DNA of 64,000 nucleotides from positions 395,828 to 459,827 of the forward strand of contig CBDEUK010000001.1 in assembly GCA_965243205.1 (NCBI GenBank). The letters are read 5' to 3'. A program made the translations under genes and the position numbers. This document shows positions 1-64,000 of the stretch, piece by piece; the stretch's first letter is position 1; each line of letters starts with the position of its first letter. The stretch is from Gammaproteobacteria bacterium (GTDB lineage: Bacteria; Pseudomonadota; Gammaproteobacteria; Eutrophobiales; Eutrophobiaceae). The notes beneath the pieces were generated by a model. That model saw nothing but the letters and a program-made list of their open reading frames with translations. It was not told the DNA's origin and did no database searches.

Positions 1-663
1 CAAGAACAAGACGAATTTGCAGCCGCTACCCAGCAAAAATGCGAAGCCGCAAGAAATGCTGGAAAGTTTGTTGATGAAATCATCCCTGTCGAAATTCCTC
101 AACGCAAAGGCGACCCTATTATTGTTGATAAAGATGAATTTCCTCGAGATGGCGTAACTGCGGAAGGCCTTGGCAAAATGCGTCCAGCTTTTGATAAAGA
201 AGGAACAGTAACCGCCGCTAATGCCTCTGGAATTAATGATGGTGCTGCTGCAGTTATTGTCATGTCAGAATCCAAAGCTAAAGAACTTGGCTTAACTCCA
301 TTAGCCACAGTCAAAGCGTACGCAAGTGCTGGCGTTGATCCAAAAATAATGGGTACTGGGCCTATTCCAGCTTCGACTAAATGTTTGGAAAAAGCTGGCT
401 GGGACAAAGACGAATTAGATCTAATAGAAGCCAATGAAGCATTTGCTTGCCAAGCCATTTCAGTGAATAAAGGCATGGATTGGGATACAAGCAAAGTAAA
501 TGTTAATGGTGGAGCTATTGCTATTGGGCATCCTATTGGTGCTTCTGGATGCAGGGTATTGGTCACTCTTTTACATGAAATGAATCGAAGCGATGCTAAA
601 AAAGGTTTAGCAACCCTATGTATTGGTGGTGGTCAGGGTGTGGCATTAGCTGTAGAAAAATAA
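1..663 (+). CDS. phaA: acetyl-CoA acetyltransferase (beta-ketothiolase), 5'-truncated by the window
   Basis: Frame open from base 1 (QEQDEFAA...). Thiolase motifs [32 protein letters not shown] and LCIGGGQG. Directly upstream of phaB and phaR. Confidence 0.95.
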
Positions 664-681
664 GAACTCGAGGAAAACATA

Positions 682-1431
682 ATGAAAACTGATTTAACGG
701 ATAAGGTAGCACTTGTCACTGGTGGGACTGGTGGCATTGGAGCGGCTATTTGCGAGCAATTAGCTAGCTCTGGCGCGAAAGTGGCTACTAACTATCGAAA
801 TAAAGATAAAGCTATTGCTTATCAAAAAGAAATGAAAAAGAAAGGTCTAGACATTGCTATTTATCAAGTTGATGTTACTGATTTTGACGGCTGTAAAGAG
901 CTTATTGAAAACATCGAAGCGGATTTAGGGCCTCTCGATATTATTGTAAATAATGCAGGCGTAACTCAAGATACTACATTGAAGAAAATGTCGAAGGAGC
1001 AATGGGATACCGTATTGGATATCAATCTTGATAGCTTATTTAATATTTGCCGAAATGCAGTTGAAGGCATGACTAATCGCGGCTTTGGTAGAATCATAAA
1101 TATCTCTTCTATCAACGGCCAAAAAGGTCAGTTAGGACAAACCAATTACGCAGCTTCCAAAGCAGGTATGCATGGTTTCACCATGGCTTTAGCTCAAGAA
1201 GTTGCACGTAAGGGCGTTACCGTCAATACAGTATCACCTGGTTATATCGCGACTGAAATGGTAATGGCGGTTCCCGAAAAGATTCGTGAGCAAATTATTG
1301 GTCAAATCCCAGTAGCACGTTTAGGTCGACCAGACGAAATTGCTGCCATTTGTGATTTCTTATGCTCTGAACATGCGGGTTTTATCACCGGCGCAGATAT
1401 TGCTGCGAACGGTGGCCAACATATGATGTAA
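682..1431 (+). CDS. phaB: acetoacetyl-CoA reductase (SDR family)
   Basis: TGGTGGIG, NNAG, SSINGQKGQLGQTNYAASKAG. RBS GAGG upstream. Confidence 0.95.
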   Translation: MKTDLTDKVALVTGGTGGIGAAICEQLASSGAKVATNYRNKDKAIAYQKEMKKKGLDIAIYQVDVTDFDGCKELIENIEADLGPLDIIVNNAGVTQDTTLKKMSKEQWDTVLDINLDSLFNICRNAVEGMTNRGFGRIINISSINGQKGQLGQTNYAASKAGMHGFTMALAQEVARKGVTVNTVSPGYIATEMVMAVPEKIREQIIGQIPVARLGRPDEIAAICDFLCSEHAGFITGADIAANGGQHMM

Positions 1432-1476
1432 TGAGTTCAATATAAATTATTATTTCTTAATCAAAGGTTTAGAAAC

Positions 1477-1941
1477 ATGAGCAAGGTAAGAATTATAAAA
1501 AAATATCCTAACCGTCGTTTGTATGATACGGAAATCAGTAAATACATCACGATGGAAAACCTCAAAAACCTAGTGCTTGAAGGAATCGATTTCAAAGTTA
1601 TTGATGTTAAATCGGAAGAAGATCTAACGCGTAGCGTATTGCTACAAATCATCGCGGAACAAGAGCATGGTGGAGAACCTATCTTCTCCACTGAAAGCTT
1701 AACGAAGATAATTCGTTTTTATGGTGATTCAATGCAAGGTATGGCTTCTGATTATCTCAACCAAAGCCTAGGTTTATTCGCTGAACAACAAGAAGCTCTT
1801 CAAAAACAATTTGAATCAGCAGTGGATGGCACTCCGTTAGAATCTATAGCAGACCTAACGAAGAAAAACATTGAGTTATGGACTCAAATGCAAAAGAGTT
1901 TTTTTGATGCAACCGGTTTTAATACAAAGAAAAAAGACTAA
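1477..1941 (+). CDS. phaR: polyhydroxyalkanoate synthesis repressor
   Basis: N-terminal IIKKYPNRRLYDTEISKYIT and EDLTRSVLLQII signature. Lies in the pha cluster. Confidence 0.95.
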   Translation: MSKVRIIKKYPNRRLYDTEISKYITMENLKNLVLEGIDFKVIDVKSEEDLTRSVLLQIIAEQEHGGEPIFSTESLTKIIRFYGDSMQGMASDYLNQSLGLFAEQQEALQKQFESAVDGTPLESIADLTKKNIELWTQMQKSFFDATGFNTKKKD

Positions 1942-1983
1942 CAACTCTGCAAAAGCCTGCGAGAAGATTACGAGGATTATATT

Positions 1984-2991
1984 ATGAGTAAAAATGGTAA
2001 CGATTTTTCACAAATACCATATTTTAATAATGATGATTTAAAAAAGGCTCAAGAAAAAATGTACAACCAATGGTTTGATACCATGGATACTTTCTTCGGT
2101 ACCGTCAATCAATTTGCGGATGCAACTCAAACAGCATTTAACATGGCACAAGAGACCCATAACGAGTCAATGAAATATTTCATGCCAAATGCCAATAACT
2201 TTTACTTCAAACCAACAACTGATAGTGCGACAAGCCTACAGACACAACACACAGGGCATATCGCTATTGTAACTGGTGGTGTTGGTGGTATCGGTACCGC
2301 GATCTGCGAGCGTTTGTACGATGATGGTAACCAAGTTATTGCTACTTATATCAAACCAGAAGAAGAACGCGCTAAAGAATGGCAACAAGAGTATGCTACT
2401 AAAGGCTACTTATTTGAAATTGTTGAATTAGATGTAACTGATTTTGATATGTGTAAAAAAGTTGCTAGAAAGATGAATAAAGACTTTGGTCATATCGATA
2501 TCTTAGTTAACTGTGCAGGCATTACTCAAGACGCGACCTTGCGTAAGATGGAAACTACACAATGGCATAAGGTAATTGAAACCAATTTAGACAGTGTATT
2601 TAACGTAACAAAAAGTTTTCTCGATGGTATGTTAAAACGTAAATATGGTCGTATCGTTAATATTTCTTCAGTTAACGGTCAAAAAGGCCAGTTTGGTCAA
2701 ACCAATTACTCAGCCGCAAAAGCCGGCATGATTGGTTTCAGCCGTTCTTTAGCAATTGAATTAGCTGAAACTGGTATTACCGTAAACACAGTTTGCCCAG
2801 GCTACGTTGGTACTAGTATGGTTGAAGCCATTCCTAAAGAAATCTTAGATGGAATTATCTCTAAAATACCAGTCGGTCGTTTGGCTAAACCAAGTGAAGT
2901 AGCTGATACCGTTTCGTTTCTATCATCAAAAACCAGTGCTTATATCACTGGCTCTGAAATTTCAGTAAATGGTGGCTTATATACTGGTTAA
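1984..2991 (+). CDS. phaB: second acetoacetyl-CoA reductase with a ~90-aa N-terminal extension
   Basis: TGGVGGIG and SSVNGQKGQFGQTNYSAAKAG. GAGG RBS precedes the ATG at 1984, supporting the long start. Confidence 0.88.
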   Translation: MSKNGNDFSQIPYFNNDDLKKAQEKMYNQWFDTMDTFFGTVNQFADATQTAFNMAQETHNESMKYFMPNANNFYFKPTTDSATSLQTQHTGHIAIVTGGVGGIGTAICERLYDDGNQVIATYIKPEEERAKEWQQEYATKGYLFEIVELDVTDFDMCKKVARKMNKDFGHIDILVNCAGITQDATLRKMETTQWHKVIETNLDSVFNVTKSFLDGMLKRKYGRIVNISSVNGQKGQFGQTNYSAAKAGMIGFSRSLAIELAETGITVNTVCPGYVGTSMVEAIPKEILDGIISKIPVGRLAKPSEVADTVSFLSSKTSAYITGSEISVNGGLYTG

Positions 2992-3017
2992 TAAACGCAT
3001 TTATTTTTCATTTATTC

Positions 3018-3051
3018 AAAACCCATAATCATTCATGATTATGGGTTTTTT
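3018..3051 (+). terminator. intrinsic terminator after phaB2 (probably bidirectional)
   Basis: Inverted repeat AAAACCCATAATCAT-tc-ATGATTATGGGTTTT running into a T tract. Confidence 0.85.
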
Positions 3052-3078
3052 ATTTGTAATAACATTAAACTTGATAAC

Positions 3079-3516
3079 ATGAATTCACTGACACCGTTTC
3101 ATTTAGCCATACCAGTACGTGATATTGATGAAGCTCGTGAATTCTACGGCAACAAACTCGGTTTTCCTGAGGGACGATCAGCCGGAAAATGGATCGATTT
3201 TAATTGTTTTGGCCATCAACTTGTTACTCACCTAGACGATACCATTGGAAAAACTGGAAAAGTAAATAGAATTCATAACCCTGTAGATAACGAACAAGTA
3301 CCTATTCCACATTTTGGTGTAGTAATGGAAATAGCACAATGGAAAGATTTTTGCACAAAATTAGAAAGCATTGATTGTGAATTTATTATAAAACCAAGTA
3401 TTCGCTTTCAAGGCCAGGTAGGAGAACAAGCCATTGTGTTCTTTTATGATCCTAGTGGTAATGCTTTAGAATTTAAAGCATTCAAAAATATCGATGAACA
3501 ATTATTTACTAAATAG
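3079..3516 (+). CDS. VOC/glyoxalase family protein
   Basis: PFHLAIPVRD..AREFYG, HFGVV, DPSGNALEFK. Confidence 0.85.
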   Translation: MNSLTPFHLAIPVRDIDEAREFYGNKLGFPEGRSAGKWIDFNCFGHQLVTHLDDTIGKTGKVNRIHNPVDNEQVPIPHFGVVMEIAQWKDFCTKLESIDCEFIIKPSIRFQGQVGEQAIVFFYDPSGNALEFKAFKNIDEQLFTK

Positions 3517-3534
3517 ATTAAGTTTAGACAATAA

Positions 3535-4125
3535 ATGAAAAATTTTTTCATAATCGCTTTAATCCTTCTAGCATTTTGGCAAATAGAACAATCTAGAGTT
3601 ACTTCTCTTGGACCAGGGGTTAAAGCACCAGAAGTCCCCAAACAAGATTCCATTAAGAACGCAAAGCCATTTAACTTTGAAGGCTATCAAATTACACCGT
3701 TAGCCGATTTTTCCTTAGAGGCAAAAGTATTATCGAAAGAAAATTATTCTTTAGGTAGAGAAGCCGATTTATCACCTGTTGATTTAGCACTCGGTTGGAA
3801 GAACATGTCAGATGAAGCTGTGATAGAAAAAATTTCTATACGACAATCAGGTCGCTGGTACCGTTGGAACTCTAAAGATTTTCCAATTCCTAGAAGAGAG
3901 ATAGAAACATCAAGTGCTAATATGCATATGGTTCCTTCAACAGATGCAATTCATTCAACCTTAAAAAAAGTTCGTAAAGGTGATTTGATAACGCTGCAAG
4001 GAAAACTTATAAGAGTTAATTCTAGTGACGGTTTTAGATGGCAAAGTTCGTTAACTCGTAACGATACTGGCGATGGTGCATGTGAATTGATTTGGGTAGA
4101 ACAACTATCGATACAAAATCAATAA
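3535..4125 (+). CDS. conserved exported or membrane-anchored hypothetical protein
   Basis: N-terminal hydrophobic segment. Conserved-looking motifs LSPVDLALGW, SANMHMVP and WQSSLTRNDTGDGACE. Confidence 0.7.
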   Translation: MKNFFIIALILLAFWQIEQSRVTSLGPGVKAPEVPKQDSIKNAKPFNFEGYQITPLADFSLEAKVLSKENYSLGREADLSPVDLALGWKNMSDEAVIEKISIRQSGRWYRWNSKDFPIPRREIETSSANMHMVPSTDAIHSTLKKVRKGDLITLQGKLIRVNSSDGFRWQSSLTRNDTGDGACELIWVEQLSIQNQ

Positions 4126-4138
4126 ATTCAATTTTTCT

Positions 4139-5200
4139 CTAACGTTTAGATAACCAATCACCTACTGTGGGCGGAATCATCTTTTGTGCTTTACCACTAA
4201 CATAGATACCAATATGACCACCTGGAAATTCTAATGCTGTGTAGTCCTTAGTACCTACACAACCCTCCAATGCTTTAGATGAATCTGGCGGCACAAGATG
4301 ATCATCCGCTGCATAAATATTTAAGATAGGCATTTTTAAATTGGCTAAATCAACTGTATCTTCACCAATTTTAACAGTACCTTTGACTAAACCATTTTGC
4401 TGATAGAACTGTTTTATGAACTGTTTATAGGCTTCTCCAGCTTGATCAGGACTATCAAAAATCCATTTTTCCATACGCATAAAATTCATGGCTTTATCAG
4501 AGTCATTAAGAATATTCACAACGTCAACATACTTTTGACCGATTAAGCGAAACGGCTTTAGCGATAAAAAAGTTGAATTTAATAATTCACCAGGCACATT
4601 ACCCATTGAATCAACAATTAAGTCGATATCAACATGGCGTACCATATTACTCAAGAGATCATCTTTGGTATGAAAATCAACAGGTGTCACTGTTGTAATA
4701 AGGTTTTTTACTTTATCTGTATGTAAGGATGAATAACATAAGCTAAAGGCACCACCTTGACAGATACCTAATAAATTTATTTTTTTAAGGTTATGTTCTT
4801 GTCGAATAAAATCGACACAATTATTAATATAACCATTGATATAATCATTAAGGTCCAAATATCGATCAGAACTATCTGGGTAACCCCAATCAATTAAATA
4901 AACATCTAAACCTGCATCTAAAAGTCCTTGAATCATTGAACGTCCATCTTGTAAATCAGCCATATAGGGACGATTCACCAGCGCATAAACCACAAGCAAT
5001 GGAACCTTATGCTGCGATTTAGTACGTGATTTATAATGATATAAAACAATTTTATCTTCTGAATAGACCGCCTCTTTCTCAGAAACACCGACATCAATTT
5101 CATTTAAATCAGATAAGGTATCAATACTTTGAGCTAATTTAGTATTAAATTCTAAAACCTCTTCTTGAATATCTTCTGGTGTAAACTTAAATGGATTCAT
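4139..5200 (-). CDS. phaC: class III PHA synthase catalytic subunit
   Basis: 353 aa. YALVNRPYMADLQ, lipase-box-like GICQGG, DHLVPP and GGHIG catalytic residues. Confidence 0.95.
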   Translation of the reverse strand: MNPFKFTPEDIQEEVLEFNTKLAQSIDTLSDLNEIDVGVSEKEAVYSEDKIVLYHYKSRTKSQHKVPLLVVYALVNRPYMADLQDGRSMIQGLLDAGLDVYLIDWGYPDSSDRYLDLNDYINGYINNCVDFIRQEHNLKKINLLGICQGGAFSLCYSSLHTDKVKNLITTVTPVDFHTKDDLLSNMVRHVDIDLIVDSMGNVPGELLNSTFLSLKPFRLIGQKYVDVVNILNDSDKAMNFMRMEKWIFDSPDQAGEAYKQFIKQFYQQNGLVKGTVKIGEDTVDLANLKMPILNIYAADDHLVPPDSSKALEGCVGTKDYTALEFPGGHIGIYVSGKAQKMIPPTVGDWLSKR

Positions 5201-5212
5201 GGTAACAGTTCT

Positions 5213-6406
5213 TTAAAATTTTATTTCAATCACATTGTTATTAGTATTCGGACTAGTTTGGCGAGTAGATTTTCTTACTTTTTTTTTACTTACCGTCTTT
5301 TTTCGAGCCGTTGTTTTTTTCTCAGCTAAATTTGGGCTTTTGACTTTAGTTTTTGCTTTCTTCTTTTTTTTCCTAGCTGTAACAGAAGATGTATTAGTCA
5401 CCTTTTTGTTTAAAACCAGATCACGAAGTTCTTGAATTTCTTTTTCAAGTTTATTGACTTTCTGTTGTTCTTGTATATTTTTTTGTTCTGCTCTTTTCAG
5501 TTTTTGTTTTAGTTGATGTTGTTCTTTTGCTAATTCATCAAACTCATTTTTAGATGTCATGTTGTAGGTGCTATAAACTTCATTCATAAGTTCAGCACTG
5601 TCTTTTTTAAAGGCCATTAAGGCATTGACAACATTTCCATATAACAGTGAATACTCTTCACCAAGAACATATTCGCCGTAAGCTTCTTCGTTACAATCAA
5701 CCCATAAATCATAGGCAGCTCTTAATGATTCAATTTTTTCTTTGTTCTGAGCTAAAACAATCAGTTTATCTTTTAATAAATCTAAACCACTCGAGGCAAC
5801 TTGTGCCATTGCATCGTTATATTGTTTATTAGTTTCCTGAAATCGTTTAAATGATAAAACAGTGTGTTGAATTTTTTCCTGTAATTCTCTATTTAGGCCA
5901 AGACCAGGCATCGAAAGATATTTTTCAATATAGTCTTGAATCTCAGAATCACTAACACTTTCATCCAATATTTTTTCAAAACCAGGAATAAAGTTAACTG
6001 ACGACTTCAATGCTTCTTGATTAATCTTCCATTCAGAAAGCAAACCATCTTGAAAATAATTTGACTGCTCGTTATATGCTTGCTTCATCACTTCAATTTG
6101 TTGTTCAAGCATATTCATCCAATTTTTTTTGGTTTTCTTTTGAGAAGAAAGTAACTCTAATAAAGTTGATAACTGTTCTCCAAGGAAATAAAAAGACTTG
6201 CCTTGATTCATGACTTTATTAAAGACTTCGAATTGATCCATAGGCATAGAAACATCATTGGATTTCCACCAATAATTCATCGCCTGTTCCCATGGGTTTT
6301 GCGGTTTACTTTGACCAGAAATGAAGCTGTTTACTGATTCAATGTATTGTTTTTGTAGATCTGACCAATTCATTGAATTCCAATCTTGATTAAAAAATTT
6401 ATTCAT
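5213..6406 (-). CDS. phaE: class III PHA synthase subunit PhaE with a Lys/Arg-rich tail
   Basis: PGLGLNRELQ and YDLWVDCNEEAY..YS..YG..VNA motifs. Immediately upstream of phaC. Confidence 0.88.
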   Translation of the reverse strand: MNKFFNQDWNSMNWSDLQKQYIESVNSFISGQSKPQNPWEQAMNYWWKSNDVSMPMDQFEVFNKVMNQGKSFYFLGEQLSTLLELLSSQKKTKKNWMNMLEQQIEVMKQAYNEQSNYFQDGLLSEWKINQEALKSSVNFIPGFEKILDESVSDSEIQDYIEKYLSMPGLGLNRELQEKIQHTVLSFKRFQETNKQYNDAMAQVASSGLDLLKDKLIVLAQNKEKIESLRAAYDLWVDCNEEAYGEYVLGEEYSLLYGNVVNALMAFKKDSAELMNEVYSTYNMTSKNEFDELAKEQHQLKQKLKRAEQKNIQEQQKVNKLEKEIQELRDLVLNKKVTNTSSVTARKKKKKAKTKVKSPNLAEKKTTARKKTVSKKKVRKSTRQTSPNTNNNVIEIKF

Positions 6407-6523
6407 GTTGCCAATGCTTTATATTTTTTTAATTGTATTTAAATCCCTTGTATAACAATAGTCTGAATATTCAAAGATACCAAACTATTCAGATTAATCG
6501 AAAATAACTAATCTTACTTACTG

Positions 6524-6946
6524 TTAACTGGCTTTAGATTTTGCTTTGGTCTTAGCTTTTGAAACTTTACGTTTAGTCACTGGTTTCTTTGGTTCTTCTG
6601 GAATCACAGAATCAAATTCAGTCATTTTAGGTAATTCATTACTGAACCAATTTGTTACTTCATCTTGTGAAGAACTAATGACTGCACTTGCTTGTTCTGC
6701 AATCTTAATCACTTTATCTTGTACTTCGCTAGCAAACTGAGCTTCGGCACTAATAAATTCATTATAGTCTTTAATATTACTGACTAATTTGAATTGCGCT
6801 AAACCGCTCTCAAAACTGATATTGGCAAGGTTCATCTGAATAGTGGCCAATTCATTTAATGTGGTTGTATTAATATCAGTCAGCTTTTGGATTGCTTCGT
6901 AGGAAGCCTTACTGGCGTTGGTGATTTCTTCAAAGGTTGTATTCAT
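6524..6946 (-). CDS. phaP: phasin (PHA granule-associated protein) with a basic tail
   Basis: Small Ala/Gln/Glu-rich amphipathic helical protein upstream of phaEC, preceded by a PhaR-like operator. Confidence 0.75.
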   Translation of the reverse strand: MNTTFEEITNASKASYEAIQKLTDINTTTLNELATIQMNLANISFESGLAQFKLVSNIKDYNEFISAEAQFASEVQDKVIKIAEQASAVISSSQDEVTNWFSNELPKMTEFDSVIPEEPKKPVTKRKVSKAKTKAKSKAS

Positions 6947-7009
6947 GATGGGTATCTCCCAGATTTATAGCCGACAACCAACATCCGGCTATGAAAGTTA
7001 TATAATCAA

Positions 7010-7068
7010 TATTGTGCACTGCAATACTTATTGCAATGCACAATAGTCTAGTTCAACGTCAATGTCAA
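7010..7068 (-). promoter_or_regulatory. sigma70 promoter of phaP overlapped by a probable PhaR operator
   Basis: Minus strand TTGACA (7068-7063), 17 nt, TATTGT (7045-7040). A 17-bp inverted repeat at 7010-7026/7029-7045 has one mismatch, and each arm contains TGC-N3-GCA. Confidence 0.75.
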
Positions 7069-7093
7069 CTATTCATGAATACAGGAAGGTAAA

Positions 7094-7642
7094 TTAGAAA
7101 TGAGGTTTTTCTGGTAAATCTTGATATCGTTTCATTGAATCAACGATTTCTTGTTTCGCAGCATCCGCCTCACGCCAACCATCGACTTTTACCCATTTTT
7201 CAGGTTCTAAATCTTTATAATGTTCAAAGAAATGAGTAATTTTATCTAATAAGGCTGGCTGTAAATCACGAAAACTGTTCACATTGCGGTTAAATTTAGA
7301 CACCTTATCGATAGGCACAGCTAGAACCTTTCCATCATCGCCTGCTTCATCAGTCATATCTAAAATACCAATGGGTCTACAGCGCATAACGGCACCAGGA
7401 ATGATAGGCATAGGGGTTGCGATTAGTACATCCACAGGATCGCCATCCAATGCTAATGTGTGAGGGACATAACCATAGTTACATGGATATACCATAGAGG
7501 TATTCAGATACCGATCAACGAACATCGCTCCAGTGTCTTTATCTAATTCGTATTTTACTGGATCGCCATTGATGGCTATTTCAATGATCACATTGATCTC
7601 TTCTGGCGGATTTTTGCCAGGTCCTACTCGGTCTAAATTCAT
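7094..7642 (-). CDS. ppa: inorganic pyrophosphatase (family I)
   Basis: KYELDK, YPCNYG, DGDPVDV, FFEHYKDLE. Confidence 0.96.
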   Translation of the reverse strand: MNLDRVGPGKNPPEEINVIIEIAINGDPVKYELDKDTGAMFVDRYLNTSMVYPCNYGYVPHTLALDGDPVDVLIATPMPIIPGAVMRCRPIGILDMTDEAGDDGKVLAVPIDKVSKFNRNVNSFRDLQPALLDKITHFFEHYKDLEPEKWVKVDGWREADAAKQEIVDSMKRYQDLPEKPHF

Positions 7643-7671
7643 TAGAGCTCCTAATTAGTTAGTATTTACTA

Positions 7672-9612
7672 TTATTTATTCGCTCGATTCTCAATGAGTT
7701 CATCTACCACAGTAGGATCAGCTAGAGTACTGGTATCACCTAAGTTCTCCAATTCATTAGCCGCAACTTTTCTGAGAATTCGACGCATAATTTTGCCAGA
7801 GCGGGTCTTCGGTAAACCAGGAGCCCATTGAATGATATCCGGACTGGCTATGGGTCCAATCTCTTTACGGACATGACTAACCAATTCTTTCTTTAATTCA
7901 TCTGATGGATCGGTACCGGCCATTAACGTGACATACGCATAGATACCCTGCCCTTTGACATCATGAGGATAGCCCACGACTGCGGCTTCCGCGACAGTGT
8001 CATGCAAGACTAATGCACTTTCAACCTCTGCAGTCCCCATACGGTGACCGGAAACATTAATAACATCGTCTATTCGACCTGTGATCCAATAATACCCATC
8101 TTTGTCTCTTCTAGCACCATCTCCTGAAAAATATTTTCCAGGAAACATTTTGAAATACGTATCAATGAAACGTTCATGATCGCCAAATACGGTACGCATC
8201 TGGCCTGGCCAAGGACGTTTGATACATAAAGCACCTTCAGCTTCTCCTTCAAGTTCATTACCTTTATCGTCCACCAAACAAGGTTCAACACCAAAAAATG
8301 GTAACGTAGCTGATCCAGGTTTTAGTGCAGTCGCTCCAGGCAAAGGCGTAATTAAATGACCACCTGTTTCTGTTTGCCACCAAGTATCAACTATCGGACA
8401 TCTGCCATCGCCTACGACATTGTAATACCACTCCCAAGCTTCAGGGTTAATGGGCTCACCTACCGATCCAAGAATGCGTAAGCTACTGCGATCATGCTTT
8501 GCTACAAATTCATCACCTTGTCCCATTAACATGCGTATTGCAGTCGGTGCAGTGTAAAATGAATTCACCTTATGTTTTTCAACTATCTGCCAGAAACGGC
8601 CGACATCAGGATAATTTGGTACGCCTTCAAACATTAAACTAATCGCGCCGTTTGCTAATGGCCCATAAACAATATAGGAATGCCCAGTAACCCAACCTAC
8701 ATCAGCGGTACACCAATAGATCTCACCTTCCTGATAATCAAAAACATATTTATGTGTCATTGCTGCATAAAGCAGATATCCACCTGTAGTATGCAAAACA
8801 CCTTTGGGCTTGCCCGTTGAACCTGAGGTATACAAAATAAACAATGGATCTTCTGCATCCATTTCTTCAGGCTCACAATCAGTAGAAGCGTTATCAACTA
8901 ATTCGTGATACCAGACATCTCTATCACCGTTCCAATCAACATCATCTCCAGTTCTTTGAACAACGATACATGTATGGACATTAGGACAACCGCTTAAACC
9001 CTTATCGGCATTGGCTTTAAGAGGAATATGTTTTTTACCACGTAAACTATAATCGCTGGTGATAACAACCTGACAATCAGAGTCATTAATGCGGTCACGT
9101 AAAGCATCAGGAGAAAAACCTCCAAACACAATAGAATGAACTGCACCAATTCTGGTACACGCTAACATCGCAACTGAGGCTTCAGGAATCATTGGCATGT
9201 ATAAACAGACTCTATCCCCTTTTTTTACCCCACGAGATTTTAAACCATTAGCAAAGCGACAAACCTGTTCATGAAGCTCTTTGTAAGTAATTGTTTTATC
9301 TTCTTCAGGATCATCTCCTTCCCAAATGATGGCTGTTTGATCACCACGAGTATCTAGATGTCGATCCAAACAATTGTATGAAACATTTAGCTTGCCACCT
9401 TTAAACCAATTAATATCGACATTATCTTTGCCAAATTCCCAATCCTGTACTTGGTCCCAAGTTTTAAACCAAGAAATAAATTCATTAGCCTGTTGTGCCC
9501 AGAAATTATCTGAATCATTAATCGATTGCTCATACATTGATTTATATTGTTCAGCATTTATATGAGCAGTATTTGAAATAGATGTAGGTACTTTATAAGT
9601 CTTATCTGACAT
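7672..9612 (-). CDS. acs: acetyl-CoA synthetase (AMP-forming)
   Basis: [34 protein letters not shown]. Confidence 0.97.
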
Positions 9613-9655
9613 AAGTCCTTCCCTCGTTTATAGAATATTTTTTATAGTTATAGTT

Positions 9656-10804
9656 TTAATTTGACTTCAGTAATTTAAGTCGTCGATAGATCGTCGTACG
9701 ATTAATCCCTAAGATGCGCGCCGCTTTAGAAATGTTTCCATTCGTTTTCTCCAACGCCTCTTTGATCATCTGATCACCTTGTGATTTAAAATCAATTGTT
9801 TGATTGGTAGAAATGAAATTTGAATGTTCAAAAAAACTATCTTGAATCAAAATCGCTCCTAAGCAAACATTTGACTCCATGATAGGTTCAATAATAAATC
9901 TTATTTCTTTATTTTCATTGATATTGATCAATAATTCATCGCTTATCCCTTTATGTAAAATAGATTCAATGGAATCCCATATCCCTGTTTGAAGATTATA
10001 TTTTGAAATCTTTGATAAATTTTGACCTGCAAAAAAATTCATTAATGATTGATCACACTCTAAAACGCATCCCAGAGAATCAATTAAACAACTCGAAACA
10101 TTACTTAATTGAAATTTTCTCTCTCGATATAGTTGTCTTAGTTGTTCACGTTTTTGCAAACGCATGACATTCAATTCAGACTCAACAGAATGTGCTAATG
10201 AGACTGCTAATGACATCGTTTGCATAGAGAGATGATTGGCAGGACCAGTAATATCAATCGCACCGATCACATCACCTGCTAAATTATGAATGGGTGATCC
10301 ATAACAAGCCCAAGGTTGCCAAGCCTCACAATAATGTTCACTACCATAAATCAATTCAGGTTTATCAAATGCGATAGGAGTACCAACACCATTTGGTCCA
10401 ACTTGATCAATATCCCAAGAACCACCTGGCATAAAATTAATTTGTTCCAATTCCGCCTGAACGGCTTTATGACCAACGGAATATAAAATCTGACCTTCAG
10501 CGTTCGCTAAAACCATAATGTGTTTTGTATTGAAGGTTGAATCGGCAACCCGTTCTAAAACAGACTTACCAACAATGCCTAACTCGTTATTATTAATTTG
10601 TTCATCGAGTTCACTTTGCTCTAAGGCAGTGCTAGCTCTTTGTATATTTGGATCAATGCCTTTGTCTCGGCTTTGTCGCCAACTGTCTAGAATCAGTTGT
10701 CGCGGTGTAGAGCGTGTACTGTGTCCTGTATCAACGAACTCTTCCCATGCTTTTTTAATCGCTAAGGAGTTAGTCCCTTGTTCTTCTAAGGTGGGGTTCA
10801 TCAA
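9656..10804 (-). CDS. GAF domain plus Fis-type HTH regulator resembling AcoR but lacking the AAA+ domain
   Basis: ILDSWRQS..GIDP, GPNGVGT, EHYCEAWQPWACYGSPIH (AcoR-type GAF). C-terminal GNISKAARILGINRTTIYRRL. No Walker A or GAFTGA. Confidence 0.8.
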   Translation of the reverse strand: MMNPTLEEQGTNSLAIKKAWEEFVDTGHSTRSTPRQLILDSWRQSRDKGIDPNIQRASTALEQSELDEQINNNELGIVGKSVLERVADSTFNTKHIMVLANAEGQILYSVGHKAVQAELEQINFMPGGSWDIDQVGPNGVGTPIAFDKPELIYGSEHYCEAWQPWACYGSPIHNLAGDVIGAIDITGPANHLSMQTMSLAVSLAHSVESELNVMRLQKREQLRQLYRERKFQLSNVSSCLIDSLGCVLECDQSLMNFFAGQNLSKISKYNLQTGIWDSIESILHKGISDELLININENKEIRFIIEPIMESNVCLGAILIQDSFFEHSNFISTNQTIDFKSQGDQMIKEALEKTNGNISKAARILGINRTTIYRRLKLLKSN

Positions 10805-10999
10805 GATTCCTCTTCGGCAATTCTTAATATATTTACAATTATTTAGATACTAAAAATTGTAACAAAGATGAATAATAAATCTATAAATATAGGCTTTTTT
10901 TAATTAATATGATTGTATTAGACGTTGCTTAATGCAACAAAGAAGTAAACTATCGCATACTTTTAGTGCAAGAAAAGAAATTTTGAAGCTATAAAAATT

Positions 11000-11734
11000 T
11001 TACTGCCTAAAAACCTTCTTTAATAATTCAGTTGTTCGAGCAGCTGGATTTGTCCTAATCAATTTTTCTTCATCTGCCAAAATAGAAAATAAACCATCCA
11101 TTGTTTTATTGGTGACATACTTATCAAGATCCAAAGCTTCTGTATCGACTAGATTTTTCATGAAACCAAGATTATCGATCATATTTTTATAATTATTTGT
11201 CACACCCGTTTTTTCGGTTGCTGCTTGCACAATCGGTAACATTTTTTCAAATAAGCGACTGCCACCTGTGCTACGAAAATACTCTGTAGCTGCATTATCA
11301 GGCCCGTTTACAATTGCTTTCGCATCATCAAAGGTCATTTGTTTAATAGCATCACCTAGAATATTAGCGGTTTCTGGAATGGCTTGCTCAGCGGCTCGAT
11401 TCATGGTGAGAATGAATTCATCGGCGTATTTATCTTGACCTATTTTACGTAAGCCACTTTCAATTGATTGTAATTTTTCTGGCATTCGGATCTTCACTTT
11501 ATTATTAGCAAAGAAACCATCGGTCTTACCTAAAGATTGGATCGCGTTTTTGGTTGAAACCGATAAGGCTTCTTTTAACCCATCAATCATATCGGAATTA
11601 CTGAGTGCAGAAAGAGCAGAACCCGAACTTTCAGAATCTCCTCCAAAGACATCTTTTAATAAATCGCCCCAACCAGCGAAGGCAAATTTACCTGGCATTA
11701 ATACTAAAAGTATGATCAATAAAAATTGCTTCAC
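11000..11734 (-). CDS. DUF4197-family exported protein
   Basis: GLKEALS, LGKTDGF, MNRAAEQA, EEKLIRTNPAARTTELLKKVF. Likely GTG start at 11734 after AGGAG, followed by a signal peptide. Confidence 0.82.
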   Translation of the reverse strand: MKQFLLIILLVLMPGKFAFAGWGDLLKDVFGGDSESSGSALSALSNSDMIDGLKEALSVSTKNAIQSLGKTDGFFANNKVKIRMPEKLQSIESGLRKIGQDKYADEFILTMNRAAEQAIPETANILGDAIKQMTFDDAKAIVNGPDNAATEYFRSTGGSRLFEKMLPIVQAATEKTGVTNNYKNMIDNLGFMKNLVDTEALDLDKYVTNKTMDGLFSILADEEKLIRTNPAARTTELLKKVFRQ

Positions 11735-11750
11735 GAATCTATCTCCTGAA

Positions 11751-13001
11751 TTAAGCATCGGCTGTAGCAGATTTACTTGAGTAACGTTGTTCTACGTAAT
11801 TATCAACGATTTCTTTGAACTCAGCAGCGATGTTATCGCCTTTCAGAGTGACTGTTTTTTTGCCATCAACGAAAACTGGCGCTGAAGGCGCCTCACCTGT
11901 TCCAGGAAGGCTGATACCAATATCTGCATGTTTACTTTCTCCAGGGCCATTAACCACGCAACCCATTACCGCAAGATTCATATCTTCAACGCCTTCGTAT
12001 TTTTCACGCCAGATTGGCATTTGACTACGTACATATGCCTGAATGTTATCTGCTAGCTCTTGGAAAACCGTACTGGTCGTCCGTCCGCATCCTGGGCATG
12101 CTGTTACTAATGGGGTAAATGATCGTAATCCCATCGTTTGCAACATCTCTTGTGCAACAATGACTTCATTAGCGCGGTCACCGCCTGGTTCAGGTGTTAG
12201 AGATACACGAATCGTATCGCCTATCCCTTCCTGTAATAACACGCCCATCGCTGCAGTGGATGCAACAATACCTTTTGAACCCATGCCCGCTTCGGTAAGA
12301 CCTAAATGTAATGCGTAATCACAGCGTGACGATAAATCTCGGTAAACGGAAATTAACTTCTGTACACCACTGACTTTACATGACAACACAATTTTATCGC
12401 GGCCAAGGCCAATCTCTTCGGCTTTTTTAGCACTGGATAATGCGGACATGATCAAAGCCTCGCGCATAACATCCTCGGCTTCTTTTGGTTCAGCCAATTG
12501 CGCATTTTCATCCATCATTTGCGCGAGTAAATCTTGGTCCAAACTGCCCCAATTCACACCAATACGTACGGGCTTATCGTACTCAATGGCCTTTTCGATC
12601 ATGGTGCCAAATTGCAAATCTTTTTTACGACCAAACCCAACATTGCCTGGGTTGATTCGATATTTGCCTAATGCCTCAGCACATTCAGGGTATTTTGTGA
12701 GTAATTGATGCCCGTTGTAATGAAAGTCTCCCACAATTGGCACCATACAGCCTGTCGCAGCCAACATATCTCGAATTCGGGCGACTTGTTTGGCAGATTC
12801 TTCATTATTCACCGTTATCCTGACCAGTTCAGAACCAGCTGCAGCTAACTGTTGAATTTGTTTGGCTGTGGCTACAGCATCGGCTGTATCGGTATTGGTC
12901 ATGGATTGCACAACCACAGGACTTGAACCACCAATGGTCACAGAACCAACTTTGACTCCGACACTAGTTCGTCGAAGATGAGGACCGGGGATGAATGACA
13001 T
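11751..13001 (-). CDS. ispG: 4-hydroxy-3-methylbut-2-en-1-yl diphosphate synthase
   Basis: [41 protein letters not shown]. Confidence 0.96.
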
Positions 13002-13114
13002 ACTTACTATAAACCTTTGATAAATGATTAGGCTGGCAGTCTACTTGGCAAGCGGTTGCTGTCAAGAAAATCACCATGTTTCGTCTTTTACGCCTAAATA
13101 ACAACAATTTCGAG

Positions 13115-13137
13115 CAATAAAATGTGACATTTTATTG
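13115..13137. promoter_or_regulatory. perfect inverted repeat in the ispG-fabA divergent region, candidate operator
   Basis: CAATAAAATGT-g-ACATTTTATTG. Confidence 0.4.
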
Positions 13138-13248
13138 GGACGAATTCCTGTTCCGTGCGATACTTCGCACCTAATTTATATCAGCAAAAGAAAAATAAAC
13201 AAATACCTTCCAGTAACCCATCGCTGCCAGGTTTTTGAAACTAACCGT

Positions 13249-13791
13249 ATGAACCAACCAGAAAAACAATATTTATTTGATAGAAAATCTCATTATACCT
13301 ACGATGAATTACTAGACTGTGGTCTTGGCAAAATGTTCGGTGATGGTAATGCTCAGTTACCTCAACCGCCGATGCTCATGTTTGATCGCATCGCAGAAAT
13401 TAACGAAACAGGCGGCGAACACCAAAAAGGACAAATCATCGCTGAAATGGATATAAAACCTGACTTATGGTTCTTTGACTGCCACTTCACCAATGACCCG
13501 GTTATGCCAGGATGTCTTGGACTCGATGCCATGTGGCAATTAGTTGGCTTTTATCTCGGTTGGATGGGAGCACCAGGCAGAGGCCGTGCACTAGGCTCAG
13601 GGGAAGTTAAATTTACCGGCCAAGTCACTCCAAAAAATGAATTAGTCAGCTATGAAATTACTATGAAACGCGTTATTTTACGCAAGCTAGTAATGGGGGT
13701 GGCCGATGCCGTCATGAAAGTAGACGGTAAAGAAATTTACGCTGCAAAGGATTTACGCGTTGGCCTATTTCAATCAACTGAAGATTTTTAA
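13249..13791 (+). CDS. fabA: 3-hydroxyacyl-ACP dehydratase/isomerase
   Basis: [12 protein letters not shown] and [25 protein letters not shown]. The ATG at 13249 gives a FabA-sized protein. Confidence 0.95.
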
Positions 13792-13816
13792 TCAATTCTA
13801 TAACTAAAACTATAAT

Positions 13817-15031
13817 ATGAAACGAGTAGTCATCACCGGTCTCGGCATTGTATCGAGCATTGGAAATAATCAAGAAGAAGTTATCGCAAGTTTAAAAGCA
13901 GGTAAATCAGGCGTTCAACGCTCTGAAGAATATGCCGAACTGGGTTTTCGTTCGCATGTGTATGCGCCTATCAATATTGATATCAACGAGCATGTTGATC
14001 GTAAAATGAAACGCTTTATGGGCGATGCAGCGGCTTATGCTTCCATCGCTATGAATGAAGCTATACAAGATGCCAATCTAGCAGATGATTTAGTCTCAAA
14101 TCCTCGTACTGGTTTAATCGTAGGCTCAGGCGGTTCTTCAACCGATAACATGTTACAAGTCACCGATACCGTTCGAGAACGCGGAGCAAAAAAAGTCGGC
14201 CCAACCATGGTTCCAAGAATCATGAGTAGTACTGTCAGTGCTTGCTTAGCCGTTGCCTATAAAACCAAAGGCATCAATTACTCTATCAGTTCTGCTTGTT
14301 CTACTAGTGCACACTGTATTGGCAATGCCTACGAACAAATTCAAATGGGTAAACAGGATATTATCTTTGCAGGTGGTGGCGAAGAATTGCACTGGACCAG
14401 TAGTGTGTTATTTGATGCGATGGGCGCACTTTCTTCTAAATACAACGAAACACCTGAAATTGCATCACGGGCTTTCGATGCTAACCGAGATGGCTTTGTG
14501 ATCTCTGGTGGCGGCGGCATTGTTGTGGTTGAAGAGTTAGAGCATGCGCTTGCACGTGGCGCTAAAATTTATGCCGAAATTACGGGTTATGGCGCAACCA
14601 GTGACGGTTTTGATATGGTTAAACCATCAGGTGAAGGCGCATTTCGTTGTATGCAAATAGCTAAACCTGAAGGCGTGGATATCGATTACATTAACGCCCA
14701 TGCAACTAGCACCCCTGCAGGCGATGTGGTTGAACTCAATACGATTAAAACGTTATTTAAAGATACACTGCCTAAAGTCAATTCCACTAAATCCTTAACA
14801 GGGCATGGGCTTGGTTGTGCAGGTGTTAACGAAGCAATCTTTTCCCTTCTAATGATGCAAGAAAACTTCATTGCTGCTTCTGCAAACATCGAAAACTTAG
14901 ATGATGCTGCAGAAGATTTACCGATTGTCTTAGACCGAATTGATAACATTGAATTAAACGCCGTTATGTCGAATAGTTTCGGCTTTGGTGGAACTAACGC
15001 CACATTAGTTTTTCAAAAACTCCAACAATAA
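13817..15031 (+). CDS. fabB: beta-ketoacyl-ACP synthase I
   Basis: [38 protein letters not shown]. Follows fabA. Confidence 0.95.
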
Positions 15032-15047
15032 CGAACTACGGTCATGT

Positions 15048-15485
15048 ATGGATCCAGCTACTGCAAATATGGTAAAAATTTTGATGAGCTGGACCGTACA
15101 TTTAGCAACGGCATATAGCCTTCCAGAAACATTACCTGAGCTTGTTTACGAACCACGAGAATATTTTGTTAATACCGTTTGTGGCGGTGTTGAAAAGAAA
15201 TGTGATGCCGTTGGTTGGTACGATAACAATGGCACTATTCATATTGACGATAGATTGAAAGGCAATGAAGATCCTTATACCCGAAGTCTAATCGTGCATG
15301 AACTTGTACATTACCTACAAGACATCAGCGGTAAATTTGATAATAAAAGTTGTGAAGATTATGTTTTCAAAGAACGTGAGGCCTACAGCATACAACGTCA
15401 GTATTTGAAACGTATCGCGCAGCGTTATGTGGCTATCTATCAAAACTATCCACCTTGCCAATGGCATGAAACAACAGATGAATAA
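15048..15485 (+). CDS. small HExxH putative metallopeptidase-like protein
   Basis: SLIVHELVHYLQ followed by C...EREAY..Q..YL. Similar to the C-terminus of 47857..48693. Confidence 0.6.
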   Translation: MDPATANMVKILMSWTVHLATAYSLPETLPELVYEPREYFVNTVCGGVEKKCDAVGWYDNNGTIHIDDRLKGNEDPYTRSLIVHELVHYLQDISGKFDNKSCEDYVFKEREAYSIQRQYLKRIAQRYVAIYQNYPPCQWHETTDE

Positions 15486-16073
15486 ATGAACTGGTTAAAA
15501 GATTTTTCACCTTTTGTTTTTATTAGTTTATTTTCTATAAGCGCACTTTCTGAAACGGAAATAGAATTTACCACGCGAGAATACCCTGTTCCTGAACATG
15601 GTTTGTTAAGTTTAGAAGTTCCAACAGAATGGAATGTCACTTATTACGAACCCGCCGATATAAAAGCACCTATTATCATTTTTTATCCGCAAGAAAAACC
15701 ACATAACTTTCAATTAACGGTTTCACCACTTTGGGATGAAGGTTATTTAAGAAACATTACTGAACCCGAATACATAAAAAAATATTTAGAATCGGTTGGT
15801 ACTGATATTTTGCAATATTCTGATCAAGATGAATTAGAACTTAAATTATTAGATGGCAAACAAGGTGATGGTTATTATTTTCAAGTTTCAGATCAATCAG
15901 CACCCGATTCTGAATTTAAATATTTAACTCAAGGCGCCATCGCGGTAGGAGAAATATTGGTGGTTTTTTCGTATTTTAGTAATCAAGTAAATGATCAAAA
16001 TACCGATATCATTCTGGAAATGATGCGTAAAGCTGTGCAGAATCATCAACGTCAAGTACACTTATTTTACTAA
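15486..16073 (+). CDS. exported hypothetical protein
   Basis: 195-aa ORF with a signal-peptide-like N-terminus, abutting the upstream stop codon. Confidence 0.6.
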   Translation: MNWLKDFSPFVFISLFSISALSETEIEFTTREYPVPEHGLLSLEVPTEWNVTYYEPADIKAPIIIFYPQEKPHNFQLTVSPLWDEGYLRNITEPEYIKKYLESVGTDILQYSDQDELELKLLDGKQGDGYYFQVSDQSAPDSEFKYLTQGAIAVGEILVVFSYFSNQVNDQNTDIILEMMRKAVQNHQRQVHLFY

Positions 16074-16094
16074 TCTAATAAGAAAATACTTAAC

Positions 16095-17882
16095 TTGGAC
16101 ACAATTTCTTCTCTCTCGCTGATTGTCGTATTGGGCATCACCTGCCAGTGGTTGGCATGGTGGGCTCGCTTACCTGCTATTTTATTCTTACTGATCACAG
16201 GCATGCTCATAGGGCCAGTAACGGGTGTTTTAAATCCTGATCAATTATTTGGTGATCTTTTATTTCCCATGGTGTCTCTCTCCGTAGCCGTCATCTTATT
16301 TGAAGGCAGTTTGACCTTAAAATTTGATGAGATTAGAGGCTTGGGTTACGTGGTGCGTAACATGATCAGTATCGGCACACTGATTACCTGGATCGGAACC
16401 GCATTAGTCACTCATGCCTTATTGGATTTTCCATATGAGTTATCGTTTTTGTTTGGCGCAGTTGTTATCGTAACTGGTCCTACTGTGATTGTTCCAATTC
16501 TAAGAAGTGTTAGGCCCAATGCAAAAATCGCTAATATCCTGCGTTGGGAAGGTATTACCATCGATCCCATTGGCGCTTTAATGGCGGTCTTGGTTTTTGA
16601 CTTCATTATTTCCAAACAAAACGAATACGTATTTAGCAATATTCTGATCGTGTTTGGAACACTCATCTTTGTCGGCACTGTCGTTGGCATAATCGCAGCT
16701 CTCGCACTTAACTATGTTCTAAAACGTCATTTAATACCTGAGTATTTACGCAATGTATTTGCCTTAGCGTTGGTTTTTGCAGCATATGCTGTTTCCGATC
16801 TATTTGTTCATGAGTCAGGCTTATTAGCCGTCACCGTTATGGGTATTATTCTGGCCAACATGAAAGAAACGGATATCGAAGACATACTTGATTTTAAAGA
16901 GACATTGAGTGTTCTACTCATATCTGGATTATTTATTATTTTGGCTGCACGTATTGAGTTTGAACAATTCCAACAACTGGGTTTTCGATCGTTTGGAATT
17001 TTATTAGCGCTTATGTTCATCATTCGCCCGCTTAAAGTATGGATCTCGTCTATTGGCTCGGACTTAACCGTAGCTGAAAAAATGATGATTTCTTGGGTTG
17101 GGCCAAGAGGTATTGTAGCAGCAGCCATCGCTGCATTATTCGCTATTCGACTTGAAGAAGCGGGGTTTCCTGAAGCATCTTTATTAGTACCACTGACATT
17201 TCTTATCATTATTGGCACTGTCGTAATCCAAAGCTTAACCTCAAAACAAATTGCTAGCTGGCTAGGTGTACGTGAACCTGCTGCAACAGGAGTGTTGATC
17301 ATTGGCGCGGGTAAAGTCGCAAGAGTGATTGGCAAAGCTATTCAAGAACAAGGATTTAAAGTCGTCATGACTGACAGTAACTGGGAAAATACCAGTCTTG
17401 CACGTATGGAAGGCTTAATGACGTATTTTGGTAACCCTATATCTGAACATGCTGACCGTAATCTAGATTTAGTTGGCGTAGGTTCAATGTTGGGGCTATC
17501 TGGGCGTGCCAACCTTGATACATTAGCAGCTCTTCGCTTTCGTAACGAATTTGGTTCGAATAGCGTTTATGAAGTAAAAACTAGCCGTGAAGATATTGTT
17601 GGTGATAAACATATTGTTTCGACACGTCATCGTGGCTTCCAGTTATTTTCTAATGATATTACCTATGGAACCTTAGCTAACTGGATAGGCAATGGTGCTG
17701 AAATTAAAAAGAATCAATTAAGTAATACCTTTGATTACTCAAATTTTCAAGATAAATATAAAAACAATTCCATTCAATTATTCGCAATTGATCCTAAAGG
17801 AAAATTACATTTTTACGTTGCTGAAAAAGAACTTAAACCTGAAGCCGGTTGGAGTATCATCAGTTTGATTCAACCCGCATAA
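16095..17882 (+). CDS. CPA1 (NhaP-type) cation:proton antiporter with a C-terminal TrkA-N-like domain
   Basis: About 12 TM helices. VTGPTVI, WEGITIDPIG, GPRGIVAAA, then GVLIIGAG Rossmann-like domain. Confidence 0.88.
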   Translation: MDTISSLSLIVVLGITCQWLAWWARLPAILFLLITGMLIGPVTGVLNPDQLFGDLLFPMVSLSVAVILFEGSLTLKFDEIRGLGYVVRNMISIGTLITWIGTALVTHALLDFPYELSFLFGAVVIVTGPTVIVPILRSVRPNAKIANILRWEGITIDPIGALMAVLVFDFIISKQNEYVFSNILIVFGTLIFVGTVVGIIAALALNYVLKRHLIPEYLRNVFALALVFAAYAVSDLFVHESGLLAVTVMGIILANMKETDIEDILDFKETLSVLLISGLFIILAARIEFEQFQQLGFRSFGILLALMFIIRPLKVWISSIGSDLTVAEKMMISWVGPRGIVAAAIAALFAIRLEEAGFPEASLLVPLTFLIIIGTVVIQSLTSKQIASWLGVREPAATGVLIIGAGKVARVIGKAIQEQGFKVVMTDSNWENTSLARMEGLMTYFGNPISEHADRNLDLVGVGSMLGLSGRANLDTLAALRFRNEFGSNSVYEVKTSREDIVGDKHIVSTRHRGFQLFSNDITYGTLANWIGNGAEIKKNQLSNTFDYSNFQDKYKNNSIQLFAIDPKGKLHFYVAEKELKPEAGWSIISLIQPA

Positions 17883-17906
17883 CAAAGTGATCACTTGCAA
17901 TAAATA

Positions 17907-17928
17907 AACTGTGATCTAGTTCCCATTT
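17907..17928. promoter_or_regulatory. CRP-type binding site
   Basis: AACTGTGATCTAGTTCCCATTT matches 19 of 22 positions of the consensus AAATGTGATCTAGATCACATTT. Confidence 0.65.
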
Positions 17929-17987
17929 CAAACAAGTCACAACTAGAAATTCATATTCGCTTAATAGATCCTATCTAAAATTATAGG

Positions 17988-18080
17988 TGTAGCTTTCCAT
18001 GTGTAGTGAAGTAGTGAAACAGCATGGGGTTACTCTTAATCCCTCCTCCCCAAGAGTAGCCCCAAGCTTTTAACTTTTTT
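17988..18080 (+). ncRNA. candidate small RNA 1 with a CCCUCCUCCCC-loop hairpin
   Basis: -10-like TAAAAT at 17976-17981. 13-bp stem 18025-18037/18052-18064 with one G-U pair. Loop AATCCCTCCTCCCC, then T tracts. Boundaries approximate. Confidence 0.5.
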
Positions 18081-18120
18081 ATGTCTAACATTAATAGTGA
18101 AAAAATAATTGTTGACTTTA

Positions 18121-18168
18121 TGTGATTTAAATCACGCCTTTACGGCTCATTTTGTGAGAATAATCACA
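18121..18168. promoter_or_regulatory. two CRP-type sites
   Basis: TGTGA-TTTAAA-TCACG (18121-18136) and the perfect core TGTGA-GAATAA-TCACA (18153-18168). The second is at class II spacing from TAGACT (18190-18195). Confidence 0.68.
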
Positions 18169-18201
18169 GATATCCTGATCATGAATTACTAGACTTATTA
18201 C

Positions 18202-18280
18202 CGAAGACATCAATACCTCTCTATGCAAATATGCAGATCGGGATTGGCCACCCCCCCCCAGGCTGATTCCGATTTTTTTT
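18202..18280 (+). ncRNA. candidate small RNA 2 ending in a C9-loop terminator hairpin
   Basis: 13-bp stem 18237-18249/18261-18273 with three G-U pairs, loop A-C9-A, followed by a T tract to 18280. Boundaries approximate. Confidence 0.52.
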
Positions 18281-18415
18281 ATCAAGCAATCGTTCAATTA
18301 AACCGCTATCAGGATATAATGTATTACATAATAATTGATTGTTAATACATTATTATTTATCAAAATGATGTGTAATAGACTACTATTAGTATTTTAATTT
18401 ATTTGTTTCTCGATA

Positions 18416-20323
18416 ATGAACAATAGCAACTACAACAATGCATTAGCCATTGATACTGAATTACTTTGGTATCGAATAGAAGGGGTACTTGGCCAAGGTG
18501 CGTTTGGTATTACCTATTTGGCGCATGATATTTATTTGGATAGAAAAGTTGCGATTAAAGAATACATGCCTGGTGCGTTTTCAATGCGCATGGATGATCT
18601 AAATATTGAACCAATTTCCAGTGATCTCACTAATGATTATAAATCTGGTTTAGAACGTTTTTTAAGTGAAGCCAGAACTCTTACTAAATTCAAACATCCA
18701 AATCTCGTTCAAGTTTTCAATATATTTGAAGAAAACAATACCGCCTACATGGTAATGAGTTATGAACAAGGCCGTAGCTTAAAACAAATTTTAAAAACCA
18801 GAAAATCATTATCAGAAACAGAACTGATGAATTTATTAGTGCCGCTAATGGATGGCCTCGAAATGATGCATGAAAAAGGTTTTATTCATCGTGATATCAA
18901 ACCAGGAAATATCTTTATCCGTGAAGATAACACGCCTGTACTACTGGATTTTGGATCGGCTAGACAAACTCATTATTTCCTTAGTGATGATGATGAAGAG
19001 TCACAAGTAAAAACGCTAACAAATTTTGTTTCTCCTGGTTATACACCGATTGAACAATACAGTGGCAAGAGTGATCGCCAAGGTCCATGGACAGATATTT
19101 ATGCTTTAGGCGCTACATTATATAAATGTATTACTGGCAGAATGCCAATTGAAGCAGTGGAACGTAGTGAAAGCATTGTTCACGTCAGTAAAGATGAATA
19201 TGTGAGCCTTTATGAAATTGCCCAAGGTAAATATTCTAAATCATTTCTAAATGCAATTGATCATTCCCTCGAATTCAAAGCACAAAACAGACCTCAAACC
19301 ATCAAAGAATGGCGAAGCGAATTTGGTATCTCGATTGAAGAGTTCGATACTATTGAGTTACCAGAAGAAAATACAGATGAATTACAAAGCCCTCTGGATA
19401 TTAATACAGAAAATTTAGAAACATTAGAAGCAACCACTTATCAAAAAACCATACCTGAAAATCATGAAGCTACTACTGTTGCTGCTGAAAGCCGTTTCGT
19501 TAAGAAGAAAAATTCATCAATAAAATCATTTATAACTTATGCTACCGCAGCTACGTTATTAGTAAGTGTATTTGCTATCACTTATTATCAAATTAATAAA
19601 CCTAATGATGAGATTAGCGAGACTGTTACTCAACGATTAAACACTATTCCAGATCCAATCATAATAGAAGAACGGACTCCACCAGTTACTGAGCCAAATA
19701 CATTAACAGAAATAACCATTCAAACTACTCCAATCGGAATTGATGAAGAAATAGAAAAAACTAACACCTTAAAAGAAAGAATCGCCAAACAAAAATCTGA
19801 TAAAAAAGAAGAAATCGAGATATTACTTCGTTTGGCCGCTAAAGATATTCAAGCTAAACGATACACTTTACCTGAAAATAATAATGCTTATGAAAAATAT
19901 CAAAAAGTTTTGGCAATAGATGTATCTAATGAAGATGCTAAAAATGGTATCTTATTTTTAACGGATAAGTTTATGATTGCAGCTTATAGAGAAATTGAAA
20001 AAAATAATTTCGATGGTGCAAAGGAAAATATAGCCAAGGCTGATACCTTATCTCCAAACTTGGATGCCGTGAAACGAGCTAAAGAACATCTACAAAGGAA
20101 ACAGCGCCAATATTACGCTGCCCAACGTGCCGCTCAACGACCACCTGAATCTCAAGTTAGTAATGTTCCTTCAAACGAACCAACCGTGAGTTCAACAAAT
20201 ACAGCAAACGATGGTGTTAAAGTCGTCGACTTATCCAGAGATGTTCCTAGCAAGCAAAAAGATTCTATTCCTGATAACGAAATCGACCGTACTATTAAGT
20301 CTATTCAAACTTTGTTTGACTAA
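18416..20323 (+). CDS. membrane-anchored Hanks-type Ser/Thr protein kinase
   Basis: LGQGAFGITY, VAIKEY, HRDIKPGN, DFG, PIEQ, DIYALG. One TM helix, then a TPR-like NAYEKYQKVLAID.SNEDAKNG segment. Confidence 0.92.
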   Translation: MNNSNYNNALAIDTELLWYRIEGVLGQGAFGITYLAHDIYLDRKVAIKEYMPGAFSMRMDDLNIEPISSDLTNDYKSGLERFLSEARTLTKFKHPNLVQVFNIFEENNTAYMVMSYEQGRSLKQILKTRKSLSETELMNLLVPLMDGLEMMHEKGFIHRDIKPGNIFIREDNTPVLLDFGSARQTHYFLSDDDEESQVKTLTNFVSPGYTPIEQYSGKSDRQGPWTDIYALGATLYKCITGRMPIEAVERSESIVHVSKDEYVSLYEIAQGKYSKSFLNAIDHSLEFKAQNRPQTIKEWRSEFGISIEEFDTIELPEENTDELQSPLDINTENLETLEATTYQKTIPENHEATTVAAESRFVKKKNSSIKSFITYATAATLLVSVFAITYYQINKPNDEISETVTQRLNTIPDPIIIEERTPPVTEPNTLTEITIQTTPIGIDEEIEKTNTLKERIAKQKSDKKEEIEILLRLAAKDIQAKRYTLPENNNAYEKYQKVLAIDVSNEDAKNGILFLTDKFMIAAYREIEKNNFDGAKENIAKADTLSPNLDAVKRAKEHLQRKQRQYYAAQRAAQRPPESQVSNVPSNEPTVSSTNTANDGVKVVDLSRDVPSKQKDSIPDNEIDRTIKSIQTLFD

Positions 20324-20325
20324 AT

Positions 20326-21537
20326 CTATTTACAAGATAACGGTAAATATTTGGTTGGGATATTCTGACCATAACAGTCCCATTTAACAGCGCCTTCTTC
20401 GACGTAAGGCTGAATAATAATAAATTTTTCTTCACCCTCCGTTGTGTTACCTACATACACGCCTATAATCCCGTTTTCATATATTCCAATATTGTATTTA
20501 TTTTCTGGACCTATGATCTTATCTGTTTCACGCCCAAGATCTTTCATACTCACAGGCCAGTTCTGGTAAATAGTAGCGTAGTTTTCCACTTCAGGCTTAA
20601 ATGACTCTGCTTCATAAACGTAACCTGTATACTGGACTCGTAATGTATAATCTTGATAAGCAGGAATGGCTATCGCAGCAAGGATACCAATCAATGCAAC
20701 TATCATTATCAAGGAAGTAAAACCACCAGCACCTAACCCAAACCTAGGTATAAACATCGCGAGTAACCATGCAAATTTATTCCGTGAAGGAAGTTTAATC
20801 GCCTTACCTTGCTTCATAGCCAAAGCGTTAACTAAGCGCTTAACTAACCAAGGGTAGTCACTGGTTAACTCATTAAATGACATCCAAAAACCCGAAGTTT
20901 CTTTCACTTGCTGAGTATAAGCTTTGGTATTTAACGTTTTCCAACGAGTATCACCTGCCGCTATAGTTGCTATAGCCGCAGTAATATCTTCCTCAATATC
21001 ACAGCAAGCTACACCATATCTATCACAGGTATATTCTTCGGCTCGACAAAGCGCACTGCCTAATAGTGGTAAAAATTTAGCTGGTGCTAGAAACCACCCC
21101 CATAGCAAATGTTTTCTATTAATATGTCCTAACTCATGTCCTATATAAAAATCAACCGCACCTGGCTTATCTTCCAATGCATCGACAACATCTGTAAATA
21201 AGACAATATAATTTCGCCCAAGAAATCTGGTTGCTAAAGCGTTAAAGAAATCTGTGCGTAATAAATAGGCTTCAGGTACAGTCTCTTGTTCAATCGTATT
21301 ACACGCATTAATGAGTTTTTTGTATAAATCAGGAAATTGATCTTGTGTGATTTTGACCCCTGTGCCCTTCACATATGAAATAAATTGAGAATGTGCAAAC
21401 AAACCCAATATATAAAATATAAGCAAGAAAATAAGCAAGGTACCAAAACTAACCGCTAATAGAGCAAGCCATATAATTGAAGAAATGACTAATGCGATAA
21501 AAAATAATTTTTTCTCGTTTTTATATACAAGTTCCAA
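20326..21537 (-). CDS. M48-family zinc metalloprotease fused to a type IVa pilin-like domain
   Basis: FNALA, [22 protein letters not shown]. C-terminal [20 protein letters not shown] helix and WDC...YLPLSCK disulfide end. Confidence 0.82.
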   Translation of the reverse strand: [403 protein letters not shown]

Positions 21538-21614
21538 GTTTAAACTCCAAAATTTTTATTTATCGTCATGGATAACAAATAAATATTACAATTTAATGAC
21601 GCAAGATTATCTCA

Positions 21615-24600
21615 TTAGTTCGACCACTCTCGCCAGCCTCTCAGTAATGGAAAATATAAACCAAGGCGAATTTCTCGATTAGATTCGCTTGAATTCATGT
21701 GTTTCATAATATGCGCGTAGCGGTTTAATTGGCTTTCATAACGAATTTTTTCTTGTTCGAGAAAATCATCAGTATCGGCTTGTTCATGTCGACTGGTTTT
21801 ATAATCGATTATCCAACGTATGCCATCCTTATCAATGAAAGTCCTATCTATTTTAATATTCACAATTGAATTATTATATAAACCCGTTAGAGCATATTCA
21901 TTTTGTGCATCAATATGTTGTTCACTCATTATCCATTTTCCTTTGGGATCAGAAACGACATTCATCAATGCTTCTTGAACTCGCTGACTGGTCCAGTTTA
22001 AATCCTTTTCTTCTACGCCCAATAATTTAAGATAATTTTGAAAATGTTTGCTGTATTTTTCTATTTTCTCTTTATTCCACTCCGCTAACCCTTGTATAGC
22101 GATTTCCTGTAGATAACGATGAACTGTTGTTCCTATATGTTTAATATTGTCACTCGCCCATTCGTATTCGATGACAGGTTCTAATTGTTGTATTTCAGTA
22201 CTGTTAGTATTTATTAGTATTTCATCTTGATATTCTCTAGTAACACAATCATTACTTATTCGACGCAAACGCTGATCAATCATCAAAATCTCTTCAGTCG
22301 CATTAATTTTTTTATCCGATTGTAGTTGTTGATCAAATTTAGATTCAGCATATTGCCATAGATGTTGCAATAAACTATTACTGTTGGCTTGACAATAAAT
22401 ATCACCCTCTTTGTTTTCTTTAGCATTTGCATGGCCATAAAGATGTAAAGAATTTTTAGCTCTAGTCGTTGCTACATATAATAATCTGGCATCTTCATAA
22501 TGATTTTTCGTTTTCTCAATCTGCTTTAAATATTGATAAACAGCATTTTGAGTACTACCAGATTGTTTTATTGGAGCCATGATCATTCTCTGCTCCGATA
22601 AATCAGAAACCATTGTCCATTTCATTAATTCATCTTTTGAAATATTTGTTCTCTTTCCTAAGCCTGGTAACAATACATGATCAAATTCTAATCCTTTGGA
22701 TTTATGCATACTCATAATATGCACTTGTATAGCATCATCGGAATCCGAGCCAGCGTATAATTTATTGACGGCATTGTTTAGCTCAGAAATATTTGATAAT
22801 TCACCGCCTTTGTCATAATCATCTAATAAATAAAAGAATCGTTGTACATCTTGCAAATGATGCTCATTTTCTAAAGTAGCAGGCCCACCCAACTTCAGCC
22901 AGAGCGACTCTATAATTTCATGTATCGATCGACGTTGTTTCTGAGTTAAATGTTCTCTAAAAATTCTAATAAATCGTTCTAAACGAACTTGTTCACCATT
23001 TTGCAACCGAGATATATTTGATTGTTCCTGTAAAACATTCCAAACTGTATTATTTTTTGAGTAACTAAATAATTGCGTCATTGAATGTAAACTTAAACCA
23101 CACCAAGGTGCTCTCAAGATAGAAAACCACGCAACTTTATCTGCAAAATGCGAATAGGCTTGCGTTAGTGCCATGAGGTCTAAAATATGACTTTGATTGG
23201 CTAAAGGTTCGATATCGACCGCTTTGAAAGCAATGTTTTCTGATTTTAAGATCGGTATGATTTGACGTAAATGCGAACGACTTTGTACTAAAATAGCAAT
23301 GCTTTCATCTTTGTTTGTTTGAATAATCTGTTTTATTGTTTCAACAATGCTTGTTGCTTCTTCAGTATCAGAACGATTTAACATTGCATGAAATTTAATA
23401 TCCGTCTCATCGCCACTTATATTTTTTGCTACTGATGGATTAAAACTTACTGCACTCTCACTGACATTATCATGTTTAGGCATGATTTTTGTGAAATGAT
23501 AATTTATCCAATTCACAATCGACTGACTAGAACGAAAATTTAATTCTAAACGCAATGGCCTTAGTTGAATTTGATTAATTCTTTGTTCTTGCCATGTTTG
23601 AATAAAAATACCAACTTCAGCTTCACGAAATCGATAAATTGATTGCATGGGATCACCAACTAAAAATACTGAATTTGTTTCTTCTGTCGACCAACCAGCA
23701 ATTAAACGATTAAGTAATACATATTGGCTAACAGAAATATCTTGAAACTCATCAACTAATAAATGGCTTATTTTATGATCGATATACAAAGCCAAATCAG
23801 TCGGTTCATCGTCGTCACCTAAAGCGGTTATGGCAGCTTGAGAAACGGCGGTAAAGTCGAGTTTATTCTGCGCCGAAAAAACTAAACGTAATTCTGCTTC
23901 TGCCAAACGTAATAAATTAAGCATAGCGCCAATGATTTCCCAATCATTGGATTCATATTCTGCTGAAGGAAGATAATCTAAATCACTTAATAAAGCTTGA
24001 ACTTCAGAATGAGCTTGCAAGGCTTGTAATAAGTTTTGCATTCTTTCTTTCATTGACTTACGTAATTCAGCTTCTGATTTTTTTTCAGATGGTGCGGGAA
24101 AACCTATCTTTTTTGTTACTTGAACTCGCCAAGCTGCTTTATCGGTTAATAATAACGTTCTTAACGCTTGCCATTTATTTAAATCCTGCCAATTTGAACT
24201 AGGTAAAGATCGCATATCATGACATTGACTAATGATATTATCTGGATCTGCTTGTAATAATTGTTCTGCGGCATATGACAATAACTCACATAACTCGTTA
24301 CTTAACTCTTGTGGAAAACTTTGCTCTAACTTCGTTAAATGCGACTCGATGATATGTTTTAATGTGGCTTCCATATCATTTCGATCATGCTCTGACACCA
24401 CATAACGAATCCATTGATCTCGCTTATACAACATTTGGATCAATAGATTTTTTAATCGCGGAATATCATTGTCTAAATAAATTAATAAATTAGCTAAATC
24501 ATTCGACCAAGAACTTTCTTTTTCTAATTGCTTAATGACATTATTAACTGCGAGCTCAAATAAATATATAGGATCATCAACCGTCTCCGCTCTTGAACCT

Positions 24601-25001
24601 AATTGTGCTAGCACAGGCATTTGATAACATAAGTTTGCACATAATGAATCAATCGTCTGAATTCTTAGCCTGTTGGGGTTTTCTTCCAAATTCCATTCAA
24701 ACTGTTTATCATGTTCTAATACTTTACTTGCTAACTCTTGAGTTAATAATTCATGTTCTGTTACTGCAGAAATTTTTTGCCGAGCCTTATCTAATGCCGA
24801 TAACACACGAGTTTGCATTTCCGAAGCAGCTTTTTTTGTAAACGTAATTGCAATAATTTCTTCGGGAGATTCAACTAAAGACAGTAATTTTAAATATCGT
24901 TGAATTAATAATTCAGTCTTACCTGAACCAGCAGGAGCTTGAACAATAAATGATTGTTCAGGATTTATAGCGTCTTGACGTTGTTGAAAATCAGCGATCA
25001 T
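21615..25001 (-). CDS. addA: UvrD-family helicase with a C-terminal PD-(D/E)xK nuclease (AddA-like)
   Basis: APAGSGKT, ITFTKKAA, VDEFQD, GDPMQSIYRFR, HKSKGLEF, YVATTRAK, IDR...IIDYKT. Confidence 0.85.
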   Translation of the reverse strand: MIADFQQRQDAINPEQSFIVQAPAGSGKTELLIQRYLKLLSLVESPEEIIAITFTKKAASEMQTRVLSALDKARQKISAVTEHELLTQELASKVLEHDKQFEWNLEENPNRLRIQTIDSLCANLCYQMPVLAQLGSRAETVDDPIYLFELAVNNVIKQLEKESSWSNDLANLLIYLDNDIPRLKNLLIQMLYKRDQWIRYVVSEHDRNDMEATLKHIIESHLTKLEQSFPQELSNELCELLSYAAEQLLQADPDNIISQCHDMRSLPSSNWQDLNKWQALRTLLLTDKAAWRVQVTKKIGFPAPSEKKSEAELRKSMKERMQNLLQALQAHSEVQALLSDLDYLPSAEYESNDWEIIGAMLNLLRLAEAELRLVFSAQNKLDFTAVSQAAITALGDDDEPTDLALYIDHKISHLLVDEFQDISVSQYVLLNRLIAGWSTEETNSVFLVGDPMQSIYRFREAEVGIFIQTWQEQRINQIQLRPLRLELNFRSSQSIVNWINYHFTKIMPKHDNVSESAVSFNPSVAKNISGDETDIKFHAMLNRSDTEEATSIVETIKQIIQTNKDESIAILVQSRSHLRQIIPILKSENIAFKAVDIEPLANQSHILDLMALTQAYSHFADKVAWFSILRAPWCGLSLHSMTQLFSYSKNNTVWNVLQEQSNISRLQNGEQVRLERFIRIFREHLTQKQRRSIHEIIESLWLKLGGPATLENEHHLQDVQRFFYLLDDYDKGGELSNISELNNAVNKLYAGSDSDDAIQVHIMSMHKSKGLEFDHVLLPGLGKRTNISKDELMKWTMVSDLSEQRMIMAPIKQSGSTQNAVYQYLKQIEKTKNHYEDARLLYVATTRAKNSLHLYGHANAKENKEGDIYCQANSNSLLQHLWQYAESKFDQQLQSDKKINATEEILMIDQRLRRISNDCVTREYQDEILINTNSTEIQQLEPVIEYEWASDNIKHIGTTVHRYLQEIAIQGLAEWNKEKIEKYSKHFQNYLKLLGVEEKDLNWTSQRVQEALMNVVSDPKGKWIMSEQHIDAQNEYALTGLYNNSIVNIKIDRTFIDKDGIRWIIDYKTSRHEQADTDDFLEQEKIRYESQLNRYAHIMKHMNSSESNREIRLGLYFPLLRGWREWSN

Positions 25002-27634
25002 TCTTCTTCCAAATAAGCATCGATGCGTTCATTGATCCTACATAAAGTTGGAAATTCGCAATAACGGCAAGCACCTGGCATTGGATCAACAATCACTTTG
25101 CCTGCTTGAAATTCTAAAGCTAAACTCGCTAAATTAGATTGCCAATCTTTTAGACATTGCTGCCATTGTTCATGCGGTAGAGCTTTTATTTTTGGAATAA
25201 GAACATCTGTATCCGATATTCCAAGATAACGATAATCACCAATTTTTAATTTAGCAAATGCTAATCCAGCAACTTCTCCTTCTGTCGTAATAGCATAGAG
25301 TGGTAATTGAGGGTCTTCTGGCCGTTCGCCAAACCATGAATTAGGAGATATTTCTCCTGTTTTATAATCAATGATGATTAAACGACCATCTTTTAATTGA
25401 TCGAGCCTATCGATACGCATATGTAAAGTAATTCCATGGAATGAAATATGATGGCCTTTTTCTACTGCATTAACAGTAAATACTTCTCGTTGCCTTTCTA
25501 TCTCTATCCAATTTTTTAATACTCTTGAAAGACGCTCCCGTTCGATTTCTATAAAGCGTTCTCCTAAGGAATCAGAAAAAAATTGTTTTTGTTCATCAAG
25601 GCTATTATTTACAGATTCTTTAATTCTCCGATCTAACACATTTTCAGATAAATATTTTAATTGGTCTGAATGTTTAATTTTTTCCCAGAAAAGTTGTAAC
25701 ACCCGATGAATTAGAATACCTCTATCGATTGCATTTAATCCTATTTCAACATGATTCAAACTATCGGCATACAAACGATGTCTCGCAAAGGCTTTAAAAG
25801 AGCATGCTGCCTGATCTTTAAATAAAGCTGCTGTACCGTTGATTGATTGATCAGCTTTTATTTCAGGAGCTACGTCCGTTTCCATATATTCTATTTTACG
25901 TTTTGCATATAACTTTTCTGCAAAACCTATTCTTAAGTCAATATTATTTTCCTTAAACGGAATATTTTTTAATAAAGGGCTGGGTCTTAACTCATTATCA
26001 TTTTCATTAGTTGAATAACTGAATAGAATATTTTTGGTTGAAGCAATTAAAGATTCTGTTAGCTGTTGGGCATACTTTAAACTAATATTCGCTGTACAAC
26101 CTGGCATTTCTAATTCACGTTGCAATTCATAAGGTAAAAATGGATTAGGTATTGTATTTTGCGGCCAAGCATTGTCATGTGCATCAGCAAACCAGCAATA
26201 ATCAAATTGCATTCCACTGGCACCTTCAATACCCATAATAAAAATATTTTTATCTTCAGTTTTCGGTTGAAACTGTATTTGACCACATAGATGATTTAAT
26301 AGATTCAAAGCTGAATAAAAATCATATTTAGCAGATATAATATTTAGTGAGGCCAATTTTTCTAAACAGTCTTGCCAAGCTTCCCAAGTCTGATAATCAT
26401 CAGAATTTAATTTTTCATCACCTGGCCATAAAAAAAACTTTAAACATTCTGAAAAAATAGAAGGCCATTCTTTTAACGATTTACTGTTTAGGTTTTCCTG
26501 TTTAAAGGAAAAATACTGTTGTAATTTATCAATCATAATCGGACATTGATTTTCTTCGTCCAATCTTTCATGAATATGCATAATCGTCTCAAATCGTATC
26601 GAAGGTTGACCAAGTTTTTTTAACTCTGCATCTAATATGTGACGTTGATTTAATTCACTCTCATAACCCGTAATAAAAACTGAACGTAGCACTAAACTTA
26701 AACGATCTAAATCTATTCTAAATACGTTTAGAGATAAAATAGTCAAAGCAATATTTATCATTGAATAATCCGTTAATGCTTTGCCTAATGAAATGGTAAA
26801 AGGAAATTGATTTTGCACAGAGTTATGCAAATATTGTTTTATAGATAACCGTTTGCTCAATTCAGTTTGAAAAAGTGATTTTTTTGAATTCAAATTTGGA
26901 ACAATGATTCCTATTTTTGCATTCGGCTGTGTGTTTGAACAATCAATGAGCCAATCCGCTATAGCATCCACTTCTTTCGTTTCATCTTCGAAAGCTATTT
27001 TTTCCGTTAAATTATTTTGTTTCGAAGGGCTTAAACAATCAATTTGTATATTTTGATTTCTTAAATACGTTAGAAACGACTGCTGTCTAGGCATTAGATC
27101 ATCAAATGCATAAAATATGTATTTGTTAAATTTAGTTTGTGATGGATTAAAATTATGTTCTATGAACGTTATGACATTCGCTTGATCCAACCAATTTTTT
27201 GCCTTACATCTTAACTGATACGATTCCATCCAAAGTTTAAACGCAAACACATCTTGATTAATAAAATACTCGTCTGGAATCGATTCTATGTTCCAATCTT
27301 TACATAAACGATATGCTGCTTGCACTTGGCGAGCTGTTGCATCAATTTGCAACAACTGTTTTGCATAATTTGATGACTCAATCACCTTAGACCATAAAAG
27401 CAGAGACTGATGCCTTGTCAATAATATCGGCGGAGAATCATGCTCAAGACATTGCTCTTGCCATAATTGATTTAACCAAATATTCCAAGAAAGAACATTT
27501 GCTGAAGGCCATGATTGCTTACCCGTTTCTATTTGCTGCGCTGCATACTCAGAATGTAAATGGTGAGCTAGACCTTGTGTGGGGGTTATAATGATATTTC
27601 CCTGCTCGATGCGTGCTAGTATTTCCTTATTCAT
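24998..27634 (-). CDS. addB: AddB-like inactive helicase / PD-(D/E)xK nuclease
   Basis: RIDRLD..IIDYKTG, QLPLYA. Fe-S staple cysteines (AACSF ... CRYCEFPTLCR). Overlaps the addA-like start by 4 nt. Confidence 0.8.
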   Translation of the reverse strand: MNKEILARIEQGNIIITPTQGLAHHLHSEYAAQQIETGKQSWPSANVLSWNIWLNQLWQEQCLEHDSPPILLTRHQSLLLWSKVIESSNYAKQLLQIDATARQVQAAYRLCKDWNIESIPDEYFINQDVFAFKLWMESYQLRCKAKNWLDQANVITFIEHNFNPSQTKFNKYIFYAFDDLMPRQQSFLTYLRNQNIQIDCLSPSKQNNLTEKIAFEDETKEVDAIADWLIDCSNTQPNAKIGIIVPNLNSKKSLFQTELSKRLSIKQYLHNSVQNQFPFTISLGKALTDYSMINIALTILSLNVFRIDLDRLSLVLRSVFITGYESELNQRHILDAELKKLGQPSIRFETIMHIHERLDEENQCPIMIDKLQQYFSFKQENLNSKSLKEWPSIFSECLKFFLWPGDEKLNSDDYQTWEAWQDCLEKLASLNIISAKYDFYSALNLLNHLCGQIQFQPKTEDKNIFIMGIEGASGMQFDYCWFADAHDNAWPQNTIPNPFLPYELQRELEMPGCTANISLKYAQQLTESLIASTKNILFSYSTNENDNELRPSPLLKNIPFKENNIDLRIGFAEKLYAKRKIEYMETDVAPEIKADQSINGTAALFKDQAACSFKAFARHRLYADSLNHVEIGLNAIDRGILIHRVLQLFWEKIKHSDQLKYLSENVLDRRIKESVNNSLDEQKQFFSDSLGERFIEIERERLSRVLKNWIEIERQREVFTVNAVEKGHHISFHGITLHMRIDRLDQLKDGRLIIIDYKTGEISPNSWFGERPEDPQLPLYAITTEGEVAGLAFAKLKIGDYRYLGISDTDVLIPKIKALPHEQWQQCLKDWQSNLASLALEFQAGKVIVDPMPGACRYCEFPTLCRINERIDAYLEEE

Positions 27635-27788
27635 AACTGTAATCTTTCAATGGATTAATAATGATTATTTGGAATTTTGTCATTATATTCTTGTCTTAAT
27701 CGGGCATGATTAACATGGTAAAATCGTTCATGTTAATTTTTCTCGTATAAATTAAAAATTCACACTCAAATCTATCAATGGACTAGCC

Positions 27789-28778
27789 ATGCGAAGAACA
27801 AACAAACCGGCCGAATGTTTAACCGTGGAGCCTACCCAACAAATAGCAAGTTTGAATGAAGATATTCTGAATAATTTTCTGCATCAACCTCGCTCCTTAT
27901 CCCCTAAATACTTTTATGATGATCGAGGTTCAGATTTATTCACTCAGATATGTGATACTCCAGAATATTATCCCACACGCACTGAAGATTCATTACTTAA
28001 TCAATACTGCATCGATATTATCACGAAATCTCAACCTAACCAGATTATTGAATTAGGCAGTGGTAATTCACAAAAAACCCGCCATCTTTTTAATGCGTGC
28101 GAGACATTAGGCACTTATTGTCGTTATTTACCATTCGATGTATGCGAATCCATTTTAGTTGAAAGTAGCCAAGAATTGCATGAAGAATATCCTTGGCTAG
28201 ACATACAACCTTTGCAGGGTGATTTTTACGCTGGCCTAGGCAATCTCCCCCAAAATCACAATAAAAATTTATATATTTTTTTAGGTGGCAGTATTGGTAA
28301 CTTTACTCCAGAAAAAGCTGGGCAGTTCTTAAAAGAATTATATCAAACCATGAATGATGGCGATTTTTTCCTACTTGGTGCTGATAGAAAAAAAGAACCT
28401 TCCGTATTAAATGCTGCTTATAATGATGCTCAAGGGATTACTGCAGAATTTAATTTAAATGTACTAAACGTCATTAATCATGAATTAGATGCAAACTTTA
28501 ACATTAATGAATTTGAACACAGTGCTCATTTTAATGACATGCTAGATAGAATTGAAATGCATTTAATTTCTAAAAAAGATCAAACTGTCGACCTTAATCG
28601 CTTGAATGAACAAGTTGAAATTTCCCAAGGAGAAAAAATATTAACGGAAATAAGCTGTAAATATAGTTTTGATAAATTAGAAACTTTATTACGTAATGCC
28701 GGTTTTAATATAGAACAACACTATCAACCCATTAACAATTATTTCTCATTGGTCTTAGCTAAAAAGAATATTACTTAA
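27789..28778 (+). CDS. egtD: L-histidine N-alpha-methyltransferase
   Basis: [54 protein letters not shown]. Confidence 0.88.
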
Positions 28779-29182
28779 TGTCGAATATAAAAATTAAAAA
28801 AACCGAACAAGAGTGGCGTGAGCAACTTTCAGACGCTGAGTTTAATATTTGCCGAATGAAAGGTACTGAACGTGCATTTACTGGTGAATATTATAATTGT
28901 AAAAATGATGGTATTTATACTTGCACTTGTTGTGGTGCTGAATTATTTGATTCCATCGCTAAATATGATTCTGGTTCAGGTTGGCCAAGTTTTTTTCAAC
29001 CGATACAAGATGAAAACATTATAGAAAATATTGACAAAAGTCATGGTATGACTCGTACAGAAATTGTATGCAGTGATTGCGACTCACATTTAGGTCACGT
29101 CTTTTCTGATGGTCCTAACCCAACAGGCTTACGTTATTGCGTAAATTCTGCTTCATTAAAACTCAAACCGAAAAGTGATTAA
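28778..29182 (+). CDS. msrB: peptide-methionine (R)-sulfoxide reductase
   Basis: [33 protein letters not shown]. Confidence 0.96.
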
Positions 29183-29558
29183 GACAATCACTCGGTGTAC
29201 CACTAGAATGTTATTCATTTTAGTAATTGGAAATCCCGTGATAGCAAATGAGGCTGATGTCTTATCATGCAAGGTAGAATGCAGTAATAATTTTTGCCGT
29301 TTTGAAGTCACTGTAAAACATAATGATGAAGGATGGGAACATTACGCAAAAGGAATTGAGATACTGAATCTGGATAAAACGAAAGTGTTAGGATTTAGAC
29401 CTCTGCGTCACCCACATGTCAAAGAACAACCCTTTACACGAACGATTTCTGTTTTATTTTCTGAACCTACTGACAGAGTCATAATTCGCGCTTATGACTC
29501 TGTACATGAGTTTGGGGGAAACGAATTAGAAGTCGTATTACCGAAGTTTAATCAGTAA
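29175..29558 (+). CDS. conserved small exported protein, possible metal-binding
   Basis: [10 protein letters not shown] and [11 protein letters not shown] motifs, with a signal-like N-terminus. Confidence 0.65.
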
Positions 29559-30257
29559 CTATTTTCTTCGTGACAAACTAAATAAACCGAAGATTGCTGA
29601 ACCGAATAACCAAACAGCTGCAGGAACGGGTACTACTGTCGCATTAGCGCGCCCAAACGCATCACCATCGGCGACAGCCCAACCATAAAAGTAAGTCTCA
29701 AAATTCTTAGGGATTAACCCTTGGCTAAGATCCGCTGATGCAAATGCGTATGCGCTTGCTCCTGAAGAATCTTCGGACCAATACCCAACTAAGTTTTGAA
29801 TATTACTAAAAGCTGATTCGCCTGCACTTGGAATCGAAGCAAAACTGAATCCGCTAGCATTCGAGGTTAAATTCGAAGTTGGAGTCCTACCAAAGTATTC
29901 GCTAAACAAAAATAATATCTCACTGCCATTTGACCCTATAATAGAAGGCAATCGCCATGCATCAAAACCTAAATAGTTTTGTGAGTTCATTCCAGCAACC
30001 CAATTCATGGCTTCGTTCCAATTCATGGCACCATTAGCACCGATCCCACCAACTCCAAAATTGTTGGAACTGGCTAAATTGGCATCAGCTAACCAAGTAA
30101 TATCCAAAATATCATCATAGAAAGCTTCATATGTGGATGAATCACCGTCTATATCTCGACCAACTAAAGCCGCAGACGAAGAAAAAGATATCAATATAAG
30201 TAACAAGCCCGCAATACTGCTAATAGCATCACGACTTAGAGGATCTCTAAGCTTCAT
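29559..30257 (-). CDS. VPLPA-CTERM (PEP-CTERM-like) sorted surface protein
   Basis: Signal peptide and YDDILDITWLADANLA..W..A..W..WRLP domain. C-terminal VPVPAAVWLFGSAIFGLFSLSRRK. Start taken at the ATG at 30257. Confidence 0.85.
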   Translation of the reverse strand: MKLRDPLSRDAISSIAGLLLILISFSSSAALVGRDIDGDSSTYEAFYDDILDITWLADANLASSNNFGVGGIGANGAMNWNEAMNWVAGMNSQNYLGFDAWRLPSIIGSNGSEILFLFSEYFGRTPTSNLTSNASGFSFASIPSAGESAFSNIQNLVGYWSEDSSGASAYAFASADLSQGLIPKNFETYFYGWAVADGDAFGRANATVVPVPAAVWLFGSAIFGLFSLSRRK

Positions 30258-30511
30258 TATTAAACCCCTACAAAACAACATCTGCGCAAAGCATGGTTTC
30301 CTTAGCTTTGAACGGATTAATATTATTATTTACTGTTAGATAATGAACATTCTAAATATTTAGGAATATTCATTCGTTAGAGATAATCGTGTTAGGCAAG
30401 TCAATTATACATATTATCAGTAATTTGTAATGCATTTTTATACAATTTAATTAAATTGTAATAATTCTTTTTCTATTAAATTCTTATAAATATTATATTG
30501 TTTTCAATGGC

Positions 30512-31903
30512 TTATGAGTTTTCATTAAACCAGGCCAGTTTTTCGTTTAAAGCAACCACCTCTCCTATAATGATTAGGCTAGGAGGTCGGATATTTTCTT
30601 GTTCTATTCGCCCAGGCAAAGACTGAATAGTCTCGATAAATACTCTTTGGTCATTTAAAGAACCGCGCTCAACCAAAGCCACTGGGGTTGAGCTAGACAT
30701 ACCATGTTCAATTAGTTTATTACATAATGATTCAGCTGCGGCTACACCCATGTATATGGCTAATGTTTGATTTGGCTGGACCAATGATGGCCAATTTAAA
30801 TTTAAATCGCCGTCTTTCATATGTCCTGTCACAAAAATACAGCTTTGAGCATAATCTCTATGAGTTAATGGTATACCGGCATAACTTGCGCAAGCAGCGG
30901 CAGCAGTAATTCCTGGAACAATTTGAAAGGACACCCCAGCTTCCGAAAGCTGTTCAATTTCTTCCCCACCTCGGCCGAAAATAAATGGGTCACCACCTTT
31001 TAAGCGTAAAACACGTTTTCCTTCTAAAGCGTACTTAACCAGTAAATCATTTATTTCTTCCTGTGGCACCGTATGTTGATCGCGTTTTTTTCCAACGTAA
31101 ATAAAATCGGCATCTCGACGGGCTAAATCCACTATATCCTTAGAAACTAAGCGATCATAAATGACGACCTCGGCTTGTTGAATTAATCGCAAGGCACGAA
31201 ACGTTAATAAATCTGGATCGCCTGGCCCACCACCTACCAAATATACCTCTCCTTTGCTTTCATAAGATGGAATCTCTTGTTCTAATTCATTCTGTAAAGC
31301 ATCAAGGCCTGCTTTATCTTGTCCAGCTAAAAACATCTCTGTGATAGGGCCATTCAGAATCCGCTCCCAAAAACGTCTTCGCTCATCGATACTAGGAAAC
31401 TTTTGCTTCACTTGTTCGCGAAAATCACGCATCAAAGCACCTAAGCGCCCAAACCCAGAAGGAATAAAAGTCTCTAATCTTGAACGTAATAACCTAGCCA
31501 ATACAGGAGAAGCACCACCAGTTGAAATAGCTATTTGCACTGGATGTCGGTCAATTGTTGAAGGAACAATAAAGCTGCACAGCGCTGGATCATCAACCAC
31601 ATTTACAGGAATACATTTAGCCTGAGCCTGTTGTGAAATCTCTTGATTAACTTGATTATCCGATGTTGCGGCCACTACAATCTGTTTTGAATTTAAGTGT
31701 GAAGAATCATATTTTTCAGCTAAGTGAGTGATTGCTTCTTGTTCAACTAGACGTTGTAGAGGCTCACAAATTTCTGGCGCTACGACAGTTATACAGGCTC
31801 CCGCCTTGCGTAGCTGATTGACTTTTCGTGAGGCAACTTCACCGCCACCAACCACCAAACAATCTCGGTCTGTTAATTTTAAAAATATCGGGAAATAATC
31901 CAC
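30512..31903 (-). CDS. cysG: siroheme synthase
   Basis: LVVGGGEVASRK, AISTGGASPVLAR, GPGDPDLLT, RLKGGDPFIFGRGGEE. Confidence 0.96.
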   Translation of the reverse strand: MDYFPIFLKLTDRDCLVVGGGEVASRKVNQLRKAGACITVVAPEICEPLQRLVEQEAITHLAEKYDSSHLNSKQIVVAATSDNQVNQEISQQAQAKCIPVNVVDDPALCSFIVPSTIDRHPVQIAISTGGASPVLARLLRSRLETFIPSGFGRLGALMRDFREQVKQKFPSIDERRRFWERILNGPITEMFLAGQDKAGLDALQNELEQEIPSYESKGEVYLVGGGPGDPDLLTFRALRLIQQAEVVIYDRLVSKDIVDLARRDADFIYVGKKRDQHTVPQEEINDLLVKYALEGKRVLRLKGGDPFIFGRGGEEIEQLSEAGVSFQIVPGITAAAACASYAGIPLTHRDYAQSCIFVTGHMKDGDLNLNWPSLVQPNQTLAIYMGVAAAESLCNKLIEHGMSSSTPVALVERGSLNDQRVFIETIQSLPGRIEQENIRPPSLIIIGEVVALNEKLAWFNENS

Positions 31904-32011
31904 AAGCTTACCTGAAATAGATTAGAGTTTTCAAAACCTTACCTCCTGAAACACTAAAGAGCCAGTATTTTTTATCATCAGTAAAATAAGTCATTTTTTT
32001 AGATAAAAATG

Positions 32012-32038
32012 TAAAGTTTGCTGAAAAAAAACCGATAT
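32012..32038 (+). promoter_or_regulatory. sigma28 (FliA) promoter of the stator operon
   Basis: TAAAGTTT-N11-ACCGATAT versus the consensus TAAAGTTT-N11-GCCGATAA. Confidence 0.8.
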
Positions 32039-32104
32039 TAAATTTAAATAATTTCTAATTTTATGTCCCTCAAAGCAGAGACAGTCGGTTTTAGGAGGTA
32101 AAAA

Positions 32105-32860
32105 GTGGATCTCGCAACAGTCGTTGGCCTATTAGTCGCATTTGGAATCATCATGGCATCTATTTTCATGGGTGGCAGTGTCATGACATTTGTAAACATT
32201 CCTTCACTCTTAGTGGTTGGAGGGGGAACCATTGGTGCTGTGCTTATGCAATTCAGTTTGGCCCAATTCCTTGGTGCTGTTGGGGTGGCGATGAAAGGCT
32301 TTTTTAATAAGTCCCAAGACCCACAAGAGTTAATCGACATTACTGTTGACCTTGCTGATACCGCTCGTAAAGGTGGTTTATTAGCATTAGAAGAAAAAGA
32401 TACTGGCATTCCGTTTTATCAAATGGGTATTCAAATGATGGTTGATGGTCATGAACCCGAAGTAGTTCGTAAAATGATGATTAGCGAGATGAACTTAACC
32501 GTTGAACGTCATGACATTGGCAAAAAGATTTTCAAATCCATTGGTGATATGGCTCCTGCAATGGGAATGATCGGAACCTTAATTGGTTTAGTACAAATGT
32601 TATCAAACATGGAAGATCCAAAATCGATTGGTCCTGCTATGGCCGTTGCATTGTTAACAACATTATACGGAGCAATGATTGCCAACGTCTTTGCTCTTCC
32701 TCTTTCTGAAAAACTTGGTCTACGTAGTGACGAAGAACGCATGACAAAATCGATGATAATCGATGGCGTAACTGGCATCCAAGAAGGTAGAAACCCAAAA
32801 GTCATAGCCAGCATGCTACAGACGTATCTTCCTGGTTCTAAACGTCCAACCGAAGAATAA
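32105..32860 (+). CDS. pomA: flagellar stator A subunit (PomA type)
   Basis: MDLATVVG, ARKGGLLALE, APAMGMIGTLIGLV, IGPAMAVALLTTLYG. Confidence 0.92.
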   Translation: MDLATVVGLLVAFGIIMASIFMGGSVMTFVNIPSLLVVGGGTIGAVLMQFSLAQFLGAVGVAMKGFFNKSQDPQELIDITVDLADTARKGGLLALEEKDTGIPFYQMGIQMMVDGHEPEVVRKMMISEMNLTVERHDIGKKIFKSIGDMAPAMGMIGTLIGLVQMLSNMEDPKSIGPAMAVALLTTLYGAMIANVFALPLSEKLGLRSDEERMTKSMIIDGVTGIQEGRNPKVIASMLQTYLPGSKRPTEE

Positions 32861-32878
32861 TTAAGTATTTAAAACCTT

Positions 32879-34135
32879 ATGAGTGACGAAGCTCCTCCAA
32901 AAAAAGAAGAAGGTGGTGGTGCACCAGCCTGGGTAATGACCTTTGCCGACTTAATGTCGCTGCTCATGTGTTTCTTTGTGTTGTTATTATCATTTGCAGA
33001 AATGGATTTATTAAAATTCAAACAAATTGCAGGCTCGATGAAAATGGCCTTTGGTGTCCAACGAGATATCAAAGTCAAAGAGATGCCTAAAGGTACCAGC
33101 GTTATTGCTCAAGAGTTTAGTCCAGGAAAACCAACTCCTACACCTGTCGCTGAAGTTAGACAACAATCCGTTGATGAAACCAAACAGACTTTAGAGTTTA
33201 CTGATGCAACAAATGAATCTGATGATAATCGTAGTGGGCAAGATAACGATAACAGTGAAGATGCTCCCGTTCAAAAACAGCCTGATTCATTAATACCAAA
33301 CGATGTTCAATTGGAACAGAACTTACAAGAGCTTACGGAAATGGTATCTGAAATGGAGCAAACAATGGAGGCTCTTACAGAAAGTGTTGCGGATAAATTA
33401 AGCCCAGAGGAATTAGCGATACTAGAAGAAGCTCAAGTCCAACTTGAGAACATTGATGATAAAGTCGAAGAAATAGTAGCGCTTGAAAAAACACTAGAAA
33501 TAAAAGAAGTTGTTGTGCAACCGAGTTATGAACAAACTAATGAAGATGCTCAAAAACTATTACAAGCATTAGCTCCTGAAATTGAAAAAGGTTTAGTCGA
33601 CGTTGAAACTGAAAAAAATAAAATCCTAATACGAATTAAAGAAAAAGGTTCGTTCCCTTCAGGTTCTTCTACACTTGAAGGAGGTTTCTTACCTGTTATT
33701 AATAAACTTAAAATCGCACTTCATGCTATTAACGGCAAGATTGTTGTTTCAGGCCATACTGATAACATCCCTATAAATACTGCAAGATTCCGGTCGAATT
33801 GGGAATTATCATCTTCTCGTGCAGTGACTGTGGTACACGAAATTCTTAAGAACAGTAAATTAAGTGAACGTCGATTTAAAGTTGAAGGACAAGGCTCCGC
33901 ACACCCTATCGTGCCAAATAACTCTTCTGAAAACCGTGCAATTAACCGTCGAGTTGAACTACTTATCATTCAAAACGATGGTGATAAAATTGAAGAAGTC
34001 GATGCCGAGGAACAGCTTGGTGATTCTAAAGAAGAACCTGTTCTCGATAAACAAGAAACAGAAATTATTGATACTACAGGATTAAAATCAAAACTTGATC
34101 TTATTTCTGGCCCACTGACTGAGCCAGAAGGTTAG
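32879..34135 (+). CDS. pomB: flagellar stator B subunit (PomB type) with an acidic insertion
   Basis: TFADLMSLLMCFFVLLLSF.EMD.LKFKQIAGSMK.AFGVQ as in Vibrio PomB. OmpA-like GHTDN, NWELSSSRA, NRRVE. Confidence 0.9.
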   Translation: MSDEAPPKKEEGGGAPAWVMTFADLMSLLMCFFVLLLSFAEMDLLKFKQIAGSMKMAFGVQRDIKVKEMPKGTSVIAQEFSPGKPTPTPVAEVRQQSVDETKQTLEFTDATNESDDNRSGQDNDNSEDAPVQKQPDSLIPNDVQLEQNLQELTEMVSEMEQTMEALTESVADKLSPEELAILEEAQVQLENIDDKVEEIVALEKTLEIKEVVVQPSYEQTNEDAQKLLQALAPEIEKGLVDVETEKNKILIRIKEKGSFPSGSSTLEGGFLPVINKLKIALHAINGKIVVSGHTDNIPINTARFRSNWELSSSRAVTVVHEILKNSKLSERRFKVEGQGSAHPIVPNNSSENRAINRRVELLIIQNDGDKIEEVDAEEQLGDSKEEPVLDKQETEIIDTTGLKSKLDLISGPLTEPEG

Positions 34136-34144
34136 AAGTATTAA

Positions 34145-34393
34145 TTAATCATTTTCCCATTTGATTTGAAATTCAATTTCTTCATTTTTTCCTTCACGTT
34201 CGTGTTCTATATTAAATATCGCTTTTGCAGGCACGTAAATTCTCTCGCCAGCAATTTGGATATTAAAACGTTTTTCTTTTTCTAAAGCATCAGCTAATCG
34301 TCTTAACTTAGCAACGAATTGTGAAGTCGTATAAGATTTTTCAATATCTCTTTGCTTTTTCTTCTTAACCATAATATTTCTCATCGAGCTCAC
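34145..34393 (-). CDS. amphi-Trp domain protein
   Basis: FVAKLRRLADALE amphipathic helix and terminal EIEFQIKW. Confidence 0.8.
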   Translation of the reverse strand: MSSMRNIMVKKKKQRDIEKSYTTSQFVAKLRRLADALEKEKRFNIQIAGERIYVPAKAIFNIEHEREGKNEEIEFQIKWEND

Positions 34394-34525
34394 GAAAATA
34401 AAATTTTCTGTATCATATAATCAAAATATGATTCAGGTAGACATAAAATCTAATATATTTAATATCAATGTCATAAAATTTAAATAATATATAGAATCAC
34501 TATATATTCTATAAGGAAATTATTC

Positions 34526-35167
34526 ATGAAACATATAGTTAGTATATTTTTAATATGCTTCTCTCAACTTCTATTTAGTACTATGGCTAATGCCGAAATC
34601 ATATATTTTGATTTTAGTGGTAATATAAATGCCATATCTGATAATGCAGGTATCACACAAGATCAAGGGGTTACTATAAATTCTCCCATCAATTTAGTAA
34701 TAGCTATCAATCAATCTATAGATGCTTTCACTATTAGCAATGCAGGTGATACAACTATCCTCACAGAATCAATTCCATCGAATCAAGATTATATTTATTC
34801 AGAACTAATATCTGGTAGTTTAATTCAAGAAAAGGATGGCGGTTTTTTTAACAATCCTGATAATATCGCTCATTACCATTCTTTTTTTGTTTTTTTTACT
34901 TTTGGCGGAGCTTCGGGAGTTTTTACTCTAGGTTCAGATAATAATAAAATTGAGTTGTTCTGTATTTTCCCTTTAGATTCACAATCAGCACCATGTGGTG
35001 GTTCACAAAGAGCCTTTAATTCAAATGGAAAATCTTCGACAATAGATTTTAATGGTAATCTTGTAACAACAACCATACCAATACCATCTTCTTTTATATT
35101 ACTATCATCTTCGCTTTTTTTATTAAGAAAGAACTATAAAAACAATGTTAGGTCTTTGGCAAAGTAA
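34526..35167 (+). CDS. exported protein with a degenerate VPLPA-CTERM-like tail
   Basis: Signal peptide ending ANA. C-terminal [19 protein letters not shown]. Very AT-rich. Confidence 0.68.
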
Positions 35168-35714
35168 CGCCTTTCTGCCCTTGATACTTACCATCACGAT
35201 CTTTGTATGAGGTTTCACACACCTCATCAGATTCTAAAAAGATCATTTGTGCAACGCCTTCATTCGCATAGATCTTTGCTGGTAAGTTAGTGGTATTAGA
35301 AAACTCTAAAGTAACATGACCTTCCCATTCAGGTTCTAACGGTGTGACATTTACAATGATGCCACAACGCGCATAGGTTGATTTGCCTAAACAAATGGTT
35401 AAGACATTTCTTGGAATACGGAAGTATTCAACGGTATGAGCTAATGCAAATGCATTCGGTGGGATAATGCAATAATCGGCTTCTACATCAACAAAACTTT
35501 TTTCATCGAAATTTTTTGGATCAACCGTTGCTGAATGTACATTGGTAAAAATTTTAAAATGATTTGCGCAACGTACATCATAACCATAGCTGGATGTACC
35601 ATAAGAAATTAAACGGTTGCCATTATCATATTTAATTTGGTTTGGTTCGAAGGGCTCGATCATCCCTTCTTGCTCCGCCATTCGACGGATCCATTTATCA
35701 CTTTTTATTGTCAT
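35148..35714 (-). CDS. dcd: dCTP deaminase
   Basis: [37 protein letters not shown]. Confidence 0.96.
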
Positions 35715-35729
35715 TGTTATTTATTTTAT

Positions 35730-36821
35730 TTAGTTATTTTCGATTACAATCTTTGGAAACTTACTTGAAAAATCTTTTTGCTGTAAAGCTAATTTTGCAG
35801 ACATCTTTAATGCAATTTCACTATAAGCTTTTGCAATATCTGATTCGGGTTCTAATGCGACCGTTGGTTTTCCATTATCTACACCCTCTCGAATACGAAT
35901 ATCCAAAGGTAATTCACCTAACATATCAACCGCATATTGTTTACTCATCACTTCACCGCCACCAGAACCAAAAATATGCTCTTCATGACCGCATTGACTG
36001 CAAATATGTGTACTCATATTCTCGACCAATCCTAATACTGGCACATTCACTTTTTCAAACATCTTTAGGGCTTTACGAGCATCCAACAAGGCAATGTCTT
36101 GTGGCGTCGTAACTATCACCGCGCCGCTTAAAGGAATCTTTTGCGATAAAGTTAATTGGATATCACCTGTACCAGGTGGCAAATCAATGATTAAATAATC
36201 GATATCACGCCAATTGGTTTCGCGAATCATTTGTTCCAACGCACTGGTTGCCATTGGCCCACGCCATATCATCGGTGTTTCTTCATCTATCATGTAACCA
36301 ATCGACATCGATTGAAGCCCATAACTCACATTCGGCTCCATGGATTTGCCATCTTTGGTATCAGGTTTTCCTGAATAGCCCAACATTCGTGGTTGGCTTG
36401 GGCCATAAATATCCGCATCTAAAATGCCAACTTTCGCACCCTCAGCTTGTAGTGCTAAAGCAAGATTAATCGAAGTCGTAGACTTACCCACCCCACCTTT
36501 ACCTGACGCAACGGCAATTGTGTTCTTAACGCCTTTAAGGACATCTACTCCACGTTGTACTGTACGAGCAGCAATATTTTGGTTTAGTTGAATATCCAAG
36601 GTAGAAATACCTTCTATGTCATTCAAGCTATCTTTAATGCCTTGCTGAATTTCCAACTGATAATTTTTGATTGGGAAACCCATATCGCAAACAATAGTCA
36701 CAGAACCTCCATCAATCTGAATGTCTTTAATGGATTTTGATGAGACTAAATCTGTTTCCAAAAAGGGTACTGTATAGCCGTCGAGCGCGGTTTCGATGTC
36801 TTGTTTTTGAATATCAGGCAT
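35730..36821 (-). CDS. apbC: Fe-S cluster carrier ATPase Mrp/ApbC
   Basis: SGKGGVGKST, DADIYGPS, DLPPGTGD, ENMS..CSQC. Confidence 0.95.
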   Translation of the reverse strand: MPDIQKQDIETALDGYTVPFLETDLVSSKSIKDIQIDGGSVTIVCDMGFPIKNYQLEIQQGIKDSLNDIEGISTLDIQLNQNIAARTVQRGVDVLKGVKNTIAVASGKGGVGKSTTSINLALALQAEGAKVGILDADIYGPSQPRMLGYSGKPDTKDGKSMEPNVSYGLQSMSIGYMIDEETPMIWRGPMATSALEQMIRETNWRDIDYLIIDLPPGTGDIQLTLSQKIPLSGAVIVTTPQDIALLDARKALKMFEKVNVPVLGLVENMSTHICSQCGHEEHIFGSGGGEVMSKQYAVDMLGELPLDIRIREGVDNGKPTVALEPESDIAKAYSEIALKMSAKLALQQKDFSSKFPKIVIENN

Positions 36822-36894
36822 TTTTAAAACTCAATAACATATGAAGGCGGCGTATCATACCACAAGCCGTTATATGCATTGAATGTAAATTGAA

Positions 36895-37581
36895 TTAGTT
36901 TGAATCGAATCGATAGCCTGCGCCGTGCACTGTTGCAATAATTAACGGATTTTGAGGATCGATTTCGATGCGTTTTCTAAGTTTGGAAATATGTTGATCC
37001 AGTGTCCGACTACTGGGTAAATAATCATGCCCCCAACATTCATTCGAGAGTGTATCACGATCGACTACCTGTCCTTGTCTTAGAAATAAAGTTTGTAGAA
37101 TTTTAATATCACGTAGACTCAGTTCAATAGATTCTGTATCTCGATAAGCACGCAGTTCTTTAGGGATTACCTGGAGTGAATTCATTGTAAAACTATTGTC
37201 TTTGTTCGAGTCATCTTCACTTAAACAACGACGAGTAATGGCTCTGATACGTGCAATCACTTCACGAGTCCCGAATGGTTTTACAATAAAATCATCCGCG
37301 CCAAGTTCCAAACCAACCACACGGTCTATCTCTTCTGATTTTGCACTCAAAAATATAACAGGTACTTTAGTGTTATTCTCTCGAATGGAGCGACAGACTG
37401 AATACCCATCTTGCTTTGGCATCATAATATCCAGTATTACAAAACTAGGTATTTCTTCTAAAAATAATGCCAGCGCCTCTTCGCCATCTTCAGCAGCTAT
37501 GACATCATAGCCTTCTGACTCAAGTAATGTTTTTAAGCCTTCACGAATATATTGGTCATCTTCGGCAATAAGTATTTTCAT
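36895..37581 (-). CDS. OmpR/PhoB-family response regulator
   Basis: AEDD, LDIMMP, GADDFIVKPF, winged helix RTLDQHISKLRKRIE...TVHGAGY. Confidence 0.94.
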   Translation of the reverse strand: MKILIAEDDQYIREGLKTLLESEGYDVIAAEDGEEALALFLEEIPSFVILDIMMPKQDGYSVCRSIRENNTKVPVIFLSAKSEEIDRVVGLELGADDFIVKPFGTREVIARIRAITRRCLSEDDSNKDNSFTMNSLQVIPKELRAYRDTESIELSLRDIKILQTLFLRQGQVVDRDTLSNECWGHDYLPSSRTLDQHISKLRKRIEIDPQNPLIIATVHGAGYRFDSN

Positions 37582-39170
37582 GATTTAGTTTCCGTAACAG
37601 GCGTTGATAAATTTACTTCAAAACAACAACCTTTCTGAGTTGATTTTAAAAACACATCACCTCCATGCAGTTGTGCTAATTCACGTGCGAGATTCAAACC
37701 AATTCCAGTTCCAGCAACACCTTCATTAATTTTATCGCTTACACGATAAAATGGTTGGAAGATTTTTTTCATGTCTTTTTTAGGTATACCTGAACCTTTG
37801 TCGATTACCTTAATGATTGTTGTTTCATTATTTTGTTCATGTTGAATTTCCAAGTACTTTCCATTAGCGGCATACTTTTCTACATTACTAATTAAATTAT
37901 TTAATATTTGCTCAAGAACATCTGGATCAAATATCACTTCTGGAAACTCTTGTTCTTGATAAACAATAGTAAATTGTTTTTGTTCTAATGAAGGACTGAA
38001 TGTATCAAGACATTTATTAATGATATGGCTTACCTTGCCTGAACGAGTTTGTATGGATAGTTTATTTCGCTCGTAACGACCGAAAGATAAAACGTTTGCA
38101 ATAAGCCTTGATAGTCGTTGACTCTCTGCCACTATCACATTTAGATAATGTTTATTTTGTGAATCCTCTTCCGATACATTATCCTCTAGCAATTCCGCAT
38201 ACATTCGTATATTTGTTAATGGTGTTTTAAGCTCATGAGAAACTTGATTCACAAAATTAACTCTTCTCGCAGCATTTTCTGTTTCTCGACGGGATTCTTT
38301 ATATAAATACATCGCTAAAAAACCTGACAACAACATAAACAAACTGATCATCCCAAGCGCATTAAATTGTTGTGCCGATAAAAATGTTTTTTTATCCGAA
38401 ACATAATATTCCAAACTCCAACCATTCAATGGAGAAGACAATGGTAATCTCTGAATAGGTTTTAAATCGTCGTTTTCGCTTAACGTCCCCCACTGATAAA
38501 TTAAGTCACCACCACTATCCATGAATTTAATTAAATCGTTTGTTTCAATTTCTGAAGAGGTGTGAGGCAAGATTGAAATCAAATCCGATTTTATTCGCAT
38601 TACATCCAAATCAGCGCCAATGGTCGTTCCATTTGCAGCTTGAATCCAAAATACTAAATTCAAACCATTACCCCAAAACCAACTGTACCAACCGTTTTTA
38701 CTAGGCTTTAGTACTTTTCGTTGTAACGATGAAAAGTAACGAGATTTTTCCTCTTCATAATCATTTATCGAAGTACTTTTGTATAATTCATTTCCTTGCC
38801 AAAGAATATTACTGCGTTCGATAAATTGTTTTTCTTGCTTAGTAAATTCTAAGTTTTCAGAAGGATAAACTCGGTCACCCTCTGAATTAATTAAAAATGT
38901 TTGTCGTATAAGAGGATATTTTTCTGATACTGTACGCCAATCATTTAAACCGTCCATCCGACTTAAGACCAAACCCAATTCCTGTTGTTGTTCGATCATG
39001 TAACGTAGAATATCTTCATCTAAATTTCTTAGTTGCTCAATCACAAGCTTATTCAATCGAACTTCTTGAATGGAACTTTCTTGCATCGACATGCGGTAAC
39101 CAAACCAGGACAGCAATACACCTGGCGTGAGCACCAACAGAAAAAGCAATAAGATAAATCGTCTATTCAT
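37578..39170 (-). CDS. membrane sensor histidine kinase
   Basis: Two TM helices, H-box VSHELKTPL, N-box NLISNVEKY, DKGSG, GTGIGL. Confidence 0.94.
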   Translation of the reverse strand: MNRRFILLLFLLVLTPGVLLSWFGYRMSMQESSIQEVRLNKLVIEQLRNLDEDILRYMIEQQQELGLVLSRMDGLNDWRTVSEKYPLIRQTFLINSEGDRVYPSENLEFTKQEKQFIERSNILWQGNELYKSTSINDYEEEKSRYFSSLQRKVLKPSKNGWYSWFWGNGLNLVFWIQAANGTTIGADLDVMRIKSDLISILPHTSSEIETNDLIKFMDSGGDLIYQWGTLSENDDLKPIQRLPLSSPLNGWSLEYYVSDKKTFLSAQQFNALGMISLFMLLSGFLAMYLYKESRRETENAARRVNFVNQVSHELKTPLTNIRMYAELLEDNVSEEDSQNKHYLNVIVAESQRLSRLIANVLSFGRYERNKLSIQTRSGKVSHIINKCLDTFSPSLEQKQFTIVYQEQEFPEVIFDPDVLEQILNNLISNVEKYAANGKYLEIQHEQNNETTIIKVIDKGSGIPKKDMKKIFQPFYRVSDKINEGVAGTGIGLNLARELAQLHGGDVFLKSTQKGCCFEVNLSTPVTETKS

Positions 39171-39173
39171 AAT

Positions 39174-39204
39174 AAAAAATCAGCCTACAATATTTGCAGG
39201 CTGA
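39174..39204 (-). terminator. probable intrinsic terminator between the VWA gene and the kinase
   Basis: Minus strand TCAGCCTGCAA-ata-TTGTAGGCTGA-TTTTTT. Confidence 0.7.
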
Positions 39205-39222
39205 ATAATGTAATTATTAATT

Positions 39223-40566
39223 TTATTTATACGACTGTTTTGAACGTTGATATTCTTTTTCCTTAAGTTGTTTACGTTTCATATTCCAATTAGCGTCATC
39301 CAATTCCTCAGCATCCATTTCAGTTTCTGCCGCTTGCTGCTCCAATTTCTCAGATTTTAAAAGTCTTGCATTAGAAGACAGATAACCACCTACAGCGCCT
39401 AAAGCAGCCTTAGCCTCTTCAACAAAACCTTCGTCACGAAGTTTTATCGCCTCTTTGTTTTTTTCAACCGCAATTTGCTCCACCGCAGACACCATTACTT
39501 CGCGATTGGTATTGGTTTCTACCTTTGATTTTGAATTTGAAAACTCAGCAGAAGCCGTCGAATTCATTTTAATAGAACGTCCTTGGTAAATATCATTATA
39601 AGCAACATCCACATCAAGTAGTTTTTGTTGAGCGCCATCATTACCTGCAGGCACTTCTACTTCTAATAAAAGATATTTTTCTTGTGAACGATAAAGCTGT
39701 CCAATTTTGGTACGCACCGTTTGACCTAAAATATCCGATTCACGACCAATGACTCTAATCGGTTTAATATCTTGATGACAATGGATTGTAATGATCGCCT
39801 CGTTTCCAACCACTGATAAAGCATTTTGTAATTCTCTATCGAAAATTTGCGCTAAGTCAGTCGCATTTTCAGCGAAGCTATGATTACCATCACTGTAACC
39901 TGCCAAGTCTGTCATTAAGTCTTCATTGTAGCCTAAACCTAAACCTATCGTGGTAACACTAATACCCTCTTTACCCAACGACATACCTAGCTGTGCTAAC
40001 TCATGTGGTGACTTTGGCCCTACATTGGCTAAACCATCTGATAATAAAATTACGCGATTCACATTTTGCTTTTCTAAAAACTTACGAACTTCTCCAGCAC
40101 CTTTACTAACACCTGCAAATAGAGCAGTACTGCCGTTGGCATCGATACGACGAATAGCATTCATGATAGAACGTCTATCCGTTACTCGGGTTGCTGGCCA
40201 AACCACTTCAACCGTATCATCGTAAGCAACGATTGAAACAATATCTTGGCTTGATAATCTTTCTACAGCCATGATTGCAGCTTGTTTTGCTTGCTGCATT
40301 TTCTGACCTTGCATAGAACCAGACTTATCCAAAACAATAGAAAGATTCATTGGTGGACGGTGTTCAACTTCACCAATATCCAAACCCGTTAAACCTACTT
40401 TAATCACAGCCGTTTGTGCTTGTCCTGCTAATAGTACTGGCTGACCAACAGCAACCTTTAATTCAACGGTTTGAGAATTATCGGATAATACAGCCCAGCT
40501 TTGTTGGGATAGTATAGTGAACAAAGCTAAGCCTATAATCGTTACAGTATTTAATAATTGTTTCAT
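39223..40566 (-). CDS. exported VWA domain protein (YfbK-like)
   Basis: Signal peptide, MIDAS DKSGSM, GSTAL, LLSDGLANVG, TIGLG..YNED. Confidence 0.88.
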   Translation of the reverse strand: MKQLLNTVTIIGLALFTILSQQSWAVLSDNSQTVELKVAVGQPVLLAGQAQTAVIKVGLTGLDIGEVEHRPPMNLSIVLDKSGSMQGQKMQQAKQAAIMAVERLSSQDIVSIVAYDDTVEVVWPATRVTDRRSIMNAIRRIDANGSTALFAGVSKGAGEVRKFLEKQNVNRVILLSDGLANVGPKSPHELAQLGMSLGKEGISVTTIGLGLGYNEDLMTDLAGYSDGNHSFAENATDLAQIFDRELQNALSVVGNEAIITIHCHQDIKPIRVIGRESDILGQTVRTKIGQLYRSQEKYLLLEVEVPAGNDGAQQKLLDVDVAYNDIYQGRSIKMNSTASAEFSNSKSKVETNTNREVMVSAVEQIAVEKNKEAIKLRDEGFVEEAKAALGAVGGYLSSNARLLKSEKLEQQAAETEMDAEELDDANWNMKRKQLKEKEYQRSKQSYK

Positions 40567-40648
40567 TTCAGATTCACTCCAAATTTATAATTAACATAGT
40601 CTGTAACGATTACTGTATTAGTTTAGGGTTAATCTCTGGTGAGATTTG

Positions 40649-40675
40649 TGTAAATCAAATGTAAAAAAAATGTAT
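40649..40675 (-). promoter_or_regulatory. OmpR/PhoB-type tandem direct repeats upstream of the VWA gene
   Basis: TGTAA (40649), TGTAA (40660), TGTAT (40671) at 11-bp period, placed at about -35 relative to minus-strand TAAACT (40625-40620). Confidence 0.5.
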
Positions 40676-40757
40676 TCGTACATTCTTAGATATCAATATG
40701 CAGATAATAAAATAAATGATACCTTTCGTCCTTTTTTAGATATGAGATAATGCTCGG

Positions 40758-42785
40758 ATGAGTGAAGTAAAGCGAAAGATTTTAGTAACCAGTGCCCTGC
40801 CTTATGCCAATGGTTCCATCCACATTGGACACTTGGTTGAATATATTCAAACCGATATTTGGGTACGTTTTCAGAAAATGCATGGCCATGATTGCTTGTA
40901 TGTCTGTGCCGATGATAACCACGGCACACCTATCATGTTGAAAGCGCAAAACGAAGGTATTACTCCAGAGCAATTAATCGCCAATATCTACGAAGAACAC
41001 AAAGCGGACTTCGTTGACTTTGCTGTAAATTTTGATAATTACCATCAAACCCATTCTGAAGAAAACCGTGAGTTGTCGGAATTAATCTATACTCGCTTGC
41101 GTGATAAAGGCCATATTAATAAACGCACCATCACTCAATTATTCGATCCTGAAAAAGAGATGTTTTTACCTGATCGATTCATCAAAGGCACTTGTCCTAA
41201 TTGTGGCGCTGAAGATCAATATGGTGATAATTGTGAAGTTTGTAGTGCAACCTATTCACCCACTGAATTGATTAATCCTGTTTCAGCCGTTTCTGGTGCT
41301 ATACCCATTGAAAAAGAATCCGAGCATTACTTTTTCAAACTGCCCGATTTTGAATCATTTCTAAACGAGTGGATTAATGGTGGTCATGTACAACCCGAGG
41401 TGAGTAATAAACTCAATGAATGGTTTGAAGAAGGATTGCAAGAATGGGATATCTCTCGTGATGCGCCCTATTTTGGCTTTGAAATTCCTGATGCACCTGG
41501 TAAATATTTTTATGTCTGGCTCGATGCACCGATAGGCTATTTTGCTAGCTTAAAGAATTACTGTGATAAAAACGGATTAAACATTGAAGATTATTTAAGT
41601 CCTGATAGTGATACAGAGCTTTATCATTTTATCGGTAAAGACATTATCTATTTTCATACTTTATTCTGGCCAGCGATGTTACATGGTAGTGACTTTAAAA
41701 CACCAAACGCCGTATTTGCGCATGGTTTCTTAACCGTTGATGGTCAGAAGATGTCTAAGTCTCGGGGTACGTTTATTAAGGCACGTACATACTTAAATCA
41801 TTTGGAACCAGAATATTTACGTTACTACTTTGCTGGGAAACTAGGTTCTGGTGTTGATGATATTGATTTGAACCTAGAAGATTTTCAAGCCAGAGTAAAT
41901 TCAGATTTGGTCGGTAAGGTCATTAATATTGCTAGTCGTTGCGCAGGGTTTATTAAAAAACGATTTGATAACCAATTAAGTTCTGAAATTCACAACCAAC
42001 AATTATTCGATGAATTTTCTTCCGCCAGCGAATCAATCGCTGAGCTTTATGAAAAACGCGAATTTTCCCGTGCGATGCGTGACATCATGGCTTTAGCTGA
42101 TAAAGCGAATCAGTACATCGATGAATATAAACCATGGGTGATTGCCAAAGAAGAAGGTCGTGATGAGGAGCTACATCAGATATGTTCTATGGGTATTAAT
42201 TTATTTAGAGTACTGGTTACTTATCTAAAACCTGTCTTACCTTTAATCGCAGAAAAATCAGAAGAATTTTTAAATATTGAAGTATTAAGCTGGGATGATG
42301 TGAAATCACCTTTGATAAATCATTCTATCAATAAATTTAAACCATTAATGACTCGTATTGAACAAGAAAAGATTGACGCCATGATTGAAGATAGCAAAGA
42401 AGATTTACAAGCTGCTCAAGCAACTCCGACGAATGAACATTTACAACGTGATCCTATCGCTGCTGAAATTAACTTTGATGATTTTATGAAAGTAGATTTA
42501 CGTGTGGCAAAAATAGTCAACGCAGAACATGTCGAAGGTGCCGATAAATTATTGCAATTAACGTTAGATATTGGTGAGTCGCGAAATGTATTTGCAGGTA
42601 TTAAGTCGGCTTATAACCCAGAAGACTTAATAGGCAAACTAACTGTGATGGTCGCAAACTTGGCGCCTCGAAAAATGCGTTTCGGCATGTCAGAAGGCAT
42701 GGTGTTAGCTGCAGGCCCAGGTGGTAAAGACTTATTTATTATGCATCCTGATTCTGGTGCAGAACCAGGCATGAAAATTAAATAA
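40758..42785 (+). CDS. metG: methionyl-tRNA synthetase
   Basis: [13 protein letters not shown], zinc knuckle CPNC..CEVC, KMSKS, C-terminal tRNA-binding domain. Confidence 0.98.
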
Positions 42786-43429
42786 TGACTGCAGCCACTG
42801 TCGAGGACATCGAACGATTATTACCACAAACACAATGTGGTCAATGTGGTTACGATGGATGCAAACCTTATGCAGAGGCATTATCCAAACAAGAAGCCGA
42901 AATCAATCAATGCCCTCCTGGTGGCCAAGAAACCATAAACGTTTTATCAACCCTATTAAACAGGCCTGTTCTAACATTAAACTCTGAATTTGGTGTTGAA
43001 CGAGATTATCTCATAGCAAAGGTTGATGAAGAACAATGCATTGGTTGTGTTAAATGCATTCGTGCTTGCCCAGTTGATGCCATCATTGGTGCGGCTAAAC
43101 AAATGCATATTGTAATCAATGAATATTGTACGGGTTGTGAACTCTGTATTGCACCATGCCCAGTTGATTGCATTGATATGGTTAAACCACCAGAAAAACA
43201 AACCGCTTGGTTCAACGGTTATTCAGAAGATAAAGTTCATATCCGTCTGCAAGCAAAATCGCGTTATGAAAAAAGAAGCAATCGTCTTGCCATCAAGGAA
43301 GAAATTAAACAATTAGAACGTGAAAAGAAACAAGCAGAAAAAGATAAACAAAAAGACTTAAAACAAAAACAATCGTTTATTGAAGCAGCAATAAAGCGTA
43401 GCAAAGCTAGGCGTTCCAGTAGCACCTAA
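42785..43429 (+). CDS. rnfB: RnfB/RsxB-like ferredoxin
   Basis: [22 protein letters not shown], two CxxCxxCxxxCP clusters. Confidence 0.88.
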
Positions 43430-43494
43430 ATCTTATAAATCAATATTATCATTGATTGTTTTTTTGTGTATAGTATTTTCTATCGATAGTAACT

Positions 43495-44208
43495 ATGTGC
43501 AATGTTATGACTATTGTTAGAAAACCTTCTGATAATCTAGACTTGGTTATTGAATACCTTGAAAGTCATCCTGACTTTTTTACTCATCAACCTGAGTTAT
43601 TGAAACAGTTAGATATCCCGCATGATCTTGGTGTTAACATTCCTTCACTAATCGAATATCAAGTTAAACAACTTAGACAACAAGATAGTATTTTAAAAGA
43701 TAAACTAAAATACTTTCAGCAACGACATCAATCAGTTTTACAATTATCCGATGTAATTCAAGAACAACAAAATATTATTCTTGAATGTGATTCAATCGAA
43801 AAACTATATGATTCGTTTTATCAATTTCTGAATCAATATTATAGCGTGAATTACTTACTGTATTTTGTTTTTGTAAATAAACGAACATACGAAGACTATC
43901 GAGGTTTACGTTTTAGAAAATCAAATTCTAAAGTCCAGAATTTATTTACCAGCTTATTCAATCACAATAAGCCTTTGTGTGATTGCTTACAGGATGATTA
44001 TCTGGAATTCTTATTTGGTAAAAAAGCAAGCACGATTCGTTCAACAGCTGTATTTCCTGTACAGAATGTAAAGAACGATGGACCAATTGGATTAATGATT
44101 ACAGCAAGTAGAAACGTCGACCAATTTGAGCAAGGATTATCGTTAAACTTATTAAATCAATTGAAATCGTTATTTATTCATCAATTGTTTCGGATTATTT
44201 GGAATTAA
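43495..44208 (+). CDS. DUF484-like protein
   Basis: YLESHPDFFTHQPELL..L.IPH, SLIEYQVKQLR, FLFG....IRSTA. Confidence 0.7.
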   Translation: MCNVMTIVRKPSDNLDLVIEYLESHPDFFTHQPELLKQLDIPHDLGVNIPSLIEYQVKQLRQQDSILKDKLKYFQQRHQSVLQLSDVIQEQQNIILECDSIEKLYDSFYQFLNQYYSVNYLLYFVFVNKRTYEDYRGLRFRKSNSKVQNLFTSLFNHNKPLCDCLQDDYLEFLFGKKASTIRSTAVFPVQNVKNDGPIGLMITASRNVDQFEQGLSLNLLNQLKSLFIHQLFRIIWN

Positions 44209-44219
44209 ATCAGTTTATA

Positions 44220-46070
44220 TCAACTATTCGACTGCCTTACGCCATAGAGCTTCGCATAGAGACCATCTTGTGACAGTAATTCTTTATGACTACCCTGTTC
44301 ACTAACTTGACCAGATTCAAACACATAAACTCGATCAGCTTGTTTTATAGCGCTTAAACGATGCGCGACAATAATTGTGGTACGTTCTTTTAAGAAATCA
44401 CTTAATGCAGTATGCAACTGATATTCGGTTTCAGCATCTAAAGCAGACGTTGCTTCATCCAATATAACAACCTTAGGTTCACTCAGAATCATTCGTGCAA
44501 TCGCTAAACGTTGACGTTGTCCGCCCGATAGACGAACACCTTGTCGACCAACGATCGTATCAAGGCCTTCGGCCATTTTTTCAACTGTTTCTTTAAGTTG
44601 AGCTATCTCTAAGGCTTGCCATAACTTTTCATCATCAAACTCTTTGCCCAAAGTTAAATTAGTTCTTACTGTATCGTTAAACAATGCAGGGTTTTGTAAA
44701 ACGGTTGCCACGTTTTCTCTTACAACATCAAGACCTATTTTATTAACTGGTTTATTTCCGTAATAAACCATGCCAGATTTTGCTGAATATAAACCAATTA
44801 AGATCGATACCATTGTAGATTTGCCACCACCACTAGCACCTACTAATGCAACTTTATCTCCAGCATTGATATCAAGATTCACACCACTTAAAACATCTGG
44901 TCCATCGCCGTATGAAAAATGTATGTCTTCTATATTTATCCCAACAGTGGTTGTATCTTCAAAAGGGTTTTCAAAATGTGGATACTCAGGCTCTTCTTCT
45001 AATTCCATAAGATCATTAATACGTTTTAATGCGGCCTTTGCTGAATAATATGCATACTGAATATTTAATACTTCTTGCACTGGCCCCATCATGAACCAAA
45101 GATATCCAAACACAGCAAACATCTTTCCTATAGTGAGCCCTGAAAAAATCACCATTAACATGGCAACAGCTCTAAACACATCAAAGCCAAACAAAAAGAT
45201 CACAAAACTGAGTTTGCCCGCTGCTTCACTCTTCCAGGCAAACTGACCACTGAAATCTTTCACTGATCTAGCTTGATCGATAATTTGATGAATGTAATGT
45301 TTTTCTCGATTACTGGCGCGTATTTGATGAATAGATTCTAAAGTTTCCGTTAATGATTGTTGAAAAATCGCAAAGGCCGAGTTTTCATCTTTTTTAAGTT
45401 CTTTAACTTTGTTGCCTAAGATCATCGTAAAATAAATGACCAATGGATTAGCAAATAAAATTAATAACGCAAGCTGCCAATGCATCCATAATAAAATGAT
45501 AGCCACACCAATAATGGTTAAAACAGCAACTAATAATTTACTAATGGTCGTACCAACGAATTGATCCACTGTTTCTAAATCCGTCACGAAATACGAAGAA
45601 ACCGTACCGCTACCCAAGGTTTCATATTCAGACATTGAAACGCGTTCTAAACGTTGTAACAAAGCAGCTCGAATTCGAAAAATCACATCTTTGGCAACAA
45701 GGGTGAATTGCCGTGATTGCCAAACATTCAGTACCAGTGATACTAACCTCAAAATTAAGGTAATAAATAATATGGAAATAATGTACAGAGCAGGAACCTG
45801 CCACGTTTCTGGTGTGTAGTTATTTATCGTATTAACAACTGGACCTGGTTGATTCAAAAGAACTTCATCAACCAATAATGGCATCAGTAATGGTAAAGGC
45901 ACACTGGTTATAGTACCCAGTATTGCAATCATATTAGCCAGAAAGATTTCTCGCTTATGTTCTTTAGCTACATTCCAAATATAATTCCAGTTATAGGTAA
46001 CCGGTTTATTTTTTTCTGTTTGAGAAGAAATAATGTCTCTTGATGGGGAATTGTCTAATACGCTACTCAT
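44220..46070 (-). CDS. ABC exporter (fused TMD-NBD)
   Basis: GASGGGKST, LSGGQRQR, ILDEATSALD, VAHRLS. No N-terminal C39 domain. Confidence 0.93.
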   Translation of the reverse strand: MSSVLDNSPSRDIISSQTEKNKPVTYNWNYIWNVAKEHKREIFLANMIAILGTITSVPLPLLMPLLVDEVLLNQPGPVVNTINNYTPETWQVPALYIISILFITLILRLVSLVLNVWQSRQFTLVAKDVIFRIRAALLQRLERVSMSEYETLGSGTVSSYFVTDLETVDQFVGTTISKLLVAVLTIIGVAIILLWMHWQLALLILFANPLVIYFTMILGNKVKELKKDENSAFAIFQQSLTETLESIHQIRASNREKHYIHQIIDQARSVKDFSGQFAWKSEAAGKLSFVIFLFGFDVFRAVAMLMVIFSGLTIGKMFAVFGYLWFMMGPVQEVLNIQYAYYSAKAALKRINDLMELEEEPEYPHFENPFEDTTTVGINIEDIHFSYGDGPDVLSGVNLDINAGDKVALVGASGGGKSTMVSILIGLYSAKSGMVYYGNKPVNKIGLDVVRENVATVLQNPALFNDTVRTNLTLGKEFDDEKLWQALEIAQLKETVEKMAEGLDTIVGRQGVRLSGGQRQRLAIARMILSEPKVVILDEATSALDAETEYQLHTALSDFLKERTTIIVAHRLSAIKQADRVYVFESGQVSEQGSHKELLSQDGLYAKLYGVRQSNS

Positions 46071-46130
46071 GAATATGTTTGATTAATTATTATCCATTTA
46101 TATGTGCACAGCTTATGCCAGTTGCTGCAT

Positions 46131-47120
46131 CTAAGGCAACCATTCTAATGGAGGCTCTTCTAATAAAGCGGCCTGCTCTCTTAAATTCAAAATATGCTCT
46201 TCCCAGTATTTTTGGCTATTGAAGTGCGGAAATGCTAGAGGAAATGCAGGGTCAGTCCAACGTCTGGCGATCCATGCAGCAAAATAGATCAGCCTGTAGG
46301 TACGTAATACTTCAATTAAACCTAATTCCTTAGTATTGAAATGTCGAAACTCAGTATATCCTTCTAAAAAATCGTATAACCGTGCTGTCATGTATTGCCT
46401 ATCACCTGATAAAAACATCCAGATATCCTGAATTGCTGGACCTGTCCGTGCATCGTCGAAGTCTAAAATCATCGGCTTTTCGTCATACCATAATATATTT
46501 CCCGGGTGGGCATCACCATGTAATCTCAGTTGTTGAACATCGCCAATATTGGTTAATACACCTTCTATGCGTTGTACAATATCTTCAATAATCGTTTTAT
46601 AGGTATATTCAAGTTCAGGTGGTAAAAACTGATTGGTAATTAAATAATCGCTTGCCTGTAAGACATAAGACTCCAAACTAATCTCAGGCCGATGCTGGAA
46701 AGAGTCTGTTTCACCAATTGAATGTATGCGAGCAATAAATCGACCAATCATTTTTAAATGCTCGGAATTATCTAGTTCAGGAGGTCTTCCACCAACACAT
46801 GGGTAAACGGCAAATCGATATGCCCCATCATGTAATAATGTATTTCCATTTGAGGAAACTATAGGAGCAATCACAGGTAACTCTTGCTCGACCAATTCTT
46901 GGGTATAAACATGCTCCTCTTGAATTGTTTCATCACTCCAACGCTTAGGTCGATAAAATTTAACCACTATTGGTGCTTGTTCATGCAAACCAATACGATA
47001 AACTCGATTTTCATAACTATTTAACGCCGTTATACATCCATCCGTGTCATAACCGGCCAATTCTAAGATGGTTAAAATTTCATTCGGGCCTAATGATAAA
47101 AAAAGTTCTGATTCATCCAT
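46131..47120 (-). CDS. srkA: stress response kinase SrkA (RdoA/YihE)
   Basis: LNSYENRVY, KFYRP.RWS, RLHGDAHPGN, LDFDD, WTDPAFPLAFP. Confidence 0.93.
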   Translation of the reverse strand: MDESELFLSLGPNEILTILELAGYDTDGCITALNSYENRVYRIGLHEQAPIVVKFYRPKRWSDETIQEEHVYTQELVEQELPVIAPIVSSNGNTLLHDGAYRFAVYPCVGGRPPELDNSEHLKMIGRFIARIHSIGETDSFQHRPEISLESYVLQASDYLITNQFLPPELEYTYKTIIEDIVQRIEGVLTNIGDVQQLRLHGDAHPGNILWYDEKPMILDFDDARTGPAIQDIWMFLSGDRQYMTARLYDFLEGYTEFRHFNTKELGLIEVLRTYRLIYFAAWIARRWTDPAFPLAFPHFNSQKYWEEHILNLREQAALLEEPPLEWLP

Positions 47121-47189
47121 TGCTGTACCATTAACGTTTCTGCATAATTTGTCCAGATATAATTAAAATAATTCAATGACTGTATAATT

Positions 47190-47873
47190 ATGAAACGGCT
47201 AATTCTTATAGCACTATTGTTCACATCTTTTTCGTTGAGTAGCCAAGAAACAGAGCAAGACTTAACGGAACCCAAAAATAATACCGATATATACAAAGCA
47301 TTTTGGAAGAAACTGTATGCAAATGGCGGTTGGTCACTTTATTGTGGCTTTCGATTTAATCAGAATGGTGAGACCGAAGATAAAGGACGAATTCAAATCG
47401 AACGTGTCTATCCTTTGCAATGGATTATTGAAACACTCACGTGCAAAAACCGTTTAGATTGTCATCAATCAGAATCAAAGAAATTTAAAGCCATTGAGTC
47501 AGATTTGCATAATATCTACCCTGTCTGGTGGGAAATACAAAGTACAAAGTTTGATTCAAGTTATGGAGAACTGCCTGGTGAAGAAAAACGTTTTGAAGAT
47601 TGTGATTTTGAAAGAAGTAAAAATATTACTGAACCAAGAGAAATTGCCAGAGGCAATATAGCCCGTGCAATTTTTTATATGCATAATCACTATGGCTTAC
47701 CTATTAAGCCCGAGCTTTTAAAAACTTTACTTAAATGGAATAAAGAAGATTTGCCGAGCGAACAAGAAATCTATCGAAATAATATTATTGAAAAGATTCA
47801 GGGCAATCGAAATCCTTTTATCGATAACCCTAATCTTGTAAATAAACTAAAAATTGTTAAGCGCACTGACTAA
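47190..47873 (+). CDS. endonuclease I (EndA/Vvn) homologue with a degenerate active site
   Basis: Signal peptide, LYCG, ESDLHNIYP, EPREIARGNIARAIFYM, IQGNRNPFI. The EH motif is replaced by ER. Confidence 0.8.
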   Translation: MKRLILIALLFTSFSLSSQETEQDLTEPKNNTDIYKAFWKKLYANGGWSLYCGFRFNQNGETEDKGRIQIERVYPLQWIIETLTCKNRLDCHQSESKKFKAIESDLHNIYPVWWEIQSTKFDSSYGELPGEEKRFEDCDFERSKNITEPREIARGNIARAIFYMHNHYGLPIKPELLKTLLKWNKEDLPSEQEIYRNNIIEKIQGNRNPFIDNPNLVNKLKIVKRTD

Positions 47874-48693
47874 CGCGTTTGATATGCGCGCTTGAAAAGC
47901 TTACACGTTCTCCTTTCTGCTTTAAATATTTGGCTTCTAGATTATATGCCAAGTGTTCTAATTTATTCTTACATGATACTTGTTCGTCATGATCATTTTC
48001 ATATTGAACATAATGAACCAACTCATGCAATAAAATTGATTTACCTTTTTCTGTATTAAGATCAATCGAATCCAACAAATAAACCGTTTTGTTTTTGTAA
48101 TTATATAAACCAAAAATTTGCATATTTTTCTGACTCATTGCTCTTGGCATATCTTTACCAAATGCAATTTTAAACATCTGTCTAGAATTTACTTTTTTCA
48201 CTTCAGGCATATCACCTGTCATTTTAACACCTACACCTTTGACTTCCGCATAAACCCAATTCAAAAGCTCATTAATTTCTTGTTTTTGTTGTGCGTTATA
48301 ATCACTTTCCTCGTGAATTTGTTCTTGGATTGAATAATGATGACTGTGATCATGGTGATGATCATGACTTTTTGTAGCAGCAGCGACGGTTTGAGATAGT
48401 AAAGAAGCGCCTAATACCATCATAGGCATTACCTTCCTTCTTCTATCATTTTTAACCGTTTGGAAAGAGTCCCGTTGGTCCTCTTTTAAGAAAATACTAT
48501 TTTCTTTGGCAAACTGATTAAGTTGCGCAAAAAACACCGGGTTCCTATCACGCAACCCTTTCTTGTAGACAATAGCTTCTTGGCCGTTGATGATACACGG
48601 GTGTACAACGTTATCTGATTTATTGAATTTTTTATTATTCAGAAAAAATAATCTATCAAGCCAACCAAATGATCGAAGTTTTAATTGAGCCAT
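47857..48693 (-). CDS. HExxH-domain protein with an internal signal-like segment and a His-rich linker
   Basis: RRRKVMPMMVLGASLLSQTVAAA, HDHHHDHSHH, GLYN, SILLHELVHYVQ, C..KLE..AY. Confidence 0.65.
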   Translation of the reverse strand: MAQLKLRSFGWLDRLFFLNNKKFNKSDNVVHPCIINGQEAIVYKKGLRDRNPVFFAQLNQFAKENSIFLKEDQRDSFQTVKNDRRRKVMPMMVLGASLLSQTVAAATKSHDHHHDHSHHYSIQEQIHEESDYNAQQKQEINELLNWVYAEVKGVGVKMTGDMPEVKKVNSRQMFKIAFGKDMPRAMSQKNMQIFGLYNYKNKTVYLLDSIDLNTEKGKSILLHELVHYVQYENDHDEQVSCKNKLEHLAYNLEAKYLKQKGERVSFSSAHIKRVSQCA

Positions 48694-48860
48694 TTATCAC
48701 CTTTAACATTAATTTAAGACATAGATAACTTAATCTTTAGCGACTTTAAAACTTTAAAACTTAAGTTTTATTGTCTATTTGAGAGTGGAGATGTGAATAA
48801 GTCGTGGTTTATTTTAAACCACCATTGCAATGTTTTTTTGAATAACCGATATGTTGCTAA

Positions 48861-50984
48861 TTAGAAACCCGTTTCTCTAATAAACACAGCAAATATTTGT
48901 TGTTTCACACGGTTATAGATTGATATAGGTTTAGTCTCAACATGTACTGTGCCACGCAATACATGCATAAAATCTAGATTAGGTTGAGTTGGCTCCAGAA
49001 CAACTTTATAAGTAGCAGATTCAGGTATTTTTTCTTTATCTGAATTATTGCGAGTAACTATTTCACCCCCAAATTCATGATTTACATAATCCGTTTCTAA
49101 ATTTTTTACATTGGAAGTCTGTATTTCATTAATCTTAACTTCAAATTTACTGAGTTCGATATTTTCTGGATAAAAATGTCCATATTGCTCTATGGCAATA
49201 CGTGAAATTTCTTTTTCTGATACAAAGGCAACGACTTGGTTATCATGCTCATCTATAATATTCATTAATGGTATTTCTTGATTTATCCATCTTTCAGTAT
49301 GGAGATTGTCATAAACGTCAATCACTTTACCTTTGATTGGTGAATAAATATTTAGCAATTCTGCTTCATTCTCCAAACCTATTTTTTTTGAATTTAATTC
49401 ATCAAGACTACTTAACATAACATGAATATCTTTTAGCCCTTCTTTACTCGAACTTAAACGTTTAATTTTTAACTCTAGCGCTTCAATTTGTTTTTGAGTT
49501 TTTGCTAGTTCTTCAGTTAAAACAGGCGAATCTAATTTTAATAATAATTGATCTTTTTCGATTAGTTCTCCTTCTGAAACAGCTAGCTCTACAATTTGCG
49601 ATTCAACTGGTGAAAAGATAGTGATATTTTCAGTGCTTTCTATAATTGCAGGCAATCGGATAGTCGAACTCCAAGGCAAAAATAAAACATATAAAAAATT
49701 TATAAATAACGCCAAAGCAATGTAAAAACGCCTTGATTTAAGGATATTAGTTTTCATACCCCACCACTGTGAAATTTCTCGATAAACAGGCAATAAAATA
49801 AACCAAACAATTTCTATTAAAAATAATACGATGCCTAATAGTTTGATAAAAAAATGATAGACCAATAAAGCGATACCAAGAAATAAAAAAAAACGATAAA
49901 CCCAGGTAAACCAAGCATAAAACACCATTTTATTCATCGTGGATTTAGGTAAGTTTTCTGGCTTTGGTAAACCCAACCCAAATAGTATTTCACGCAATTT
50001 CCATTGCCCTAACTTAAATGCTCTACCTTGTAAGTTTTCTACACTCCAATAATCAGACAACAAATAATAACCATCGAATCTCATAAATGGATTTAGATTA
50101 ATTGCAACTGACATTAACCAACTACTCGTGGCTAAAAGAAAAACTATGCTTCTAAATACTCCATCATCTAAAAAAGACCAAACTAAAGTAGCAATACATG
50201 CAATATATATTTCAATCTGCATTCCAGCAGCACCAATATGTAAACGCTGTTTTCTTGATTTTATTTTCCAAGAATCACTTACATCCGTATAAAGAACTGG
50301 AAACATTATTAAGAAAGCAACACCTATCGTGCTTACTTTTGTACCATATCGAGTAGCCGTATAAGCGTGTCCTAACTCGTGAAATATTTTTAAAAAACAA
50401 ATTGAAATTAAATAAAGTACTAAACCATTTAAATTAAAAAAATATAAAAAAGAATTTACAAATACATCCCATTGCCTAGCAACCAAATAAAAACCCAGTA
50501 TTCCTATTAGAAAAATAAAATAAAAAAATGTTTTGCTATATAAAGGTTCAACGATAGAGAGTGTATTTTTAAGAAATTTATCAGGCTTAACGAGAGGTAT
50601 TCTAAAATACAAGTAATTATGCACAATCTGAGAAGCCCAACTTTTTTTAGACTGTTCGTATTGCTCAATATAATCATCAATGGTGCCATGCGGCGATAAT
50701 ACTGTTAAACCGTTTCCTTGAAGAAATGTTACAAACTGTTTTATATCGTCTTCTGTAACCCTACAAACTGTTTCTGCATTCACTTTTTCAATCAAAGTAT
50801 TTATTGTACCAACAGACCACCTTGAGATAATCTGAAATGCTGACCAACCGATTTTATAATATCGATTTCTTATTGGATCGAAGATATTCCAGGTTGGAGA
50901 ACCATCATATGCTGAAGAAGCCTCTATCAGTTGTAAGTCTTCTCTGATTTTTGGTAATGGTATATCTTCAACAATAACGCTCAT
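48861..50984 (-). CDS. M50 (site-2) intramembrane peptidase fused to an HlyD-like adaptor domain, with a PqqD/RRE-like N-terminus
   Basis: IFHELGH and NLNPFMRFDGYY motifs, multiple TM helices. C-terminal lipoyl-hairpin (SPVESQI...GELI / coiled coil / IYSPIKGKV). Confidence 0.85.
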   Translation of the reverse strand: MSVIVEDIPLPKIREDLQLIEASSAYDGSPTWNIFDPIRNRYYKIGWSAFQIISRWSVGTINTLIEKVNAETVCRVTEDDIKQFVTFLQGNGLTVLSPHGTIDDYIEQYEQSKKSWASQIVHNYLYFRIPLVKPDKFLKNTLSIVEPLYSKTFFYFIFLIGILGFYLVARQWDVFVNSFLYFFNLNGLVLYLISICFLKIFHELGHAYTATRYGTKVSTIGVAFLIMFPVLYTDVSDSWKIKSRKQRLHIGAAGMQIEIYIACIATLVWSFLDDGVFRSIVFLLATSSWLMSVAINLNPFMRFDGYYLLSDYWSVENLQGRAFKLGQWKLREILFGLGLPKPENLPKSTMNKMVFYAWFTWVYRFFLFLGIALLVYHFFIKLLGIVLFLIEIVWFILLPVYREISQWWGMKTNILKSRRFYIALALFINFLYVLFLPWSSTIRLPAIIESTENITIFSPVESQIVELAVSEGELIEKDQLLLKLDSPVLTEELAKTQKQIEALELKIKRLSSSKEGLKDIHVMLSSLDELNSKKIGLENEAELLNIYSPIKGKVIDVYDNLHTERWINQEIPLMNIIDEHDNQVVAFVSEKEISRIAIEQYGHFYPENIELSKFEVKINEIQTSNVKNLETDYVNHEFGGEIVTRNNSDKEKIPESATYKVVLEPTQPNLDFMHVLRGTVHVETKPISIYNRVKQQIFAVFIRETGF

Positions 50985-52330
50985 AGGCCAATGTATTGTC
51001 TTACAGTAGAAATAGGTCGTCGGAACAAAAAGAAAAATAATGGTACTTTTTCGCCATAAATTTTTGCAGTTCCTTGCAAACCTATACGCAATTTATTTTC
51101 AGGGTTATCAAACTCAGCATATAATCGATACGCTAAAACATTGCTTGGAGTAACTTCAGCGTTATAAGTTGTCTCAATTAGTTTTGCACTTAATGAATCT
51201 AAAGGCGAAATATCCAGAAAAATATCAACTCGAGCATTTTCTTTGAGTAAAATTGAATCAGCAACAGGTAAATCAATTTTTAATTTAATTTTTTCTGGGT
51301 TTGCAATCTCCATAATACGTTCACCAACTCTTACAGATTTTCCAATCCAATCATCCTTATCCGAATAAATTAATAAACCATCTTTTTTTGCTTTAACAAC
51401 AACCTGACTTAATAATTCCTTTGAGTAATTAAGTTCAGCTTTTCTTAAATCCACTTCTGATTTTAATAATGCAATTTCTGCCTTACTTTTTTTATCTCCG
51501 AAAGCCGCTTGTTTTACTTTTTTTAATTCAGAAACTGTTACAGATAATGCTTTTTCTGCTAATTCAAATTGATTTCTTAGATTAGTATCTTCAAAAATAA
51601 ATATCTCATCATTTTCTCTAATATAATGATTAGGTTCGTGATTAATCTTTGCAATAACACCATCAATAGGTGCACTAATAATCACTGGATCCTTCGCTAC
51701 TATTTCGACAGGTGCTAAGGCTGACATTCTTACTGGAATTAAACCAGTTAACATCAAGCATGCGGCGATAAAATATTTTTTATAATTTTTTATTTTGCTA
51801 ATAGCAGAAAAAGAATTTTTACCGACTAACGCGCCCCATGCATGCGCATATGTATCAGAAAGATGTTTTATTAAGGTAATTTCATTATCTTGCCATGCTG
51901 TTTCTCTCGAAAACCAAATACCTCCTATTTGTTTACCGTTAGGTATTTTTAATGGTACCCATAAAGCAAATGGCAAGGAATATTCTTTCCATTCATCTTT
52001 AAAATCGGCAGGACAATTATTCCCATGTATCTGAAATACAGAATCAAGCTTGCTATCTTTCTTTAAGAAATTCGCCAAGCGAGTTAACCAATCTATAAAA
52101 GGTGTGTTTTGATCAATGATAGATAAACTGGATACAGCTTCGATGCTTAGTGGTTTATTTTTATTTCCTCTAGTAGAAAATAAAAATGCTTGACGATAGT
52201 TAACTAATTTTCTGGTTTCGTTAACAATTAAAAATTGTAAGGATTTTTCAGACTCAGACTCACGAGCCATGGCCTCTAACTGAAGTAGAGTCGATAATCC
52301 TGCTGATTCATTTTTTTGATCAGCTCCCAT
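50981..52330 (-). CDS. membrane fusion (HlyD-like) protein with a cytoplasmic GAF-like N-terminal domain
   Basis: LQFLIVNETRKLV.YRQA..LWVPL..GGIWFSR domain, one TM helix, ISAPIDGVI, coiled coil, VRVGERIMEI, LRIGLQGTAKI. Confidence 0.82.
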   Translation of the reverse strand: MGADQKNESAGLSTLLQLEAMARESESEKSLQFLIVNETRKLVNYRQAFLFSTRGNKNKPLSIEAVSSLSIIDQNTPFIDWLTRLANFLKKDSKLDSVFQIHGNNCPADFKDEWKEYSLPFALWVPLKIPNGKQIGGIWFSRETAWQDNEITLIKHLSDTYAHAWGALVGKNSFSAISKIKNYKKYFIAACLMLTGLIPVRMSALAPVEIVAKDPVIISAPIDGVIAKINHEPNHYIRENDEIFIFEDTNLRNQFELAEKALSVTVSELKKVKQAAFGDKKSKAEIALLKSEVDLRKAELNYSKELLSQVVVKAKKDGLLIYSDKDDWIGKSVRVGERIMEIANPEKIKLKIDLPVADSILLKENARVDIFLDISPLDSLSAKLIETTYNAEVTPSNVLAYRLYAEFDNPENKLRIGLQGTAKIYGEKVPLFFFLFRRPISTVRQYIGL

Positions 52331-52335
52331 AACGA

Positions 52336-53121
52336 TTAAAGTTCCGGTTTCTGAAATTTAGCTGTGCCACTCATACCTGATAAAACATTTGCAGACTCTT
52401 CAAATTCTCCTTTGATCGCAATTGTTTGACTAACAGGATCGACAACAGCGCCTAACTTAGTTACTTTGGCTTTATAAGTTGTACTTGTCTCATCAACATT
52501 AAAATCAAATTCTACTCCAGGATTTAACCACTGTAGCCAATTAGAAGGAACTATCACTTCTATCTCTAATTTATCTTCATTTAAAATAGAAAGCAGTTCT
52601 TGGTCTTTACCAACACTTTCATATTGGTTAACCATATTTTCTATCACCCTACCATCATAAGGAGCTTTGATTTTACAACGACTCACATTCACGTTATTAC
52701 TACTGACATTGGCTTTGGTTTTTTTGACATCAATAGCCGCTAAATCTGCCTCTATTTGGCTACCAGCACTTAATTTAAGTAATTGGTTTTTATTTTCTAA
52801 TTGTTTTCTCGCACTTTCTAACTCGGCTTTAGCAACGGCTAATTCAGCGTAATAATAAGAGCAATCAAATTTAACTAATACATCTCCTTTTTTAAAAACA
52901 TCTCCATCTTTAAAAGGTAATTCATCAATTTGAGCTGCAATTTCACTGGATAATACAGCAGTAATAATTGGTTTTATTAAACCACGGATCGTAGTTAACT
53001 CAGTGTTATATAAATCATCAGTATCTTCCTCTTGCGAGGAAACACTCAATGAGCTTATTAAAACAAATACGGCTAAAAATAGTTTAGTTAGATTCAACGT
53101 TTTCATAGAATTTTCTACCAA
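52336..53121 (-). CDS. periplasmic adaptor (MFP) subunit
   Basis: Signal peptide, LSSEIAAQI..DGDVFKKGDVLVKFDC, CKIKAPYDGRV, VDPVSQT, GMSGTA. Confidence 0.87.
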   Translation of the reverse strand: MVENSMKTLNLTKLFLAVFVLISSLSVSSQEEDTDDLYNTELTTIRGLIKPIITAVLSSEIAAQIDELPFKDGDVFKKGDVLVKFDCSYYYAELAVAKAELESARKQLENKNQLLKLSAGSQIEADLAAIDVKKTKANVSSNNVNVSRCKIKAPYDGRVIENMVNQYESVGKDQELLSILNEDKLEIEVIVPSNWLQWLNPGVEFDFNVDETSTTYKAKVTKLGAVVDPVSQTIAIKGEFEESANVLSGMSGTAKFQKPEL

Positions 53122-53153
53122 AAAATTTCACGATAATCAGTAAGAGTAATCTC

Positions 53154-54689
53154 TTATTCTGGTATCGACTCTAACCAAAAAGTATTGAGAGAAAAATTAT
53201 TGATTCTGGATTTAAAATTTTGAAAATAAGATTCTAAATCTCTAGCAAGGTCCTTTACAGAACTCTTGTTAATTTTATCAGGAACAGGATCCACACCAAT
53301 CGCAGCATACATATCGGCATATGAATTTTCTAAATCTGCATAAGCAATATCGTATTTGACTTCGGCAACTAAAGTATTCATTTCTTCGCGGATGACAGAT
53401 TGTTCACTAACTGAATTTGTTGCCGCTGCAACTTGAATTTGATCGAGTATTTTTGATTGCGTTTTATAATAATCCGCTGCTGTTTTATATTCGTTTTTAG
53501 AGTGGCTATATTGTGCCAAACTAACGTGAACTTGAGTTAATACCGCCATACTCATTGCTAACTTTCTGGCTTTTAATACCATTTCTTGAGCTTCTGTTGC
53601 ACGTTTGGTCGCTGGTAATTTAAATACATTTAATAAATTCCAACTGACTTTTGCGCCATAGCTCAACCAATCGTTATTAAATAAAAAACTATTGCTACTG
53701 TAATTTTCACCAACATTGAGATTAATGCCAGGTAATAATTGCAAAATAGCAACTTTCGTTTCTTTGGCATTAATGCGCTGTTGATACGCTATCTCTCTTA
53801 ATTCTGAACGATGGACTAATGAAAGCTCTTCCATCATTTGCGCCGATAAACCAATATCTTGAACTTGCTCAACACGTTCTGGTATCACCAAGCTATAATC
53901 TGTACCTGGTTCTAAATTCATTAATGCAGCCAATTGAATTTTGGCTAATGATAATTCCCTTTGTAACTCTTCTAATTCGCGCTTGATGCCGATTAATTCA
54001 CGCTGATAAGTTAACGCCGTTAATGGTTTATCTAATTGATTGATTTCGATCTCTTTTGACTGTGCTATCGCTTCTTTTACTTTCTCCAATAAAACTTCCA
54101 TTTTTTGATTCAAGCGATCGTTGCTCACAGCACGCCAATATAGTGCTCTGACATCCTGTACAAGATCATTTACAACTTTGCGGCGTTGTTCATCAGCGAT
54201 CAATATTTTATCTGCCGCTTGTTTTGAACGAATGTAAGAGACACCAAAATCAAGGATATTCCAAGATAGCGTAATATCACCTGTAAAAACATCGCGATCA
54301 GACGAAGTAGAAGATTGAAGAGATTGCACTCCTGTCAATAAAGAACGACTAGAAGCACCTGAAAAATTATCACGACCTGCATAACCGAAATTTCCAACTA
54401 ACTGAGGTAATTCATCATATCTTGCTAAATCAAGTTCACGTTGTGCAAGAAGTCTTTCAGTGACTTCTAAACGTAAATCCAAATTATGTGAAAGCGCGCG
54501 AGCAAAAGCTTCAAACAGTCCAATTGGACCTGAAACTGGTTCTTGGTTTTGTGTAATTTCTTCTTGGTCAGCCTCTGCTTGTTCCCTTAATTCTGTCTGA
54601 TTCAGAGGCACAGGCATCACCGAACAACCTGAAAATATACAGGCTAGAGCTAAGATAAACGCAATTTTTATCCATTTTGAATGGTTCAT
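53154..54689 (-). CDS. TolC-family outer membrane factor (lipoprotein)
   Basis: Lipobox IFSGC, ARALSHNLD, LSWNILDFG and VSWNLLNVF repeats, long helices. Confidence 0.9.
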   Translation of the reverse strand: MNHSKWIKIAFILALACIFSGCSVMPVPLNQTELREQAEADQEEITQNQEPVSGPIGLFEAFARALSHNLDLRLEVTERLLAQRELDLARYDELPQLVGNFGYAGRDNFSGASSRSLLTGVQSLQSSTSSDRDVFTGDITLSWNILDFGVSYIRSKQAADKILIADEQRRKVVNDLVQDVRALYWRAVSNDRLNQKMEVLLEKVKEAIAQSKEIEINQLDKPLTALTYQRELIGIKRELEELQRELSLAKIQLAALMNLEPGTDYSLVIPERVEQVQDIGLSAQMMEELSLVHRSELREIAYQQRINAKETKVAILQLLPGINLNVGENYSSNSFLFNNDWLSYGAKVSWNLLNVFKLPATKRATEAQEMVLKARKLAMSMAVLTQVHVSLAQYSHSKNEYKTAADYYKTQSKILDQIQVAAATNSVSEQSVIREEMNTLVAEVKYDIAYADLENSYADMYAAIGVDPVPDKINKSSVKDLARDLESYFQNFKSRINNFSLNTFWLESIPE

Positions 54690-54757
54690 CGAGAAAACTT
54701 AACAAATTTATTTTAGTTGTACCAGTAATTTGTTCATTTTATTAGACTTTTATCAAA

Positions 54758-57700
54758 TTAACCTTTATCTAATATCTGAGAAATTGCATCTGCATTTTTT
54801 TCAAACTCTCCAGCAACTTGGGTAATTTGGCTGGAAAATAAATCAGTCCCCGTCGCAGCAACTGTATTTTCAACGCTAAATTCACTAATCACCCCTGTTT
54901 GTACTTCAATATCCACATATCGAATTACTTCTACTCCATTACTAAGTTCGACTTCAATCATTAATCGGATATTTTCGGCATCAACTGGAGGTTGTCCAAT
55001 CACTTGTTGATTTTCATCATTGAAAACTAACCAATCAGGTAACGCATCTCCATTCGATTGACTCACCTTCACATCACTTACTTCTAAGGTTGGATCTGAA
55101 ATAATGATGTAATCAATATCTAAAAATAGTGTTTTGTTGTAAATCAATGTTTCAAGAATCAATTCATCCTGTAAGTTCGCTCCTACATCACCCTCACCTA
55201 AACGTAATGGAAATAAACTATCGACTGAAGAAGTATTAGATTCTGATATAACTGAACGTATAGATGATCCTTTAACAGAATTCGCATCAAAAAACCCTGT
55301 TGTATCTGCATTAAGAACATCTAAACTCTCACCAAACGGATTACTATTAACGGATCGAACCGCATCAATAACAGCACCTGGTGCTGTCACAGAGTTATAT
55401 TCTGAATTGATATCCCCTTCTATAAACCCATCATCCAATCTTAATAAGTTTTCAGGAACAGGATTATCGTCACCTAAATCAGTTGGCCCTGAAGAAGATG
55501 TTGAATTCACAGTAATTGTGACCGTGGCTGTATTGCCTTCAGAGTTAGTATATGTAAATGTATCTGGACCACTAAAACCTGGATTAGGTGTATAAGTCAC
55601 TTCTCCTGTAGCTGGGTTCACACTCGTTGTTCCATTAGTGCCATTTGTTGCTGATACCAACGTCGCATCATTACCATCAATATCCGTATCATTCGCTATC
55701 ACATTAACTGTTACTGGTGTGCCTTCATTCGTTACAGCAAAGTCATCAACTGGAACGCTAGGATCATTAACTGGATTCACAGTAATCGTTACTAATGCAG
55801 TATCAACATCTCCGTCTGCATCTGTTATTGTATAAGTAAAGGTATCTGTACCTTCGAAGTTTGCTCGTGGTGTATACTGAAATGTTCCATCTGTATTCAT
55901 TACCACAGTTCCACCATTTGTAGTTGTAACTGGTGCTGAATAGGTTGATGGGCCATCACCTTGAGCAGGATCGTTAACTGATACATCACTATTCAAAATA
56001 GTATCTTCTGCAGTTATAAAAGCATCATCTGCTGCATTTGGAACTAAATCTCCCTCATCAACCACATTGATTATTAAAGTCGCACTACCAGTATTTCCAT
56101 TATTATCTGTAATTGTATAGTTAAAAGTCTCAGTTAAACCTATTACTGGCACTGTGCCTGATGGCGGTGGTGAATAAATATAACTTCCATCAGGGTTTAT
56201 CGTTAAAGTGCCGCCATTAACAGTTGAAAAAGGTATTCCTAGTGTAATCGGAGTACCTCCCTCAGTAACAGCCGTAACAGTTGATGGTCCTGTTCCAATA
56301 TCATCGTTACCCAAAACATTTCCTGTTGTATTAGCGCCTCCTTCAGTAGCAGAATCTATATCATTAACAGGATCAGGTGTAGGTATAACGTTAATCGTCA
56401 CGGTCGCGGTCGAGACATCACCATCGGCATCGGTTAAGTCATACGTAAAACTGTCCGGGCCGTTGTAGTTCGCATTCGGGGTATAGGTAAACGTCCCATC
56501 GGCGTTCATCACCACCGTACCGTTGGTCGCATTGGTGTTCACACTGAACACATTACCGCCATCGCCACTCAAGGTATCGTTGCCACTGACATCGCCATTG
56601 AACACCGTATCCTCGGTCGCGTTCACCGTATCGTTGACCGCCACCGGCGTATCGTCCACCGGCGCCACGTTAATCGTCACGGTCGCGGTCGAGACATCAC
56701 CATCGGCATCGGTTAAGTCATACGTAAAACTGTCCGGGCCGTTGTAGTTCGCATTCGGGGTATAGGTAAACGTCCCATCGGCGTTCATCACCACCGTACC
56801 GTTGGTCGCATTGGTGTTCACACTGAACACATTACCGCCATCGCCACTCAAGGTATCGTTGCCACTGACATCGCCATTGAACACCGTATCCTCGGTCGCG
56901 TTCACCGTATCGTTGACCGCCACCGGCGTATCGTCCACCGGCGCCACGTTAATCGTCACGGTCGCGGTCGAGACATCACCATCGGCATCGGTTAAGTCAT
57001 ACGTAAAACTGTCCGGGCCGTTGTAGTTCGCATTCGGGGTATAGGTAAACGTCCCATCGGCGTTCATCACCACCGTACCGTTGGTCGCATTGGTGTTCAC
57101 ACTGAACACATTACCGCCATCGCCACTCAAGGTATCGTTGCCACTGACATCGCCATTGAACACCGTATCCTCGGTCGCGTTCACCGTATCGTTGACCGCC
57201 ACCGGCGTATCGTCCACCGGCGCCACGTTAATCGTCACGGTCGCGGTCGAGACATCACCATCGGCATCGGTTAAGTCATACGTAAAACTGTCCGGGCCGT
57301 TGTAGTTCGCATTCGGGGTATAGGTAAACGTCCCATCGGCGTTCATCACCACCGTACCGTTGGTCGCATTGGTGTTCACACTGAACACATTACCGCCATC
57401 GCCACTCAAGGTATCGTTGCCACTGACATCGCCATTGAACACCGTATCCTCGGTCGCGTTCACCGTATCGTTGACCGCCACCGGCGTATCGTCCACCGGC
57501 GCCACGTTAATCGTCACGGTCGCGGTCGAGACATCACCATCGGCATCGGTTAAGTCATACGTAAAACTGTCCGGGCCGTTGTAGTTCGCATTCGGGGTAT
57601 AGGTAAACGTCCCATCGGCGTTCATCACCACCGTACCGTTGGTCGCATTGGTGTTCACACTGAACACATTACCGCCATCGCCACTCAAGGTATCGTTGCC

Positions 57701-60700
57701 ACTGACATCGCCATTGAACACCGTATCCTCGGTCGCGTTCACCGTATCGTTGACCGCCACCGGCGTATCGTCCACCGGCGCCACGTTAATCGTCACGGTC
57801 GCGGTCGAGACATCACCATCGGCATCGGTTAAGTCATACGTAAAACTGTCCGGGCCGTTGTAGTTCGCATTCGGGGTATAGGTAAACGTCCCATCGGCGT
57901 TCATCACCACCGTACCGTTGGTCGCATTGGTGTTCACACTGAACACATTACCGCCATCGCCACTCAAGGTATCGTTGCCACTGACATCGCCATTGAACAC
58001 CGTATCCTCGGTCGCGTTCACCGTATCGTTGACCGCCACCGGCGTATCGTCCACCGGCGCCACGTTAATCGTCACGGTCGCGGTCGAGACATCACCATCG
58101 GCATCGGTTAAGTCATACGTAAAACTGTCCGGGCCGTTGTAGTTCGCATTCGGGGTATAGGTAAACGTCCCATCGGCGTTCATCACCACCGTACCGTTGG
58201 TCGCATTGGTGTTCACACTGAACACATTACCGCCATCGCCACTCAAGGTATCGTTGCCACTGACATCGCCATTGAACACCGTATCCTCGGTCGCGTTCAC
58301 CGTATCGTTGACCGCCACCGGCGTATCGTCCACCGGCGCCACGTTAATCGTCACGGTCGCGGTCGAGACATCACCATCGGCATCGGTTAAGTCATACGTA
58401 AAACTGTCCGGGCCGTTGTAGTTCGCATTCGGGGTATAGGTAAACGTCCCATCGGCGTTCATCACCACCGTACCGTTGGTCGCATTGGTGTTCACACTGA
58501 ACACATTACCGCCATCGCCACTCAAGGTATCGTTGCCACTGACATCGCCATTGAACACCGTATCCTCGGTCGCGTTCACCGTATCGTTGACCGCCACCGG
58601 CGTATCGTCCACCGGCGCCACGTTAATCGTCACGGTCGCGGTCGAGACATCACCATCGGCATCGGTTAAGTCATACGTAAAACTGTCCGGGCCGTTGTAG
58701 TTCGCATTCGGGGTATAGGTAAACGTCCCATCGGCGTTCATCACCACCGTACCGTTGGTCGCATTGGTGTTCACACTGAACACATTACCGCCATCGCCAC
58801 TCAAGGTATCGTTGCCACTGACATCGCCATTGAACACCGTATCCTCGGTCGCGTTCACCGTATCGTTGACCGCCACCGGCGTATCGTCCACCGGCGCCAC
58901 GTTAATCGTCACGGTCGCGGTCGAGACATCACCATCGGCATCGGTTAAGTCATACGTAAAACTGTCCGGGCCGTTGTAGTTCGCATTCGGGGTATAGGTA
59001 AACGTCCCATCGGCGTTCATCACCACCGTACCGTTGGTCGCATTGGTGTTCACACTGAACACATTACCGCCATCGCCACTCAAGGTATCGTTGCCACTGA
59101 CATCGCCATTGAACACCGTATCCTCGGTCGCGTTCACCGTATCGTTGACCGCCACCGGCGTATCGTCCACCGGCGCCACGTTAATCGTCACGGTCGCGGT
59201 CGAGACATCACCATCGGCATCGGTTAAGTCATACGTAAAACTGTCCGGGCCGTTGTAGTTCGCATTCGGGGTATAGGTAAACGTCCCATCGGCGTTCATC
59301 ACCACCGTACCGTTGGTCGCATTGGTGTTCACACTGAACACATTACCGCCATCGCCACTCAAGGTATCGTTGCCACTGACATCGCCATTGAACACCGTAT
59401 CCTCGGTCGCGTTCACCGTATCGTTGACCGCCACCGGCGTATCGTCCACCGGCGCCACGTTAATCGTCACGGTCGCGGTCGAGACATCACCATCGGCATC
59501 GGTTAAGTCATACGTAAAACTGTCCGGGCCGTTGTAGTTCGCATTCGGGGTATAGGTAAACGTCCCATCGGCGTTCATCACCACCGTACCGTTGGTCGCA
59601 TTGGTGTTCACACTGAACACATTACCGCCATCGCCACTCAAGGTATCGTTGCCACTGACATCGCCATTGAACACCGTATCCTCGGTCGCGTTCACCGTAT
59701 CGTTGACCGCCACCGGCGTATCGTCCACCGGCGCCACGTTAATCGTCACGGTCGCGGTCGAGACATCACCATCGGCATCGGTTAAGTCATACGTAAAACT
59801 GTCCGGGCCGTTGTAGTTCGCATTCGGGGTATAGGTAAACGTCCCATCGGCGTTCATCACCACCGTACCGTTGGTCGCATTGGTGTTCACACTGAACACA
59901 TTACCGCCATCGCCACTCAAGGTATCGTTGCCACTGACATCGCCATTGAACACCGTATCCTCGGTCGCGTTCACCGTATCGTTGACCGCCACCGGCGTAT
60001 CGTCCACCGGCGCCACGTTAATCGTCACGGTCGCGGTCGAGACATCACCATCGGCATCGGTTAAGTCATACGTAAAACTGTCCGGGCCGTTGTAGTTCGC
60101 ATTCGGGGTATAGGTAAACGTCCCATCGGCGTTCATCACCACCGTACCGTTGGTCGCATTGGTGTTCACACTGAACACATTACCGCCATCGCCACTCAAG
60201 GTATCGTTGCCACTGACATCGCCATTGAACACCGTATCCTCGGTCGCGTTCACCGTATCGTTGACCGCCACCGGCGTATCGTCCACCGGCGCCACGTTAA
60301 TCGTCACGGTCGCGGTCGAGACATCACCATCGGCATCGGTTAAGTCATACGTAAAACTGTCCGGGCCGTTGTAGTTCGCATTCGGGGTATAGGTAAACGT
60401 CCCATCGGCGTTCATCACCACCGTACCGTTGGTCGCATTGGTGTTCACACTGAACACATTACCGCCATCGCCACTCAAGGTATCGTTGCCACTGACATCG
60501 CCATTGAACACCGTATCCTCGGTCGCGTTCACCGTATCGTTGACCGCCACCGGCGTATCGTCCACCGGCGCCACGTTAATCGTCACGGTCGCGGTCGAGA
60601 CATCACCATCGGCATCGGTTAAGTCATACGTAAAACTGTCCGGGCCGTTGTAGTTCGCATTCGGGGTATAGGTAAACGTCCCATCGGCGTTCATCACCAC

Positions 60701-63700
60701 CGTACCGTTGGTCGCATTGGTGTTCACACTGAACACATTACCGCCATCGCCACTCAAGGTATCGTTGCCACTGACATCGCCATTGAACACCGTATCCTCG
60801 GTCGCGTTCACCGTATCGTTGACCGCCACCGGCGTATCGTCCACCGGCGCCACGTTAATCGTCACGGTCGCGGTCGAGACATCACCATCGGCATCGGTTA
60901 AGTCATACGTAAAACTGTCCGGGCCGTTGTAGTTCGCATTCGGGGTATAGGTAAACGTCCCATCGGCGTTCATCACCACCGTACCGTTGGTCGCATTGGT
61001 GTTCACACTGAACACATTACCGCCATCGCCACTCAAGGTATCGTTGCCACTGACATCGCCATTGAACACCGTATCCTCGGTCGCGTTCACCGTATCGTTG
61101 ACCGCCACCGGCGTATCGTCCACCGGCGCCACGTTAATCGTCACGGTCGCGGTCGAGACATCACCATCGGCATCGGTTAAGTCATACGTAAAACTGTCCG
61201 GGCCGTTGTAGTTCGCATTCGGGGCTATAGGTAAACGTCCCATCGGCGTTCATCACCACCGTACCGTTGGTCGCATTGGTGTTCACACTGAACACATTAC
61301 CGCCATCGCCACTCAAGGTATCGTTGCCACTGACATCGCCATTGAACACCGTATCCTCGGTCGCGTTCACCGTATCGTTGACCGCCACCGGCGTATCGTC
61401 CACCGGCGCCACGTTAATCGTCACGGTCGCGGTCGAGACATCACCATCGGCATCGGTTAAGTCATACGTAAAACTGTCCGGGCCGTTGTAGTTCGCATTC
61501 GGGGTATAGGTAAACGTCCCATCGGCGTTCATCACCACCGTACCGTTGGTCGCATTGGTGTTCACACTGAACACATTACCGCCATCGCCACTCAAGGTAT
61601 CGTTGCCACTGACATCGCCATTGAACACCGTATCCTCGGTCGCGTTCACCGTATCGTTGACCGCCACCGGCGTATCGTCCACCGGCGCCACGTTAATCGT
61701 CACGGTCGCGGTCGAGACATCACCATCGGCATCGGTTAAGTCATACGTAAAACTGTCCGGGCCGTTGTAGTTCGCATTCGGGGTATAGGTAAACGTCCCA
61801 TCGGCGTTCATCACCACCGTACCGTTGGTCGCATTGGTGTTCACACTGAACACATTACCGCCATCGCCACTCAAGGTATCGTTGCCACTGACATCGCCAT
61901 TGAACACCGTATCCTCGGTCGCGTTCACCGTATCGTTGACCGCCACCGGCGTATCGTCCACCGGCGCCACGTTAATCGTCACGGTCGCGGTCGAGACATC
62001 ACCATCGGCATCGGTTAAGTCATACGTAAAACTGTCCGGGCCGTTGTAGTTCGCATTCGGGGTATAGGTAAACGTCCCATCGGCGTTCATCACCACCGTA
62101 CCGTTGGTCGCATTGGTGTTCACACTGAACACATTACCGCCATCGCCACTCAAGGTATCGTTGCCACTGACATCGCCATTGAACACCGTATCCTCGGTCG
62201 CGTTCACCGTATCGTTGACCGCCACCGGCGTATCGTCCACCGGCGCCACGTTAATCGTCACGGTCGCGGTCGAGACATCACCATCGGCATCGGTTAAGTC
62301 ATACGTAAAACTGTCCGGGCCGTTGTAGTTCGCATTCGGGGTATAGGTAAACGTCCCATCGGCGTTCATCACCACCGTACCGTTGGTCGCATTGGTGTTC
62401 ACACTGAACACATTACCGCCATCGCCACTCAAGGTATCGTTGCCACTGACATCGCCATTGAACACCGTATCCTCGGTCGCGTTCACCGTATCGTTGACCG
62501 CCACCGGCGTATCGTCCACCGGCGCCACGTTAATCGTCACGGTCGCGGTCGAGACATCACCATCGGCATCGGTTAAGTCATACGTAAAACTGTCCGGGCC
62601 GTTGTAGTTCGCATTCGGGGTATAGGTAAACGTCCCATCGGCGTTCATCACCACCGTACCGTTGGTCGCATTGGTGTTCACACTGAACACATTACCGCCA
62701 TCGCCACTCAAGGTATCGTTGCCACTGACATCGCCATTGAACACCGTATCCTCGGTCGCGTTCACCGTATCGTTGACCGCCACCGGCGTATCGTCCACCG
62801 GCGCCACGTTAATCGTCACGGTCGCGGTCGAGACATCACCATCGGCATCGGTTAAGTCATACGTAAAACTGTCCGGGCCGTTGTAGTTCGCATTCGGGGT
62901 ATAGGTAAACGTCCCATCGGCGTTCATCACCACCGTACCGTTGGTCGCATTGGTGTTCACACTGAACACATTACCGCCATCGCCACTCAAGGTATCGTTG
63001 CCACTGACATCGCCATTGAACACCGTATCCTCGGTCGCGTTCACCGTATCGTTGACCGCCACCGGCGTATCGTCCACCGGCGCCACGTTAATCGTCACGG
63101 TCGCGGTCGAGACATCACCATCGGCATCGGTTAAGTCATACGTAAAACTGTCCGGGCCGTTGTAGTTCGCATTCGGGGTATAGGTAAACGTCCCATCGGC
63201 GTTCATCACCACCGTACCGTTGGTCGCATTGGTGTTCACACTGAACACATTACCGCCATCGCCACTCAAGGTATCGTTGCCACTGACATCGCCATTGAAC
63301 ACCGTATCCTCGGTCGCGTTCACCGTATCGTTGACCGCCACCGGCGTATCGTCCACCGGCGCCACGTTAATCGTCACGGTCGCGGTCGAGACATCACCAT
63401 CGGCATCGGTTAAGTCATACGTAAAACTGTCCGGGCCGTTGTAGTTCGCATTCGGGGTATAGGTAAACGTCCCATCGGCGTTCATCACCACCGTACCGTT
63501 GGTCGCATTGGTGTTCACACTGAACACATTACCGCCATCGCCACTCAAGGTATCGTTGCCACTGACATCGCCATTGAACACCGTATCCTCGGTCGCGTTC
63601 ACCGTATCGTTGACCGCCACCGGCGTATCGTCCACCGGCGCCACGTTAATCGTCACGGTCGCGGTCGAGACATCACCATCGGCATCGGTTAAGTCATACG

Positions 63701-64000
63701 TAAAACTGTCCGGGCCGTTGTAGTTCGCATTCGGGGTATAGGTAAACGTCCCATCGGCGTTCATCACCACCGTACCGTTGGTCGCATTGGTGTTCACACT
63801 GAACACATTACCGCCATCGCCACTCAAGGTATCGTTGCCACTGACATCGCCATTGAACACCGTATCCTCGGTCGCGTTCACCGTATCGTTGACCGCCACC
63901 GGCGTATCGTCCACCGGCGCCACGTTAATCGTCACGGTCGCGGTCGAGACATCACCATCGGCATCGGTTAAGTCATACGTAAAACTGTCCGGGCCGTTGT
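54758..64000 (-). CDS. giant cadherin/Ig-like repeat surface protein (putative adhesin), open at the window edge, with a 1-bp frameshift at 61225
   Basis: ORFs 61182..63935 and 54758..61243 encode the same 93-aa repeat (PVAVND...ADGTFTYTPNANYNGPDSFTY..TDADG) and join if C61225 is removed. Unique C-terminal region includes LPDWL.F. At least 3080 aa. Confidence 0.9.
56388..64000. repeat. tandem array of a 279-bp unit, about 27.3 copies visible, continuing past the window edge
   Basis: The ORF track shows an exact 279-nt period except for one 280-nt step (60987 to 61267). Translated units are identical, and I saw no nucleotide differences other than C61225. Confidence 0.98.

Follow-up and report, generated by a model that had tools for sequence, protein, structure and literature searches.

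What occupies the 533-bp gap that separates the stop codon of a Na+/H+-exchanger/TrkA_N gene, encoding a cation/proton antiporter (16095–17882, + strand), from the start of the long ORF that follows on the same strand (from 18416) and encodes a Ser/Thr kinase, in the 64-kb window of DNA that we analyzed? A preliminary description had proposed a tandem pair of CRP-activated small RNA (sRNA) genes, and the CRP-type sites, −10-like hexamers, stems, C-rich loops and T tracts on which it relied are all present in both modules at the positions given below. We consider it fairly probable that two paralogous + strand sRNA genes, each transcribed independently, lie in the gap and belong to an undescribed family in uncultured gammaproteobacteria, and the claim of a tandem pair stands because the two modules are paralogues within one family. 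The design shared across the family comprises a TAnAcT −10 hexamer, CRP-type sites near −41.5 and −73.5 and the 5' box GAAGACAUCA; further traits of the family are a CU-rich stretch and, after it, a covarying terminator hairpin with a preserved C-rich loop. Transcription, a response to cAMP and blocking of ribosome sites are inferred for both predicted sRNAs. The host genome carries class III PHA synthase genes and has a low G+C content (36–38%). The genes downstream of the gap all lie on the same strand, which makes a cis role possible.

The co-occurrence of the module features in the gap far exceeds chance. All three TGTGA-N6-TCACA sites with at most one mismatch in the window lie inside the 533 bp, against an expectation of 2.67 per 64 kb, and the only two CCYCCYCCC 9-mers of the window (0.25 expected) are the two hairpin loops. 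Judged by its sequence, module 2 is a typical member of the family and its predicted sRNA 2 is intact. Its proximal CRP-type site TGTGAGAATAATCACA (18153–18168, + strand, centre 18160.5) has a perfect core and lies at about −41.5, and a distal site TGTGATTTAAATCACG (18121–18136, + strand, one mismatch), 32 bp further upstream, is centred at about −73.5. The −10 hexamer TAGACT (18190–18195, + strand) starts 29.5 bp from the centre of TGTGAGAATAATCACA, in agreement with the class II spacing proposed earlier (−41.5 for a transcription start 7 nt downstream of the hexamer), and the −35 position (18167–18172) reads CAGATA, a poor match. The predicted sRNA 2 of ~79 nt (~18202–18280, + strand) scores 86.1 bits with the covariance model R1 introduced below and would consist of the 5' box GAAGACAUCA (18203–18212), the CU-rich stretch AUACCUCUCU, a small hairpin and the terminator. 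The terminator is hairpin 2 (18236–18280, + strand), a predicted intrinsic terminator with a 14-bp stem (18236–18249 with 18261–18274), an 11-nt A-C9-A loop (18250–18260) that displays poly-C, and a U8/T8 tract (18273–18280). Its stem contains three G-U pairs and was not listed as a DNA inverted repeat by the repeat search. The distal site TGTGATTTAAATCACG and a weak site in module 1 (17926–17941) were absent from the preliminary description.

We scanned genome contigs with the antiporter gene as the anchor, which gave four loci, and all seven copies of the module were found through that anchor. Modules directly follow the orthologous antiporter in three loci titled Gammaproteobacteria (two, two and one copies; antiporter 80, 74 and 64% identical), and a Nitrospinaceae locus from another phylum (antiporter 53% identical) has no module. 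The sample consists of seven phylogenetically dependent copies from four genomes including the window, the others being designated L001, L002 and L003. The covariance model R1, built from these seven copies, found only those same copies over 119,416 bases (70.6–86.1 bits; next best 21 bits), and with its filters off it found no third copy in the 64-kb window. Between the −10 and the end of the U tract, module 2 and its closest relative L001 agree in 82 of 97 alignment columns (~85%); in the flanking spacers the figures are 33 of 73 and 88 of 162 columns (~45–54%). The TAGACT hexamer is identical to L001 at all six positions inside this diverged gap; it recurs in L001_M2 and L003_M2, with TAAACT in L003_M1 and L002 and TACACT in L001_M1. 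Conservation, the lack of which had been named as a refuting condition, speaks for the modules: loops, boxes, −10 hexamers and hairpin pairing are kept in the three related genomes, with compensatory changes in the stems.

The terminator hairpin carries much of this signal. Over the seven copies its stem comprises 14 pairs with 91.8% of the cells paired, and the covariance check of the homologous gaps, recommended at the outset, found compensatory changes in 11 of the 14 pairs. None of 500 shuffles scored as high and slid registers fell to 27.6–55.1% paired. Shuffle controls overstate the significance for related sequences, and the alignment (A3) was itself fitted to the structure of the model; RNAalifold on a plain MAFFT alignment, independent of the model, found nine compensatory pairs out of 14. 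The 11-nt loop core CCCUCCUCCCC is identical in all four type-1 copies, and their stems differ. The type-2 loops (C9, C7UC and CCACCUCCCCC) keep their C-richness and vary in sequence. In all seven copies the C-rich stretch has a predicted unpaired probability of 0.95–1.00. An extra 5' hairpin with the loop UUAACCUCCC or AUUU is found in L002 and L003_M1; each predicted RNA has one or two hairpins, and its single C-rich motif-type hairpin is the terminator. The two hairpins of the window are ~170 nt apart, each with its own promoter elements.

Such structures might arise without function. Intergenic DNA at 36–38% G+C often contains hairpins and AT-rich −10-like hexamers, and promoter-like sites in a sigma-70 scan of the region were no more numerous than in shuffles, as might be expected if the modules were a chance resemblance or a functionless repeat element. 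This explanation is scarcely credible in view of the motif enrichment, the conserved geometry, the stem covariation and the clear footprint against L001; moreover, with only two copies in 64 kb, the module is not a dispersed repeat.

The structure also favours the + strand, as had been proposed. Folds of the + strand RNAs are better than those of shuffles (z = −2.54 for module 1 and −3.32 for module 2), whereas those of the − strand RNAs are not (−1.36 and −0.03). The four G-U pairs counted across the two stems were confirmed (one in hairpin 1 and three in hairpin 2), and the differences of hairpin 2 from L001 (G-U to A-U and C-G to U-G) preserve pairing on the + strand only. The features of an Hfq-type trans-acting sRNA gene (a conserved promoter, a conserved unpaired seed and a covarying terminator with a U tail) were found in module 2 and its orthologues and in part in module 1 of the window, whose −10 is ambiguous and whose U tract is interrupted. 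A small-protein reading, in which the C-run would encode poly-proline, was rejected because the frames are not conserved (indels break both mechanical ORF frames in the gap), because one copy lacks a start codon (L003_M2 has no ATG, GTG or TTG from the predicted start to the terminator) and because Pfam gave no match to the small ORFs inside or next to the gap.

Are the modules transcribed from promoters of their own? In five of the seven modules the −10 is preceded, at a distance of 29.5 (±1) bp, by a CRP-type site with at most two mismatches, and a second site is found at 61.5 (±1) bp, again in five of seven. Both centres are at 29.5 and 61.5 bp in module 2 of the window, L003_M1 and L003_M2, and at 29.5 and 60.5 bp in L001_M2; the figures of −41.5 and −73.5 assume a transcription start 7 nt after the −10 hexamer. 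Nine of the ten sites with at most one mismatch in all 119 kb are within module-bearing gaps, and the invariant alignment columns are the distal TGTG and the proximal TCACA. This geometry corresponds to the tandem CRP-type layout, a class II site with another site about three helical turns upstream, and tandem CRP sites of this layout activate synergistically. The cAMP responsiveness suggested for the modules is read from the TGTGA-N6-TCACA motif, which also serves CRP-family proteins with other effectors, such as Clp of Xanthomonas and Vfr of Pseudomonas. The window and the related loci contain no crp, cya or hfq gene. A consensus scan of 17500–18700 reported no + strand promoter and no terminator; since its rules exclude promoters with a weak −35 and loops above 8 nt (3–8 nt allowed), it is blind to such features, and we do not count its result against the sRNA genes.

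A CRP-dependent promoter could instead serve the gene that follows, in the window the Ser/Thr kinase gene, with a factor bound to the C-rich loop regulating the terminator of a cis-acting leader or attenuator. All four genomes have the downstream ORF on the + strand, the kinase start has no Shine-Dalgarno (SD) sequence and the sigma-70 scan gave no + strand promoter between sRNA 2 and that start, all of which would suit an attenuator. On the other hand, the downstream genes are unrelated among the genomes (the kinase in the window and L001, a 111-aa ORF in L003 and a 128-aa ORF in L002), the modules occur in tandem, and the ensemble folds contain no alternative antiterminator pairing, the stem pairing probabilities being near 1. 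The hexamers TATAAT (18315) and TAGACT (18376), 3' of sRNA 2, could also serve the kinase gene. We regard a cis-acting leader as decidedly unlikely.

Module 1 is the diverged sibling: it retains only the loop, the hairpin and the distal site, and its promoter, which is uncertain, and its 5' end have drifted. The distal CRP-type site TGTGATCTAGTTCCCA (17910–17925, + strand, centre 17917.5) has one mismatch to the core. It is 3 bp off the family position, at −58.5 from the hexamer versus −61.5, the position at which distal sites are found in five of the six other modules. A second, weak site TTTCAAACAAGTCACA (17926–17941, + strand, two mismatches), displaced to −42.5 from TAAAAT, is likely to be a remnant of the family proximal site: MAFFT placed its TCACA in the same columns as the proximal TCACA that is invariant in the other six modules, at the cost of a 16-column gap. 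The −10 itself depends on the alignment, the covariance model selecting the uncertain candidate TAAAAT (17976–17981, + strand) and MAFFT the possible ancestral alternative TAGATC (17965–17970, + strand). The preliminary description had assigned class I spacing, at about −71, to module 1; the site is there, but its spacing is uncertain because the −10 is ambiguous, and the 5' box and the proximal geometry are lost. The predicted sRNA 1 of ~93 nt (17988–18080, + strand; 78.4 bits with R1; −26.7 kcal/mol) lacks the 5' box GAAGACAUCA and has GTAGTGAA twice in tandem (18003–18018). Its hairpin 1 (18025–18064, + strand) has a 13-bp stem (18025–18037 with 18052–18064) and a 14-nt loop, AATCCCTCCTCCCC (18038–18051), which contains CCCUCCUCCCC and has an unpaired probability of 1.00. 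The T tract is interrupted (TTTT AAC TTTTTT, ending at 18080).

The degenerate promoter of module 1 brings up the possibility that the hairpins, above all hairpin 1, terminate the antiporter transcript and that a small RNA without its own promoter is cut from the 3' UTR. The modules are always behind the antiporter gene on the same strand, a linkage that in part reflects the use of this gene as the search anchor, and there is no other terminator-like site between the stop codon at 17882 and hairpin 1. A precedent is provided by the CcsR RNAs of Rhodobacter, described in PMC8034643 as processed from a 3' UTR. However, in six of the seven modules the stretch from the stop codon to the hairpin contains a conserved −10 with CRP-type sites at the correct spacing, module 2 has a complete predicted promoter and lies behind the terminator of module 1, and plain terminators need no loops of 11–18 nt with an invariant 11-mer. 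For the locus as a whole, an origin of the RNAs in the 3' UTR appears rather unlikely. For module 1 it can be compatible with the main explanation, and sRNA 1 may be weakly or differently expressed, or may be a read-through product from the antiporter gene.

How might two independently transcribed sRNAs work? A CRP-family activator would bind the TGTGA-N6-TCACA sites at about −41.5 and −73.5 and would recruit RNA polymerase to a promoter with a TAnAcT −10 and a poor −35; within this step, the conservation and the geometry of the sites are what we observed directly. The RNA would start a few bases before the 5' box GAAGACAUCA and stop at the intrinsic terminator, giving predicted ends ~80–95 nt apart. 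It would display up to three single-stranded conserved elements, namely the 5' box, the CU-rich stretch (ACCUCY) and the terminator loop, the last being CCCUCCUCCCC for type 1 and a run of C for type 2. The C- and CU-rich elements would probably pair, as in CyaR, cuckoo/CcsR, sX13, RepG and LhrC, with G-rich or SD sites of target mRNAs and thereby reduce translation initiation, and the 5' box would add target specificity. The blocking of ribosome-binding sites by the sRNA pair is proposed by analogy with these RNAs. An SD core of at least 4 nt is found at 11 of the 47 mechanical gene starts in the window and GGAGG at one of the 47; with so few SD cores, a generic blocking of ribosome-binding sites may not fit the real targets. 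A duplex scan of the 47 window starts gave no trustworthy outlier, the best duplexes, with a motA-like gene (32105) and acs (9612), being anecdotal. Complements of the 5' box in the loci are scattered and at non-start positions only. One of them is an inverted copy inside the L001_M1 promoter.

Alternatively, the conserved C-rich loop could be the site of an RNA-binding protein, for titration or delivery, rather than a pairing seed. The loop is kept more strictly than pairing with varied SD sequences would demand (all 11 nt alike in four copies), strong SD sequences are found in few genes of the window, and a dedicated small protein, CcaF1, binds the cuckoo RNAs (PMC8034643). Yet the locus has no linked candidate protein, the small ORFs near the gap are without Pfam match, the type-2 loop sequences vary, and the characterized C-rich-loop sRNAs that we compared (RepG, CyaR, sX13 and LhrC) act by pairing. 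A protein-binding RNA seems highly improbable to us, and an sRNA with pairing seeds is the reading that we follow here.

No described family that matches the modules was found, and they are absent from Rfam 15. At gathering scores, Rfam 15 matched no family in the whole window. On 17700–18500 at E ≤ 10, there were only four chance-level matches (HOTAIR_1, MicF, P31 and Six3os1_3), and the MicF match (19.8 bits, where the gathering score is 79) is accounted for by a generic terminator with a 5' tail. On L001–L003 at E ≤ 1, there was nothing relevant, with two chance snoRNA matches elsewhere. The loop motif and the 5' box appeared in no paper found by literature search, and the motif search returned unrelated papers. 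The parallels drawn in the preliminary description do not extend to membership of the cuckoo/CcsR, CyaR or sX13 families, as none of these was among the Rfam matches at E ≤ 10 and the cuckoo multi-hairpin architecture is absent. If transcribed, the modules would represent a new regulatory RNA family in unstudied uncultured gammaproteobacteria, with a design of separable parts in which tandem activator sites are combined with a 5' seed and with a terminator loop that serves as another seed. The seven-sequence model R1 could be the starting point of an Rfam-style family, and it corrects the annotation of a gap for which gene callers report nothing.

The cuckoo RNAs come closest in the loop. They are described as two to four adjacent hairpins, each with CCUCCUCCC in its loop, which has been proposed to be an anti-SD element, and as confined to alphaproteobacteria among 2,680 genomes (PMC4615179). 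The same motif CCUCCUCCC lies inside the CCCUCCUCCCC loop of hairpin 1 (18042–18050) and of all four type-1 copies, and is absent from the type-2 loops. The modules further resemble cuckoo/CcsR RNAs (RSs0680, ar14, NfeR) in having a fixed loop with freely varying stems and tandem copies beside a conserved gene, and an anti-SD reading has been proposed for both. They differ in having one motif hairpin per unit, which is the terminator, instead of several adjacent ones, loci titled Gammaproteobacteria instead of alphaproteobacterial hosts, CRP-type sites instead of RpoHI/HII or sigma-70 promoters, and antiporter and kinase genes as neighbours instead of the DUF1127 gene often found there (CIN1 subgroup). 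Only the loop motif is shared among the defining features of cuckoo/CcsR; the multi-hairpin architecture, an Rfam match, the host and the DUF1127 neighbour are not. As a tentative and rather speculative reading, possible if doubtful, the pair might be a gammaproteobacterial counterpart of cuckoo that places the CCUCCUCCC anti-SD terminator loop under a carbon/energy signal of the CRP family, the loop having arisen, or been retained, in a second proteobacterial class. Because strong SD sequences are rare, such RNAs would selectively silence a few mRNAs with G-rich leaders when the activator is on, and the C9 loop of sRNA 2 could slip in length and retune its targets, mirroring the variable G-repeat of RepG. 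The presence of the 'cuckoo' CCUCCUCCC loop beyond alphaproteobacteria bears on the inheritance versus the repeated evolution of anti-SD loops.

Other known systems share other parts of the design. The C-rich loop of CyaR (Rfam RF00112) sits in an internal hairpin and not in the terminator. CyaR (RyeE) of enterobacteria is a single gene, without the sibling pair found here, and it was absent from the matches at E ≤ 10 on 17700–18500. It resembles the modules in its activation by CRP, which for the modules is a prediction, in its similar size and in its C-rich anti-SD apical loop, which sequesters the ompX SD (PMC8862304). In RepG of Helicobacter pylori, a C/U-rich terminator-loop seed recognizes, by pairing, a homopolymeric G-repeat in the leader of an mRNA (PMC8295292), and the A-C9-A loop of sRNA 2 is its nearest formal match; RepG differs in lineage and sequence and has no CRP-type promoter, and the window contains no complementary 9-mer as a G-repeat target. 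sX13 of Xanthomonas is described as Hfq-independent with three C-rich loops (PMC3771888) and LhrC of Listeria as multicopy and LisRK-controlled, with C- or CU-rich sites, among them a linear stretch as well as the terminator loop (PMC4132741). Neither carries CRP-type sites or the 5' box. Assignment to sX13 was rejected, with one or two hairpins per RNA in place of three 4C/5C stem-loops and no Rfam match. What sX13, LhrC and the Firmicutes UCCC-loop sRNAs share with the modules is redundant single-stranded C- or CU-rich sites, which in these sRNAs bind G-rich start-codon regions. The module family belongs to neither cuckoo/CcsR nor CyaR and probably acts in a similar way.

The 533-bp gap between the CPA2-type antiporter gene (Na_H_Exchanger and TrkA_N domains; 16095-17882, + strand) and the Ser/Thr kinase gene starting at 18416 contains two modules, each a candidate sRNA gene on the + strand. 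All the details listed for both modules in the preliminary description were found in the window sequence. Module 1 has a CRP-type site (TGTGA-N6-TCACA) with one mismatch at 17910-17925, the hexamer TAAAAT at 17976, a tandem duplication of GTAGTGAA (two copies, 18003-18018), a 13-bp stem (18025-18037 with 18052-18064) enclosing the loop AATCCCTCCTCCCC, and an interrupted run of T residues up to 18080. Module 2 has a perfect core site at 18153-18168, the hexamer TAGACT at 18190, and a 14-bp stem with three G-U pairs (18236-18249 with 18261-18274), its A-C9-A loop and T8 completing the terminator; a distal site at 18121-18136, with one mismatch, was missing from the earlier list. RNA of the + strand folds better than shuffled sequence (z -2.54 for module 1 and -3.32 for module 2), and the complements of both RNAs fold no better than shuffles (z -1.36 and -0.03). 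All three matches to TGTGAN6TCACA with at most one mismatch in the 64-kb window lie inside the gap, against 2.67 expected window-wide, and the only two matches to CCYCCYCCC in the window are the two loops (0.25 expected). Over the window and four fetched loci (119 kb), nine of ten such CRP-type sites fall in the homologous gaps.

Relatives come from one genome-contig scan anchored on the antiporter protein, which returned four loci. Two modules lie 3' of the antiporter gene in the Gammaproteobacteria MAGs L001 (80% antiporter identity) and L003 (74%), one in the Gammaproteobacteria MAG L002 (64%), and none in the Nitrospinaceae MAG L004 (53%). L001 and the window share the order fabA/fabB-like genes, antiporter, kinase and AddA-like helicase. 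Because the downstream ORFs of L003 and L002 encode unrelated proteins of unknown family, the antiporter is the only conserved neighbour of the modules, a linkage partly built in by the anchored search; the family sample is four genomes, every one reached via this anchor. The AddA-like gene (UvrD helicase and PD-(D/E)XK nuclease, 1128 aa), whose synteny is kept in L001, is paired with an AddB-like gene (878 aa, PD-(D/E)XK) at 21615-27634 on the - strand. The DNA separating sRNA 2, the predicted RNA of module 2, from the start codon of the kinase gene contains a perfect inverted repeat with 11-nt arms (ATAATGTATTA / TAATACATTAT, spacing 16 nt, 18316-18353). This repeat overlaps a TATAAT at 18315 and may serve the kinase gene as an operator or promoter element; it has no obvious conservation in the pairwise alignment with L001.

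Comparison of the seven copies showed that the promoter elements are conserved with fixed geometry, that the terminator hairpin covaries, and that single-stranded elements are conserved. The -10 hexamer is TAGACT in three copies, TAAACT in two, TACACT in one, and TAAAAT in window module 1. A proximal site (at most two mismatches) is centred 29.5 (±1) bp 5' of the -10 in five of the seven modules; at this position the TCACA half alone survives in the first module of L001, and window module 1 has no site. A distal site is centred 61.5 (±1) bp 5' of the -10, again in five of seven; it lies at 58.5 bp in window module 1, and L002 has none at the 61.5 ± 1 bp position. The corresponding site centres, -41.5 and -73.5, presuppose that transcription begins 7 nt past the hexamer. 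Distal TGTG and proximal TCACA are invariant columns of the full-module alignment, in which the fit of window module 1 needs a 16-column gap. At its -35 position module 2 has a poor hexamer (CAGATA), which is what a promoter relying on an activator would show. Within the promoter region of L001's first module, where other modules carry the proximal site, lies an inverted copy of the 5' box (GAAAACATCA ... TGATGTCTTC; L001 9833-9857).

This 5' box begins about 7 nt after the hexamer (CGAAGACAUCA in three copies; UGAAGACAUCA, CAAGACAUCA and CGAAGUCAUCA in one each) and, among the seven copies compared, is absent from window module 1. It is followed by a CU-rich stretch (ACCUCUCU, ACUUCUCU, ACCUCCU, AACCUCCC), an AU-rich linker, and a terminator hairpin with a C-rich loop of 11-18 nt and a U tract. 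In L002 and the first module of L003, the box is predicted to pair with a downstream UGAUGCUU, forming a first hairpin whose predicted loop in L002 is also CU-rich. The covariance model R1 scored its seven source copies at 70.6-86.1 bits; it found nothing else above 21 bits across 119,416 bases and, with filters off, no third copy in the window.

In the model-fitted alignment, which is biased towards structure, 91.8% of cells in the 14-pair stem are paired and 11 pairs have changed on both sides. These values were reached in none of 500 shuffles, a control that overstates significance because the seven sequences are related. RNAalifold on a plain MAFFT alignment found compensatory changes in 9 of the 14 pairs. 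The stronger arguments for structure are the slid-register control, in which shifting the partner by 1-3 columns lowers pairing to 27.6-55.1%, and the presence of entirely different stems round an identical loop. All four type-1 copies (window module 1, L002, and the first modules of L001 and L003) share the loop core CCCUCCUCCCC without a difference, and the type-2 loops (window module 2 and the second modules of L001 and L003) keep C-richness alone. Folding predictions leave the C-rich stretch single-stranded in all seven copies (unpaired probability 0.95-1.00). Against L001, module 2 matches at 82 of 97 columns from the -10 to the U-tract end, the spacer 5' of it in 33 of 73, and the DNA 3' of the U tract in 88 of 162, with arm/loop boundaries one base off in these counts and totals not materially altered. 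Two stem differences (G-U to A-U and C-G to U-G) keep pairing in the + strand RNA only. In module 1, the distal site and the loop alone stand out. A coding reading of the gap was rejected: in the comparison with L001, indels disrupt its two mechanical ORFs, and the second module of L003 has no start codon. No small ORF had a Pfam match.

Judged from its sequence, window module 1 is a drifted copy of the family. Its second site (17926-17941) directly adjoins the first instead of keeping the family spacing of 32 bp, and two alignments disagree on its -10, the model alignment choosing TAAAAT (17976) and MAFFT placing TAGATC (17965) opposite the family TAGACT. The class I arrangement at about -71 proposed earlier therefore survives as one possible reading but is not secure, given the absent 5' box, the displaced site, the ambiguous -10 and the interrupted U tract. 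Despite this drift, the hairpin and loop are fully conserved, and sRNA 1, the predicted product, may still be made, possibly via read-through from the antiporter gene.

The sites suggest that a CRP-family protein activates the modules, giving a predicted RNA of about 80-95 nt. By analogy, the C-rich loop and CU stretch probably pair with G-rich or SD sequences and lower translation, and the 5' box would serve a separate target set. Precedents for both of these steps appear in the papers on cuckoo/CcsR loops (PMC4615179, PMC8034643), CyaR (PMC8862304), sX13 (PMC3771888), the RepG terminator loop (PMC8295292), and the LhrC terminator loop with its linear stretch (PMC4132741). A 4-nt SD core lies within 22 nt upstream of 11 of 47 window gene starts (mechanical calls, uncurated), and GGAGG precedes one of the 47, the motA-like gene at 32105; these uncurated starts suggest that the genome uses SD sequences weakly. 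Because SD cores are so few, the targets may be a small set with G-rich leaders rather than ribosome-binding sites generally, as first proposed. The best in-window duplexes with the C-rich loop, at the motA-like gene (32105) and acs (9612), are leads only. The acs start region, GAGGGAAGGA, is an anecdotal partner; this acetyl-CoA synthetase gene adjoins a complete class III polyhydroxyalkanoate cluster within 1-9612 (thiolase, reductase, PhaR-type regulator, PhaC, PhaE and phasin).

Elsewhere in the window, two huge - strand ORFs at 54758-64000 (one of 2161 aa, the other cut by the window end after at least 938 aa) consist of roughly 30 Big_9/cadherin-like repeats carrying RTX motifs, at 52-56% G+C versus about 36% in the remaining window. 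Their neighbours are a gene for an outer-membrane efflux protein (53154-54689) and a trio of HlyD-type genes (48861-53121), of which one carries a fused M50 peptidase domain; taken together, the arrangement resembles that of a giant adhesin with type I secretion. A 403-aa ORF (20326-21537, - strand) unusually fuses an N-terminal M48 peptidase match to a C-terminal pilin domain match, and an MsrB (SelR) gene comes directly after one for an EgtD-type histidine-specific methyltransferase (27789-29182).

No Rfam model matched the modules, and a full-text literature search found no description of their RNA. Of the families to which the preliminary description had likened them, CyaR and sX13 gave no family-model match. 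The cuckoo loop motif is present in type-1 copies, but these lack the array of 2-4 adjacent motif hairpins that defines cuckoo/CcsR RNAs and differ from them in taxon and neighbourhood; membership is not supported. The predicted RNAs nevertheless probably work like C-rich-loop anti-SD sRNAs, and we file the modules as a new RNA family of this already known kind.

Follow-up and report, generated by a model that had tools for sequence, protein, structure and literature searches.

Giant adhesins and RTX proteins are exported by type I secretion systems (T1SSs), as in HlyB-HlyD-TolC, LapB-LapC-LapE with LapA, and SiiCDF with SiiE. Peptidase-containing ABC transporters of the CvaAB-TolC and PCAT1 type follow a leader-based logic: the leader is recognized and cut by the protease of the inner-membrane exporter, which in Gram-negative bacteria works with an adaptor (MFP) and TolC. 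A related gene set was reported in silico by Kamneva, Poudel and Ward (PLoS One 2015; PMC4452313), whose main text describes a locus combining a secondary SecA_DEAD gene with Peptidase_M50/HlyD, HlyD and GAF/HlyD genes, with or without OEP, and proposes a T1SS-like role, with the M50 protein perhaps serving as the inner-membrane part. The module analyzed here was thus already noted in silico in 2015 and is not wholly undescribed; giant proteins, an adhesin, a leader or a cargo go unmentioned in the main text of that paper.

The window is a 64,000-nt stretch of a gammaproteobacterial contig (C1), which stops where the window stops. Its end carries five minus-strand ORFs in a tight array (Table 1). 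Their products are a giant protein built of repeats, a channel of the TolC type, a soluble adaptor, an adaptor with a GAF domain and a fusion of an M50 protease with an adaptor. From the giant gene to the fusion gene, the spacings are 68, 32 and 5 nt and the last pair overlaps by 4 nt, which bears out the same-strand five-gene run described in the first-pass annotation. That annotation had pointed beyond position 64000 as the place to look for an ABC gene and for the N-terminus of the giant protein. The N-terminus was traced to a second contig, the final 1,795 nt of which overlap the window, and no ABC gene was found there upstream of the giant gene. As the operon contains none either, its assignment as a canonical T1SS was rejected. 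A 616-aa ABC exporter-like gene that had escaped the earlier annotation lies at 44220-46070, 2.8 kb downstream of the operon and separated from it by three genes, one on the opposite strand. In G166, a genome of the same family, the module is retained and the 13 kb downstream of it contain no ABC-like ORF.

Table 1. Features of the operon and of the giant gene (positions in the window).
Feature	Position	Strand	Evidence
M50-MFP fusion, 707 aa	48861..50984	-	Peptidase_M50, HlyD_3
NLNPFMRFDG, second M50 motif (NxxPxxxxDG), residues 296-305	50070..50099	-	conservation in orthologues
HELGH zinc-binding/catalytic motif, residues 202-206	50367..50381	-	conservation in orthologues
RRE-like domain of fusion, about residues 10-95	50700..50957	-	AF2 model, Foldseek
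GAF - single TM - HlyD-type adaptor, 449 aa	50981..52330	-	HlyD_3, TM-like segment 187-205, GAF model
Short soluble periplasmic MFP, 261 aa	52336..53121	-	RND_mfp, HlyD_3
TolC-type outer-membrane factor (OMF), probable lipoprotein, 511 aa	53154..54689	-	Pfam OEP
Giant protein, C-terminal 2161 aa	54758..61243	-	Big_9, Cadherin_4, tandem-95
Giant gene, more repeat units, other frame, off contig end	61182..63998	-	Big_9 609.2 bits
1-nt insertion breaking giant frame (CCCC run)	61215..61235	-	register vs neighbouring unit

The 2161-aa C-terminal part of the giant consists of 93-aa tandem units (279 nt, 97% alike) followed by a unique C-terminus of about 560 aa, and it matches Big_9 (1204.6 bits), tandem-95 (1106.5 bits) and Cadherin_4. 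It has no Cys and 325 Asp and Glu residues against 13 Lys and Arg; the giant is predicted to be a calcium-binding, acidic, cysteine-free surface protein. The first-pass annotation was right that RTX repeats are missing from this C-terminus: the 2161 aa contain no GGxGxD nonapeptide, and the giant was rejected as a canonical T1SS substrate with RTX nonapeptides on this ground. Near position 61225, the register against the neighboring unit changes from +280 to +279, where a 1-nt insertion may be a sequencing error or a true frameshift. The single giant ORF of the earlier annotation is split at this point, with the upstream part in another frame. Exact repeat-unit signatures number 17 in the 2161-aa part and 9 in the upstream part of an array that is not resolved.

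The N-terminus of the giant features a basic patch, then LEDRILLDA (residues 42-50) and then DUF4347 (183 bits). The NCBIfam model LEPR-XLL (NF012209) matches residues 41-58 with 16.0 bits (E 0.0068; cut-off 17). This leader, which was overlooked in the first pass, follows the consensus of a basic patch plus L-E-x-R-[ILM]-x-[FL]-D-[AG]. At related loci, the motif was found in all 13 neighboring giant ORFs of the repeat type whose N-terminus is visible, and L42, E43, R45 and D49 are invariant in 14/14 aligned leaders. Within the window's own genome, one ORF only, that of the giant, carries the motif near its N-terminus. A large neighbor at one related locus (L043) lacks the leader motif and carries a Sec-type signal peptide. 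The LEPR-type leader on the giant and the co-occurrence of motif and module are new here.

As in T1SSs for giant adhesins, a TolC-type OMF and an HlyD-type adaptor stand beside a giant, cysteine-free, acidic, calcium-binding repeat protein that has no Sec signal peptide. Unlike in T1SSs, the operon has no ABC gene, three different adaptors are encoded instead of one, an intramembrane metalloprotease is present, RTX nonapeptides are missing and a conserved N-terminal leader would take the place of the C-terminal signal. The leader brings the logic of the system nearer to leader-cleaving bacteriocin exporters than to T1SSs with a C-terminal signal. Peptidase-containing ABC transporters likewise unite an N-terminal leader, a protease, an MFP and a TolC-type channel; however, they fuse a C39 cysteine peptidase to the ABC protein and carry small peptides, whereas this locus has an M50 protease with a domain resembling RiPP recognition elements (RRE-like), no ABC protein and a putative cargo of thousands of residues.

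Profile searches assigned an OMF and adaptors of the kind found in a canonical T1SS, with HlyD_3 in three proteins and OEP (116.7 bits, in two stretches) in the 511-aa protein, which is a probable lipoprotein judging from FSGC at residues 19-22. The 261-aa adaptor matches RND_mfp (123.6 bits; cut-off 94.9) and HlyD_3 (70.7 bits). Its start is probably the ATG at 53106, six codons inside the TTG ORF, and its hydrophobic segment 9-27 followed by SSQEE indicates a signal peptide with no Cys anchor. The 449-aa adaptor (HlyD_3, 47.2 bits) had been labeled GAF-like; its N-domain indeed adopts a GAF fold in the model (pLDDT 90.4), with 316 PDB matches at E <= 0.001 and GAF domains as the top matches (prob 1.00), and this domain is undetected by a Pfam sequence search. 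The best-scoring profiles for the adaptors are those of RND/MacA-type adaptors. The four module genes gave no match to an ABC, RND or MFS family and contain no Walker A pattern, in agreement with the first-pass annotation.

The 707-aa fusion exceeds the gathering score of PF02163 (Peptidase_M50, 39.2 bits; cut-off 27.2), which places it in the M50 (site-2 protease) family, and also matches HlyD_3 (30.6 bits). It is laid out as a cytoplasmic RRE-like N-domain, a polytopic M50 metalloprotease and a periplasmic HlyD-type adaptor. Profile comparison retrieved the site-2 protease structures 3b4r (E 8.6e-5) and 7w6x (E 0.014). In an alignment with orthologues from 60 loci (57-36% identity), H202, E203 and H206 of HELGH and N296, P299, D304 and G305 of NxxPxxxxDG are invariant in 61/61 sequences. 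RseP, SpoIVFB and MjS2P likewise have HExxH and NxxPxxxxDG within membrane segments; unlike them, the fusion has no PDZ or CBS domain, and they in turn have no RRE-like or adaptor domains. The earlier proposal that the M50 protein recognizes, translocates and/or cleaves the substrate in place of an ABC transporter fared differently for each activity. Cleavage would fit the invariant catalytic motifs, recognition is suggested by the N-domain and the complex prediction described below, and translocation, with M50 as the motor, found no support. M50 proteases are not known as protein translocators.

M50 membership with intact motifs could also reflect regulated intramembrane proteolysis as performed by RseP and SpoIVFB, where cleavage of a membrane or leader segment is the signal. 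The GAF domain would then respond to a small ligand, with adaptors and OMF reporting on the status of the envelope or the adhesin and offering no export path. The cytoplasmic location of the GAF domain on one adaptor is in keeping with this, as is the regulatory or sensory role suggested for the GAF protein in the main text of Kamneva et al. (PMC4452313). However, neither the operon nor the conserved part of 80 related loci contains an anti-sigma or transcription factor gene, and the combination of three MFPs with an OMF is characteristic of a trans-envelope duct. The N-terminal tag is also strictly tied to giant, Cys-free, acidic proteins, which points to cargo instead of a signal, and we consider such a sensing role improbable.

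The AF2 model of the fusion N-domain (pLDDT about 91 over residues 11-90) has an E-E-E-H-H-H topology; RREs (PqqD-like) are winged-helix folds with three strands and three helices, to which the leader adds a further strand. Foldseek matched it to TbiB1 with its leader peptide (5v1u; prob 0.97, TMt 0.67, E 0.12), and CteB (5why) and MccB (3h5r) were also among the top matches. E values for these RRE-type matches were 0.075-0.9, and 0.075-0.2 for those behind the RRE-like assignment; no PDB match reached E <= 0.001 and no Pfam match E <= 1, so the model weakly resembles RiPP leader-binding domains. Complex prediction of fusion residues 1-445 with leader residues 1-80 gave scores of 0.58, 0.58 and 0.52, against 0.00 for the best of three controls, with at least 61% of contacts in agreement between runs and a partner pLDDT of at least 45; the partner's own fold is uncertain. 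In calibration, 58/80 solved complexes and 2/110 mismatched pairs reached the mark, and scores of 0.60 or lower comprised 7 of the 80 solved complexes and both mismatches; a score of 0.58 falls in a band where predictions tend to be wrong more often than right if the pairing was not already likely. The prediction lends weak support to leader binding.

Among the 80 related loci, the M50-MFP, GAF-MFP and small MFP genes are contiguous in 58, and in 36 of these the OMF gene is contiguous too. The order OMF / small MFP / GAF-MFP / M50-MFP recurs in Nitrospira, SAR11, Rhodospirillales, Rhizobiaceae, Zetaproteobacteria and Gammaproteobacteria. Full-size ABC exporter-like ORFs were found at 2/80 loci. 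Where at least 1 kb is available on both sides (55 loci), a large same-strand ORF adjoins the module in 41 cases, and the criterion used detected none in the other 14. Co-occurrence of the four genes with giants across genomes, which the first-pass annotation had put forward as a check, thus holds across phyla in operons without an ABC gene. We also surveyed 201 genomes of the class, one per family, and counted M50-MFP relatives at E <= 1e-40. M50-MFP and DUF4347 were each present in 24 genomes and both in 15, where about 2.9 would be expected if they were independent (14/23 have both when the unpublished G146 is left out); M50-MFP occurred without DUF4347 in 9/24. When five DUF4347-only genomes were searched again with a profile, three revealed a divergent M50-HlyD protein and two none.

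These frequencies bear on whether the module is an unrelated efflux system for small molecules or peptides, with a RiPP-type leader peptidase and adaptors, that is a chance neighbor of a giant adhesin gene. The best NCBIfam match of the M50 part is a daptide intramembrane metalloprotease (daptide_HExxH, NF041824; 140 bits over residues 110-397), the N-domain is like the RREs of TbiB1, CteB and MccB, and the preference of the adaptors for RND/MacA-type profiles fits efflux. Yet the daptide cut-off of 300 is not reached, and assignment as an NF041824 equivalog was rejected. Unlike RiPP leader peptidases, the protein is fused to an MFP, is encoded in an operon with a TolC-type channel and would have a giant protein as its substrate; no small precursor or modification genes occur within the operon. 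Giants adjoining the module across phyla, with the motif in all 13 visible N-termini of repeat-type giants, are far from chance, particularly as frames open for at least 1200 aa are rare in the window's own genome (26 in 2.79 Mb). An accidental neighborhood is thus very improbable.

The same genome encodes one true HlyB (1079 bits; cut-off 725.55) and HlyD (416.8 bits) pair on contig C2 (~805-808 kb), HlyB being the only one of its type in the genome. The first-pass annotation had named a conserved HlyB/LapB-type ABC gene upstream, or one required in trans, as the finding that would speak against it: none lies upstream, but this pair exists elsewhere and may act as a helper in trans. It could also be that this T1SS or another ABC exporter moves the giant and that the module is confined to trimming or releasing the N-terminal end of the giant, in a role like that of LapG/LapD for LapA, or to retaining the giant in the TolC-type channel that the module encodes. 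The module lacks a motor, and T1SS-type ABC genes occur in 3/5 other module-bearing genomes examined (G002, G003 and G005; G004 is ambiguous), which favors such a division of labor. Against it, the HlyB/HlyD pair adjoins its own RTX substrate (> 2227 aa) and the giant has no GGxGxD repeat, and the OMF and three adaptors that the module brings would be superfluous for a mere protease. Moreover, by score, no T1SS-type ABC gene was found in a 1.2-Mb SAR11 genome with the module (G001; completeness not given), where the best ABC scores (247.2 bits for TIGR03375 and 184.3 for TIGR01842) are at the level of the MsbA-like gene of the window genome. We regard processing or retention alone as unlikely, while giving it some weight.

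We lean towards a leader-guided, protease-gated and TolC-coupled machine for export and maturation, in which the five genes form one unit. The giant would be made with a short N-terminal leader ahead of DUF4347. The cytoplasmic RRE-like domain of the fusion would bind this leader, and the M50 intramembrane metalloprotease next to that domain would cut it off. The HlyD-type adaptors, of which the first belongs to the protease, the second follows the cytoplasmic GAF sensor domain and the third is soluble, would then bridge to the TolC-type channel, through which the unfolded chain could exit, as the MFP and OMF families suggest. A PF07517 search of the whole genome retrieved one real match, the 904-aa housekeeping SecA, together with a 21-bit sub-threshold match; there is no second SecA in this genome and no SecA-like ORF at the 80 closest related loci. 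With no ATPase in the operon either, the energy source has to be sought among other candidates, namely housekeeping SecA, the proton-motive force and extracellular folding driven by calcium.

The first-pass annotation envisaged a distinct export machine with M50 in the place of the ABC transporter, of which the gene set, its conservation and the ABC-free operon stand, and translocation by M50 found no support. More tentatively, and with appreciable doubt, the locus might represent a distinct and widespread pathway for giant unfolded proteins that runs from the leader through an RRE-M50 gate and a hetero-oligomeric ring of three adaptors to a TolC-type channel, with no dedicated ABC protein and, in the variant seen here, no dedicated ATPase. 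If so, it would be the main route for giant surface proteins in bacteria that abound in the environment, SAR11 and Nitrospira among them, with transport driven by one of the candidates named above.

The module shares with that of Kamneva et al., as presented in the main text of PMC4452313, the M50, GAF and plain HlyD-bearing proteins and the lack of an ABC transporter; in their module the OEP gene is occasional, and its secondary (truncated) SecA_DEAD gene is missing here. A relative within the class (G152) links the SecA-bearing and SecA-less variants: its LEPR/DUF4347 giant is followed by two further large ORFs and then by a row of an HlyD protein, an M50-MFP and a 661-aa SecA-like ORF, and the leader of its giant reads LEPRYLLSA.

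The giant repeat protein and its four companion genes, here called the module, form a single run on the minus strand (48861-64000) with gaps of 68, 32 and 5 nt and then a 4-nt overlap. The first-pass annotation had described a tight same-strand run with these spacings, and our gene calls gave the same open reading frames. Its further statement that the operon encodes no ABC, RND or MFS pump was borne out: none of these families was reported for the operon proteins by Pfam or NCBIfam, and a pattern search detected no Walker A motif in the module proteins. Inspection of the sequences revealed a signal peptide with FSGC at its end in the TolC-type outer-membrane channel protein (OMF, 511 aa) and a signal peptide but no cysteine in the 261-aa HlyD-type adaptor (MFP), while HELGH begins at residue 202 of the 707-aa M50-MFP fusion. 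A scan of 47500-56000 returned 24 promoter-like sites versus 36.8 expected and 4 terminator-like sites versus 3.9 expected.

Genes of the operon with their family matches
Feature	Position	Strand	Family matches
Giant repeat protein, 2161-aa ORF	54758-61243	minus	Big_9, Cadherin_4, tandem-95 repeats (Pfam/NCBIfam)
OMF, 511 aa	53154-54689	minus	OEP, 116.7 bits
Small adaptor, 261 aa	52336-53121	minus	HlyD_3 and RND_mfp
GAF adaptor, 449 aa	50981-52330	minus	HlyD_3 in the C-terminal half
M50-MFP fusion, 707 aa	48861-50984	minus	Peptidase_M50, 39.2 bits (cut-off 27.2), and HlyD_3

The window ends exactly where its contig, C1, ends, in an assembly of two contigs and 2.79 Mb. Read as its reverse complement, the final 1,795 nt of the other contig, C2, match window 54658-56452 exactly; this stretch comprises the C-terminus of the giant and a further 100 nt. 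The N-terminus of the giant lies at this same C2 end (locus L001, from L001:6675 onward, plus strand). Because the end of C2 both overlaps the window and carries the N-terminus, the parts on the two contigs belong to one giant gene, which is located between a flavodoxin-like gene with an nqr operon and the OMF gene. The first-pass annotation had left the N-terminus, and any ABC gene preceding it, to the region past 64000; the former is thus accounted for on C2, and the upstream region contains no ABC gene. Within C1 the giant frame is broken near 61225 by a 1-nt insertion in a run of C inside one repeat unit, and the upstream repeats (61182-63998) are read in another frame; this could reflect either a sequencing error or a real frameshift.

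From N- to C-terminus, the giant comprises a 107-residue leader, DUF4347 (183 bits), a glycine-rich stretch, Asp-rich repeats of the calcium-binding type and 93-aa units. No family was found at the thresholds used for the segment between DUF4347 and the 93-aa units. At L001:7500-9900 (giant residues ~290-1000) we observed a long Gly-rich stretch with runs of GGxGG and many acidic repeats of the DxDxDGxxD type. The part of the giant within the window contains no cysteine in 2161 aa, has 325 D+E versus 13 K+R, and lacks any GGxGxD motif. Its repeat array has a 279-nt period with units that are 97% alike; 26 exact unit signatures were counted in the window. C2 has 2 that read in the forward frame and, within a 7.7-kb block on the opposite strand, another 26. 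This inverted block (L001:10437-18140), situated between the N- and C-terminal parts of the giant, probably arose during assembly as an artefact of the 279-nt array. At 52-56%, the G+C content of the array (54758-64000) contrasts strikingly with that of the four machine genes (31-34%) and of the genome (36.6%).

Relatives of the fusion were sought in one genome per GTDB species, and at least 425 of the 590 pattern matches listed encode one. The best 80 of these at least 425 loci, in which parts were called with phmmer and our own ORF calls, span Nitrospira, Nitrosomonas, SAR11 (Pelagibacteraceae), Rhodospirillales, Rhizobiaceae, Hyphomicrobiaceae, Zetaproteobacteria, Micavibrio and Gammaproteobacteria; an M50-MFP relative also occurs in Azospirillum. 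The co-occurrence that the first-pass annotation had proposed to look for was recovered. The M50-MFP, GAF-MFP and small MFP genes are contiguous in 58 of the best 80 loci and are joined by a contiguous OMF gene in 36; 19 of the remaining 22 have fewer than three parts, and 13 of these 19 have less than 1.2 kb upstream. In 55 loci at least 1 kb is available to each side, and 41 of these have an adjacent large same-strand neighbour (an ORF of at least 900 aa, or at least 300 aa if cut by the locus edge). ABC exporter-like ORFs of at least 500 aa were found in only two of the best 80 loci, L004 and L048, and a SecA-like ORF in none.

These giants share an N-terminal tag. All repeat-type neighbours whose N-terminus falls inside the locus, 13 giant ORFs in 12 loci, carry L-E-x-R-[ILM]-[MVL]-[FL]-D-[AG] in their first ~120 residues, behind a basic stretch. 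In the window's giant the motif is LEDRILLDA (residues 42-50), and L42, E43, R45 and D49 are invariant in an alignment of 14 leaders. NCBI has curated a LEPR-XLL motif as NF012209, a 24-position model with a cut-off of 17; the window's giant and a SAR11 giant score just below this (16.0 and 16.6 bits, respectively), and three other giants gave no match at E <= 0.01. In its own genome, G000, this giant alone has the motif near the N-terminus, a second regex match falling at residue 228 of a 251-aa ORF. Exceptions are the large neighbour in locus L043, which lacks the motif and carries a signal peptide of the Sec type, and the ~1006-aa neighbours in L021 and L078, which belong to a different kind of membrane protein.

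Co-occurrence of the fusion and DUF4347 was also assessed at the level of whole genomes. In a census that took a single genome from each of 201 families of the class, M50-MFP relatives (counted at E <= 1e-40) and DUF4347 (23 above cut-off) each occur in 24. Cross-tabulation placed both in 15 genomes, compared with ~2.9 expected if they were independent, leaving nine with the fusion and no DUF4347 and nine with DUF4347 and no fusion. The census includes one unpublished genome, G146, without which both are found in 14 of 23. In G117, G153, G061 and G146 the two genes share a contig and are a few kb apart at most. A profile search (A1) of five of the nine DUF4347-only genomes revealed a divergent M50-HlyD protein in three (G152, G200 and G020) and none in G049 or G174.

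The module itself was recognized earlier through genome context around secondary SecA_DEAD proteins, as a set of M50/HlyD, HlyD and GAF/HlyD proteins, sometimes with an OEP, and it was proposed there that the SecA-like protein is the ATPase and the M50 protein a possible pore (Kamneva 2015, PMC4452313). A term search of the main text of that paper found giant proteins, leaders and cargo named nowhere. Locus L094 (G152:C1:26000-45999) comes from a class relative whose 2.0-Mb genome is complete. It has an 8,630-aa open frame with LEPRYLLSA and DUF4347, followed downstream by further large ORFs and then by three consecutive genes, for a HlyD protein of 605 aa, an M50-MFP and a SecA-like protein of 661 aa. 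L094 is a SecA-bearing variant of the same system, in the form described by Kamneva et al. In the window's genome SecA_DEAD is found in the housekeeping SecA alone, and the SecA-like gene of this sister variant is missing.

A pump could instead be supplied from elsewhere in the genome. G000 has five ABC_membrane matches, one of them of the type I secretion (T1SS) type: a 717-aa HlyB on C2 at ~0.8 Mb (TIGR01846, 1079 bits; cut-off 725.55), whose neighbours are a HlyD (416.8 bits) and an RTX protein longer than 2227 aa (L003, G000:C2:797000-807860). An ABC helper may therefore act in trans in G000. Among five other module-bearing genomes, G002, G003 and G005 carry T1SS-type ABC genes, and G004 is an ambiguous case at 338.6 and 281.3 bits. 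In the SAR11 genome G001 (1.2 Mb, of unstated completeness) no ABC scores as a T1SS type, the best values being 247.2 and 184.3 bits, and there is a single SecA. A second SecA_DEAD ORF (697 aa) is present only in G002 (Nitrospira defluvii), ~430 kb from the module. Because one of the five thus has no T1SS-type ABC and only one has a second SecA, an ABC or SecA helper in trans is not universal among module-bearing genomes.

The nearest candidate is a 616-aa MsbA-like ABC gene at 44220-46070 (minus), which scores 359.2 bits on MsbA (cut-off 602) and lies under every NCBIfam cut-off. It is shared with the closest related locus, L004, and is absent from the same-family genome G166 and the remaining related loci; three genes, encoding the 278-aa ORF, an endonuclease I (other strand) and a SrkA-type kinase, part it from the operon. 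Its MsbA score, this separation and its absence from G166 make it unlikely to be the missing pump. The three further ABC_membrane matches in G000 are not of the T1SS type. At L003, a 174-aa ORF without an NCBIfam family lies between HlyB/HlyD and the RTX-type protein, which itself reaches 597.8 bits on the RTX_toxin model, below the cut-off of 1000.

In the fusion, H202, E203, H206, N296, P299, D304 and G305 are invariant in 61 aligned orthologues, from which the M50 protease is predicted to be kept active. Neither the N-domain of the fusion nor that of the GAF adaptor matched Pfam at E <= 1, and PDB profile searches matched the adaptor and M50 parts only. Structure prediction gives the N-domain of the 449-aa adaptor a GAF fold. 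Fusion residues 1-150 were modelled as three strands and three helices (pLDDT ~91 over 11-90), and the top Foldseek matches in the PDB include TbiB1 with its leader peptide (5v1u/5v1v; prob 0.94-0.97, TMt 0.66-0.67), CteB (5why) and MccB (3h5r), all with RiPP leader-binding domains. Since E values range from 0.075 to 0.9, with none at or below 0.001, this resemblance is suggestive. When fusion residues 1-445 were folded together with residues 1-80 of the leader, using our own alignments, the scores came to 0.58, 0.58 and 0.52 (best of three controls 0.00), and the runs agreed in at least 61% of contacts with a partner pLDDT of at least 45. Of the 80 solved complexes used in calibration 58 passed the mark, as did 2 of 110 mismatched pairs, and scores up to 0.60 comprised seven of the 80 solved complexes and both mismatches; the models thus lend weak support to binding of the leader by the N-terminal part of the fusion.

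The results establish the composition and conservation of the module, the tag that accompanies it, its intact catalytic residues and the GAF fold. The most likely explanation is a TolC-coupled machine that is guided by a leader, gated by a protease and devoted to the neighbouring giant. A mechanism is proposed where the N-domain of the fusion would bind the leader, M50 would cleave it and the giant would pass through the adaptor/OMF duct. The SecA-like gene of the sister variant suggests, by analogy, a SecA-type push. To our knowledge, every TolC-coupled machine of the textbooks includes an energised inner-membrane transporter (ABC, RND or MFS). In the conserved TolC/adaptor operon described here, an intramembrane protease occupies the transporter's position and a motor is lacking, and the operon is linked to giant surface proteins that bear a recognisable N-terminal tag. 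The first-pass proposal that an M50 peptidase takes the place of the ABC transporter therefore holds as a description of gene content and is unproven as a mechanism. Should the module prove to be an export route, it would account for the arrival at the surface of many giants that have neither a signal peptide nor an RTX signal, would add to type I-like secretion a leader-guided branch and would offer a simple tag-plus-four-genes system for experiments; the SecA-less form found here sharpens the question of its power source.

Full-text searches of the literature turned up a description of the module in Kamneva 2015 only, and M50-HlyD modules were nowhere linked to giant or LEPR-XLL proteins; the LEPR-XLL motif is named in passing in two papers. 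Matches to "M50" in two reviews were chance strings and not the peptidase. In the text available, a Chlorochromatium preprint describes ordinary T1SS parts, and DUF4347 proteins are listed in an Azospirillum paper that does not connect them with secretion.

Four sequencing runs of one study, which may be the source, contain this DNA, with a contig identical over 44000-56400; no RNA run was listed for it. X5 and X6, two runs that carry the species label of these four, have no contig matching 44000-56400 at 80% likeness; the region might be strain-specific, although such a negative does not prove absence. Directly downstream of the M50-MFP gene, after a 167-nt gap, the 278-aa ORF (47857-48693, minus) has a borderline DUF3579 match as its sole family match (24.8 bits; cut-off 25); it is absent from G166 and the other loci and kept in L004, the closest locus. 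Further along, at 39223-40566 (minus), a 447-aa protein weakly matches TIGR03788, "marine proteobacterial sortase target protein" (64 bits; cut-off 551.65).
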